Below, one piece after another: positions 1 to 64,000 of a stretch of DNA of 64,000 nt. Positions within the stretch are counted from its first letter, which is position 1, and every line of letters begins with the position of its first letter. The stretch is from Phoronis australis. Taxonomy: Eukaryota > Animalia > Phoronida. Both the position numbers and the translations under genes were made by a program. Where the stretch lies: the NCBI GenBank assembly GCA_002633005.1, contig NMRA01000421.1:138171-202170 (forward strand). Direction: 5' to 3'. The notes below the pieces were generated by a model. It was not told where the DNA came from. It did not search any database and was given only the letters and a program-made list of their open reading frames with translations.

Positions 1-985
1 CATTGGGAATGAATTACGTGTATTTTATATTGAGTTACTCTGTCGATAAGCCGAAGCCTTTAAACTGTGTATAGTACACTACCAGCGTTCGAAATACACG
101 CTGGCTCGGGGCTAGTAACTTTTAAAAGCAACTTGGCAGCCGGGCCAATAAATTTTCTAACTAATTGGCCCGGCGGACCAGCATATTTACTTGCTGAAGT
201 TCGAATACTGTACACTACATGTACATGTATGATTCAACATAGGGGAGATGATCCTGATATACCTTCAAAACTGAACACCTTCGAAAAAAGACTAAGTTTA
301 GCACCCCGGCAATTATTGTGAAGTAACAAGCAAAAATAATCATTGAAAATATTTAAATCAAAAATACAACAATACAACGATTAGAGTCAGAAGAAATGAT
401 TGTCTGCTTTCATTTCAACAGTGTTTGTACTTTGTGTCGGACGTATGTTTATGTGTTAAAACCGACTGTACAGATGACCAAGAGACGCGCTCCTTTAACG
501 CTAAGTTTGTTTTTTCGCCTATATTTGTGTTATTCATTGCGCTATCAAATTTTGCTGCGTGAGACTCGGTGATGGATAACAAACGTGCTGAACACTTATG
601 TATGGGCTAGAGGCCCGTACCATCGCACATTCAAAACCCTGCAGACAATCATCGTAGACTACATTATACAAAAGGTCAACATGACCATCCAAAGGCTAGC
701 GGTACCTAGCTGGCCCTTTTGCGAGAGAGCCTCCAGGCCAGGTTTCAATTTGTACGCAACCAATTACCAGTTTCATCAATGAAAGAACGAAGTCGCGTTA
801 CTTGCTTGAGCTATTGCTCCACGAGCGCTCAGTTATGTGATGAAATCTTAATCTTTCACTGATACACTGTACGTTTTGATCCAACGCACGCAAAAACAGC
901 TATGTTGAAAATTGGCCAAAATATAATTTGTTCAAACAAGTGACATTGCGATACTTATTGTCCCGCAGTTTTACAAAACTGTAAA

Positions 986-1120
986 TATGTTCATATTCTA
1001 TGTTCATATTCTATGTTCATTTTCTATGTTCATTTTCTATGTTCATTTATTATTCTATATTCATAGTTTATGTTCATATTCTATATTCATACTTCATGTT
1101 CATATTCTATGTCCATATTA
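986..1120. repeat. 13-bp minisatellite (TATGTTCATATTC)n, about 10 degenerate units
   Basis: Direct inspection. Confidence 0.85.
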
Positions 1121-1365
1121 TATGTACTCCAAAAGCACTTTGGTATTGAAATTTTGCTAAACTATGTGATAAAAATCCAACACGGAAAGCACCTGTGTAT
1201 GGGATTGTCTGTGACAGTTACGCTTTTAAAGTTCGCAAATGAGCTTCCACGTCGTGTCGTTGCCTCGTGATCATGACGTCATAGACTATACGTGCAAAAT
1301 TCAACTTAAAACAGTCACTTAAATTGTTGAATTGACGTTTGCACGTAAGTAAAATTTAATAAGTA

Positions 1366-1528
1366 CAGTGGCGGATTTAAGAGAGGCCAAGGGGGACATG
1401 GCCCCCACTAAAATTCTCCAAGATTCCATTTAGCAGTACGGGGTTGCGAATGTCTGACGGGCAAAATCCTGCCTGGCTAATACCCTGCTTTCCTCCCCCC
1501 GTAACTCAAAATCCTGGATCCGCCCCTG
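1366..1528. mobile_element. MITE family 1 (CAGTGGCGGAT...ATCCGCCCCTG), 5-bp TSD-like flanks
   Basis: TIRs; inverted homolog at 41550-41704; flanks AAGTA/ACGTA. Confidence 0.8.
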
Positions 1529-2470
1529 ACGTATATTGCTTACACTGCGTTATTTTTATGCATGTAAGCACATCTAGTAATCTACGTTGTACACATGTCA
1601 AAATGGGAAGCAGCAACTGTGAAATTTAATTACTGGAAGGACTAATTAAAGTATCCGCACACGATGAGGCATCGATACCCAATAGTCGTCAAAAAGAGAC
1701 ATAATGCGAATACTAACTCTTTCTTGAGATGCCCCAACTTCTATTGCGTAAGCCGTCTGGGCTACTCAATGCGAGGACTCGACTTTTGTGCGTCACCCCT
1801 TATCAGTGTTGCCGAAATATCCCAGATTACAATGACCTTTGGATGTGGGAAGGGATATTTATACTCGGTAGGTTGCGACTGTTGGCCTCGAGTTGACTGC
1901 CAAGATAATTTGACATATTCACAGAGACCAGTGTAACACAGACTATTATCGATCTTAGACAAGGTTGATTCTTTCATAAACTATCTGCACCAGCAATATC
2001 CTTTCCCGAACATTTAGGACAGCCATCCATGAGACTATGCAAATGGGACCCCATTTCTGTAGAGACGAAATTAAGCCTTGGTGATGTCCAGGCCAATGTT
2101 CTTAAGGAATTGGTGATTCCATGGATTTTGAGGCAGATTTAAAGTAGCCACACACACATTGATGAGTTAGTTGCCGGTGTGAAATGACTACTAAGGAAGT
2201 TAGACGTACGCTGACAAAATTATAGCAAAACTATATCATTCGCCCTTGGTTTGATTATTATGGCAGCAGATTTGAGTTCTACCGTGGGTGACATATTTTA
2301 CGGTTTTGGAAAAAACAAATGTGCTGATATTGGTTTAAATTAAACTCGAGTAGGAGTTGACACCAGTATCACTTTTCTATGAAATGAAAAACGATAGCAA
2401 GTATAGCTATAGTGAAATTCTGGCAGCCATTTTGAAATGAAATACTCAGAACTGTGTTCATCATTTAAAT

Positions 2471-3111
2471 ATAGATTATTACAAGTTCTCAGTCGTTATA
2501 CCCCTCATCTAGAGCCCGAATGGATTTTGGAGAATTATCGCACGACGGGCGTTATACAGCATACTGAACGAAAAACATGGCACTGAATCGATCTTCCTTT
2601 CTCGATTCGCCTTGGCTTTGGAACTACTTTCTCTGTCAGAGGCTCGAGGCCGGAGGTCGTGACCTTTTAAGAAACGCCGAGTCATTCTTGTTAAATAGTC
2701 TTTTTACTCAAAACCATGTGAACATTTAAACAGAATAGAAGTGAATATATAAAATAAGTTTTAGAAAATAGGCTACATTTACTACATATCTTATCACGCT
2801 AAGCTTCCACCGTGAAAATGTAATCTGCTAAAGTAGGTTACCACTGGTTACTGGGTATACTATCAAAGATTCCCGACGACACGTTAACCATATCTAAACT
2901 AGAGATCGATGATTTACAGGTGAGAGAAAATGACAGAAAAAATTTTCTGAATTGAAGGCATCGTTTTTGTAGAAATTGTACGTCTTATATTTCACAGCGT
3001 ATAAATGTCGGTAAAATGCGGTTTGTTGAGCATGCAATTATTGCGCGTCCTCATTTAGTTATTCATTTTTCACTTAAGAGGACGTCAGCAGCTGAATAGC
3101 TCAGCGTTTAA
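2471..3111 (+). mobile_element. Composite repeat (hairpin head + body + tRNA-like module), copy A, 5' part; resumes at 4667-4813
   Basis: Colinear with copies at 25079-25925(-), 56729-57485 and 57600-58413. Confidence 0.8.
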
Positions 3112-4666
3112 AGTCCTCGTAGCACACGTTTTTCACCCTTTTTAAATGGTTAGAAGAAATTATAGGAAACCACGCAGTACCATAACCAATACACAATCCG
3201 TAGTCGAAGAAAGTTTAAATAAACGAGCCACTCACCGAAGCACACACTGCCATTTTGAACTAACCGCGACACCGGAAGTACAATTCATTCAGGAGCCCAG
3301 GCTTAAGAACGCCGCTGTGCGACTAGAGCAGTGTCTGTTACCAGCCTGCAAACGGGGATAAAATAATTGACAGCGGACCTTAACTTTAATAAAACCAAGT
3401 TGTACTGAAACTGTTGACAAAACAGTTGCAAAATAAATTTTGACAGAAATTATTTTGCCAGACTCGGACCTGCAGCTGATGACAAGGTGCAGACCGATAG
3501 AAACCACTGCAATGGCGAAAGACGAAGGCCTGAAGTCCCAGGCTGTTTTATCGGAATAAATGGTTCAAATCATTATTGCCATATACATACAAAATTAGTT
3601 CCAGACACGTGCACAAAATTACGGACTAGTCACAGTCCTGTGCCAATGATTATAGCGGGCTAGGTTAAGCGTGTTTTACAGAGTGTAATGAACTCTGGTA
3701 AACAAACAGCATAAACAGAACAACGAACATGCAATATCAAAACAATTGAATAAAATAGTTAATATACAGTTAGAATATCTTGGCGATTAAACTTGCGAAG
3801 ATATCGAAAATAAATTTAGACGGAAACTAAGATACCGGCGGTGGTCTCTTGCGACTTCCGCTGACTGTCAACAAATAACAATGAACCACAGAATACCATT
3901 TGGTGGCGAAATAACTTCAGGAAGAAAACTTGCCGTGGTGCCAAATGGTATAATATCAGTAATAATGAGCTTAAGGTAAAAGTAACAATTCCCACTTAGC
4001 CAGAAACATTCGTATATTAAGCTGCTACCCGGCGGAGCCGAACCGCCTGGCCTGCCGTGTGCGGACATCGGTGTTCTGCGTGGCAAGATGAACATATTAA
4101 TTAGCTACCCGGGCCTTGAATGAGTGAAATTCCTGTGATGAAGAAATTAAAAAATAGTGCGTCATGCTCACAACACTGCATTATTTTCCCATCGCGGAAT
4201 TTTTATATTTAGACAACATACGTATATATTGTGAGTTTTTGTCAGGTTTTAAAATAGATTTTTCCTGATAATTGAAAACCAAGGCCAATTTAACAAGTGA
4301 TTATTTTCCGGGCGAAAAGTCACGGAAACTGCAGGGAAATTTCTTCACCGGTTACTCTGTCCGGGCAAACTCAAGCACAGGTGCTCGTTATTACAATTAC
4401 TGGGTTCTCTTTTTTGGTGAAATTTGTTTTGTTTGTTGAAACATCGCCGTGTGTGGATATTTTTTCTATTTTACATGATAACGGCCTGTAGGCTAAAGCC
4501 ATTGCCGATTTGTTGCCAATTAAGCACTTCGTTCACACGTCCTGGTAGTTAAACGGTAACTGCTCACTCCAGGCTGGTACATTACATAAGTTTCACTATA
4601 TGACGATGAAGATAAGACATTTGTTGATTAAGTTTTTGAAGTGTATTGCCCTTTCAGATAAGGACT
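3112..4666. mobile_element. Probable TTAA-target insertion (Kolobok-like termini AGTCCT...AGGACT)
   Basis: TTAA|AGTCCT at 3108-3117 and AGGACT|TTAA at 4661-4670; removing it rejoins the tRNA-like module of copy A. Confidence 0.55.
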
Positions 4667-6537
4667 TTAAGGCGACGGGTGTCATTACACGAAACTTGAA
4701 TGAAGCCAGTTCGAATCCGACCTTGGCTTCCCGCCAAAATGTTAATCAACACGCGTTCATCAACAAAATGGGTTAATCAACGATTGTAATGGCCATGCTG
4801 ATTATGTGGTATAAAACTTCTTCAGTGAACTTCTTGTGGCACACATGATCGATTTTTGTTGTTTTATTTACGTATATTTATTCTATAATTTGACATTAAC
4901 AGTTACGGATTGTATGCCAAACCAGAGACTACATACGATGCCAAAACTGCTGAGTGATCATGTTTAAAACTACTAAATGACGGCTAGTTACCGTGTTGAT
5001 AGCAATGGTTACCTAGATTAATTTCGTCAATCCTCTGACAAGTTGTGGAAACAAATTTACCATCACTGGCTTGATCCACAGAAATATGGGTGGATGAAAT
5101 ACATCACAAGCAAATTGCTTTCACCAAGTATAATTCCGGACGGTATCAAACTCGCCACCGATTGCATACTGGAGATGATTAGGTGTGAAGGTGATATTTA
5201 GGAAGATGCGGTAGTTGTGTCAATCATCAATCCTGCAAAGAGTATTGTGCTCACGTTCTGAGTCTTGATGGGGCATTTGGAACATGTTATGTTTAGGATG
5301 TCCTTTGCAGTATTATGGAGATAAACAGTTAATTCATCTATTAGAGCTATCATGCCGGGTATCACCGAAAACTATAAATTCAAATGTCTCGAATAGATAG
5401 CAAATTATGCAAATTTATGAAGCAGTGATCAGCAGATTTCATTAAGTTCATTGACCACGAAAACATTTGCAAAAATATTAATAATTGCGGTCGTTTTTGC
5501 ATATATTATGTAAGTTTATCATGCAACAATTTGCATTGTACATTGTAATTTGGTCATATCCTTCGCTTATTCTGTGCGCGTGATAGACTGTTGAGGTGGC
5601 ATCTGAAGATTGCGAGACGAGATTCCAACTGGTATGACGAGTCATGACGGTTCGTTACAAGTCATTTCATGAAGCGGAAACGGTATTTTAGTTGTTTCTT
5701 TTTGGCTTGTACAGTAAAAGACACGTTGTATCAGACACGTGCAGGCCGATCAGGAGGACCCACTGCGCTGATCATCCGCTTTATCAATTTATAGTTATAA
5801 CCAAGCTTAAGAGTTAGAGACCTGATACGAGGGTCTAACAGTGTGCCCCATTGCGACTCGAACCCCCGTCCTTGAGTAAAGGACGCGGACACTTATCCCA
5901 CGGGGCCACATTCCTTTCTTGTTTGTGTTGTATGTTACATGGTCCTTTCTCGTAGCACTTCGAAATCGTAAAGCGCGTCCTGCAGAAAGTATGAAAGCCA
6001 AGATATTCCTTCACTAAACGCGGTTACGTATTACAACCCCAAAAATAGAATGCATAATTACGTGCGTTGTGATGCATTCCAGTAGTTTCAGAATTAAATG
6101 AGTATTTCAAGAATCACGAAATTTGTTGTTTACTGATGGCAAGGCCTTGACATTTCTAAAAATCTACGACACAAAACGCCTATCCGCGCTTTTTCTCGCA
6201 CGCAGATGCTTTGCTACAAGACGTACCACGCTCAACGCATAACTATAACTATAAATTAAGTACGCAATCGTAAATTATTAGGTATTACGTACATGAAATT
6301 TCACTTTCCACTACTTAGCCGTTTACCAAACGAATATTATAAAAACCTTATTGTCTCGTTAACCCAAAGCTTTGGCCTTTCTCGATCAACATCTGTTCTG
6401 TGCGCTGCGCACATTTTAATAATTGGTTACGTTAATTATTGGTTGATCTCTTGAAACAATACATGTTATTGAAACACCAAGTAATTGCTTGCCATCACAC
6501 AAGGCCAACGCTCGTCAAATGTTCATTTCTATTTGGT

Positions 6538-6590
6538 AATAGTAGTAGTAGTAGTAGTATAGTAATAGTAGTAGTAGTAGTAGTAGTAGT
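6538..6590. repeat. (GTA)n microsatellite
   Basis: Direct inspection. Confidence 0.9.
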
Positions 6591-7723
6591 TGTGCTTCTA
6601 TTTCATGTCTTAAGAAATGCAAATTAATAAATCCAGTATTGAATTAGGGAAGGCTGTGTGAAAGACTTTACAGCCCGCTGATCAAAGAGCCGCCCATAAA
6701 TTATACAAAAGTAATTAAAAACAAAGCAAACGGTACACAGTAAATACGGCGAACAAATAGACAGATATGACTATGAAGTTTTCACTCATGAACAAATTCA
6801 TGTTAATAACAATAACACATCAAATAAATGCCAACAAATAATATGATTGCTGCAGTTGGATTATCACACAGAGTTACAAACATACTGGTTGGCAATAGTG
6901 AAATCAAGACGATACTCATCTAAGCAACGATTTCTAAAATAATTTTTTACACTAAATGGAGAATACCACTAAACATTTTGTTTGAAAGCTTTATACAGAG
7001 TCGCTAGTAGTATCGAACAATCTCATGTCTTCATGTGTGCAGCTATGCAGCAAAACACCGACAGACATAACAAATAAACACACTACATGTAGCTATTTTG
7101 TGACTGCATGTCTCATCATCAGGCAATAAGTGAAATGAATACACACGAAGCGAAATACACAATGAAATACACGAAACAACGGGAAGAGAGGCATACAAGC
7201 AACAAACGCTAGGAAGCCCACAAGCCTATCGAAACAGAGCCAGGTTTACGAATCTTTTGATTTCCATAAATATACCCTTTAGAATAGTCACCTTCAATTA
7301 CATTAAACATGTGTCGACCAGCTTGCGTGTTGACCGCTCTGATGTTGCTGTTCAGCTCGCGAGCGACTCTGTATTAAGCTTTCAAACAAAAAGTTTAGTC
7401 ATGTTTTCAACGAAGTTTGTGTTAACGAAGGGCTGTCACCAAACTATACTAAATAGATCAATGTGTATAAATCTTTGTATTGAATTCTAAAAAGATTTTT
7501 AGGATGGAAGTTTGTAGTAAACTTCTTTGCCTGGTGTAAATGCTAGAATAGGGAGCAATAATGAAGGTATACAGGTAGTTCGGTACCATATTGCTAACAT
7601 ATTTACAAAAGAATTTGATAACGGCAGCCACGTATTTTAAGACTGTGTGATGTCTTAAACAAGGGTTCAGAGTGAGCATTATACTTGCAAACATTTCATA
7701 TTCTAATAACTTCCTTGTGTAAC

Positions 7724-7880
7724 CAGCCTCCCGTTCAGTAACGGTAGGACCTCGCTAAAAAGCAAGACTTCGCGAGATTACGTGAGATATTGCCGTGCAT
7801 TTTAAATGAGAACACGTGACTTTGACTCGGTTTTAGTTAGGTCTTAGCGTAAGTCCTAGCGTCTACTGAACGCACGCCTG
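7724..7880. mobile_element. ~155-bp MITE (CAGCCTCCCGTTCAGTA...TACTGAACGCACGCCTG)
   Basis: Imperfect TIRs; inverted copy at 30918-31070 and a partial copy near 33100-33235. Confidence 0.75.
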
Positions 7881-8017
7881 AATTCTTACTATTTATACAT
7901 TTAATCTCAAAAGTACCCAATGTAAGAATCGGCTTAAGTATTTCATTTGAAAAATTATTTTACCATTCTTAGGTCAATCTTAAAGTTGCAAAGACGACGT
8001 TGTCCTCTATCAGCAGT

Positions 8018-8167
8018 ATGACTGAATCTGCAACAAGCGTGAATGGCTTCGCCAATGGTGTTCACTCTAAGACCCAGTGCCCATCGTCCAGGAAATACGT
8101 CACGTTGCATAATATCATGGACCCCAACTTGACGTCTCAGGATATTTTGCATCGAAAAGCTTGTTTG
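8018..8167 (+). CDS. NOS: NOS coding exon 1 (N-terminal hook region); exon acceptor at 7972/7973
   Basis: [50 protein letters not shown] resembles the NOS 'VKNW...DTLH.K' segment; ttcttag acceptor, gtgagt donor, phase 0. Confidence 0.8.
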
Positions 8168-11100
8168 GTGAGTACACTACCTAGACTCCTAAATTTCACC
8201 AATGCCGTTCACCACGCCAGTGGCTCGATTCCAATTTAGTGTTGACATGGTTACCCAGCCAGTTGACATAGTTACTCAGCCAGTTGACATGGTTACCCAG
8301 CCAGTGGCTCGATTCCACTTAGGTGCTGAGATGGTTACCCAGCTTGTTGATATGGTTACCCAGCCAGTTGACATGGTTACCCAGCCAGTTGGCATGGTTA
8401 CCCAGCCAGTTGACATGGTTGCCCAGGCAGTTGACATCGTTACCCAGACAGTTGACATGGTTACCCAGCCAGTTGACATGGTTACCCAGCCAGTTGACAT
8501 GGTTACCCAGACAGTTGACATGGCTACCCAGCCAGTTGGCATGGTTACCCAGCCAGTTGACATGGTTACCCAGCCAGTGGCTTGATTCCACTTTTGAGTT
8601 GACATGGTTATTACAGCCAGTACAAGGTATCCATTTTCTGACCAATAACTAACTTTTAAGAGTTGCAGAACTGACGTCAACATGTCCTTTCTCACATCAG
8701 AGGTAGTTTCTGTGTTTGGTGCGAACTAACAATTCGATATTACTCGAGACTAGTGTGTTGTCACGTCGGGTCACTTTTTGTACTGAACGTAGCCCAAACA
8801 AACGAATTGGCAGTTGTTTCCAGGTCCAGAAATAACTTTGCATCTCATTAATAGTGGCGAAATGAGCCCAACATTATGCGTTTCTGGTTAACCAACATGG
8901 AATTTGACAAAAATCGATAGTAACAATTTCCATATAGATGATCATTTTGGGAGATCCCTGCAATTTCAAAATGTCTGCCTCTAGCAAAAGCAATGGTTTA
9001 TAGGTCTATATAACATCATCGATTTTGAATTAAACAGACCTTGTTTCATACCCGCAGATTTGAATTATAACCGTGCTTTTTGATTTTTGTTGTCACAAAC
9101 AACAGACGTATTCTGGCATGATAGTGGTTACAATGACGAAGCCTGTGTTTTCATCCTTAATTATGTTTATATTCTTCAGGTAATCTGGTCGAACAAGGCC
9201 AGTCTACAAAATAGGTTGTCAAGAGCAACATCGTAAAGCCACAAAACGCTGTTCAATTTAAATAATAGTGCAGGGCAAACTTGTTCACTTTTGGGTAACA
9301 AACATGAAACTCATCACAACTTTAGAGCTCACCAACAATTTTGTCTCGCTTTAATTTCGTTCGATTTTTGTGAGTTTCTGCTAATGATTCATATGTAGAG
9401 AGACGACACGACCATACTCGCAAGCCAGACAGCGCGTGACACGTGGTCCGCCATATTGATGATGAACACTACGTAAACAAAAGCACGGTGGCCTAAAGGA
9501 AGCTGGGGAATTTTCAGAATAAAATTTGAAATTTTAAATACTGTCGAGGTTCCAAAATATCGGTAACATAAAGCAATGTAAACAAATGACCCAAGCATTG
9601 CGTAAACGATCATATAAGCCATTGCAAAGACAAAATTCCTAATGCTTTGGCTGAAATTTTCACGGAGTGCTGCTAGGGCCTGGGACTGAGGTTTTGCCCG
9701 CTCAGTCGAAAAGACAATTACTGAAATGAATAAAGTTTAGAAACTGGTCATATACAACAACGTTATTAACCTTTTTTCAGTTGTTTATAAACCGACAAGA
9801 CGATCAGCTGTCAAGGGGGCCGCTTCTCCGGCGCGCTAATATATCACTGCATTCCCAAAGCTTTTAGTATGGGTGTAAAACGTCCTTGACCCGACGCCAC
9901 TTGATTTATTCTAACAAACAGATTTGAGGCATGCGTTCGTGTGAAACACTTGAAAACTAACTAAATAAAAATTAATAGAAACCCATGGAAATCGATGAGC
10001 AATATGCGTGCATGTAAAGTCGTGTCATTGTAAGCAACAATTGACCAATGGAAATGTACATGTTTGTGTACATTTACACGTGCGTATTCGGAATTGAGGG
10101 CATAGGCCAGTTTGAATAAAAGTTGGGAGCAAAATTTCGCAGAACGATCAAGTTATAGAAACTGATATCTTAACATTAAGTATTTCAATGAAAAAAGAAG
10201 ATTGCACAAATAAAAACACCCTGTGCTGGTTGGTAAGACACGCACATATACATCGGTTACCCGCGCGTGCTTGTGAACGCCACTGCTTAGGCGGCCGAAG
10301 CCGGAGGTCGAAGTATGCATTTGCACAGACCCAATTTCCAGAAAGGTGACTGGAATTTTCTACTTCAGGTTATACCAAGGAATAATAATTACACGAAAAT
10401 GCAGATGTTTTTTTCAAAAAATAAAACATGTAAGGGGCGCTGATTTGTCTCAAGGGAATTTACTTCAGAGATACGCTCGTAACTTTTCTTTAAGTATCTA
10501 GTTTTACTTGTTCTGGTACCTAATTCGTCTTAGCGTGATGAATTTGTATTTTGTGCAGTTTGAAACGACATGGTCTCACAGTTCAAACAGCTGTGTCATA
10601 GAGTCTGTTGTAAAACAACACGCCGGCTGCAATACATGTATATAAGCGGAACTAGAGTTTTAAAAAGGCGTTTGTATCATTAATTTTTACCTGTATTATT
10701 TTTTACACCAGTCAATGTACCCTTTTCATTCGACCATGATGTGCGGAATCGCAGATTTTTTCTGTCAATAACAAGCACTCTTCCATCTGATTGGCCATAC
10801 AGAACGAGAAGGACAACAAAAAATGTTCATATAGAAACAATACATTGAGATTCTGTAACCATTTCAAGCAATAATGTTGATTTATTTCAAAATATATTTA
10901 TTTCAAAATATCACCATAACGCAGTAAAATCACACCGTGACACTAAAAGGGAAATGTCAAGCTGGTACGAAGTTACTGTACCGTATTGGTACATGCACTC
11001 CACTTTAGCAAAAGTCAGATTTCAACCAACTCTAACTTAATCCCTCAATTCAGTTGGATCCGACATTTACTGGCACACAATTATGTTACTAGTACATTTA

Positions 11101-14100
11101 CATTGACAACACCCCGCTACAAAATAAATATGACAAATCTCAATGGTAGTAAACTCTATCTGCCCTGTCCTACACACTCAGGCATTAATACACTGTAAGT
11201 ATCAGAAGACCATAAACAAGACAGAATATAAAAATGATGGTTTTCCTCAAGTAACACAGTTGCATATTTTAATAGCTTACCAGGCTACACAACATTTGTC
11301 CCATCTCTTGAAATCTACATGAACAACCCATCTACTGTATCAATATAACATTGTGGGGTGTAGCACTGTTGGGGCATCCCGTCCTTCGATCCTACCCTAT
11401 TCCTAATAACCTGGCTATATTAATAAATCTTCAAATTGGTGTCGACTCTATAAAAGTGTACAACTATTAATCTTGTAGTCACTTTTGTGTTTCTTCGTTC
11501 CTAGAAATCAACAGATATCTTGGAGAGAATAAGGTCACCAAACCCTTAAAGACATATCGGACTAAGAAGGAAAGTCGAGCAAAGACCGTGAAACATCGAC
11601 TTAAGTGGGTGTTCTAGGGGCCAAAATCATTTTATTTCTGTTTCAAAATTTAAACCTCGAAAGGTCAAAAAATTAGATTATTATTTCTGGATTATACTGG
11701 GAATCAAACTTTATTTTTGATGTTTTCTGCTATAATTAAAGATAAGTGTTAACACCCTTTAATTAATTCTGTGCTCAAGTTTACAATGACTTTCTTGGGT
11801 GATCTAGTTCGCACTTGATGATCCGTGAAATCCCGTGTTTTTACCAATATTGGTTGCTAGATACTACACAGTACACAGACATCTCTACTAAAATGGTTCA
11901 TCAGCAAGATGGCGGACTACTCCGCTCAAAGAAAACTACGTGGCTTTAACTCTAGCAATATTTATCTCATTGGTTTCTGCGGTGTCGTAGAGTCTAGTTT
12001 CCTGTTTGCACTTCTCGTACGATCAACATGAAATTTATACACAACAGGCAACATCGGATATTAAATGGTGCTGTCTGGGGTATGATTCTACTTTTTTGTG
12101 AAGGCCTCGGACCGTCAGGAGCTTAGCATTATGTCTGTCAAAATTCGGTCAGTGATGTAGTTAAGATCACAGTTCGCCTTCCTAGCCCCCATCATCACGC
12201 CAATATGACTGAACTCCTCTAGTCGATTAACTATGCTAACGTTGGTGCTGCTGCCACCCAAGTCCAACTGGGCACGATGGTTTACATGTTGACTTAATCA
12301 GAAACTGAGTTGGAGTTGCCGAACATGATCCCAGAGAGTTGTTAGATTCATAGAAGTTTTACTTTTTGACTTGCCAACCTTAGTGATAGAATGTATTTAA
12401 TGCATGATAAACACCCATTCAAGACAATGTTTTTCTCCCACTGGGTCATGATAGGAACGAAAATAATGGAAATCTGACCAACAAAATGGAATAAGAAAAT
12501 TTAAATTAAAACATGCAACTGAAATAGTTGAAAAGTAGCCTACATAGCAGTGGTTTAAACTAAATTTCAGTAATACGAAAAATACGTACATGTAAGTTCA
12601 AACACATTCAGTGACACTTGGGTTTGTCTGCAGTATAAGACATTGTTAGATTCGGTTTCGGTAAGTCTTGTATTGAAAACACACTATGCAAGCTAGCTTG
12701 TATTTGTCAGTTAATTTGCCATGTGTTGTGTCACCAAAGGCGTATCGCAAATATGGGAATATAAGTTTGTTAACTTGGGAATGGAACTGTTTAAACAGTC
12801 GTGAAACCGTGAAAAAATTGCAAAACCTAGAGTTCTCTTGCATTGACAGGCAACTCCACATGCATTAGTAGAGAGTAGTAGCAGATCAAAATGAAGTCGC
12901 CGACGTCACTTTGTCTGTAAAGTCAGTTACAGAACTCGAAGAGTCGCGAGAGAGGAACGACGAAGTGGAATAGGGAACTTAGAACTGGAGGTTGACTGCG
13001 ATTAAAGCAAGAACACCAACTAATAGGATGACGACCAGGACACCGCCGGTGACGCTGGCAGCGACAACAACTCAATGACACTGACGACGACGTGACTACA
13101 AAGAAGCAAGCGAGGCACAACAATGCCAAACCCGACCGCGGCATTGATGGTGTCACTCCACCTGTGATGACGATGACAGCGACGCCGTCCCGTCTAAGCA
13201 AACGACTACAACAAACTGATGAGACGAGGACGCATGTAGGTTCCACATCAACACCACCGTTATCATAGCAGCTGCCACCATTCGACAATCAAAACGTCGA
13301 GGACAATAACTACGACGCTGAAGCCAATGACACTAATGCCGAAGGGATGCCGTTAGAAACCACAACTACCCCACACGGTAACCCCGTTCGGTTTAAATTA
13401 TGGTTCCACATTTAAAACCATACCATGTACCCAATATTTGTGGGAGTTTTGTATCATTTTTCCCAAAACACAAAAAATCAAGTTTCAAGGAAAAATCAAA
13501 TTCTTCTATTACAAATGTGCGGCGGGATGAGTGTTCCCGGGTAATGTCTTCGCCCTAGTCACCAGTAAACCTCAAATAATAGTTGGTCGGATCCAGAAAT
13601 TTTCTCAGAACTTTGTAGCACTGGACTGTATCTGTTTACACACTACACCAAATTTCAGACAGATTAGTCAAAGTGCGCCCAAGTTTCTGCACGAGATTTC
13701 AATCAATAAAAGAGCATTCATCAGAAAGTCTGGGATAACTCAAGAACGGTAAGTTGTACCAGAAAACAAATGATACAGTTCTGGAGCACATGGCCAAGTT
13801 TGTCTATATACTACATTTCCGTTCAAAACCTCAGAGGCACAGCTTTGTAAATTGGAATTTTTTGCCGCACCAGTGTCACTTTTGTACAGATTTCGCTCAA
13901 TAAACTACAAGCTTCAAGAATGTAATTGGATTCATGTTGTGAGTGAATTTAGTGGAGAACGCACTAAAATGCAATCTGTGACAAACAAAAAAGAAACAAA
14001 AGTCAAGTTTCACGACAAAACAACAGAATTAAGAGACATTTCATTGCGCTAACTAACAAACTTCCAGACAAAGGAACATACTTGGGGAAATTTCATGTCA

Positions 14101-17100
14101 CCAAGTAACAAACTTCATGACAAAGCAAAATACTTGGAGAAATTTCTTTTCGCCAAGTGACAATTTTCTCAACGTGTGTTCTCGTTATGGTCAAATCACT
14201 TATACGTCACTACTCCGAAAGTCTATCACTTCAAAGGTTCATAACTCCGGGGGTTGACTGCTCCGAAGGTTGATTATTCCGAAAGTTCACAACTGTGAAG
14301 AGCTCCTAACGAGGTGGAGCTGACATGAATAAAGTATTGTTTTTGTGTCCGTTTAGGGAAGACTTGATCGAATACAAGGTAGTCTACCGGCCATGTAATT
14401 TCGCCGGCCCTGTCGTGCGCATGGTTCCAGTACTGTGGGTGAGATTGAGGCGCAACAGGTGAACTTTTCTGTCGCGGAGTGAAATGAGATGATCGGGACA
14501 TGAATTTGGTGAATGTATTGCGTATTCTTTTAAAAATGCAAATAGGTACTCATTTTCCGTATTCAACGTATAAAACATGCTTTGCAACCCAATTTCACAT
14601 GGCAGCGCAGTAAACACAAACCAAATGTATTAATACCTTGGAGTTATTCTCGGTATGCACATGTGTACATGTACACCACTGCGTCTGATACAATTCCAAA
14701 TAAGTCAGAGGTTTCTTGGCACAATTAGTCAACAAACCCGTTACCGCCATTTGTCACATGCCAACCCGTGGCCCTGGGTGCCCTGAATAGTCTACTCTCT
14801 TATATATTCCCTGCTCTAGTCTTAGAGCTTTTGGTGTATAGGAGCAAACTGACAGCTTTTAATAGGGTATTTTTCATACTGGTGCTGTCTAGAGTAATAA
14901 GAGCCGCGAGAAGGCGACTTCTGCTTGATCGAGACACTGATTTGATGGGCAGAAATTGAGTGCGAGCATGCTCGGCTGTTCATTTTTTGTCTGACATTTC
15001 CCCAGCGTTCTTGTTGACTCAATGACCTTCCATTTTAAAGTTACACGTTTCTTAGTCAGTTTCCTTCTCATTATTCCGAATTTGTTGACGTCATTCAAAA
15101 TCGACGGTTGTCGTTTCTGTCACGGTCGTCACCTTCTTTATCCTCATCGCTGTATTAACGTTTGCTCTTTCAATGTCATCGCCAAATTGGCGGGATCTGT
15201 TTCTGCTAGTTTTTATATAACTTACGATATCACATTGTCAGTGTATCAAGTAATCCTGCCCCGTGCACTGAAGCACGTGTGTGCGTGTGTGTTATTTCAG
15301 GCAGCTTCCTGTTGCCATGCATACACGTGTTACCCCCATCCTTCTTGTTTCTCTTCCATGTCTCTGTAACGTGTTCTGCTTCATGATAAATGGAATGAGG
15401 CCTGCATTTTTCTGAAAACACCATCGGTGAGAGAGAGTGGATTTAATTCAGTCACATGTGCCTCAACTGTGATTATACGTTGATATAAAATTAATTATAT
15501 GCTGTTGTGTTGTCAGAGAGATGTGCCTTGTACGGAGACAAGATGTCTGGGGTCCGTCATGTTTCCGGTGGTGTCAACAACCCAAAACTACGAGACCATT
15601 TTGAGAGAGGCCGAAGATTTTTTGAGGCAATACTATACATCTATCAACAAGTGAGTGTGAAATCTAGTCAAATGATACCGTCAGGTCAAACCCTCTATAC
15701 ATTATGATTTGAGATGTTATGTAACTGAATGCGTCAAATATTGCGTTTTGGGCATTGAAATTTGACTGTCTGCTTCATTCAAACAGCACGTTCTACCTTA
15801 CATAACGAGCCTATTATGTATGGTTAGCTGATAAACGATTTATTTGTTCCTCTGTGAGTAAATGTAAATCTCAATAAGTAAACACGGTTCCTTGCACTTT
15901 GCCTGTCTAGACACATGATAACGAATGATTAATGAAATGAATTTACAGAGCAGCATGTGGCTAACCAACGTTATTACAGGGTCTTTACCAAATAAGCATT
16001 TGTAGTCCTTCAGAACACTTTCCTAATGATTTTAGCCGAGGTAACTTTCGCAATTTCACCGTCCGCCAAACGTGATAAACAGACAGAAAATCAGATTCTT
16101 CTTGTCTTGTGAATTGTTAGCCGAAAGAAACCAGGTGGCAACCTTAAAGGAGAATGCCATCCGATTTAATTAGTCTTTTTTACCGTCTTAATCGGTCTAT
16201 ATCCACCATCACCTCGCATACGGTCGATCTTACCTCGCTGAGAGGTGTCGCTTTAATTAACCGGTGAGGAAAGTGAAAACCGACGCAGTGACGTTAGAGT
16301 GAGTGCCGCTATAGTGTGGTGTATCGATCCCGCTTGTGCGAACTATGATGAAGCTGCAAGGAAAGCGAATTTATATTTTTTTCGATTTCTTCGAGAGCTT
16401 ACAATGCTTCGGAAGTGGTTTGCGGTTGTGAAGAATGAAAAGTACGCCGTAATACCAAGTATGAGGCCGTGAAACTTCTCCTTGTCTGTGGTCGGCATTT
16501 CGTCTACAGTGATTTCACTGACGATCGAATACCGGCTTACCAAACAGCTCATGCCAGGGCAGAAAAAGAGACTGAGGCTGAAGTCAGACGTTGTGCATAG
16601 TGTGTTTGCGTTTGGTAGGCAGGAGACAAAGCAGCGCGGATCGGTTGTTGCTCAGTTTTGATTATGGAGAACTGTAGTTGGTCATGAAAACAGGAACAAT
16701 TGCAATTAATTCAAGGAATGAGAACATAACGTTTTATATTAGCTGTTTGATGACTGGCTCGTTCGTAAGGCTTCTGTTTGGTCCTCTGGGTGAAGAATGT
16801 TTTCACCACTTCTTTTTCTCAGCCCTAAAAAAATTCATAAGGACACCTCTGGTTAGGTGCGGTGCAAAATCAGGATGGCCCGTGAGGCACATCTGCGCTT
16901 CACAAAAAAAATTTCGTGGCAGCAAACTCAAGCGTCAGTTGTTTCCATTATCGTGCAGCTGGCACACTGACACCATATGACAAGTCATTTAGTCAGTGTA
17001 TTTCGGTTCGAACTGATAGCTTGTGAAACCTAACGATCGACTTGTGAAGTCTTCGTCGGGTGAGCACTTGTCTAAGTCGGGATTGCGAGTTGCCACGTTT

Positions 17101-20100
17101 GACGTTTATTCTTGTGCGTTCTGTTTCAAAATGAATCATTCTCACCCTAACCAATTCTTATATAAAACTGAAACAAGTCTGCCACTGGCCGGGAAAACAA
17201 TCGTTTTTGTGTGTTTAGAACTGAAAAAATCGCAGGTCTAAAATTACAACACTATGTTCTCCTGTCTGTATTTCATGGACGAATAATTTGAATTTATCAC
17301 CGAACGACAGACCCCAAACTCCCGCGACCGACCTTGGTAATTTGGCCCACCGAACTTTGTAGGCTACGATACGTTCCAATACCTATAAATCCCCACAGCG
17401 AAATAAAACAACACATTGGTTCAATAACTCGATGTATTTGCAAGGGTGTTACATCGAATTTTGTTGATTTATTGGTGTAAAACGATGATATCAACCGATA
17501 AGCTGACACCAGTAAACTTGTTGTGAACTGCTGAGCTGACTGCGTTCGAACCTTTGACGTCACTGGTTAATTTCGACACCTTCGCTGCCATTAGATGTCA
17601 GGTAAAAGAACTGTACTTGCTGTTATCGAGTGGAACTACTTAATCTAAATTGATACAAAATAGGTTGTTTTTGGGTGGTATTCTTCTTTAAACCTTTTTT
17701 CGGTAATCGCATGCTTAAGGCAACGTAAAGTCGTGATTCGTAACTTTGTCGTCAGGTTTCCATTCTTGTATTCTCGTTTGTGTTTCCTCTTCCGGTCGAT
17801 TTTAGCTAGGTCAACTTCTTTTAAGGAAAAATACAATACTCACAAGGCACTGTGCAGGGACAAAAGGTGCAAATACGACTTAATTCACGAAACGCTACTC
17901 ATTCAAATATTTTATATAAGATTTTTTAAATTGACCCAGTTGTAAGGGTAGCTATGATCGTTGTCACAGTTATTCTTTATCTATGTTGTTTTTTAGGTTA
18001 GACTCTGATGCTCATCGCAAAAGATGGGAACAGGTCCGGACTGACATTGAAGAGAAGGGCTGGTATGAGCACACGTTCCGTGAGTTGGCTTTTGGGGCAA
18101 AGACTGCATGGCGCAATGCTCCAAGATGCATTGGACGAATTCAATGGTCCAACATAACGGTATGGTACCTACAAACCAGTGGCAGATCTACATTTTCAGT
18201 AAGAGGGGTTTCGAATTCGCGCTAATCTGAGGTGCGTAGCGCCGAGCAGGGGGAAAGTCCCTCCCGTGTAAGATTTTTTTGGTTTTTGTAGCTGATTTTG
18301 TTTTCCTGGCGACGTTTTTTTTTTAATTTTATTTTTGATCCTGTCCCGGGGAGGTTTAATCCTCCTGAGCCCCCCCTCCCCCACGAAGATCCGCCTCTGC
18401 AAACTGAAGTTCCCTTGTGGATTTTTATTTTGGGTAGTTGTTTTTGTAGTTATTGTTGTCCTTGTATTTAATGTTGTTGTTGATGATGATAATGTTTTCA
18501 GACTTTCGTTTTCCTTCCAGACATTCGACGGTCGCCATGTGGCCACGGCAAGAGGAATGTTTGACATGTTGTGCTCCCAACTGAAATTTGCTACAAACGG
18601 TGGGATTCTACGGTAACCGTTATCACAAATTTCAGGTTGACCAATGTCTGCCCAGCTTTGCAGCAAAAATTGACTTGGTTGGTTGCTCGAGCTATTCACT
18701 ATAAACTATTCTCATTCATTGAGCATATCTTAAAGTGGCTCACCGCGAAGCGTCCGAGGCGGAAAACTGACAACTTTAAACAGCCAAAAAAGATATAATT
18801 TACAGTGGAGTGTCTGGCTGCAGGAATAAAGTCTGAGCCTTTCAGTTAGCTTTGCTCCACTGGTAATGAATTGCAGGTCAAATAGTCAAACGACGCCAGT
18901 TGACGTATCATACCCTTCGTCAGATCCTAGTCAATGAAGTATGATTGGTATTCTTGTTATCTGAATTCGCAAGAACTTGTTTTATTGAATATACGTAAGA
19001 AATCAAAAAGAGTACGTTCCTGAAGGAAGAATGCGCATGCAATTGAACCTCTTTCGATAATCTTTGGGACCATTAGACTGCAAAATATTGAAAAAATATT
19101 GATGAAATCTGTTCGGAGGCAGCTTTCGGTAATCAGTTCTAAACCTACCTGGTCCAACAAATTTTTCACCCTAACCCCTCCTTTATAGCACAAAAATACC
19201 AAATGCAATCACGTATGTAAAGGCGGCGCAACCTCGGTCGCGCAACATCGAAGATGGCATTCATAATATTCCTTTCATGATAGGATTCTACATGTATTTC
19301 CGTAACATGAATAGCGAAACCATCAGTCAACCCTCAACTTAAAAATTGCTATCTTAGTTGCCGGCTCTTTCTGCAACAACTCAATGTCACATGAGGGTAG
19401 CATAAATGCTAAACTTAAAGCTCTTCGGTTAAGAATTCGGCATCTATAGCGAAATGTCCCTTTGCTCATAAAGTTGGAACCATGTTTTATTCATCCATTT
19501 ACCGATATAATCAGCCAGTTGTACAAGCACGAAAGTCAGCAATAACTGCTGTCGTGGTACTGTTTCCGTTACTTTAACCACAAACGCGGGACTTTATTCG
19601 GTTTAAACATTGACGGCCGAGTTCCGGATACGTGTACCCAAACAGTAAACACTGAATACTAGTATCAAACGACAAAGTATATGCTTGCTCATTGGTAACT
19701 TTTTAGCAACTATTGAATTGTTTAAAAGTCCAGATCCGATGTTGACTTGGAAACGCGTTCAATTTTGCTCACTTAAGTCGTTTTCCCTTTAGAAGCGAAA
19801 CTTCGCTTTTACTGAAGTATCGATAAGTGGAAAATGTTAACGGTAGTTAATCTGCAAACGAAACTTCGCTTAAAATACTAGGACTTAGTGGGAACACTAA
19901 AAGCGAAGCCTCGTCGAAGTTATCGGTAGAGGTCGCGGCAACGATGTGCGATTGTAGCGTAGCCGACGTGATCTCTCTAAGCGGACGTAAATAAATAAAA
20001 GAAAGCATATCTGATCATAGATTATAGACTATAGTCTATGATCTGATGAAGAATGACACTGATCATTTTCATTAACACTCGTAAATGGCAAGCAAATCCA

Positions 20101-23100
20101 CTACTCAATGTTCGTCAGGGAGTACGAATTAACTGCGTCGTCGTCTTTTGTCATAGCGGTAACTCCGATATCGCTATTAAGCATCGACGGCCAAGGACCA
20201 TGTGGTAGATAAGTTTCACACTTAACATGTTTTTATCCCCTATAAGTAAAGTTATTTATTATTATCATTATCATTATCATCATCATTATTATTATTATTG
20301 TTATTATTATTATAAGCAGGAAAGGTAAGCGACGCTTCGGCGAAACTTCGCTAAACCAAAGATTCCCTAATGGGAAGCGCTTTCAGTGTTTTGGAGAGAG
20401 CGTTTCCTGCAGCGGGGCGCTTTTGCATGGTCTGACGTTACATCTTTCTCAAGAGAGAGCTTCGCCGCTACACGTTAAACGTGAACGCGACCGTGTGACG
20501 TCGGCATTTTTGCTTACGACGGCGCAGAGTTGGTCAACATTTTTGCGTTCAGTCTTCAGGCTACACGTTGGACAGTAAGAATGTGAAGACAGCTGATCTC
20601 GCGTAACACGCTGATTCCCTGCGTGTCCGCTAGGGGGTATAGGACACGCAGGTATCATTCAGCAGCACACGTTTATGACTGGTTGATACAACATCGGCAG
20701 TCATTGGATAATTTTACAACAAAGAAAGAAAATGGCTGACTGTAAACGATTTTTAGCCTTGTCAACATCTTTGCGAACCAAGTTTTCTCTCTACTGCAAA
20801 TATCTCGTTTCTGCAGTAATGTTTTTAAACATTACTGCAGAAAAAAATAGCCGCGTGGCCAATTTAACTTGTTTGTGATTCATACTGTGTAAACACTGGT
20901 CAGGAACGTAAACAAAGTCAGCGACAGTAGAAAAATGCTCACCGAAAAGGCACAATCACAACTTTTCGATTCACATTGTTTTAACATATTCCAATTAAGC
21001 ACCGATTTGTCTGTACAACGGACCACAAATTATGTTCACATACACTTCCTCCATCAATCATGCCAGTTGTTTACGTAAAACGCTACCTCATGACAATTGG
21101 ACCAGCTAATCAGAAACGCCAGTGTAAAAATTTTTTCCTAGGAAAATTAAATGATACCTGCGTGTCCTCTACCCCCTAGTAGACACGCGGGGAACCAGAG
21201 ATCTCGCGTAAGCATGGGCGGCGCAGCACTGAAATAAGTGGGGAGCTATAGTCCCGGAGCCTCTATGGTGTGCGCCGCCCATAGGTCGCAGCACTGAAAT
21301 AAGTGGGGGCTATAGCTCCCCCCTCCAGCCACCATTGCCGATTTCTCGCAAAAGATCGTTAAATTTATGCAACAGTTTAATGCTTTTTTCACCCAAGAGA
21401 CGGTGTAGCTTAGTGCATGTGTGTTACTCGGTTTAAAGATTGTTATATGACCTTTGTTCTGAGTTCTTTGTCGCGTTGGTGGTTTTTCTCAGAAACCCCA
21501 CAGTAATCGGGTAGTAATGAGTGACTCGTGCCAAACAACAATTCTCAATTTCGGTGATATTTCATGAAAGCAAATGAGAAGAATGCTTTGAATAGCAAAC
21601 AGGAATAACTGCGAGTTTATGAATTGAGGAAAAAACTTTTTTCTGCATTTTTGCTCAAAGTCACTTTTAATGTCAGAAACAACGACAGCTGGGAGTTTCT
21701 GTACCTGGGTTATTGATTGTTCTTACAGGGGAAAGAATATTGCGTAACTTTGACGCCCCCCCCCCCACAGCCGCCACCTATTTTTCGCACCCGCACCCCT
21801 CATATGGTTCGTGTTTGCTTTTAACGTGTAGCCAAAGCTCACTATTACAACACACCGCATAGGCGAATGTGAAGCTGTGGTCTCACGTGTCAAATGTGAC
21901 GCCGAAACTCTCTATTATGCGCTGACGGATTGAGGTGACGAGAGATACCGTTTGAATTTAATGGATTTAGCGTCATACATATCACCGTGGGCGTAACTTG
22001 TTGGGGGTGTCGGAAAAGGTTTGGTAAAGAGGTTTATTCAAATGAGAATTTTACATTTAAGAGTAATGAAAAATGAGGTTTCAAGAAGGGTCTCTTTACT
22101 CGTTTGTGATAAGTTTGTCCTTTGCTTTAATTGCGGGTATTCTTAGCGTTATTAAGTTTCGTAACATTTTAACTAACACTGAAAAATTCTCTATTCGTTA
22201 AAAATGAGGTATAACTGTTTCATTTACGGAGATGGCCGTCAAACTAGTTCACATTATATTACTGTGGGAGTATTTCAGTCTAGTACTGCAATACTCACGA
22301 GTCCTTCTTACTTACTAGGTTCCGAATCCTCATTTCAACGTACTGAATGTTCACGAAATGCAAATGTCTGTAAGAAAGTAGGAGGTAATGCTATTTTATT
22401 CAAAAAAGTTTAAATCGATGAATGACCGGATTACACTTAATTTTAGTGGGAGCCCATTTGATCTCGTCACAGTGCATACGGTGCGGGTTTCTTGTGTTGT
22501 GATCTGGCGCAACTCATGAATCAGGTCCGACTTTCCGAGAAACGACGAGTTAACGGGAACTATTGACGTTGCTAACAACTCTATCCAAGCCTACAAACTA
22601 TCTACGCGTCAAAAAATTTTACTTGCCTTAATCTCTTTTTTGTCTCGCTTCTTGGCAGGAGACTCATAATTTGCGTCTGAACCATGCGACTTTGTACACG
22701 TCCTGGCCTACAGGAGTACATCGCATGTACCAGTTGCTCTTGTGGACAAACTGGAAGGCTTCGCACCTGTATCTTTTTATTGCATCCTTGAATGTCTCAA
22801 ACAGAGTGAAATTTTGTGTTTGTAGATCGTCGATCACAATCTTTGCTCCTCGAACTGACAGTAAACGTGTCTTCCGGATTTGGAACAATGGGTTGCTATG
22901 TTACGCTGGGTACGAGCAACCTGACGGCAGTGTTATTGGAGATCCTGCAAATGTGGAAATCACGAATGTAAGTGTAAGAAAATAACGAAATTAATGTAGA
23001 GGAGGGTGAGAGTTAGGGAGAAAGGGCGAAGAGGGAGAGGGGGTGGGTAAAGAATGACAAGGTTGGGGAAACGGGATACACATCTGTTCAGATGGGCAAG

Positions 23101-26100
23101 AGTCGTACCAACAGGGAGGGAGACAAGGTGATCCATAGCCTTAGTACAAAGCTGTATACTAAATATATTTTGACGATAGCCTTCATACATCTAGCTGGCT
23201 GGCTAGGTGATTCAGTGAGATGAAGGTCGTTGTAAAGCAACTATGGTACGTTTTATGGTCATTTCCGTAAACAAACAATAATTGTCTTTTACAGATTGCC
23301 CTAAAACTTGGATGGAAAGGCAAAGGTGGCATGTTTGACTTGCTGCCGCTAATTCTTCAAGCTGGTGGGGAAGATCCCGAAGTCTTTGAAATTCCCCCAG
23401 AGTGTGCCTTAGAAGTTCATTTAAAACATCCACGGTAAGGTGGCCAACCTCTTACGTCGTTGGCATGCCTCCTTGTTTCAGAGACTGTAAAGTCTGACTT
23501 CCAGTATTTCCTACCTAGTTGTTGATCATCCCGGCAAAAGTAATGGAATTCGAGAACAATGCAATGGAAATAGTTTTATTAGAATTTCTTACTAGTTAAG
23601 TTATTACTACTGCTAATGCATGAATCGCAAAGCTATTGGAGGCCAGCATTCTTTAGATCACTTTGTAGATTCAAATGGTTTGAGGAGCTGGGCTGGCGTT
23701 GGACGGCCGTGCCCGCTGTGTGCGGGATGATGATGGATTGTGGCGGTGTACAGTACACGGCGACAGCATTTAGCGGTTGGTTCATGAACACCGAAGTGGC
23801 GGCAAGAGACCTGTGCGACAGTGGGCGCTACAATCTTTTGGGGGTAAGTGTGCATTATCCACAAAGTCTCGACTCGGTCTTTGTCACCACATGAGGGCGC
23901 TGCGAAAGAACTTGTCGCGTATTTTTCTTGGAACCATAACGGAGGTACGTTTCATACAACAAAGTCGCTTAAATCAACATGCCTGTGGCTGGAGGTGATG
24001 TGACGGGTGCACAAACGCTATCTCCCTCATCGGTAGTGTAGGCCTTACTTTGCCTGTGCGAGTTTGTGTCCATTGGAACCCCTAATAGCTATGATGAGGA
24101 CAAGTAGGAGATGAGAGAAGTGGTGAAATCGGCACCGACCGTCACAATTAATGAACTGGTTACGTCTGTGGGAAGTCAATATTTGTGACGTTATATGAAT
24201 GGAAAATTGGGAATCGGAGAAGGCAAATTTTGTGAACGTGTTGGTGACCGTGAAATCAAAATTTTGTTGCGGCTTGTGAAGGCAACGTTGACGATTATCG
24301 AAGAGACGAGTGAGAACCACTGCACCCGGGATGACTAGTGTTGATGTCTAAGATTGGAATGTTTGTCCGAGCTGACTAGTGACTTATAATAAGGGATATT
24401 TAACCGTGAATTTAAACATGTAATTTTATTTTGACCGCAGGTGACGAATGTGAAATAACAACTTCGTGAATAAAGTGAGTTCCAAAAATTGCAGGAGTTC
24501 ACCAAATAAACGAGTGGGTCGCCATCGAAGTATCTAAAATTATGACAAGTGTCCAACAGTGTCCTTAGAGCTTCATACACTGTATACTTTTAAGGCGTGC
24601 CTTTCGTCGTCAATAGCTCTAGTACATACACAGCAAAACGCTGATCTCTAGCTAACCTTTAGGGAAGTGTACCGTATGCCAGCTCGGATTTTCAGTTAAT
24701 GATTTGAACTCCTAAAACGTACACGAACTGAAACTAGAATACACGTACGTCTATTTTCAAACAGTTAATAACAATCTAATTTACTAAGAGGTGTTACTTC
24801 ACCCAGCCTACGTAATAAATTGTTTCAATTCGCAGATAAATAACTCTTCGTTTCCAACCTTATGACAGACCCATGTACTGCCAAGTTCAGTTCTGCAGAA
24901 CAACTGTTTAGCTGTTTCCTTCAACAACGTCATACTAGAAAAGGTTATAATATAACTTGTCTAACGCAGGATCAAAAATTTATTTAAATAGCCAATGATA
25001 TAGATATGTCGACAGCCACGCGCCTAAAACTGCCGAGTTACTGTATGTTGAAGCTTGGCAACATGTTATAATGAAATGTATACCACAATATTATCCTTGA
25101 AAGGCATTTACAACCGTGTAATAGCCCATAAAGTTATCTCACTAGTGAGATAACATTTTGGCGGGAAACTGACGCCGGATTTGAACCCGGGCCTCAAGAG
25201 TTTAGAGTCGCCCACTTTACCACTACACCACTCAGCGACTGACGTCATCGAACTTGAATGAGCACGCGCAACAATCCCATGTTCAGCAAAGGGCATCGCT
25301 ATGAAAAATAAGACGCATAATTTCGATAAAAACCATATTTTAATTCAGTGAATTTTTCTCTCGTGTTCTCTCACTTGTAAATCACCGATCTCCAATTTGA
25401 ATGCGGGTATCGTGGCGTCGGGATCCTTTGACTTGAGCATTATAGTCAGTTACTAGTGGTAATCTACTTTAGCAGACGATATTTTCCCGGTCGAAGCTTA
25501 GCGTGATAAAATGTGTAGTAAGCTTTAATAGTTGCTAAAACTTAATTTATAGATTCACTTTATTTCTATTTTGTTTTATTTTTCAATTGGTTTTGAGTAA
25601 AAGCATTGTTTGACAAAAATAGCTCGGCTTTTCTTAAAAGGTCACAACCTTCGACTCCGGGCCTCTGACATAGAAAGTAGTTACAAAGCCGAGGCGAGTC
25701 GAGAAAGGTACATTGTAGATCGATTCATTGCAATGTTTCTCGTTTAGTATGTGGTATAAATAGATTATTACATGTTCTCAGTCGTTATCCCCCTTATCTA
25801 GAGCCCTCGTGGACTTTGTAGAATTATCACCTTCGGGGCTAACGCGCCTCGAGCGATTATTCTTCAAAATCCACTCGAGCTCTAGATAACGGGGGATAAC
25901 GACTTCGCCATGTAATAATCTCTATTTATGTTGCGTAATCGTTGTGCTTGAGCAGCAGCTTGGAACTCGTAGGGAAAACATTTTATAAGCAGTATGAAGA
26001 AATATAATGCCAATGCCTGTACCTAGAGGGGGGCTCAGGGAGCTCGAACGAGCCCCTTCATTTGCTGAATTGGGCAAAAAGGTCCGCCTTAGAGAAACAA

Positions 26101-29100
26101 AAACTCAGAAAAAGTGGAAAACGAGATAAAACTCCATTAAAAAGCCAGGAACTGCCAAAATGCGGCGAATGCACAATTCATGGCTCTTAACGTACCCCGT
26201 GATTCTTAGTAAAAGGTCCACATTCTCAAAAATTCGACACCCCCCCTCCATTTAGGCTGGGTGCGCACATGATGGTAATGCCATAAGTTAAGATCACAAA
26301 GATGCGAAAACCAATAGATGGTGTTGTTTCTGTACTGAAAGGATTTCAAACAATTTTTTTAATCTGCAATTGTTGATATCTATTTACCTTGGATTAATTT
26401 TGCTGTTGTATGTCTGGTCAACATTTGTGACTTCAGGAGGTCTTTTCAAGGCATAAATAACTCTAACATGAATTTTCGGCTCTAAAACATGTTGTGTCCC
26501 TTTCAGGAATCTACCACAAAGGATATCAACGTTAGGTGGTTTCAGAGCAAAACAGTACACAATATTCTTTCGGTAAATAGGTTTTTAGCCAAAATTTAGA
26601 TTGGTGATACCAATTTTGGGTTTTTGTAATTAAGTGAATCTGCCACAGTTTTGGCAGGCATACAGTTGTGCGTATTTTCTTAAGGCGTGTGTTAATGTGT
26701 GTATGAAGGGATCTCGTCTGTGTATTTTTCTCGCACACCCCCATGTTCCTGTCGTTATAGGTGGTTGCCGAGAAGATGGGACTAGACACGAGCAACAATG
26801 TGAGCTTGTGGAAGGATCAAGCCTTGCTAGAGATGAACATTGCCGTCCTCCATAGTTACCAGGTAATGTTGCGTTTTCAACTAATCGCCTACGTGGCGGT
26901 TAAATTTTTCTATGGATACTAGCTACAAGATTCGTTTGTGCTGTATCGCCCAACGTGTTAAATCAGTCATTAATAAACCAATATGCAACAATCAATAAAT
27001 TGGGATTTTATAAAGTGAATGTTTATTGGAGAAAATACGAGAACAACAGATGATGCACTTCATTTCACAGTTGAACATAGTATCCCAGGTCTCTTAGTAA
27101 CGGTTGACTTCGAAAATGAATTTGATTCTGTGTCGTGGAAATTCATATACAGCATTATGTGTTTTTTCAATTTTGGAAAAAAAATCGTAAATTGTGTTCG
27201 CTTTCTGAACAAGGGTGCAAAACGTTGTATTATTCAAGATGGCTTCACGTCACAGTTTCTCGAAATTGGTCGCGGCTGACGTCAAGGATACCTTCTCTCT
27301 CCCTATCTGTTCATTATTTGTGCCAAGATTATGACCACAATGTTTCGCCAAAATAGTAATGTAAAACATACCAATGAGGTTCATTGCAAATAAAAAAATT
27401 TTACAGTATGCCGATGATAAAGTTATCTGTCTGGATGGCTCCAACAAATTTGTTGGACCAGTTTTACAAGTTCTCAGATTTGAAACCCAGCCTAGGAAAA
27501 ACTCATCGTATATAGATCAGCTCAATGAAACTTAGTGCATTACGTTTGTGTCCAGAATTTGATCTCTCTTGGCGTAGACATTCATTTACCGCCCTTGGTA
27601 TCAACTTCCTTAATTTAAGAGAAATGTTAACAAATAACTACATGTATAATGACAAAATTCGTGAAATCAGATTGACGTTAACAAGGTGGTCCAAAAGGTC
27701 GTTAACACCTTTTGGGAAAACTAACTGTCATTAAATACTTTGCCCTGTCAAAATTGGACCATCTCTTGACAACATTGCCCTCTCCGTTAGAAGACTTTTA
27801 AGTCTTCTAACATTAAAATTGAATTGCTGGATAAATTATTTTTACAGTTTCATATGTGGCAATAAACCTGACAAAATTACGAGTACTACCTTGATTCAAG
27901 TTGGTTCAACTGAAGTCAGTAATCAAATCCCTTAAAATTTCGTGGTTCACAAGACTGATACTTAGTGATGAGAGAGCACAGTAGAAAATTTTAATTTCTA
28001 CAAATGTCTTACTTTCATGTAACGCGTTTTATTTTCGGAAGGCCTGTTATCGTTCTCTCGCTTCTTCGGGTAGTATCAGTTTTGGGAAGAAGTTTTTCGT
28101 ATTGTTAGAGAATTGGTTGGCATGTTCATGGTTAGCAAGGCAAAGACTCCGTACCAGGCAATTTGGTTTAATCCCAGAATCTCAATTATTGACAAGAAAT
28201 ACATTTTTATGAAGGTTGGTAAGCCACGGGCACTGTATATATTTACGATTTGTTAAATTCTCATGGTAATTTGATGTCTTACGAAGACTTTTGTAATTAT
28301 TATGGATTTTCTTTTAGTTACCATTCACTGTAGTTTTTGGGTTTGCGATTTGTTTTTCGTAACTTACTTAAACATGCGAATTTGTCCAAATCATTCTTCC
28401 TCACTGCCAAGAGTTTATTAGCACTTTACTTAACACATGTAAAATCGAAAACGGTTTGTATGATAAATTTGTTAGTTGCTAATATACAAATTAACTAAAT
28501 TTCAAAGTAAGTGGGAAGATTGTCTTAACAGAGAACTTTCAGGTGAATGGTGGAGAACTGGCTATAGAGAAAAGACACGAATCTTAAATGGTTCCAAGTA
28601 AGACTTATTCACAGAATTCTTGGCACAAATTGTTTTTTTATTTAAAATAGGTATAGTTAACTAACCATTTTGTACATTCTGTGGAAAAGATCTCGAGAAT
28701 CTGCCATGAATTTTGAAAGTGCGAAGTTATTCACAATTTTTGGAAGTTAGTGAACAACTGGTTTACTGCTAAAACAGGGATTGTTATTAGCTTTACTTTG
28801 AAAGATATTATATTTGGGAAAGCGGGGGTCAAACATGTGGTTTTTCTCTTTATTTGCTAAGTGAAACGTCCTAAACATGAAGATAAGTTTAATTCCAGAC
28901 CTCTCTGCTTGCAATGGCTGAAAACGAAATTTTTGAATATCATAACAAAGTAAGTTACTGTAAGAGCTTGAATTATGAGCATTTTAGAAAAAGATGGATC
29001 CCCGTAGAGGGATTTTTTGTCTAACAGTGTAATAATTGAATGTGTGACTATAATCGATTCCGGTATGAATGGGGTGTGTATAGTGTTAAAATACGCAAAA

Positions 29101-32100
29101 ATGTGTATTTACACCGCGGTTGTAGGAGTAATGTTTATAACATGCATCACACTGTTCTTTTGTAAGCTGTAGTTGTGAATATAATAAAAGTATTTAAAAA
29201 TTCGATTGATTTGAAACTGTGTGTGGCAAGGGTCTTGCATTAATAAATTGAAACTTACGACAAAGCAATCATTTGGATAACTACAGAAATCGATGTTTTC
29301 AGTTTAAGTTGGAAGTTTAGTTGCTGCTGTATTTTAACGTAGGGATGTGCTTGATTCGTAGCATTAGTAACATTGTGTTGTCTGTTCAACAGTCTGCAGG
29401 GGTGTCGATGGTAGACCATCACTCGGCGTCAGAAAGCTTTATGCGCCATCTTGAAAATGAAAATCGTTTGCGAGGTGGTTGCCCTGGTGACTGGATATGG
29501 ATAGTTCCACCGATGAGCGGCAATTTGATGTCTGTCTTCCATCAAGAGATGCTTCTCTATAACCTGAAACCGTCCTATGAATACCAGGTAATAGCAGTTA
29601 TAGAGAAAAAGTGTAACTGTTACAGTAGAGTCGTGTGTGCTTTCATGACTTAGCTGAGAGGGCGTTTTCCACCCCGACAGGGGAGGGCACCGACGGGAGT
29701 AAGGAGGCACAAACCACCGGGCGACGGCACAAAGTGTACTGATCGAAGGTCGGTAAAAAATAGGGACAATCCACGGGAGAACAACCCGACTTCGGTTGTG
29801 ACCGGAGGTGGACGACACAAAAAATGGTGACCATGACGGGAAAGCACGAAATGCGAAATTGATGGCGGCTGTGGAGCACCATCGTCGAAATTCCTAACTA
29901 TTCCGCAGTTTGCGGCAATGCATGTCACGTGACAATACATCATCTGTTTCTTCTGGTAGTTTTTGCTGCATTTCAAAGAAAATATTTAATTTCAGTTCTC
30001 TATATCGTCATCCTCCCAGTTGCACTCACCCGGTGTACAGACATAACCATCATCACCGTGGCACCTTCTCACCATCGTCACCATCGTCATCATTGTCTCC
30101 GTCACAGGTTCATCAGTATATTTAAATTGTTGTTTTTTATTCTTTTTGTTGGTCTTGTTGTTACTGTTGTTGTTGTCCTTGTATTGTATTTATTTTGTGT
30201 TATAACAGCGCAAGGCTTGGGAAACGCATGAATGGAAAAACACGCAGCTGAAACCACATGTCAGTAAACGGCAAGAGAAGATTAAATTCAAAGATCTGGC
30301 CAGGTAACTCTGTCTTTTGGAAGCAAAAATGGCACCTTCACAGTGTCACAAAACTGAGATTTTGGATTCGTAGTTAAAGTAGCACCAGTCTCACATCTGA
30401 CAAATCTTAAGTTTGTCACTCCGTTTGGGCCAGCGTTTTTTTCAAGACTGGCAGTGGATGTTCATTCCTGTTGTCTTTGAAATTCCCACTTCCTCGCAGC
30501 AGCTGCCCACTGTTTTACCCAAGGACGAGAAATTGACCAACGCTGACATCATCGAGATCTTATGTCATCTGCATAAGAATTAGCCACCAATTGACTGTAT
30601 ATTATCTTTTGGATCACGTCCGTACTGTTGTAGATACATATGTTCCATTGTGATTTCCATAAGACAGAGATTGAATCGTGAGCTGCAAGACATAAGTTTG
30701 CGTTTGCAGCGAAACATCCTCACTTACATGGAACGGAAACAGTAATTTTAGCACTACAGCTTGACCGACCAATCACTTCGGTGGCCGCCATTTTGCTTGG
30801 ATAGACAAGTGAGCTGCCGAGCATAATCGCGAAACACTCTCCTTTCACTCGCAAGATCTTGCTTTTCTCACAAGTTAAGTCTACGTGTGTCACCTGGCTT
30901 CTTAAACTGCCCGTAGTCTGGCGTGTGTTCAGTAACGCCAGGACCTACGCTAGGACCTAGCTGAAATCTAACATGTTACGTGTTCTCATTAAAATACACG
31001 GCAACATCTCACGCAATCTCACAAAGTCTTGCTTTTTAGCGAGGACCTAGTGTTACTGAACGAGAGGCTGGTCTCAGGCGGAGGAAGGACGTATTTGAAA
31101 AACTTGGCTGAATGACCTACCGCGATGGTACATCCTGTATACCTGCACCTATTCTTAAATATAGTGTAAAATGTAATAAGCGCTAGGTAAGCTTAATGGT
31201 TTCTCTCTTGGTGTTGTAAGACGTCATGAGAGCAATGCTTATCCTTAGACATTGCCACGAAGAAACTGCTTTGAAATGATTGGCTATTACAGGGCAGTAA
31301 AGTTTAGCGCAAAGCTTATGACGAAAGCAATGGCCAATCGAGTCAAGTGTACTGTTGTTTATGGGAGTGAAACTGGTCGATCCAAGCACTACGCGCAAGT
31401 CTTGTCCAACATGTTCAACCGCGCTTTTAGTTCTCAGGTTAGCCTATTCTTTGTCTCAAACGCGTCTTTAGGTCTCAGGTTAGTCCATTCTTTTTCTCAG
31501 ACGCGCCATTACTTCTCAGGCTTACATATTCTTTGTCTCAAATGCGCCTTTAGTTCTTAGGTTAGCCATTTCTTTGCGCGTGATTTTTACGTCTTTAAAA
31601 CGCCTGTTGTTCTCTTTCGAAGTTAACCGATTTCCTTACGTCGGCGTTAAGACGTTTTTTCCTGGATTTTGGTTTCCTCAGATTTCAGCATTTGCCTTTT
31701 ACACGAAAAGTTACACGGTCGATTTGTTTGTTATATGTTAAAGTCCCTTGTGTTTCCACGTCTTAGAATCGGCTTGTAGACATAATAATGTTTCCATTCC
31801 ACTTAAAATTTGACTTTTAACAGAAGAAACAACGTTGAAATAGCCCAAAGAACTGAGTTTAAAATGGCTAAAAATCAGCTATAAATGGACAGACGTTTCT
31901 ATGTGTGAACATTTCTGTATAGGTGCTGTGTATGGATGAATGCAGTTTAATCGAGCTTTATGACGTACCTCTGGTGCTCTTTGTGACCAGCACTTTTGGT
32001 AATGGAGATCCGCCAGAAAACGGAGAGGTAAGCATATCAAACGGGGGCGAGATATGTAACGTCAGTCCCTCGAGAGACACTTGCGGGGTGAATCCTTGGC

Positions 32101-35100
32101 TTTTATTTATACAACGGAAAGATTGAGTAGTCTTGGATTTTGCCATTTAATTTTCGCCCATATTTCAGCCTACCAATCACTTTCAGTGGCTGTCGTTTTG
32201 CTATGATGTGCCAACATTGTCGCGAGTTCACTCGCAAAACACTAGCGATACCTTACGTCACATTAGTGCGATCTTGCGTCATATTGCCAAGCATACAAGA
32301 CGCTCGCCTTGCGGAACGCACCACCAGTCAACACCAATAAAACACAAAAAGCCACAGGCGGATTAAGGGCAGCTCGACCATACCACCTAAGGACATGACC
32401 GTGTCGCTGTAGGGAATTACGCTGACAATTTTCCTTTGAAAGATATGGTCACCTCTTTAAGACAACCTTAATACAACAGTGGACAGAACTTTTCTAATTC
32501 ACGTTTCTGGGAAAAACATTGCTTGAAATTAAGACAGCGTGCTACGCCTGGTGAATCGTCTACAACGACCTATGGTAAACATAGTCTTTATACAACGACC
32601 CATGGTAAACATAGTCTTTATACAACGACTTATGGTAAACATAGTCTTTAACCCAAGTTGTTAGAACAACCCTTTGTAAATTTTTCATAATACTTGTTAT
32701 TTGTCTGGGAGTTTGAAAATCGTTAACCTTGGTAATGGACGAATTGGCATTTATTCACGTGCTTTTATTCAAAGGTCCGTGTTACTGACACAGCAACAGA
32801 AATTTCTTTTTCCCTGTTAAGTTTAACAACACGCTCCGTGAAAATAGGGGTCAGATAATTTCATTTAAGAGCTGTGCTTGGCCGACTGTGGGAAAGATTT
32901 TTACTGTAATGTGCATTCATTCCTGTATTGATTGTTACCGGTAGCATTTCATTTCAGGCATTTTACAAAGAACTGAAGATCGCATCAAAAGGATCTTCCA
33001 GGTAATATTTCTTTTCACAGGTATGAAGTTTAAGAACGCTACTTACTTGAAAATTTCTCTCGGCTTCGCAGAGTCCCGTATTTCCTTTCACCGTTACCCG
33101 AGTAGCGTTCAATAGCTGTCTTGCGGTGAGAAAAAACAGGCTTAAAGCACGTGTTCTTATTGAAAATACACGGCGATATCTCGCGGATTCTCTCGACATC
33201 TTGCTTTTCTAGCGAGGCACTAGCGGTTACTACACTGACTTCACTTGGTATGCTGAGTCAACTGACTAAGACATCTAATTGGTTTGTAAGCCGGAAGTCG
33301 TCATCGAGAACCAATCGGTTTTCGTGCCCGGTTGACCGGTGCAGCCCCTTAGTCAAGCAATTGCAGCCCCTGTGAATATAAACCAAGGTTTTCTCCAGAC
33401 AAACTCGGACGTATACTTGGATATATGTTTAGGGCTTAACTGTCATATTCAAATATTCTCACAGGGCATATTTGGAAGTGACGAATTTACGCTGGGGTAT
33501 ATTCCTGTAGGCCCAAAGTAGCAAACTGAAAACAAAGGAGTCAATACCCAACATTGTATTTGTACGATTTTCCGGCAGCTTATTGTTGAAGATTTACTTA
33601 ACTTAATGTTTTGTTGTTCATTTCCAATGAAACTAGTGGAAGTTTTAGGATCGAACCATGTATATTTTCCCAAATGTACGCCCTGGGAGTTTCTGCAGTT
33701 GGGTATATCAAAAGTTGACTCTTGAGCTTACAAAAAAGTTCGATTAGCGGTAGTGGTATAACTAGCAGTAATACTAGATGAAGTGCTGCTACTGCTATTG
33801 CTACTATTAATACTACTTCTAGTCCTACTTAACCAGTACTCCAACTTGTACTTCTGCTAGTACTGTCGGAGGTCCTAAATTGGTGAGAGATCTTATTTCC
33901 TCTTCTGCGCTGTCCCGCGACATCTAGCGTTGAAGTTTCCAGCGTTCGTCTGCTTACGAACGTCAAACGAATACCCGGACATGTTGATACTCACAATATG
34001 ATAATAAAAAGTGAGTGAGTGGCGTCTTTTTTCTAATGTATCTTAAAAACAGCATATTTCACTAATTCACTTTTTGTGCATTTTCAGAATATATATTCGA
34101 AAACATACATCGTTGAGGTTTGCTCAAACGCGCACTCCAGGGGTAGCTTGAACAATGTATCAAAATGTCTTAGGGTCGATCAAGCTTCGTAAAGCCAAAG
34201 CAATAAAATACAGAGAGATAATTGATGCTGGGTTTTTAGCGTTTTACGTAAACATCCTCATTGGAAACTTCTGTGCTCATCGGAGTTGGATGCTAAACAC
34301 ATGACAATTTATTTCAATTGAAACTGAATTAATAAACAACGCAATGCGTTTTTGTGTCGTCTAGAGTAACTGTAAGCACTGTAGTTGATTTGTGCGGCCT
34401 TTCTGTCTATACGAAACGGTCACGACTTTAGGAGCTCATTCAAAATGGCCGGCGATACGAGCGACCGTTTCAAAACTCTGCTTACGGAGACAAACACGGG
34501 TTAAGACCGGAAGAAACACGTATATTTGTGAAGGCTGATACATGTTCATGACATTGCATGAGCAGTTCCTAACGGACATTGGGTAGTAGTGCAATCAGCT
34601 GCTTTTTATCCTTATATTAACGACATTAGGTCACCGGTGTCTACTACTAGTACAACTGCCAGCACTACTGCCAGTACTATTTCTAGTACTACTTGTTTCA
34701 ATAGTGCTGGCAGTACAGTTGTACTAGCAGTATTACTAGTAGTTGTTCTAACAGTAGTACTAGCAGTAGTATTAGTTGGGTAGTACTAAAGCAACTGGTA
34801 CTAATTCCCTTATTCCGCACTACATCTCTTCTCGGCCGTGAGATAAGATTATATTGATTGTACAATGGTGCCGCTGTGCGCACGACGGGCTTCGCCGTCT
34901 TTTGTCCCTCTGAACCGTCGAGAAGGGGTGAAATGTGACATCCCCCATCCAAGGATATTTCTATTCCACTTCCTTGAATCGGCATTGCTGCTCACGGTAC
35001 ATCAGTAATACTTTCCGGAAATGACTTAAATATGATGTAAAATATTCAGACGACAGATGCTATCATGTCAATCTCCCTAGGAGCGAAAGCGAGGCTGCTG

Positions 35101-38100
35101 ACCTGACTGCAATATGTGGAGGTGTACCGCTATTTCGTACCTCACAGCGTGGGAGAGCGATCAGTGCGAAAAGTGGGATTGTAGCAGCAGCAATGGTAGC
35201 ACTACCAGAAGTAGTAGTAGCAGTACAGGGATGTGCTTTAGAAACAGTGCCTCTCGAGCACATGTGGTCTTCTGCTGAGTAGTAGTGGACGTGTGATTCT
35301 CGCGAAAATGGCGTCGCACTCTGTTGTTCAGGAACGACTCCGCAAAATTTCCTGACATTTTTCCTTTTCAGAAGTTTTGAATATACTATTTTCGCATTGA
35401 GTACTTCAAATGGCTGATTTACAATGTACAATCCATCTCGGGCGTATTTTAGGCTTTCAAAAAGATATAGGGTTCTTTGAGCACGAAGACAATTTTTTAC
35501 AATATGGCTTCCCTTGGTAGAAGTTTTCGTTGCATTTATGAACATAGGAGGACATAATAAACTTTATTTGTTTAACGGAACAGTATACACTGAAAAGTAT
35601 CCAGAGGATCTTCTGTGTCATCAATTTATACGTAAGGTCTTATTCATAAGAAATATTCGCTGAAGAGGACGGTTTTGATTTTGGCCTGTAATAATCTAAT
35701 TTAGTGTTAATAAATGGTATTTCTCTTCTTAAATATATTTATGCGATAATATGGACTCGTCTTACTTATACCTCACTTTTTCTTTCATTCGGACTTGTCC
35801 ACTAATGCTTTGCGTAGATTCGCATACTCTCATTAGCACACGACGTACTAGGACATTTCATAACCAGCCTCAATATGGGTTCGTTTCTGTCATGTGTCTC
35901 GAGTTTGGTTAGCTCCTGGCTCCTATTGGCAGATGATTATCACTTGTCTTAAGGTTAACCTTTGTTCTCAGTAATCATATGTTTCCTGCCATTCCTTCGC
36001 TTTAGCAGCACTTACGTTTGAGTATAATCTCTCTTCATTTTTTCCACTCACTACCACCCCTTTTTTCCGGTGGTTCCTCTTACCTGAGTGCTGCGCTTTT
36101 TAATGCCCATATTTCAAGAGATTATTATTTTATGTTTACTTATTATACTACACTCGTATTTTTTACCCTGATCAGTCATAATAAATGACCTTTATTTCGC
36201 CTATATACGGTCCTTTTTATCTCTAGAAAAGTAGCTTCCGACGCACTTATCATTTTGGGACATACTTCGAACATAAAGTATTTTTCAAAAATCTCATTAA
36301 GCTTCAGATGCTCATTTACAAGTTACCAATCAATATGGATGCCGTTAAAAGCAGAACTGCACTGTTGACAGGAGAGTCTGTCTCGTTCACCGCCGGTAGG
36401 CTGTTGAAAACATCTAAATGCTAATCCTAGGTAGTCTACGGTTTACTTCCGCTTGCGAAAACGGGCGAACTTTTACGACTAGTGTCACTGATACGAAGTT
36501 GATTTACTAGCCTGGTGTAAGTTCAGAGGCAGTTAATTGGTTGATTGGAAGGTTTAACTTAGTGATATTGATATGAGATGACATTTCCAAAGGAAAATGG
36601 TATCTTAATGTTTAACATTGCTGACGTGACATACTCTAAAAAGATCATTGGATCTTAAATTTACAGACCAATTCAATCCATCACGAACCATACCCGATCG
36701 AAGTTGAGACGCGCATTGACGTTAGACCAATCACCAGATGTGTTGGAAAATATCCAGTAAGTATAGAATTCGGCAAAAGAATGCCTTCTAGCGTATGAAT
36801 TTTACGTTCTTCTCGTAACTGGTGCATTTGAACGTAACATGCTGAGCAGAAGTTGGAACATTTGACAGCGAAGCTCTGTAAAGTTTATAAAAATGTGAAC
36901 GGTGGTCGTGTTTAATTGTTTTAGCATAAAGTTATTTAGATGCGCCTATAGAATGCATCACAAATGATATTTTTTTCATCCATTTGCACATGATAGAATG
37001 AGAAACACCAGAGAACTTAAGATTAAATTCACGGGGTGCAGTATTAGTCATGTGAAAACTAGCAAATGCAGTCTTGCGGAATACTGCCGAAAAATACTGA
37101 AAGAACCACTAAGCGGTAACCCAGCACTCAGATCCATCAAACAGTTGACGCCAGTCATCCTCATAATAATAGACACGTGTATCCTACAACAATTCATTAC
37201 CTCAAGTCTGAACTACCCAAAAATGGGTAATTGCTGCCAAATCCCATTGAGATTCTTCTTTACTTGATAGATGAGACAAACGCAAGAAAACTAATGCTGC
37301 AGCTAGCCAGTATAACAGTAAGCGTAACTGACCAAATATTGCTGCCTGTCAGGTTTCCACTCACTATAATCACCCGTGTCGAATTTAGCAACGATTTTCA
37401 AACCATTTGGCATTTAGAAAAATTGCCACTAGGGACGCACAACAAGTCGGAACTGTGTGAAAATGGGCAGGTGTTGTTTTCTTCGAAGGGCATGGTGGAT
37501 GCAGATGCAAACGCTAAAAAACTAAAGTTGTCACCAAGGGGCATAGCAGTAGTTAGCGAAAAGCATCTTCTCTTTCGTAGAAACATGACTTCCAAAGTTC
37601 ATGAAGATCCTTCAAGCAGTGTTGTAGTTATGCGGGCTGACGCTGGACGTTATAAGCACAGACCAATATGACTGCAATATGCACCCAAATATGGTGTCTG
37701 GGTTCGTGAACAGCGAAAAGCATAATTACTTAGTTTTGTGAATCTATGCGTCTTTGGTCTACATTGCATGGTAATTTCCAGTTAATGTTCCGTCTACTTA
37801 AAGGAGAATGCCACCCAAAAAACAACCTATTTTGTATCAGTTTAGAACGAGTAGTTCTACTCGATAATGCCATGTTCGGTTGCGTTACCTGACACGTACC
37901 TGACGGCAGACGGAGGTGTTGAAATTATCAATGACGTAGTTGGTTTCACACGCAGTCTCAGTAGTTCACAACACGGTTTAATGGTGTCAGCTTATCGCAT
38001 GAATTCATCGTTTAACACCAATAAATCATCAAACTTCGATGTAAAACCCTTAAAAATACACCGAGTTCTTATAAAAACGTGCTGTTTTATTTCGCTGTTA

Positions 38101-41100
38101 CGGATTTATTGGTATTTGGACACACCGTAGCCTACAAAGTTCGGCAGGCCAATTTTCCAAGGTCCGTAGCAGGAGTTTGGGGTCTATTCGGAGAAAATTT
38201 CGAAGTATCCTTCCGTGAAATACAGACAGGAGAACCTACTTGTGATTTTTTTAGTTCTAAACACACAAAACGCTTGTTATCCCGGCCAGTGGCTCGGAGC
38301 CCGATCAGGCCCGTCGCGGCCGCCGGGACTGGCACGAATGATAAACCAGCTTGAGTTGGAAACTAAACCTCCAGTCACGAAAAGACTATAATAGTGAGCC
38401 AAAGAAATAATGTGCATGTAATTATATATGTGAATTAGCCACGAAACTGAAAATCTACTTACTTGTCGGGGGCCGCGAAGTCGAGTTTTCCTTCCACAGA
38501 CCGTCAGGGCAAAGGTTGTACGGTAACAATGATTTGAATAATGTATTTGAATTTCTAAATAAAGATTCCCTTAACATGTGACCATAGCATATAAAATGGA
38601 GTAATTGTTTTGCAACAGCTTTCTGTCAGCAAACACTGAATTAGCATGCGCTCACACGGCCTCGGTGCCCGATCAATTACCTTTTTTATTCATTGCTGGC
38701 TTCTCAAAACATTTGCACTCACGAGCACTCCAAGGCATTACAAATTGTATCTAATGAGACAGACTTTGTTTCAGTTTCATATAAGCATGGTTAGGATCAT
38801 TTCAGGATGAGAATAATTCATTATGAAACAGAACGTAGAATAATAAACGTCTACATGGCAACTCGCCCGGCGCCAATCCCGACTTAGTCAAGAGCTCACT
38901 GGCATCCGACGAAAACTTCACGGGTCGGATCGTGAGGTTTCAGGCTATCAGTTCGAACAGGAATACACTGATCAAGAAATACAAGAAAGGCACCGTGAAC
39001 ATACACAGGCAACAGAACGTATGGATAGTTCTTTGGTAAGCCGGAATTCGTCAGAGAAATCACTGTTGACGAAATGCCGGCCACAGACACGGAGATGTTT
39101 CACGGCCTCATACTTGCTATTAACAGCATACCTTTCATTCTTCACTACCGCGAGCCACTTCCTAAGCATTTCGGGCTCTCAAGCAAGTCGAAAAAACGAT
39201 ATACCCGCTTTCTTTGCAGCTTCATAGTTCAGACAAGCGGGAGCAATGCACCGCAATATAGCGGCATTCACTCTGCAGACGAACCACTGACCTCGCTGTG
39301 TCGTTTCTCACCTTCCTCACAGGTTAACGCGACATCTCTCGGCAAGGTGAGGTCGACCGTATAAGAGGCAATGTGGATGTAGAGCGATTAAGACGGTAAA
39401 AAGACTAAAAAAATCGGGTGGCATTCTCCTTTAAATCTGCTTTAAGGAAGGTTTATACGCTGAAATTTGGATTCGTGACTATTTTGAAATTTTTGTATCG
39501 TCTTCAATGCCTTTTCATGAAAAAAATATGAAATTGATTCAAAAATTGCAAAGTTGTCACTTAAGTCTCATCTCTCAGAAAGCATTTACTCTCTCAGTAC
39601 AAAAGCCAGGATAGCTGAGAAAGAAGTTTGCGTCTTTGCTTTTGATTGGTCCGTCTATCAGCCACTCAGCCAACAATTTTAATCAAAAAAAATAATGAAA
39701 GATTTTAAGAGTCGTTCGGAATGGACAAAGGAACAACATATTATATTTTGGGCAAGACGTCAAACTTTGAGGACATACATGTACACAAGCCCACGCGCGC
39801 GCGAACACACATACGCACACACAAACACGCACCCATACAAACGCACACGCTCAGGTCGTTTGAATTGAGCAAACGTCATTTTAACAAGGCAATAGTGATT
39901 GCGCAAACCACGTGTGCAGTAAACATCGTGAATGTGAACACATCGGTCATTTACATGTTTACGTAATAACTGCATGATGGAGGAACTGTTATGTCTTTCA
40001 GAGGGAATCTTTGTAGATAAAATGGCTCAAAATAACAATAATCTACCCACGTGAAACTTGTTGTGTCGATTTATGTATGGTGCGACTACACTGCCTGACA
40101 GCGGTGCGGTTGCACCAAATCCCCACGTAAAATAACTGCATTGTCTTATAACTCATTTCGAATATCTCTGCAGCTACGCTGTGTTTGGACTCGGGTCAAG
40201 AGCTTACCCAAACTTCTGTGCCTTCGCCCGCTACATCGATGAAACTCTGGATGTACTTGGTGCTGAGCGAGTCTGTGCTGTAGGAGAAGGAGACGAGCTA
40301 TGCGGGCAAGACGAATCGTTTTCTCAATGGAGTAATAAAGTTTTTGCGGTAAACATTTACAGACACGTTTTATAGTTAACAGAACCTTCAGTCACACTGT
40401 CCCTAAACAATTCAATGTCACGTCGAATGTGAGAAATATTACTACGGGAGAAACATTAAAAGGAACATTCGACAACTGTCTTAAACAGTGCCCTATGCAT
40501 ATATACATGTATATATATATATATATATACTTATATATGCTTAAAGCATGTTGCTGAAGCATCACTAGGGCTATCTGGAAAGCTAGATACATCTCAAATT
40601 ACAGTAATTCGTTAGAGTAAGGCTTGAAAATAATATACATATACATATACATACATACATATATATATACATATATATATATATATATGTATGTATGTAT
40701 ATGTATGTATATGTATATGTATATTATTTTCAAGCCTTACTCTAACGAATTACTGTAATTTGAGATGTATCTAGCTTTCCAGATAGCCATAGTGATGCTT
40801 CAGCAACATGCTTTAAGCACTCAAACCCAGGCATGTCAAACACGTGAAGTAGCCTTTTCGCGCCACACTGCAAACACAGTAGTAGTGGTAGTTTTTAACA
40901 TTTACCGGAACCTGCGGCAGAAGTATGTTCCTGCCGCGGGTACCGGCAGAGATTTTTGAATTCAACACCAGTGTGAGCAGACTTTTATCGTAGCTGTTTG
41001 ACTTAAAATGTTGATTATCGCGGTGACGAACAAGCGTAACTATATCAATGATTTTGGTGTGGTCAGAGTGACTTGTGGACACTAATCCTCGACTCACGAA

Positions 41101-44100
41101 ATGAGTGAACACCTAATTCATTTTGAAACCAACTACTTTTGTTTCAAGAAAAGTTTTGAGAACTTTTTATTCATAATCAGTCTTATTTGGTGGTTTATGG
41201 CGAAGACGAAATACAACATTCATTTGACATGATTTGTCAAGTTGGCTTTTCCTTCAGATGCGTCTGCACTTATCAAAAACAATAATTTTCACTTTGAAAC
41301 TACAGAGTTGCTGTGAAGTGTTCTGCATTGGGGACGTTAGCTCTATGTTAAACGTTGTTACGGACAAACGATGGGGTCCGGGAAAGTATCGCATCAGTCC
41401 CGGAACTGGTCCCATGGCGACACTTGCTGACGGTAAGCTTATAATTTTATATTCTATGATATAGTCTTATGTTTTATCGATATACTGTATGTCTATCTGA
41501 ACCACCCGTGCTATATTTTTGTTGTATATGTGTTTTTACCCTATATACGCAGGGGCGGATCCAGGATTTTGAGTTAGAGGGGCCATGCAGAGTATTAGCA
41601 AGGATTTTGCCCGTCAGACATTCGCACCCTCGTACTGCCAAATGGAATCTGGTAGAATTTTAGGGTGGCCATGGCCCCCTTGGCCCCCCTTAAATCTGCC
41701 ACTGATACGGGAAAGTAGAGCCAATCCGTGGTTGAGTCTGTATTCCAAGGTTGGTGCACAGTCTCCTGGTGAAGTAAATTCGCGTGTACGAGGGCAAATT
41801 TGATTGGTCCTGTTCCTTTGGGCTACCTAACATATTCATTCAAGACGTCGTTGCTTTAAAAACTATAAGCTTTTTGTGAAGGTGTACCGATAGAAACTCC
41901 GACGCACAGTGATCAGGTCGGTATTTTAGACTTCGCTGTTTAATCTGTTAAATCAGAAATAAGTCAATTGCCTATTCAATGACCACATCAAAATCTGACA
42001 AAAATCTTACTCGAATCAAACGAAAGCGTTTTGTCATGAATACACACAGTATATTTACACTGAGAACTACAGTGTAAGATAGCTATAGGAAATTGCGACC
42101 TAATTTCGTGTATATATTTTTTACTAACATAATTGTCTGCTCGCAGCGTCCCCCTCTTTCTCGCTCTCCCCTCTCAACATCCAAAAAATCCATCTTGTCG
42201 TTATGTTGGGCATACCTTGAGTGCGTACATTTTAAAAAGAGACCACCGAACACAAAACATGGATATTTTTTAATTCGATCCCACTATTTTGCAATTTTCA
42301 AGTGTTTGGGATCCGATCAATAAAAAGGAAAGGTATTGGTGTGTAAGGCTAACTTTATATATTCGTTTTTTTATGTTCCCAGGCCTTATTGAAACTCACA
42401 AGAGAACTGTGTTCAATGCCAGGGTTATTTCGATAAATCACCTGCAAGCCGAGAATTCTGAGTAAGTACCCTAGCTATGAAATTTCTCTATCGGAGTGTT
42501 TGGCATGCACAACCTTTAAACCACAGTTAAAGAAATAATGATTTTTTGACTAATCAAAATACTTCCAATTAAAACCACTTCACGTTATATAATAAGGCGG
42601 ATTTGCAGGTATCCAACAATCCAGCGCTAATGCTGTGGAGGATTTTACTTACTGATAAGTACATTCGGTCAACTAATTATTTACAAAACTCTAGGAGTTT
42701 AACACAACAAAGGGAGATAATTTAACACAACAAAGGGAGATAATTTCTGAAAGTAGAAAGCCTGTACAGTTTGATTCTTTACTTCATACCGATAGAACGT
42801 TGACTGAGTCACGAGACCGTGCATTTTTATTCAAATTTAGCAAAAATGGGTGCACTTATAGTAAACAACAGTATCAAATTTTATTTGACATAGATGATGA
42901 TATCTTAAATACGATGTTACAGCTTTCGTAGTTATCTTTTCGTTTTCGTTTTAAGAAACCTTTCATTTTTTCATTTATCATAACATGCTGCAGAAATCAT
43001 CTGTCACTTTCCAGCTTTCTCGTCGAGTATCATGTATCTTTCACACTTGCATGCAATGTATATTTCCTATATAACGGAACAATATTTTTACGTTCTAATC
43101 CTATGAGACGTTATTGTTTATAAATCTGTGCAGTCGTCAGACAATCCTCGTGAAATTGGATGCAAGTGACGTACCAGATATAACTTATGAGCCCGGAGAT
43201 CATCTTGGCGTGTATCCAACCAACAGAGCGGCCATGGTGGAAAAGCTGATTGGTCAATTGTCTGGCAGCCAATACCCGGATACACCAATAGAATTGGAGA
43301 TGTCAACAGAAGTTACGTCCTTGTCGGGTATGATTGATTTTCGTCGTAAGCAAACGCTTTGGAAAACGTTTTCAGTTGTCTTTATAACATGACATGCACG
43401 CACACTGTTAGACAGTGCTACGTGTAGGCCTACACTTTGTGTTATAGTGCGTGTTGTTGCACTTATTAATGTTTTATTCGCGTATGTATCTGGGAATGAA
43501 TTTTTAACTTTAAAAAGTGATTTTCAGTATACACAAAGATCGCCTTACCCTAGGCTTCCTAATTCTCCACGCTGGTAAACATTGAAGTAGTATAATATGA
43601 ATCTTGCCAAATATTGAGATGTAGGATTGTGTTAAATTCCTGGCTTTATCATCCTATATGAAGGAGGAGCTTTGACCGAGTCCGGTGGGAAAGATGTCTT
43701 TTTGAACCATCCGATGAACGGGACTGTGATGTGAAGGACGGGTCTGCTTTTCATTTTGATCGTGTTACTCAATGTCGTTGTCGTGTTGTGTGTGAAACGC
43801 TTAAATTTCTTTCATTTTGCCGTCACAGTACTGAAAAAATCTAGAAGTGATAGTTTCATGTGAAAATAAATTCAATTCCTGAAAATGTAGTCTTAATGGT
43901 GTACTAAAAGTCAAAGAACGGCGCTACTTTCGCATAAACTGTACTTTCCATGTGTGAGGTCGTACTTCCCTTCAGAGTTGTGTCTTTCCTATTGGATGGC
44001 AAATTTAGAACAAGTAAAACTTACTGTTCATACAGGCTGCCTTCCGTAGAAGAGTGAACCTCGCGAAAGTACAAGATCGCGCTAAACACAAAATATTGCC

Positions 44101-47100
44101 ATGTATTACAAGCAAAGCGTATGATCATACTTGGTTCCTTCCATTTTTCCAGCACTTTCGGAGCTCGAAATTTGTCATTAAGTAGTCCTACTGAAATAAA
44201 ATGAAATAGAAATATTCCGCAGTTCAGATAATGACAAAATCTGTTATATCCTTCTGTAAAATAGCGGAGTTGTAGTCGCACCATTTTAGACGTGGGTCAG
44301 AATGTTGCAGTGTGGCTGTAGACGTACAGTATCATTCGGTAAACATGGAGATGGATGAGGACACTTAACTTTTTACGAGCCCGTAATCGTCAAGTTAAAG
44401 CTAGGGACTAAGTTTTGTTTGTGCTCGGAGCGTGGAGATGGCTAGGGACTGACACGAATCATTGTTCGTGTCCAAGTATGAGTTAGCAGAGGGCATGAAC
44501 GTTTAGTGCTCTACAAAAGAATTCAGCCAAGCGTCGAATTGAAGACCCACGGCAACTGTTGGTGTCGGGGATGGCCAGGGAACGGCCATTCTTGTACGAC
44601 GCAACTTAAGACTTAGGAAAGATCACGCCTTGGACTCAGAACCAAGTTTGCTTGCAACAGCGGGTCATATCAAGTCGTGTTCCCAAGTTGCAGTATATAT
44701 GATGGGCTCAAGAATTTTCTCAGATGAGGGTATTTGGCGGAAAAGTGAACTATCTGTCACTACTCAAAATATATCCGGAACCCCCGTAAAAGAGAGATCA
44801 GCACTCGTTGTAATTTTGAGTTATTAAAAATGCTTATTCCTAGTTAAAGTTAAAGAGGTAAATTAATATTCATTTACTGTAATTTCAAGTTCTTCTGCAA
44901 TGCACCACTGAATCTGCTTTTCACCATGTCTGTTTCTGGTTAGGTCGACATCATTGCAACGATAACAGGTGTGGCTTGACGATTTAGGAACTGGATATAA
45001 AAATTGAATACCGTTGCAATATTCCTTATGGCTATATATGCGCCGTTACTGCATTTTGAAATAGACAAATGGCGGATCTCATTAACGTTAACCCATATTT
45101 ATCCAGAGTGCGAATACACTGACTGACAACTATACGAAGTGTAAACACTATGCTGGGAAACCACATGGTATTTTTGAATCAGTGATCGTTCTTTGGGCAG
45201 GTAACAGGGCTCTTATGTCTTATCGTTTACTCCAACAGTGGGTCATTCAATGAACTTCTAGGCTTGACTCCAAGATCGCGTTGCGTGTCTTACATTGCCG
45301 ACTAAACAACAGGATAGGAATCCATATAACAAGGCAAACACAGGAATGTTACAATTTTTTAAAAAAGTAGCAAATCCACTAAGTCGGAAACACGATTTAC
45401 TTCAAGGGTCTAAATGAGTTCACTTGCCGTCAAAAGGTTATTTCTTTACCTAGTAGAGACTTAGTGCAAAATTAGCCTAAGCTTTGTAATCTCAAGTTTA
45501 TTCTGGTGACCTGTCCAACACAGCGGCTAGAGCATGCGAATTGCACTCAAGGCAAGCTACAGAACTTCGCTCAATGTTCGACGTGTCACTGCGCCTATCA
45601 TCGGCTTATCGGAATATTGGACAACAAAGTAAATTGTCGACTGGTCACTGTTGACCACTAGTTTTTAAGTGTTTGTTAGGTTCCTTTGCCGACATATCAT
45701 TTAAAGCACTTCTTCCGTCTACGCGAAGTTTCAGAGCCGCTTACGGAGGGTGGTGGTCGATGCTTGGGCGTAAAAGCGAGGGTGGAGTACGTTACTCTTG
45801 CGACACTGCGTTTAGTAGGTCAGGAATGTGGTAAAAGTAAAAAGGGTTGGCACGTTCTGTTATAGCACAGTTTCTAAGCCAACAACCATGATTGATACCC
45901 CTATTAATCCCAGTAGGCTTTGCGCTGATTAACATCCGGACATGCGCCATCGCTACATATACTTGATTGCAAATCCGCTATTGACAAAATACCCATACAT
46001 TTAGACACCATTTCCCTGTTGGGTGAAATAGTCCCAAATAGGGATACAACTAAGTTCGCTAAATCTACTGCGTATTTTTGGCCTTTCTTAACATACTCAT
46101 TGCCTTTTCTTGCGTTGTTTTAGTTTCATTACTAAGTCAATTTTTGACTTTGATACAACTAGACAGCGAACTCTATGTTGTATTTTCAATACTATTGAAT
46201 ATTAATAGGGATCTTTTCATACAACGCGCCTAATTTAAGGATTAAGTGCCTGTTTATTTTCATTGAAGTAAGGACTCCGTTTTTAGTTATATTACTAAAA
46301 AATGTCACTAGCCAAAGATAAAACGATGGGAAAGATGACATCTCTTAATAAAGAATGGTACCAATACGCAAAATGTGTAGGGAATTTGGTTGAGTACCAA
46401 TTGGGAACTATTTCATGCAGCCAGGAACATGTCACTCTATTTGCAAGGGTGGAGAGATTTTTTTCAGTTCTGCATGATAAATTTTTTGTTTTTGTTAAAT
46501 TTGTAACTTTTATCATTTTCTTTTTCAGTTATTATTACACCACTTGTTTTGTGGGTCGTTTTGTTTTAGGTTACGTGATTCTCGAGTACTTTTGATTGCC
46601 CGTCGTGAACTTACAAGCCGTTATTTATTATCTCTCGTCACATTTTCACGTGTGGCTTTAGGTAACACTGTCAAGTGGTCTACCTACAAAAGGTTCCCCC
46701 AGCCAACTACTCTTAGGAAAGCGTTCTCACACTATCTGGACATCGCCAGTACTCCTACTATAGAGTTGTTGGCCCAGTTGGCACCTTTGGCCGATGACGA
46801 AGAGGAACGAGGACGTTTAGCAAATCTCGCAACGGTATGCATTAGGTTATTAATAGCTTGAATGGGTATTCGGACACCGCAAGTTGTTTGGTTGCCTTAC
46901 TTGAAAGTCCCAAACTAACTCACCTATCCCTTTAGATGACCCATTTTTGATTCGTAGTTAATAAAAGCACCAAGGCTTAATCAATAGAACCATTTATATG
47001 CAATTACGGGTCAAACTTTCTAACCAAATATCAATTATGGGTCAAACAAGCTCATGATTCAGTAACATTGATCTCATCATGTTTAAACTTTATCATATGT

Positions 47101-50100
47101 ACATGTAACGGGGCTCGATTTGGCGACCTGCAGGTTACCAATACGGCCTCAGATTGTGTTTGGCAACCTGGGAAAAATCGCAAGTCGTCACGAAGTCGCC
47201 AGTCAAACTCAGACAAAAAATCCCTCTAAATTCGTTGCTTTAAATTACTAACAGTTTTCCTAAATTTATTACCTTTGATTCACAATTGTTCTTTCGTCAA
47301 ATCACCACCTTTATTGCCACCACGTTAAATTACATCAGGAAGTACACTGACACAAGTCGGAAATGTTGTGTAAAATCCGGCAAAATCTGCGTTCCGTGTT
47401 CGTTTGTCGGCGGGAGGAACTGGGTTCAGAGAATGAAGGTACATTTGCGCCTACATTTAGGCATTTGCGGGGGAAATCAATGGAGAAGCGTAAGAGAACG
47501 GATGTGGCGAACCTTTACGTCCGGATAGGAAAGTTGCAGTTGATATAGACGCCTGTGATTTTCAGTTTTGGTGTTTAACTAAGCGTCGAGCTCTGTGTAC
47601 CCTTAATTGAACTGTGGCTGCACTGGTAAGAAATTTGGTAATATAGTGTGCACACCGTGGGCCAAGTCGAAAGTGGTATCAACGTGTAAAGTTTAAACTC
47701 TAAAGCCCTGGCAAAAATTGCTCCAGCATTAGATGCAGTGATGTAATCTTTCCTTCGTTTTAATAGGATTGCGATAAGTACGACGCGTGGCGTTACAGTG
47801 TTGCCCCGAACATCGTTGAGCTCCTGGACATGTTCCCTTCCCTACGTCCTCCAGCCTCGCTCCTACTTTCACAGCTGCCGTTGCTTCAGCATAGACTCTA
47901 CAGCATTAGCTCGTCCCTGGACGCTAATCGTGAAGAAATTCACCTAACAGTCGCCGTGGTGGCGTACATGAAGAACGGTAGTATTCGATCACTAACATCT
48001 TGTAGCGTTTTAAGTTCGTCATGAAAATATTTTGTTTAAGCCAAGTGAAACTTGATCGCAGAGCTTGGAAACGAATAAGATGAACGTCGCACGAAATTTA
48101 ACAGTCGTTTGAAAGCGCGCTCATTCGATACAATATTCGGCATTTTTCGTACGACGACACAAGTATAGCTTGATAAACGTTTCGGGCGCCAAATGGGACC
48201 TTCATATTTTCTAACGGCATTATAACGAAGTGGAACTGTTTTTCATAAAACCATACAGACGTATCCATTGATGGTTAAATTTCTTTCCTCCACTGTTACC
48301 ATTCACCACTAACTTCATTGCACGCCATATTCAAACGATTAATCTGTGAATTTTATTTTTTAGACATAGCAAAGCTCTTTGCCACTTCTTTTAACTTGGG
48401 GGATCCGTTTCCAAGCAACACACTTCTTAACCAATCTTATCAATCTTACCTTAAAAGCCAGAACAATTGAACATTTTCGTGGCATCTTGCTTTTGCTGCA
48501 CTAAAACTTTAAAGAGTTCCCACCATGCATTTTCTTACTTTTTCAGGTTTCAGTTAGCTAATATGAATCGAATACCATAAAGTCTTGCTAAATAGGCACT
48601 TTTTATGCCAAAGAGTGGCAACTTTTTTTAATTTTGAAGAAAAATTACTTATTTCTAAGTTTCCCGTCAAATGATGCAATGGGTGGAAGACGGTTGGCCG
48701 CTTGACAATCATTTGCAATGTCGGAACACTGCAGGTCAGAAGACAATGACAATATTAGGCGAAAATTGGACAATTATTATGCAGACAGAGAGGAGAGTGG
48801 ATACGGGCACTTATACTCAAGTACTTGAAGAATCAGACAATGAATTCGATTTCCCATTTAGCGAACTTTCGTCGGGTTTCAGGCCGTATGAACTCGACCC
48901 ACTTGCACGAGAAATGACATGTGTGAGCCACAACCAACTCTACCAAGTGGTGGTCACTACTCACAAAATAGACACTTCATAATTACTGACAAAGGCCACA
49001 GCCAACCTGGGTTACTCGTATTCATTATTGCTGTGATGGAATGAGCACAGTCTAAACACAATATGCATAAGCCTACTTGTAGTAGCACTCGATCTGGGCC
49101 GGGGTCCAGGGCCTGGCATCAATTGCCCTAGAATGGAAGCATTTTGTTCGTTATTTACAAAATTTGCAAATACACTTACTTGGTGGTGAGTCCTTCATTG
49201 TAACGCCGCCTATGTGTGTGGTCGAAACACGATTCTTTGAAATGTGCCGATCAAAGTGTGGCTTATGCCAAGCTGAATCTCATGTTCCACACTGACACTC
49301 CACACTCTTGTTCGGCGCACAATCATGGGTGGCGCAGCACTGAAAAAATTGGGGGCTAAACCCCCCCCCCNCCTCCTGTGTTGCACCGCCTGTAGACCAT
49401 GGGCGGCTTAGCCCTGAAAAAGTGGGGGGCTATAGCCCTACCCTAGGCCCCTATGGTGCGCCGCCCATGACAAACCGATGCCATTTTTGTTCAGTTTTCA
49501 CGTATTTAGGAAATTTGAACACTAAGACGTTCACAATCAAGTTGTTGTTACCATAGTTTCCACAAACTCACCTTTTCATGTCTGAAAAAGACTGTTCCAC
49601 GCGGACTTTCTTCACAACTCCTCAGTATCGCACTGGTAAAACAACAACGGCTGAGGCGGTCTTCCACCCATTGCGTACAAACTCGATAACAGAAAAATAT
49701 ATTTTTAAAATTTTTAGATTGTTTCGTAGCAACAGGTGTACTAAAGGCTATTAAATCTGTTAAGATGTAATAATAAAATTCCTTTTTGAGACACAGGGTC
49801 ATGGTGGGAACTCTTTAAGTCCCCGGCAAACGCCGACGCAAAAGATCACACCACAACTTTAGCAGCAGAATAAACAATGTTTGACAGAACGTTCAGGAGT
49901 GGTGTTTCGGTTCCAGGGTGTCCTGTTCGATCCCCGGTGTTCTTGATTTATAGGTTGGGGTTCTTGTTTTTCGGGCTGATTAGCTGTTTTGAAGGTGCGG
50001 GAGTCTGTTTTCGTCTCCGAGTTTTTGTTTTTCAGCGGGGTTCCTGTTTCGATGGAACACCTTGTAGCCCGGGGGGTCACTCATATTAAAAATGTACCTC

Positions 50101-53100
50101 CAGACTTGTACCAAAAATTGATGAGAAACCCCCTATTGCGGTTGCCAGGTCTGCTAATTTTCTGTGGGCAGACGGCCTGTGTGCTTTATGCGGGGATGGG
50201 GCCAATGTAGTGGGCCTTCTGCGGGGACAAAATGGAAATTTAGGGGCGTATTGGAACCCAAGTGGGTCCCGCAAAACTTGCTGAAAAAGTACCGCCTACC
50301 CGCAATTTTTGGTACACGCCTGCGGGCACCTTGTCGAAATAAATGACCCCCTGGCTTGTAGTTGCTAAAGCGAAATGCTGCGCGCGCTATTAAACTTTTG
50401 TGGTATGTAAGCTCTGTTTTTACTATAGAGATCGTGTACCGCGAGATTGTCGTAAATAATCAGCGAGTGGCATAGAGAACTAGTTCTTAGTTCGACGTGT
50501 GCAAACTCGACACTTTAAGATGTATTTTGAATACATTAAACGGGAAATAAGTTTGGGACGACTGCCAAGATGTGAGTGCGTATTCAAATAGCTTTTTGAC
50601 GGGATTTCAATTCATTCAAAATTATGGTAAACCAGCCACATACGTTACAAAAGCTGATATTACTGTAAGATATAGTAATTCATATGATAACGTCCCACGG
50701 AAATAGATGAACTTCGTATCGAATCAGCATGTTTGAAAGTGGCGATAACACAAGAATTTAATTAACGTGTTAGATTTGTTGAGCAGGTAATCATAAATTA
50801 CAAAATTTAAATAATGATTAAAATGAAAAAACAAATGTGGTTAAGTCCGATATTTCATAGGCATTCCACGCGTAGCAAGATTTGCTTCTGGTTCACTTTT
50901 TGTGTTTATGTCCTAACCTTCAGTAGATGAAAATTGAGAAACGAGACTCGTGTATAATTTGAAAATGGATGTACCTCTTTTCATATTTAGTTTCTGTTTA
51001 CTCCGTGTTTACAATTATGTAGTTGTGTATGAGTAGGCAAAGCCTACGGTGTACAATAACTGATATTATTACAATTATTTAAAGACGGGAAAGGACCTCT
51101 TCACCAAGGGGTGTGCTCGACATGGCTTGACTCTCTTCAGCCCGGAGACAATGTTCCTTGCTTTTTGAAAACGTAAGTTGTTTTTAGGAGCTCTTTATAA
51201 AGGGGTTGAATGGCACCGCACAACATCGATCATAAACACGAGCCCTCAGTTCTAGGTAAAATGAGGAAAATTGAATCAGCAATACGAAACCTTATATCAT
51301 GCACCTGAACCGCTTTATCATGCACTTTTACACACGAACCGCAAACTCATTTGCACGAACATAAATCATATGCAGGGATCGTTAAATGAATATCGGTGAC
51401 GAACTGGTGATTCTGTGCTAGAGACCCTGAGTTGTTTGTCTGGGTTTTGCCGTTTGTAAGCATATTTCTTGTAATAAGCTGCACGAAAGGGTATGAGGTC
51501 TGTGCGCATGAAACTAGGAGTTTCAATTTTCCCCCATTAATTTTTATTTAACATGCCAATTTTAAGACGTTTTGAAGCAAAATGTGTGTCCAGACTCGAC
51601 CCGGAATTGCAAGCATACGCGTTCGATTTTTGAATTTACTTTAAAGTCCTGTTTCGTCAATTTGGAGTGTTGCGCTTACTGTAAAAGGGTCTAAAACCTC
51701 TTGATTCATTTACACCAACCTTATTTCTTTGGCACCGCCTTTCGACCCGTCATTTGTCCCTCTATGTTCAATTGTTACGGCGTTCATAAAAGAACGAGCA
51801 CGACACTCGTGGTGGGCATTTGGGTTATGTTTCCTGGAAGACAGTGGAGTTTCTACCTGAGACCTTTCCCTAGTCAGTCCAATACTCTCACCATTAGGGG
51901 GCAGTAGTCATTGCTCACTGTAGTTGCAAATATAAACACCTACTCATGACTGCACTTATGTTTTACTTGTACTATCTGTTAAAAATATTGACTATGGTTT
52001 CAGAAATTATGTCATGGTATCATCCAAGTCATTTACTTTGCCTGCAGAACAACATTTTGTCCATTGTCCATTGCTAAGCATAGACAATTTTGAACGAGCG
52101 TATCGAGGACCTCAATCACTGACCGGCGATACGTTCCTGAAAATCCAAACTTTTGGTCTAATCTTTTTTCATGCCAGTGCCAAAAGGTTTACCCAACTGA
52201 GCCAAACGTGTCGGGACATTCAGGTCTTAAGTGGGCTATGAAAGAGTTTCGAATGGATATTGCAGAGTGACGTCGATCAGGTCACGCGTCTTTCTATAGA
52301 AGTTGCTCTACCATCAGTTTCGCTAAGTACAAAAGTATAATACTATTGGTTTACTCAATGTATGTTGTGTACGTGTTTATGTTCCTCTAAGGCGAGATTA
52401 ATCGAGCTTGCGCAAAACGGATTGTAATCCTGTCATTCGTTGATTTAAATCTTGTTTGATTAAAAATTGCATTGCCTCCTACTTTCTCACAAACAATCCA
52501 ACATTCAGTACAGAACTGTTGAAACCAGTTGAAAATTCGTCCATCATTCTCTCAAATGTCACTGTTTACTATCCAGTCTGTAAAACACCTGACAATGTAC
52601 TATTTTGTATATGTTATACTTTGGACCTGTGACCATATGTATATTTCAATAAAGATATTAAAATAATAACTTAGAAACACTCGTACTAGACTTAAAGGTT
52701 CCCACGGTAATGACCATAAACTTAATTTTCGGCCATCTTCTTCAAACACTTACACTTCTTCCGTTGCTCCACTTAATATCGTCGAAAAATGACATGGACA
52801 TCTTCAACTTTAATAATCGCTAATTCAGTACGTTTCGCCCCCGGGTATGTAAATTTTATTTCGGTCACCTGTCGACGGGCTATTGTGAGTGTTAACTCGA
52901 GCCATGGCAGGCGTGTAGCAGTTATAACCAAAATATTTGATTTAGGATTTGTCATCTCCATAACACTTTGGCATAGTGGCTTTCATTTTCAACTTTTTCA
53001 TCACTTCACTTACCACAGTAAAAGTCGTTTGCAAAATTAAATGTTTCATAACCAGTGTGATTATGTTGAAGGTCAAGGTTATTCCATCTTCCAACGAATC

Positions 53101-56100
53101 CAGAGTCCCCTATAATAATGATTGGTCCCGGAACAGGAATTGCACCCTTCCGAGGTTTTTGGCAGCAGAAACATTTCGAAATGAACAAAGGTAAGTGTAA
53201 CAATAAATAGGAGTATTTTGCTTTTGCCTTATCGGGATGATACTGTATCAATCTGGTACACAATTCCAACTTTGTGTTGCGACTTCAAAGCACCTGCAAA
53301 CAATTTAGCGCCAGCTATGTTCAGGGGTTGGAAACAATTTCATGGCCATGCCTCTAAACCCAATCCAGGATCAGCGAACTTTTAACCCCAGTACTATTTC
53401 CATAAACGCGCATCTTAACTCTGCACCCGCCAGGAATATATATACTCCATATCCCGTCGGAACAAACTGTCTATACTCGGGTCCTCACCCAATCTCATGA
53501 AGTATCTCGTGTGTGTGTGTAGTTTCTGTTATTATCGGCGCTGGGTATGGAATATTGGTACCCCAGTATTGATCTTGGCTAGATCGGACTAAGGTAGTTG
53601 AGGAAATCAAGGCTTCAATTTAGAAGCGTGACCATGGAATCGTTTACACAACTAAATGTTTGGTACGAAATCAAAATGGCATCCGATAAATTGCAAGTAA
53701 TTGAATTCGGTCTTACAGAATAATCAAATTGCAATTTGCTTTCTTTCACGAGACAGTCTACAATTTATTGCGAATACGGAAATATGAACGACAATCATAC
53801 GACAATCTCCCCGTCGATTCGTCGTTAGCTTCGCACGGCGAAAAATCGCACGGCGTATAATGTGACAAAGACTAAAGAAATTTGATCGCTCTTTAGATGG
53901 CATAGACTTTATGAAGTCAGCAGCTTGGACTACATTGTTTTTGCGATTTTATTTCAAATGCCCCATTTTCGCCATTGTCTGCCAGACAGTTGCTGAAATC
54001 AGGATCTGTGAATTTGCTCTTAAATGTGCTTAAAATTCGTTGCAATTTATCGAGTGCCAGCAGGGCAGTTGCCTGCTCGAACACCCGCTGGATCTGTTCT
54101 TAGAGAACTACTTTTATCGCCTATAATATCAGTCTGACCAAAAGGTGCATTGCCACGTTTTTTCCCACTTTTCGTCTCTTGCCAAATCGGAGGTAGTTAT
54201 CTGGGGAATTGTTCACTTATGAGAACCAACCGTGTCCGCCGAGTCACAAAGTAAGAATTGTAAACTAAGCGTATAGTCTGACCTGTAATCTCTAAGTTCA
54301 AATGAAGCTTAAAAAACCAGAGTCTGATAGATTGGCATATCTTTGGTGAGTGAATGCAGTTACTCCCAAAAACCAAAGAGCCTAAAATTATATTTTGCCC
54401 TGTTTGACTGTATAAAAATCGAAAATCGAGTTATGTCTTTTCCTCTCATAAAACCGGTCTTATAAAATTTTAACACCCGCAATATCGTTCATTATCGGTT
54501 GCCACCAAGAACACGAAACCCATCAGCGACTTAAGAAATATGGCGCATGTACCCACTGCCTATGACTTGAGATGCCGTTTCATACAGTAACCATTCGAGG
54601 TCTCATGACTGTGGTCATTTTCAATCACCAAAGTGCTTCAGTTAAGAATTCAACATAGACAGCTAAAAAGGGGCGAAATGGAGCCTTTTGGGTATGCCAT
54701 GAAAGACATTTACCCCATGTACAGCGGTACAGTAGCAGACATCTCCGATAAGTAATGTAAGTCTTGGCTGAAAAATCAGAAGCTGTGAGCGCCAATAGAA
54801 AACAGCATTAGGAGGTGAGTAAAAGAAAGTCAACAAAGCACTCTTTGAGGCAGCACCAACAAGACAACTGTTTCCTCGATGAGACATTGGTTAAATGACA
54901 GGAAATACAGACAGTTTTACAGGAGAAAAGTGCGCTCACTTGCAGCAGTTTAGGCAACGCTCACTATAATTACCGTTGCAAGGTAGCATAACCGCTAATC
55001 AAAATATGGCAGACATCCCCTGCAAGTGTAAAACAGTCTGTCATCGGGATGGTGGACGCTGTATGAAGTGCTACGTCAGACATTTTCCAGCTGAATAATT
55101 TCAAGTACCGGTAACAGCTAAGACCAATTGTATAGCGGCAAGCAGTGGAAATCAAAAGTTAAGTTTTTAGACTTGGGAAATCGTTTAAGGCAGTTCAGGG
55201 CTTGGAATGACCCATGACAAAAAGAGGAAATTTTCCACTGCCCCAAATACACATTGCAATCTAAACAACCATACCTCAACAGATCGAAAGTAAAAATTAT
55301 TATCACAAGATGCCCTGTGATTGTGTGGTGTTTGCAAAACGCATTCACCTTAATTTCAGCAACAATAATTTGGATACAAGGTGTAAATCATGATATGAAC
55401 ATGTATCATGCATTAGATTCTATAAAATCACATCTTATACAACTTATAGAGATGTTCTTCCAACTACGACTGACAAAGTTTTTTCGCTTAAAAGCTCCAA
55501 AACTTCATAACGTAATACATCATTACCTCCAAGATGTAGATCATAATGCACACAATCAGGTAATGTACACTAGACGTCATTACATCACTGCCAGTTGGAT
55601 AGTCGGTCTTTAACAAACGCCAAAAACTAAAAGACGCCATAATCAAGTTCAGACACAGTGTAGTGATTCCCAATGCTGAACGTTGACAGCTTTTCAAATT
55701 AAAAAGGAAACTGGCTGCATGACTCAAGTAATGTATGATTGACTGAATTGGAGCATTCTGTTTATTTTCAGGGGAACAGAAATACGGTGACATGACGTTG
55801 TACTTTGGGTGCAGACAATCTAAGATCGACAACATTTTTGAAAATGAGTTAAAAGAAATGGAAGAAAAATGTGTACTGACAGGTGTGCAGATAGCGCTGT
55901 CGAGGGAGAAAGCCCAATCCAAGGTGAGTTGCCGTTTACAGTAATTATTGTAAATTCTTACACTGTTACCCTACGAATATTGATTTCACTTGATTGACTG
56001 TCGATTCCGTCGGATGAACCGGCTAAGACATCGGACGACTTCTGGCTAACCGTACAATCTGATGTCAGTGAAGTCATTGAAGTGCGGTTAATGTTGTCCT

Positions 56101-59075
56101 CAACCCTTCAACTGTCATGTTGTCTTTTCCCAGGATTCTTGGCGCAACCCTCACCCAACGCCGATCCCACCACACCTCTTAGAGACGTCGCGAGACTGTT
56201 CAGGGCTTCCCTGGCCCCTTCGACTCTACACTCCTACAGCCGTATCCTCCATAACTTTTCACATTTCCACCTCTCTTGCCTCTCCCCTCCTACCTTACCC
56301 ATTAACACAACTAACTTGGCCAACTACATCTCACATCTCTTTGAAATAGGTCTTACTGCCTCATCTGTCCAGTCCTCTGTCTCATTAGTTTTGTCCACTG
56401 GACAACGTCTGACTCTATCTACTTTGTGATCAAAAGCTCCTCAAAGGTGCTTCCAATTACCGGTATCCCAATCTTGCTGGACCGTCTGTCTGTTCGATGC
56501 CTGTCCTTCCGCGCTCGGTTCTTTCACCGACTGCGATATACGCTATAAAAATAAGACGCACAATTTCCGTAAAAACGATATTTAAATTCTGTGAAATTTT
56601 TCTCTCGTGTTCTCCTCGTGGATTTTGTAGAATTATCACCCTCGGGGCCAACGCCCCTCGGGCGATAATTCTCCAAAATCCACTCGGGCTCTAGATAACG
56701 GGGATAACGACTTCGCCATGTAATAAATATAGATTATTACATGGCGAAGTCGTTATCCCCCCTTATCTAGAGCCCGAGTAGATTTTGGAGAATTATCGCC
56801 CCAGGGGCGTAAGCCCCGAGGCTGATAATTCTCCAAAATCCACGAGGGGGATAACGGCTGAGAACATGTAATAATCTATTTATACCATATACTAAACGAG
56901 CAATGAATCAGTTTACCACGGCTTTGTAACTGCTTTCTATGTGAGAGGCCCGGGGTCGGAGGTCGTGACCTTTTAAGAAAAGCCGGGATATTTTTGTCAA
57001 ATAATGCTTTTACTCAAAACCAATTGAAAACTTAAATATAATAGAAATAAGTTGAATTGATAAATTAAGGTTTACCAACTATTATAGCTTAAAACACGTT
57101 TTTTCACGCTAAGCTTCGACCGGGAAAATATCGTCTGCTAAAGTAGGTTACTACTGGTAACTGAATATAATTCTCAAGTCAAAGATCCTGACGACACGAT
57201 ACCCGCATTCAAACTGGAGATTGGTGATTTACAAGTAAGAAGACATGAGAGAAAAAATTCACTGAATTATGATATCATTTTTATGGAAATTATGTGTCTT
57301 ATTTTTCGTAGCGTATAATTGCAGTACAATGCGGTTTGTTGAGCATGCGATTATTGCGCGTACTCATTTAAGTATTCTATTTTCACTCTTGATGACGTCA
57401 GTCGCTGCATGGTGTAGTGGTAAAGTCGGCGACCAGCAATTTCAGGGTCCCGGGTTCGACTCCGTCCTCGGTTTCCCGCCAAATCGTCGCGTACCACGAG
57501 CAACATAGATTACGATCAACTACGTTTATCGTTTGCCTTTGGCGTAATAACGTATTGCAATATGGTAAAGTCAGGAAGGCATTTGTCTTCTTGATAAATA
57601 TAGATTATTACTTGGCGAAGTCGTTATCCCCCGTTATCTATCTTCTAGAGCCCGAATGGATTTTGGAGAATTATCGCTCGAGGTGATAATTCTCCAAAAT
57701 CCACGAGGACATGTAATAATCTATTTAATACTGAACGAGAAACATTGCAATGAATCGATCTACCTTTCTCGACTCGCCTGGGCTTTGTAACTACTTTCTA
57801 CCTCACAGGCCCAGGGTCAGAGGTCGTGACCTTTTAAGAAAAGCCTAGCTATTTTTGTCAAATAATGCTGATACTCAAAACCAATTGAAAATTTAAACAG
57901 AATAGAAATAAAGTAAGTCTATAACTGATTGAGGTTTAGCAACTATTATAGCTTACTACACATTTTATCACGCTAAGCTTCGACCGGGAAAATATCATCT
58001 GCTAAAGTAGGTTGCCACTAGTAACTGACTATAATGCTAAAGCCAAAGGATCTCGACGACACGATACCAGTATTCAAATTGGAGATCGGTGATTTACAAG
58101 TGAGAGAACACGAGAGAAAAATTTCATAGAATTAAAATATCGTTTTTATGGAAATTATGCGTCTTATTTTTCATAGCGCATAAATGTCGGTGCAATGCCC
58201 TTTGCTGAACATGCGATTGTTGCGCGTGCTCATTTTCACGTTCGATGACGTCAGCCGCTGAGTGGTGTAGTGGTAAAGTCGGCGACTCGAAACGATGAGG
58301 CCCGGGTTCGAATCCAGCCTCGGTTTCCCGCCAAAATGTTATCTCACTAGTGAAATAACTTTATTGGTCATTACACGGTTGTATCTGCCATTCGAGGCTA
58401 AAATTGTGGTATAATATCAAGTAATTGTACAGCATTCGAGAGATACGTGCGAGCGTAGCATGATTTTAATTACTACAGCGTAACCCTTTTGAGCTACCCA
58501 TGTGCTTCCAGACGTACGTCCAGGACTTGATGCTGAAAAATGGACGAAATTTGTACGACGCTCTCGTGACTCGGCAAGGTCATGTTTACGTGTGCGGCGA
58601 CATAACGATGGCAAAAGACGTCACCAAAACTTTGGGGCAGATTTTTGCAGAGTATGGAAACATCGGTGCTGACGCTGCTAAAGAAATGCTCGACCAGATG
58701 AGAGTGAGCTATTTTTCTTTTATAACGGAGTGTCTTCATGCGCCGTTTTTTAATTACTTTAGAACCTTTGTCTAGAATTTGAAAATCCCTAGGTTGTAAG
58801 CCCCTTGTTAAACCAGCACATATGAGTTACGGTATTACAAATATTTTTTACGTTAACAAACATAAGAATGGATTGTTCTAGGTCCTTTTCAATCATTTTC
58901 TGTTGCAGTTTTATCCTTTGCAGTTCAAGTACAGTATGCCTTTAAAATCTGAATACTTCTTTTTTAGTCTACCAACAAACTACACGAAGACATCTTTGGC
59001 GTTACTCTGAGAACTCAAGAAGTTACCAAAAGAAACAGAAAGATCTCTATCAACCTCAGGTCCAAGAAAGTCTAA
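8018..59075 (+). CDS. NOS: Nitric oxide synthase, full oxygenase + reductase, 25 coding exons (~1129 aa)
   Basis: join(8018-8167,15517-15650,17997-18159,18521-18612,22826-22967,23295-23434,23669-23843,26761-26862,29393-29587,30209-30303,31293-31437,31923-32027,32958-33001,36667-36756,40174-40348,41306-41432,42383-42461,43134-43327,46662-46834,47767-47977,51085-51172,53072-53190,55772-55923,58512-58703,58968-59075) = 3390 nt, in frame, all introns GT-AG. Motifs [62 protein letters not shown]. Start codon provisional. Confidence 0.95.
8217..8620. repeat. 21-bp minisatellite (GTTGACATGGTTACCCAGCCA)n in NOS intron 1
   Basis: Roughly 16-17 units; explains the four repetitive ORFs at 8202-8695. 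Confidence 0.95.
15517..15650 (+). CDS. NOS: NOS exon 2 (zinc tetrathiolate CxxxxC)
   Basis: [17 protein letters not shown]...[15 protein letters not shown]; cag acceptor, gtgagt donor, phase 0/2. Confidence 0.92.
16148..17687 (+). mobile_element. Non-autonomous Kolobok-type DNA transposon with degraded THAP domain, copy 1
   Basis: TTAA flanks 16144-47 and 17688-91; TIR AGGAGAATGCCA.CC; from about 16320, [21 protein letters not shown] / VCGRHF..DF / [10 protein letters not shown] (frameshifted THAP C2CH + AVPTIF-like box). Confidence 0.85.
17997..18159 (+). CDS. NOS: NOS exon 3 (heme-ligating Cys, codon 18127-18129)
   Basis: [13 protein letters not shown]...[22 protein letters not shown]; 163 nt. 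Confidence 0.97.
18177..18399. mobile_element. MITE family 2 (CAGTGGCAGATCT...AGATCCGCCTCTG)
   Basis: TIRs; perfect 5-bp TSD CAAAC; homolog at 61523-61768. Confidence 0.85.
18521..18612 (+). CDS. NOS: NOS exon 4
   Basis: [31 protein letters not shown]; 92 nt; ccag/gtaacc. Confidence 0.95.
20607..21199. mobile_element. ~590-bp MITE with ~50-bp TIRs, possibly Mutator-like
   Basis: CTGATTCCCTGCGTGTCC...GCAGGTATCATT and its inverse at the right end; GATCTCGCGTAA directly repeated at 20595-20606 and 21200-21211. Confidence 0.7.
21213..21330. mobile_element. Short MITE with CATGGGCGGCGCA termini and internal duplication
   Basis: Homolog at 49324-49469. Confidence 0.6.
22826..22967 (+). CDS. NOS: NOS exon 5
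   Basis: [47 protein letters not shown]; 142 nt. Confidence 0.96.
23295..23434 (+). CDS. NOS: NOS exon 6
   Basis: [47 protein letters not shown]; 140 nt (not in the ORF track on +). Confidence 0.96.
23669..23843 (+). CDS. NOS: NOS exon 7 (substrate pocket, catalytic Glu at 23793-23795)
   Basis: [58 protein letters not shown]; 175 nt. Confidence 0.97.
25079..25925 (-). mobile_element. Composite repeat copy B (reverse), including tRNA-like module 25167-25237
   Basis: Reverse complement aligns to 57600-58413. Confidence 0.85.
26761..26862 (+). CDS. NOS: NOS exon 8
   Basis: [34 protein letters not shown]; 102 nt. Confidence 0.96.
26980..29200 (+). mobile_element. 5'-truncated, decayed L1/Tx1-clade non-LTR retrotransposon (RT + C-terminal Cys knuckle)
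   Basis: FIGEN.R...[12 protein letters not shown]...GRG*RQG..LSPYLF...QYADD, CTFCG near 28672; many stops and frameshifts; ends AATAAAAGTATTTAAAAA. Confidence 0.88.
29393..29587 (+). CDS. NOS: NOS exon 9 (BH4-binding / dimer interface)
   Basis: [23 protein letters not shown]...[15 protein letters not shown]...[18 protein letters not shown]; 195 nt. Confidence 0.97.
30209..30303 (+). CDS. NOS: NOS exon 10 (linker, start of calmodulin-binding helix)
   Basis: [32 protein letters not shown]; phase 0/2. Confidence 0.92.
30918..31070. mobile_element. ~155-bp MITE, inverted copy of 7724-7880
   Basis: Sequence similarity on the opposite strand. Confidence 0.75.
31293..31437 (+). CDS. NOS: NOS exon 11 (CaM helix end, FMN phosphate loop)
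   Basis: [48 protein letters not shown]; 145 nt. Confidence 0.96.
31421..31576 (+). repeat. 41-bp tandem repeat x4 overlapping the 3' end and donor site of NOS exon 11
   Basis: Units start at 31421, 31462, 31503 and 31544. Confidence 0.85.
31923..32027 (+). CDS. NOS: NOS exon 12 (FMN domain)
   Basis: [35 protein letters not shown]; 105 nt. Confidence 0.97.
32561..32650. repeat. 30-bp tandem repeat x3 (TACAACGACCTATGGTAAACATAGTCTTTA)
   Basis: Direct inspection. Confidence 0.9.
32958..33001 (+). CDS. NOS: NOS exon 13 (short helix before the autoinhibitory insert)
   Basis: [14 protein letters not shown](R); atttcag acceptor, gtaata donor; supplies the phase 0 to phase 2 transition needed between exons 12 and 15. 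Confidence 0.8.
36667..36756 (+). CDS. NOS: NOS exon 14 (putative autoinhibitory loop, 90-nt symmetric exon)
   Basis: [29 protein letters not shown](H); ttacag acceptor, gtaagt donor, phase 2/2; LENIH|YAVFG parallels LANVR|FSVFG of nNOS. Confidence 0.75.
37802..39430 (-). mobile_element. Non-autonomous Kolobok-type DNA transposon with degraded THAP domain, copy 2 (inverted relative to copy 1)
   Basis: TTAA flanks 37798-801 and 39431-34; perfect 15-bp TIR AGGAGAATGCCACCC; minus [12 protein letters not shown]...[13 protein letters not shown]. Confidence 0.88.
40174..40348 (+). CDS. NOS: NOS exon 15 (FMN binding)
   Basis: [25 protein letters not shown]...[22 protein letters not shown]; 175 nt. 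Confidence 0.97.
40538..40819. repeat. Near-perfect 282-bp palindrome with a (TA/TACA)n centre
   Basis: About 100-bp unique arms with one mismatch. Confidence 0.92.
41306..41432 (+). CDS. NOS: NOS exon 16 (FMN-FAD hinge)
   Basis: [42 protein letters not shown]; phase 0/1. Confidence 0.9.
41550..41704. mobile_element. MITE family 1, inverted copy
   Basis: CAGGGGCGGAT...ATCTGCCACTG; perfect 5-bp TSD ATACG. Confidence 0.85.
42383..42461 (+). CDS. NOS: NOS exon 17
   Basis: [27 protein letters not shown]; 79 nt, phase 1/2. Confidence 0.92.
43134..43327 (+). CDS. NOS: NOS exon 18 (FAD domain)
   Basis: [31 protein letters not shown]...; 194 nt. Confidence 0.95.
46662..46834 (+). CDS. NOS: NOS exon 19 (connecting domain)
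   Basis: [57 protein letters not shown]. Confidence 0.94.
47767..47977 (+). CDS. NOS: NOS exon 20 (FAD-binding RxYS motif)
   Basis: [26 protein letters not shown]...[15 protein letters not shown]...[13 protein letters not shown]; 211 nt. Confidence 0.96.
48513..49814. mobile_element. Second Kolobok-type non-autonomous element, with a nested MITE at 49324-49469
   Basis: TTAA|AGAGTTCCCACCATG ... CATGGTGGGAACTCT|TTAA (perfect 15-bp TIR). Confidence 0.82.
50068..50354. mobile_element. Probable MITE (CCCGGGGGGTCA...TGACCCCCTGG)
   Basis: Imperfect terminal inverted repeats only. Confidence 0.5.
51085..51172 (+). CDS. NOS: NOS exon 21
   Basis: [30 protein letters not shown]; 88 nt. Confidence 0.95.
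53072..53190 (+). CDS. NOS: NOS exon 22 (NADPH-binding [10 protein letters not shown])
   Basis: [39 protein letters not shown]; acceptor gttgaag is weak but fits the phase. Confidence 0.92.
55772..55923 (+). CDS. NOS: NOS exon 23
   Basis: [50 protein letters not shown]. Confidence 0.95.
56120..56530 (+). mobile_element. Relic of a tyrosine-recombinase (DIRS/Ngaro-type) retrotransposon
   Basis: [12 protein letters not shown]...LPIN...[23 protein letters not shown], then frameshifted ISFVH...QKLLKGA; typical YR N-terminal region. Confidence 0.65.
56729..57485 (+). mobile_element. Composite repeat copy C (tRNA-like module 57403-57473); head-to-head with a deleted reverse copy at 56530-56728
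   Basis: Similarity to copies A, B and D. Confidence 0.85.
57600..58413 (+). mobile_element. Composite repeat copy D
   Basis: Similarity to copies A-C; ends TGTGGTATA. Confidence 0.85.
58256..58326 (+). pseudogene. tRNA-like module (Pol III A and B boxes) inside the composite repeat; not a functional tRNA
   Basis: A box TGGTGTAGTGG, B box GGTTCGAATCC, partial acceptor stem; anticodon arm unpaired and different between copies. Confidence 0.65.
58512..58703 (+). CDS. NOS: NOS exon 24
   Basis: [37 protein letters not shown]...MLDQMR. Confidence 0.96.
58968..59075 (+). CDS. NOS: NOS exon 25 (C-terminal tail, stop TAA)
   Basis: [35 protein letters not shown]. Confidence 0.92.
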   Translation, partial: STNKLHEDIFGVTLRTQEVTKRNRKISINLRSKKV

Positions 59076-59169
59076 AAGAAGCGTGCTCACATTTATGTGT
59101 AAATTCTTTGTCTATACAGACTTTTCACAGTGAGATATATACACAAAACGTGCCGAGAGTGGCATACAT

Positions 59170-59264
59170 GAAGTAATATCCCACGAGACATTATTCCGCG
59201 TATCGACCTCGACCTCTTCGGTCTCGGTCGATAAGCGGAATACGGTCGAGTGGGATATTACTTC
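59170..59264. repeat. 95-nt hairpin about 95 nt downstream of the NOS stop
   Basis: GAAGTAATATCCCAC/GTGGGATATTACTTC plus 3+8+8+4 bp inner stems, loop TCTTC. Confidence 0.8.
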
Positions 59265-60584
59265 TTTTACGCCAATCGAGGTACGCTTTGTATTTATCTC
59301 ATATTCATGCGCTTCGAATTCCTACGTTTCGTACATTTTTTCGGCAGATTTTTCAAATACTTCACCCAGACTGTTCACATGGCGGATCACATCTTATATA
59401 TATATATGTACTTGCGCGTTAGATTGCAAGTTTTCTCTTGTAAAAGAAACAGTTTTGAAAGTAACGATTTATTTCTTGAAAAGAGGTAACAAAGGTGAAA
59501 ACAACGGCAACTGTTCGGTGAACTTGTAACATCTCCTGGAACTATATAGCTAAAACAACGTTTGATATTTTAGTTTCCTAGGAATCTGCGTCTGAGTTGC
59601 AGCAATTGAAAACTGAGATATAAGTGTCTCATAATTAACAGTTTTGTTCCAGATTTTACGTTTATGGCCTGGTTGCACAGCGAGTGTTAGTTACAATGCT
59701 GCAACTATATTACTTTAAACTATATTCGGAAAGTTTGCGTATCGAACCGGCTGAAGACGTCGAGTCGACATTGACCTACCTTTTGAATTTTCCATGTCAG
59801 AGGCCACTGTTGAAGTAGTGCGGGCGGTGAATACCGGAAACTTGATTACATGGCCGTATTTCCCTCGACAGATTCAACGCGCATGGGATAAATGACCGTT
59901 CTAGGAATAGGCTAAATACATTAGTTCATCCAGTAATTGTACTTTACATGTTACCAAAACGTTTAGGAATTCTTGGTTTTCTGTATGAAGTGTCTGATCA
60001 GACCAGTTTTTTCACAGCTGACAGTCGATAACCAGTAAATGCTTAGTGTAGGTATTGTATCGATTGGTGGCAGTGGGCTTCGTCTAGCAGATTGAAATGA
60101 TGTGAGAAGATATATAGTGGCGAGTCAATATGAAACTTCAGTCGTGGGTCCGATGACAATTGATAACCTTCGTAATCATGGCAGTTGGCACTTGTTCGGG
60201 TACCTAGACAATTACTTAGAATGGTTTGTGGTTTTCTTGGCGATGGGTTCTAATTAACAAACATACAGTATGGAACACGGCTAATATACCTGTTCTTTTC
60301 ACTTTGCATAGTTTTCGCATATACGTGCAAAGTAGCCAGGTCTCTCATTTCGGGATAAAACCTGTGCAATAACTGGCACTTGTGACCACGAATATTCGTC
60401 AGCTATTGCGCAGCACTTGGATTCTGCGTTGATTAACTCGATCTGCACGTATGAACGAACAACCTGCAGAGTGCACATTACAAAGTCGTGTTCAATACAA
60501 TATCCATGCAGTAAAGCATGTTGCCTAACTCATGGAGCGCCTACGCATTTAATTACGGTAACGTGAACAAGGTACGTGTTGTGC

Positions 60585-60652
60585 AGTGTAGTGTAGTGTG
60601 GTGTAGTGTTGTGTAGTGTACCGGTAGCGTGAGTATAGTGTATTGTAGTGTA
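60585..60652. repeat. (GTGTA)n microsatellite
   Basis: Direct inspection. Confidence 0.8.
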
Positions 60653-60968
60653 GCCTATTTTAGACCATTCTGGTTATGTCCGTGAATCAACAACAGTCAA
60701 ATTGATATGGACCGCTGCAACCAACACCGATCAGTGTCTCCATCTTGAAAAGTCAAGACAGAAACGACAGCCAGTCTATACTGTGGCAGAAATCGTACAT
60801 ACAATAACCGCTTATTTTCGACACAATAAAAATACTTGTATGCTTTTCGATGTCACTTTGTTGTCAAAATGTTTAAGGTTACTGCTTAATAAATTTTAGA
60901 CTGCACCATGTTTACTAATATACCATAAGTAAACAAAAGTATTGTCAACATTTCAAAATGCGTGGGAT

Positions 60969-61172
60969 NNNNNNNNNNNNNNNNNNNNNNNNNNNNNNNN
61001 NNNNNNNNNNNNNNNNNNNNNNNNNNNNNNNNNNNNNNNNNNNNNNNNNNNNNNNNNNNNNNNNNNNNNNNNNNNNNNNNNNNNNNNNNNNNNNNNNNNN
61101 NNNNNNNNNNNNNNNNNNNNNNNNNNNNNNNNNNNNNNNNNNNNNNNNNNNNNNNNNNNNNNNNNNNNNNNN
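60969..61172. other. Assembly gap (N run) followed by GA-rich low-complexity sequence
   Basis: 204 Ns. Confidence 1.
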
Positions 61173-61443
61173 AGAAGGAGAGGGGCGGGGGAGAGAGAGA
61201 GGGAGACAGACAGACGGACAGAGACAGAGGGGGAGATGAGAAAGAGGGAGGGGGACGGAGGAAGGAAATGAGAGAAAGAAAGAGATGACAACAAAATAAT
61301 GACTGGCACTCTCATCTATCTCTTCGTGCCAAGGTTACACAGAGTCTGTACAAGAACTAACAAGAATAAAAAATCTAAAACAGTCCTAATGCAGTATCAG
61401 CTATCTATTGCCGCGCTTTGCCACATCGGCTGCAGCTTGTGGA

Positions 61444-61838
61444 TCTTGACCTAGGTCTGCTATCTGTCAAGAAGCAATATCTTTACCAAGGTCTGCTATC
61501 TGTCAAGAAGCACTATCTTGACCAGTGGCAGATCTACGATTTCAGTAAGGGGGGGGGGGGTTACCGTTTAGGATTCGAAAGAATCCGAGGCGCGTAGCGC
61601 TGAGGAGAAGGAAGGTGGCGAGAGGGTTTCTCTCCTCCCGTGTAAGATTTTTTGGGATTTTTAGTAGCTAATTTCGTTTTTCTGGCGATTTTTTTTCCAG
61701 GTTTTATTTTTGATCCTGTCCCGAGGAGGGGTTTAAACCCCCTGAACCCCCCTGTAGATCCGCCTCTGTTGACCAAGGTCTGCTATCTGTCAAGAAGCAA
61801 TATCGTGACCAAGGTCTGCTATCTCTCAAGAAGCAATA
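61444..61838. repeat. 36-bp tandem repeat x4 interrupted by a family-2 MITE (61523-61768, TSD TTGAC)
   Basis: Unit TCTTGACCAAGGTCTGCTATCTGTCAAGAAGCAATA; the MITE splits unit 3. Confidence 0.85.
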
Positions 61839-64000
61839 TTTTTCAGCTTCATCAAGGGTGTTCCCCTGTCAAAACATCAACGTGAAGTTCCTCAACAACC
61901 TTCTAGGTAAAGAGTGTTGCTCTTGTGTTTCACCGGTAACGATTAAATGCGTTCTGTTGTCTGTTTGAAAGGTATGCTGTCTGGTTTTGACAATGGCCAA
62001 GGTAAGTCACTCATGAGCAACGCCTTTTTATCACGTTGATTTCCGCCCCGCAGTCAAGTCAGCAAGATCTGCATACAAGTTAGGCTGTGACAAGCATGTC
62101 TGTGTTGCCCTTTTGGAGTGACAGCCTGCAACAGATCGTGATATCCTTCTCCAGTTACGACCAATTACCCCCAAAGTCTCCACGAGATCCAGACACGTTT
62201 GCACTGCCTATTGAACCTGTCTGTTTTACTTCTTAGCCGGGTCTTTGTACGCGCGCAGATCTACGGCAATGTTTGCAAGAACGAAGGAAGGATCCTCTGC
62301 GAGATCTGCATATTCTTAATGAATGAGATCTGCAAAGTTGTAAAAGCCGCAGCGACGGCCATGTCTACATTCAAATTCATCCCTGAACTGCCTAGAAACA
62401 TAATAATACATTTATAGTGTACATAGTAGTGCATGAAGTATAAAGAGGCAAAGCATATCTTTTGGCATACATCAATACTCTTAGTAAAATTTATTGGTCT
62501 AAAATTGTAACTTAGTCAAGCTGGAGGTGGTTTCAAAGCTTGAAAAAACTGGCAGTTCGTTACTGGTTAAGACCCGACTCTATAAGTTGCAAACCCAAAA
62601 CTCATTTTCATCTTAGGTCCGTAGACCGGCCAGGGGGAAAGGTTCTGCCCCCAGCATATTCGTTACGCATAGGATTTACCAAATCAAAAAAAATGTAGTA
62701 GTTATTACTGGTATTACCAGGAAAAGATACGTAATAATTTCAAATTTGGTTCGTATCACTTGGACCGTACCTGGCCAGCTTCGCCAAGTACGTGGCCAGA
62801 GTGTGCAAAAGTTGATTAGTTGTTAAAACATTTGATTGTACTGTTTTCAAATGACCTGTTTCAATCACTCACAATCACGATTCTTGAATCTAAAACAACT
62901 CATTTTCAAACAGGGACAATATCTGGGGCACAGGGATGATTTATTTGATTTCTGGGTTGCGGCGACTAACGGGCGATTTTAAAATTGGGAAGACTGGATG
63001 TGACTCTCTAACTTGGTGAAGACTGGCAGGGATAGGGTAACGCAAAACATTTATTTCCAACCCGACCATGCACAAATTTACGATTGAGTGGGTGAGATAG
63101 GAGCGCTGCGGATAGGCCTAAACTTTTTGAGTCGCGCTGTGAAATGATGCAGTCTCGACATGGATTTGCTGAATGTATCGTGATTAATAATTCATCCAAT
63201 ATTCCTACTTCGTGTTTTTTTCAAAATGCAAGTACGCATTCATTTTTACGTAATCATAATAAATGCTTTGGAGCCCACTTCATGCTCAAGAAACCCAGAC
63301 GGTTGCATTAATACCTGGGCGTTGTTCTCGGTAAACTAGGTACGCCACTGCATATAAAAATGAGCATTTTTGCATATGGAAGTATAAAAATTACACCTCA
63401 GTCCGAAATTTCGTACATTTTTGAGGGAGTAGTGGACCGTTGGAGTAATAAACCTTCGGAGTAGTGGGCTGTTCTCATTTCCATCGCTATTTAAAAGTAA
63501 CCCGACTATATTTCCGTCCGCGTATGTGATGGGGTATAATCACTCAATTTTAAAGCACGCATGGTTCGAAAGTTTGAGATCCTCATTTCTGGGATTAGGC
63601 ACTATGTAGTTGGAGAACCAGCAGGATTTCATTCACACTTTTGAGTGCAAAAAGTTTGAGTGCGTAATTCTATTGTAAATTACCAACCCTTAAAGGAAAG
63701 GGGCGTCTTAAGTTGCATGATTCTGGGCTTTGGCTCCAGTGGGGTCCAAACGAGGACACAAAAATCCATTTAATTAAAATTTCAAGTGCAACATCCGTTT
63801 CAAGTTTATTTCATTATAGTCAGCACTCAAATTAAAATAATGCAACTTAAGACGCGAAAATGCCTGGGGTTATTAATTAAGACATCTACTAATTAACGAC
63901 CAATAACGTAAAATTCCGCCTGATCTCGAGAAAATGGAGCCGTCAAGACTCGTCGTGTATGCGGATTTCCCTTCTGCCAGGTTTTGCCGCGAAAGTGCGC

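Follow-up and report, generated by a model that had tools for sequence, protein, structure and literature searches.

The window analyzed here, a stretch of 64 kb, carries a single copy of a nitric oxide synthase (NOS) gene on the forward strand (7973..59075), modeled as 24 exons with 1114 codons plus a stop; the host is probably a protostome invertebrate. The spliced reading frame (3345 nt, 1114 amino acids) has no internal stop, and all 23 introns keep AG/GT with matching phases, so that the intactness claimed in the initial annotation (neither stops nor frameshifts) holds for the 24-exon model. Exon 1 opens at a splice acceptor, the earliest in-frame methionine is at 8018, and a further exon may lie upstream of 7973. 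A search of the 64-kb window with 11 N-terminal queries gave no match to a PDZ domain; upstream exons could be outside the window. The domain order is that of one NOS chain, i.e., the PF02898 oxygenase followed by the calmodulin site, FMN, FAD, and NADPH regions, all encoded on the + strand. The Zn-binding CxxxxC lies in the exon 15517..15650 (Cys at 15529 and 15544), and the heme-ligating Cys (18127-29) with its adjoining Trp in 17997..18159. Two exons of the substrate pocket, 22826..22967 and 23669..23843, are separated by another oxygenase exon (23295..23434). The exon 29393..29587 holds the BH4-contacting Trp pair (from 29492), FHQE (29537), and a Ser686Asn change; the calmodulin-binding helix and the start of the FMN domain occupy two exons (30209-30303 and 31293-31437), and a 44-nt linker exon of the FMN domain (32958..33001) was placed by its splice sites and phase rather than by homology. 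Eleven reductase exons with FMN, FAD, and NADPH motifs span 40174..59075, with an RxRxxS motif in the C-terminal tail at 59031. A motif check recovered the Zn CxxxxC, heme Cys, BH4, calmodulin, FMN, FAD, NADPH, and C-terminal motifs, and the heme-thiolate Cys, Zn CxxxxC, Arg596, Trp pair, and FHQE that mark an animal NOS are all there.

Residue numbers follow rat nNOS, through an ungapped alignment to the full-length nNOS chain 8t1j, in which the segment 22827-22967 matches residues 457-502 and positions 2-56 of the segment 23673-23843 match residues 553-607. In the first pocket exon, Gln478 is replaced by Gly (GGG, 22890-92), Arg481 by Cys (TGT, 22899-901), and Asp471 by Val; in the second, Tyr562 is replaced by Thr (ACG, 23703-05), Asn569 by Gly (GGG, 23724-26), and Tyr588 by Phe (TTC, 23781-83), with further changes of Gly590 to Asn and of IG to VA. 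Glu592 (23793), Arg596, and Asp597 (23808) are unchanged, and the guanidinium residues Glu592 and Trp587 as well as the distal Pro565, Val567, and Phe584 are all present. Where the mammalian-type L-Arg carboxylate set reads Gln478/Tyr562/Tyr588/Asp-or-Asn597, the window NOS thus has Gly/Thr/Phe/Asp. The coordinates and numbering initially given for the three substitutions were confirmed, as was, by alignment and motif check, the retention of Glu592, Trp587, Asp597, and the heme, Zn, BH4, and reductase residues. Codon comparison requires at least two base changes for Gln478Gly, at least three for Tyr562Thr, and one for the third codon, so single-base assembly errors do not explain the first two. 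Tyr562 is presumably a ligand around the L-Arg α-carboxylate. In the literature, Gln478 lines the NOS substrate site, and Tyr588 bonds the α-COOH, its mutation strongly changing binding and oxidation (PMC6120233, citing Sato 2001 and Giroud 2010); the Tyr588 mutagenesis mentioned in the initial annotation therefore exists. Those rat nNOS mutants include Tyr588Phe as in the window, but there the change was engineered alone, with Gln478 and Tyr562 in place.

The pocket columns were scored across 248 NOS homologs, 201 of which carry the full Q/Y/Y/D-or-N set. Arg481 is replaced in 107 (by Ser in Drosophila NOS), Asn569Gly is found in 30, Tyr562 is Phe in 27 and Phe or His in 35 (Phe in Sepia, His in several bird eNOS), Tyr588Phe occurs in eight, including PDZ-type NOS of oyster and clam, and Gln478 is replaced in five, including by Leu in the Lingula PDZ-type NOS. 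The rarity of the changes at 481, 569, 562, and 588 had therefore been overstated. Commonness of the same substitutions in characterized, arginine-using invertebrate NOS had been named as evidence against a remodeled pocket, and in part it is found: single changes at 481, 562, 588, and 478 do occur, whereas Gly478, Thr562, and the two together are absent from the 248 homologs and all three positions (478, 562, 588) are lost in only one, a Gigantopelta paralog. The second-shell changes Arg481Cys, Asn569Gly, and IG to VA are present as described but common in invertebrate NOS, and we rejected them as evidence of remodeling since these columns are variable among the 248 homologs. Glu592, Trp587, Phe584, Pro565, and Arg596 are invariant in all 248 and are kept in the window NOS. 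A representative search yielded identities of at most 68% on the pocket exon, and Thr562 was absent from the best 150 of its 721 matches. Co-occurrence of Phe588 with a non-aromatic residue at 562 was counted in 4 of 9 distinct segments, against 10 of 268 others (p=0.0005 by Fisher test, post hoc; two of the four segments are sister paralogs), which suggests that the two are coupled rather than drifting independently. In these sequences, the carboxylate subsite of invertebrate NOS varies far more than mammalian structures would lead one to expect, and it has been eroded repeatedly and independently, i.e., in the window NOS, Gigantopelta, Lingula, and a starfish second NOS. No report of a natural animal NOS without these ligands turned up among the titles and abstract openings searched, which came largely from outside subscription journals. 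The oyster sequence named in the survey for Phe588 is from Saccostrea, not C. gigas; the Pacific oyster has a single NOS (PMC7686737).

Metazoan NOS combine NO_synthase PF02898 with Flavodoxin_1, FAD_binding_1, and NAD_binding_1, and the closest full-length ones are molluscan, with 48-49.5% identity (P0164, Saccostrea; P0165, Potamilus). The window NOS has in common with them the domain order, heme Cys, Zn and BH4 sites, calmodulin helix, flavin/NADPH motifs, and Glu592/Trp587/Asp597; unlike them, it has Gly478+Thr562+Phe588, a model without an autoinhibitory loop, and no PDZ domain in the window. No close full-length ortholog was among 744 matches out of 7989 candidates scored (120 of them listed): in this profile search, where the window NOS itself would score 566, the best match scored 495. 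A weak single-exon homolog search (eight candidates) found nothing, and no orthologous clade with the same pocket pattern was seen among the surveyed homologs. In the deep-sea snail Gigantopelta aegis, XP_041348761.1 (P0246) has His478/Ser562/Phe588 and keeps Asp597, Glu592, and the full reductase as the window NOS does, but with other residues at 478 and 562 and a one-residue deletion beside Glu592; XP_041349355.1 (P0198) has Gln478/Val562/Phe588 and a full reductase. These paralogs, for which no characterization was found in the literature searched, are nested with canonical Gigantopelta NOS (support 100/99). A common origin of P0246 and the window variant was rejected (AU p=0.0003), so the triple loss in P0246 is independent of the window NOS. 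Lingula anatina NOS (XP_013404056.1 and XP_013404057.1; P0395 and P0364; 46% identity) has Leu478/Phe562 and Ala594; the loss of Gln478 and Ala594 are as in the window, but Tyr588 is kept, and the long isoform has a PDZ-like N-terminus. FastTree placed it as sister of the window NOS (0.96), but the pairing had a bootstrap of 47 in IQ-TREE and was gone under a mixture model, and we did not adopt it. The four supplements of PMC7400543 have no entries for Lingula, Phoronis, or brachiopod.

The window NOS differs from its homologs at only 3 of the 118 invariant columns, compared with 246 of the 327 variable columns, which argues against decay, and the gene appears to be under purifying selection; stops, frameshifts, broken splice sites, and lost constraint, the marks of a pseudogene, were not found. 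It is nonetheless the most divergent of 56 sequences at conserved columns in a taxon-balanced set (32 of 288 differ), so some pocket change is expected, and its terminal branch in the tree is 1.27 versus a median of 0.47. The chance of three of the four ligands being changed is ∼0.04 against a conservation-matched background (logistic fit, 55 homologs, post hoc), a marginal clustering because the gene is fast-evolving throughout. Of the original proposal, neofunctionalization rather than decay, the exclusion of decay thus stands; the other half is weakened by the marginal clustering and by single losses elsewhere, and neofunctionalization to a new substrate is possible.

The FMN-domain linker of the model, 15 residues, is the shortest of 112 measured, and the 7.1-kb intron after the linker exon contains nine phase-compatible candidate exons, none of which resembles an autoinhibitory insert by eye. 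As modeled, the window NOS would lack the autoinhibitory loop and be iNOS-like; an extra exon in the 7.1-kb intron is possible. Vertebrate inducible NOS (NOS2) has a short linker without the loop (17 residues in fish iNOS P0291), as in the model, but it keeps Gln/Tyr/Tyr/Asp, unlike the window NOS, and is not orthologous by the tree.

The reading that we prefer, with about an even chance of being right, is a functional, intact, fast-evolving iNOS-like NOS whose carboxylate subsite is relaxed and which still uses arginine at lower affinity. Electrons would pass from NADPH through FAD and FMN to the heme as in other NOS, the enzyme would be largely calcium-insensitive without the autoinhibitory loop, and arginine would be gripped by its guanidinium and α-amine. 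Conversion of L-arginine to NO and citrulline is likely retained, with weaker binding and a broader tolerance at the carboxyl end; the affinity might move from ∼1 μM toward tens or hundreds of μM, in which case NO output would track the cell arginine level. This relaxed subsite is favored by the individual dispensability of 478, 562, 588, and 481 in main-line animal NOS, by the retention of the invariant Glu592, Trp587, Phe584, Pro565, and Arg596, and by purifying selection with a general acceleration of the gene. It is also favored by published chemistry: removing the whole α-amino-acid end lowers affinity for rat nNOS 60- to 160-fold (Ks from 1.7 μM to 269-317 μM), and guanidines without that end are still oxidized to NO (PMC6120233); Trichoplax arginine was 0.35 mM (PMC7400543). 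Against it count the radical nature of Gly478 and Thr562, unseen in 248 homologs, the triple loss seen once in 248, and the 562/588 co-occurrence (post hoc). Asp597, left without hydrogen-bond partners and Arg481, could also repel the arginine carboxylate.

A switch to a guanidine with no carboxylate or a masked one (agmatine, arginine amide or peptide, or a phosphagen-type invertebrate guanidine) is a tentative possibility, in which the kept Asp597 would be the partner of a cationic tail, with Gly478 providing space. Three carboxylate-side residues are gone with the guanidinium clamp intact, multi-step codon changes were fixed in a gene under selection, and the Gigantopelta paralog reached its own triple loss (His/Ser/Phe, Asp kept). 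The 562/588 coupling and the electrostatics of Asp597, which favors carboxyl-extended cationic ligands ∼1000-fold (PMC10343299), point the same way, as does the oxidation of non-amino-acid guanidines by mammalian NOS (PMC6120233). However, the pocket clustering is marginal against the gene's own background, single losses are found in ordinary NOS, and none of the surveyed homologs forms an orthologous clade sharing the pattern. The wider proposal, that several marine invertebrate lineages independently turned an NOS copy to a non-arginine guanidine by losing Gln478/Tyr562/Tyr588, with Asp597 kept for a cationic tail, is doubtful; agmatine, carboxyl-blocked arginine, and phosphagen-type guanidines would be the candidates.

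NOS without substrate is uncoupled, and with weak substrate binding and a calcium-insensitive reductase the enzyme might be largely an oxidase producing superoxide or hydrogen peroxide, e.g., for defense. The loop-free model with its short linker and the intact reductase motifs fit such a role, but a pure oxidase would not need the guanidinium, BH4, and dimer residues, all of which are kept, and only 3 of 69 oxygenase-side invariant columns (to the domain end) differ; we consider it unlikely. Quite improbable is a redundant duplicate under relaxed selection or a very recent pseudogene, whose pocket changes would have no adaptive meaning: the branch is long, and fast-evolving Daphnia NOS duplicates with relaxed selection are a precedent (PMC2724039), but in neutral simulation the frame stayed stop-free in 23 of 500 copies at 0.02 substitutions per site and in 0 of 500 at 0.05, a divergence far too small to account for six base changes concentrated in three particular codons, and the 23 intact introns and the strong conservation gradient also speak against it. 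A recent loss of function, after fixation of the pocket changes, is possible. Assembly or consensus errors at the pocket codons are extremely unlikely, with two, three, and one bases needed, each set in its own codon and spread over two exons that lie 800 bp from each other, no indel or stop in 3345 nt, and the closest N 25 kb off.

L-arginine is treated as the universal substrate of animal NOS, and invertebrate NO studies lean on arginine-analogue inhibitors, e.g., L-NAME. If the independent conversion is true, the window and Gigantopelta enzymes would be without precedent among natural animal NOS in using a substrate other than L-arginine; a natural, selected NOS without carboxylate ligands would be either a low-affinity, arginine-sensing NO source or an NOS for another substrate, and under both readings, the standard inhibitors may act abnormally on it. 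The window, Gigantopelta, Lingula, and starfish second NOS form a small panel of natural subsite variants that is directly testable.

By every sequence criterion tested, the protein predicted in the window belongs to the animal NOS family. The gene model, built from TBLASTN with homologs and splice-site inspection, has 24 exons on the + strand (7973-59075; 3345 nt, 1114 aa), zero internal stops, AG/GT borders and compatible phases in 23 of 23 introns, and the full set of Zn, heme, BH4, CaM, FMN, FAD and NADPH motifs. Please note that exon 32958-33001 is based on splice sites and phase only. Pfam oxygenase, flavodoxin, FAD and NAD domains were matched in 11 of 14 scanned stretches, several of the reductase matches being weak. 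Neither a second NOS copy nor a PDZ exon was found within the 64-kb window.

The three substrate-pocket motifs of the initial annotation read as it had placed them. Aligned without gaps to full-length nNOS (PDB chain 8t1j), the changed sites fall at residues 478, 481, 562, 569 and 588, and Glu592, Arg596 and Asp597 are kept; Phoronis NOS does not match the mammalian carboxylate-ligand pattern, in which we take Tyr562 to contact the carboxylate. Other highly conserved oxygenase columns are changed as well, i.e., Asp471Val, Leu559Trp, Gly590Asn, Ser686Asn and an Asn to Ile at the end of exon 18521-18612; these additional changes (exons 18521-18612, 22826-22967, 23669-23843 and 29393-29587) were absent from the initial list. 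We scored 248 of the 253 fetched proteins of at least 400 aa (five were without a scored column), a redundant set in which vertebrates, molluscs and insects are over-represented. Position 478 is Gln in 243 (Thr 2; Leu, His and Lys 1 each; Gly 0), 562 is Tyr in 209 (Phe 27, His 8, four others, Thr 0) and 588 is Tyr in 240 and Phe in 8; at 481 there are 141 Arg, 60 Ser, 47 others and no Cys, at 569 there are 129 Asn and 30 Gly, Ile593Val occurs in 9 and Gly594Ala in 15, and Glu592, Trp587, Phe584, Pro565 and Arg596 are each found in 248 of 248. By these counts the "second-shell" changes (Arg481Cys, Asn569Gly, IG to VA), which had been listed along with the ligand changes, are ordinary, positions 481, 569, 593 and 594 all varying among homologs, and Phe588 is uncommon, yet it occurs in oyster and clam NOS of the PDZ type. 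The Pacific oyster has one NOS (PMC7686737). Among these sequences, rarity thus holds only for Gly478, Thr562 and the triple combination; the natural variant is real and new, in a known enzyme family, and less unique than first claimed.

The Gigantopelta aegis paralog P0246 is changed at the same three positions (His478/Ser562/Phe588), which read Gln/Val/Phe in P0198, its sister; in both vent-snail paralogs the carboxylate site is eroded and one residue is deleted right after Glu592. Partial changes are Leu478/Phe562 in Lingula NOS (P0395, P0364; the N-terminus of the long isoform is PDZ-like), Thr478 in the second starfish NOS (P0287, P0289) and His562 in several passerine eNOS (P0307, P0310, P0317, P0324, P0342). 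Non-aromatic 562 comes with Phe588 in 4 of 9 cases versus 10 of 268 otherwise (277 distinct pocket-exon segments, non-independent and compared post hoc). Fragments P0119 and P0100 also combine the two, and P0119 shares Asn590 with Phoronis NOS. In a mixture-model tree of 18 of the 56 sequences, with seven pocket columns removed, Phoronis NOS falls among protostomes (98/97) and outside the mollusc + nemertean clade (96/91), the branching order relative to Lingula, Owenia and arthropods not being settled; a pairing with Lingula seen under simpler models is lost. A forced grouping with P0246 was rejected (AU p=0.0003); the triple loss therefore arose at least twice, separately in the two lineages. 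Homolog searches gave no close ortholog among the matches listed, and we found no description of a natural animal NOS variant of this kind in the open-access text searched, mostly listings; the words "residue" and "active site" do not occur in the accessible part of bioRxiv preprint 10.64898/2026.09.15.751659.

Tyr588 bonds the α-carboxylate and its mutation strongly changes binding and oxidation, as the initial annotation had suggested; guanidines that lack the amino-acid end show a 60- to 160-fold weaker binding and are still oxidisable to NO, and this end of the substrate stabilizes the heme-pterin interaction (PMC6120233). In Phoronis NOS, the guanidinium would still be clamped over the heme and electrons would still arrive normally, with the carboxyl end of the substrate held loosely. 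If the whole amino-acid end is worth about 100-fold, then an arginine that lacks only its carboxylate contacts should still bind at concentrations found in invertebrate cells (0.35 mM in Trichoplax; PMC7400543), which favors, at roughly even confidence, a low-affinity arginine NOS. A more tentative reading is that the enzyme has switched to a guanidine that is cationic or carboxyl-blocked; it is credible because Asp597 is retained, Arg481 is lost, Gly478 leaves a cavity and the change is independently repeated in Gigantopelta. In mammalian NOS studies, Asp597 bonds the substrate carboxylate and favors carboxyl-extended cationic inhibitors (PMC10343299). That the substrate is anything other than arginine seems rather doubtful to us, and a cheap experiment could decide it. 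An uncoupled oxidase is unlikely.

A relaxed duplicate with meaningless pocket changes, a reading that has a parallel in a fast-evolving Daphnia NOS duplicate whose purifying selection is relaxed (PMC2724039), is improbable. In a comparison with a taxon-balanced set of 55 homologs, the differences of Phoronis NOS fall on 3 of 118 invariant columns, on 12 of 88 columns conserved at 95-99% and, where conservation is below 50%, on 246 of 327. After simulated neutral substitution (indels ignored), 23 of 500 copies were still free of stops at 0.02 per site and none of 500 at 0.05. At least two bases must change to turn Gln into Gly, and at least three for Tyr to Thr. On these grounds decay or error was rejected as the source of the pocket changes, error being hardly conceivable, and the changes were therefore fixed in a gene on which selection was acting. 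The gene evolves fast generally, with the most deviations at conserved columns among 56 sequences (32 of 288) and an end branch of 1.27 versus a median of 0.47; against this background the probability that at least three of four ligands differ is about 0.04, in a test chosen post hoc. The earlier view of an intact, undecayed NOS is borne out by the lack of stops and by selection, and its remodelling part is weakened by the single changes seen in other NOS and by this fast background.

The FMN-domain linker is 15 residues long (32958-33001 and 40174), shorter than any other among 112 measured and near the 17 of fish iNOS, so the autoinhibitory loop appears absent from the predicted protein, in contrast to nearly all fetched invertebrate NOS; the 7.1-kb intron may hide a missed exon. 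For human iNOS, the missing loop has been linked to calcium independence (PMC7400543). A 41-bp unit present four times at 31415-31576 copies the end of the CaM/FMN exon including its splice donor, giving additional potential donors downstream of that exon. A 21-bp tandem array of 16 copies (8241-8578) closely follows the first exon, a single N lies at 49371 and a 204-base N gap at 60969-61172. Two intronic + strand fragments, with translations judged by eye, resemble a LINE reverse transcriptase (27019-27276) and a DIRS-type recombinase remnant (55998-56429).
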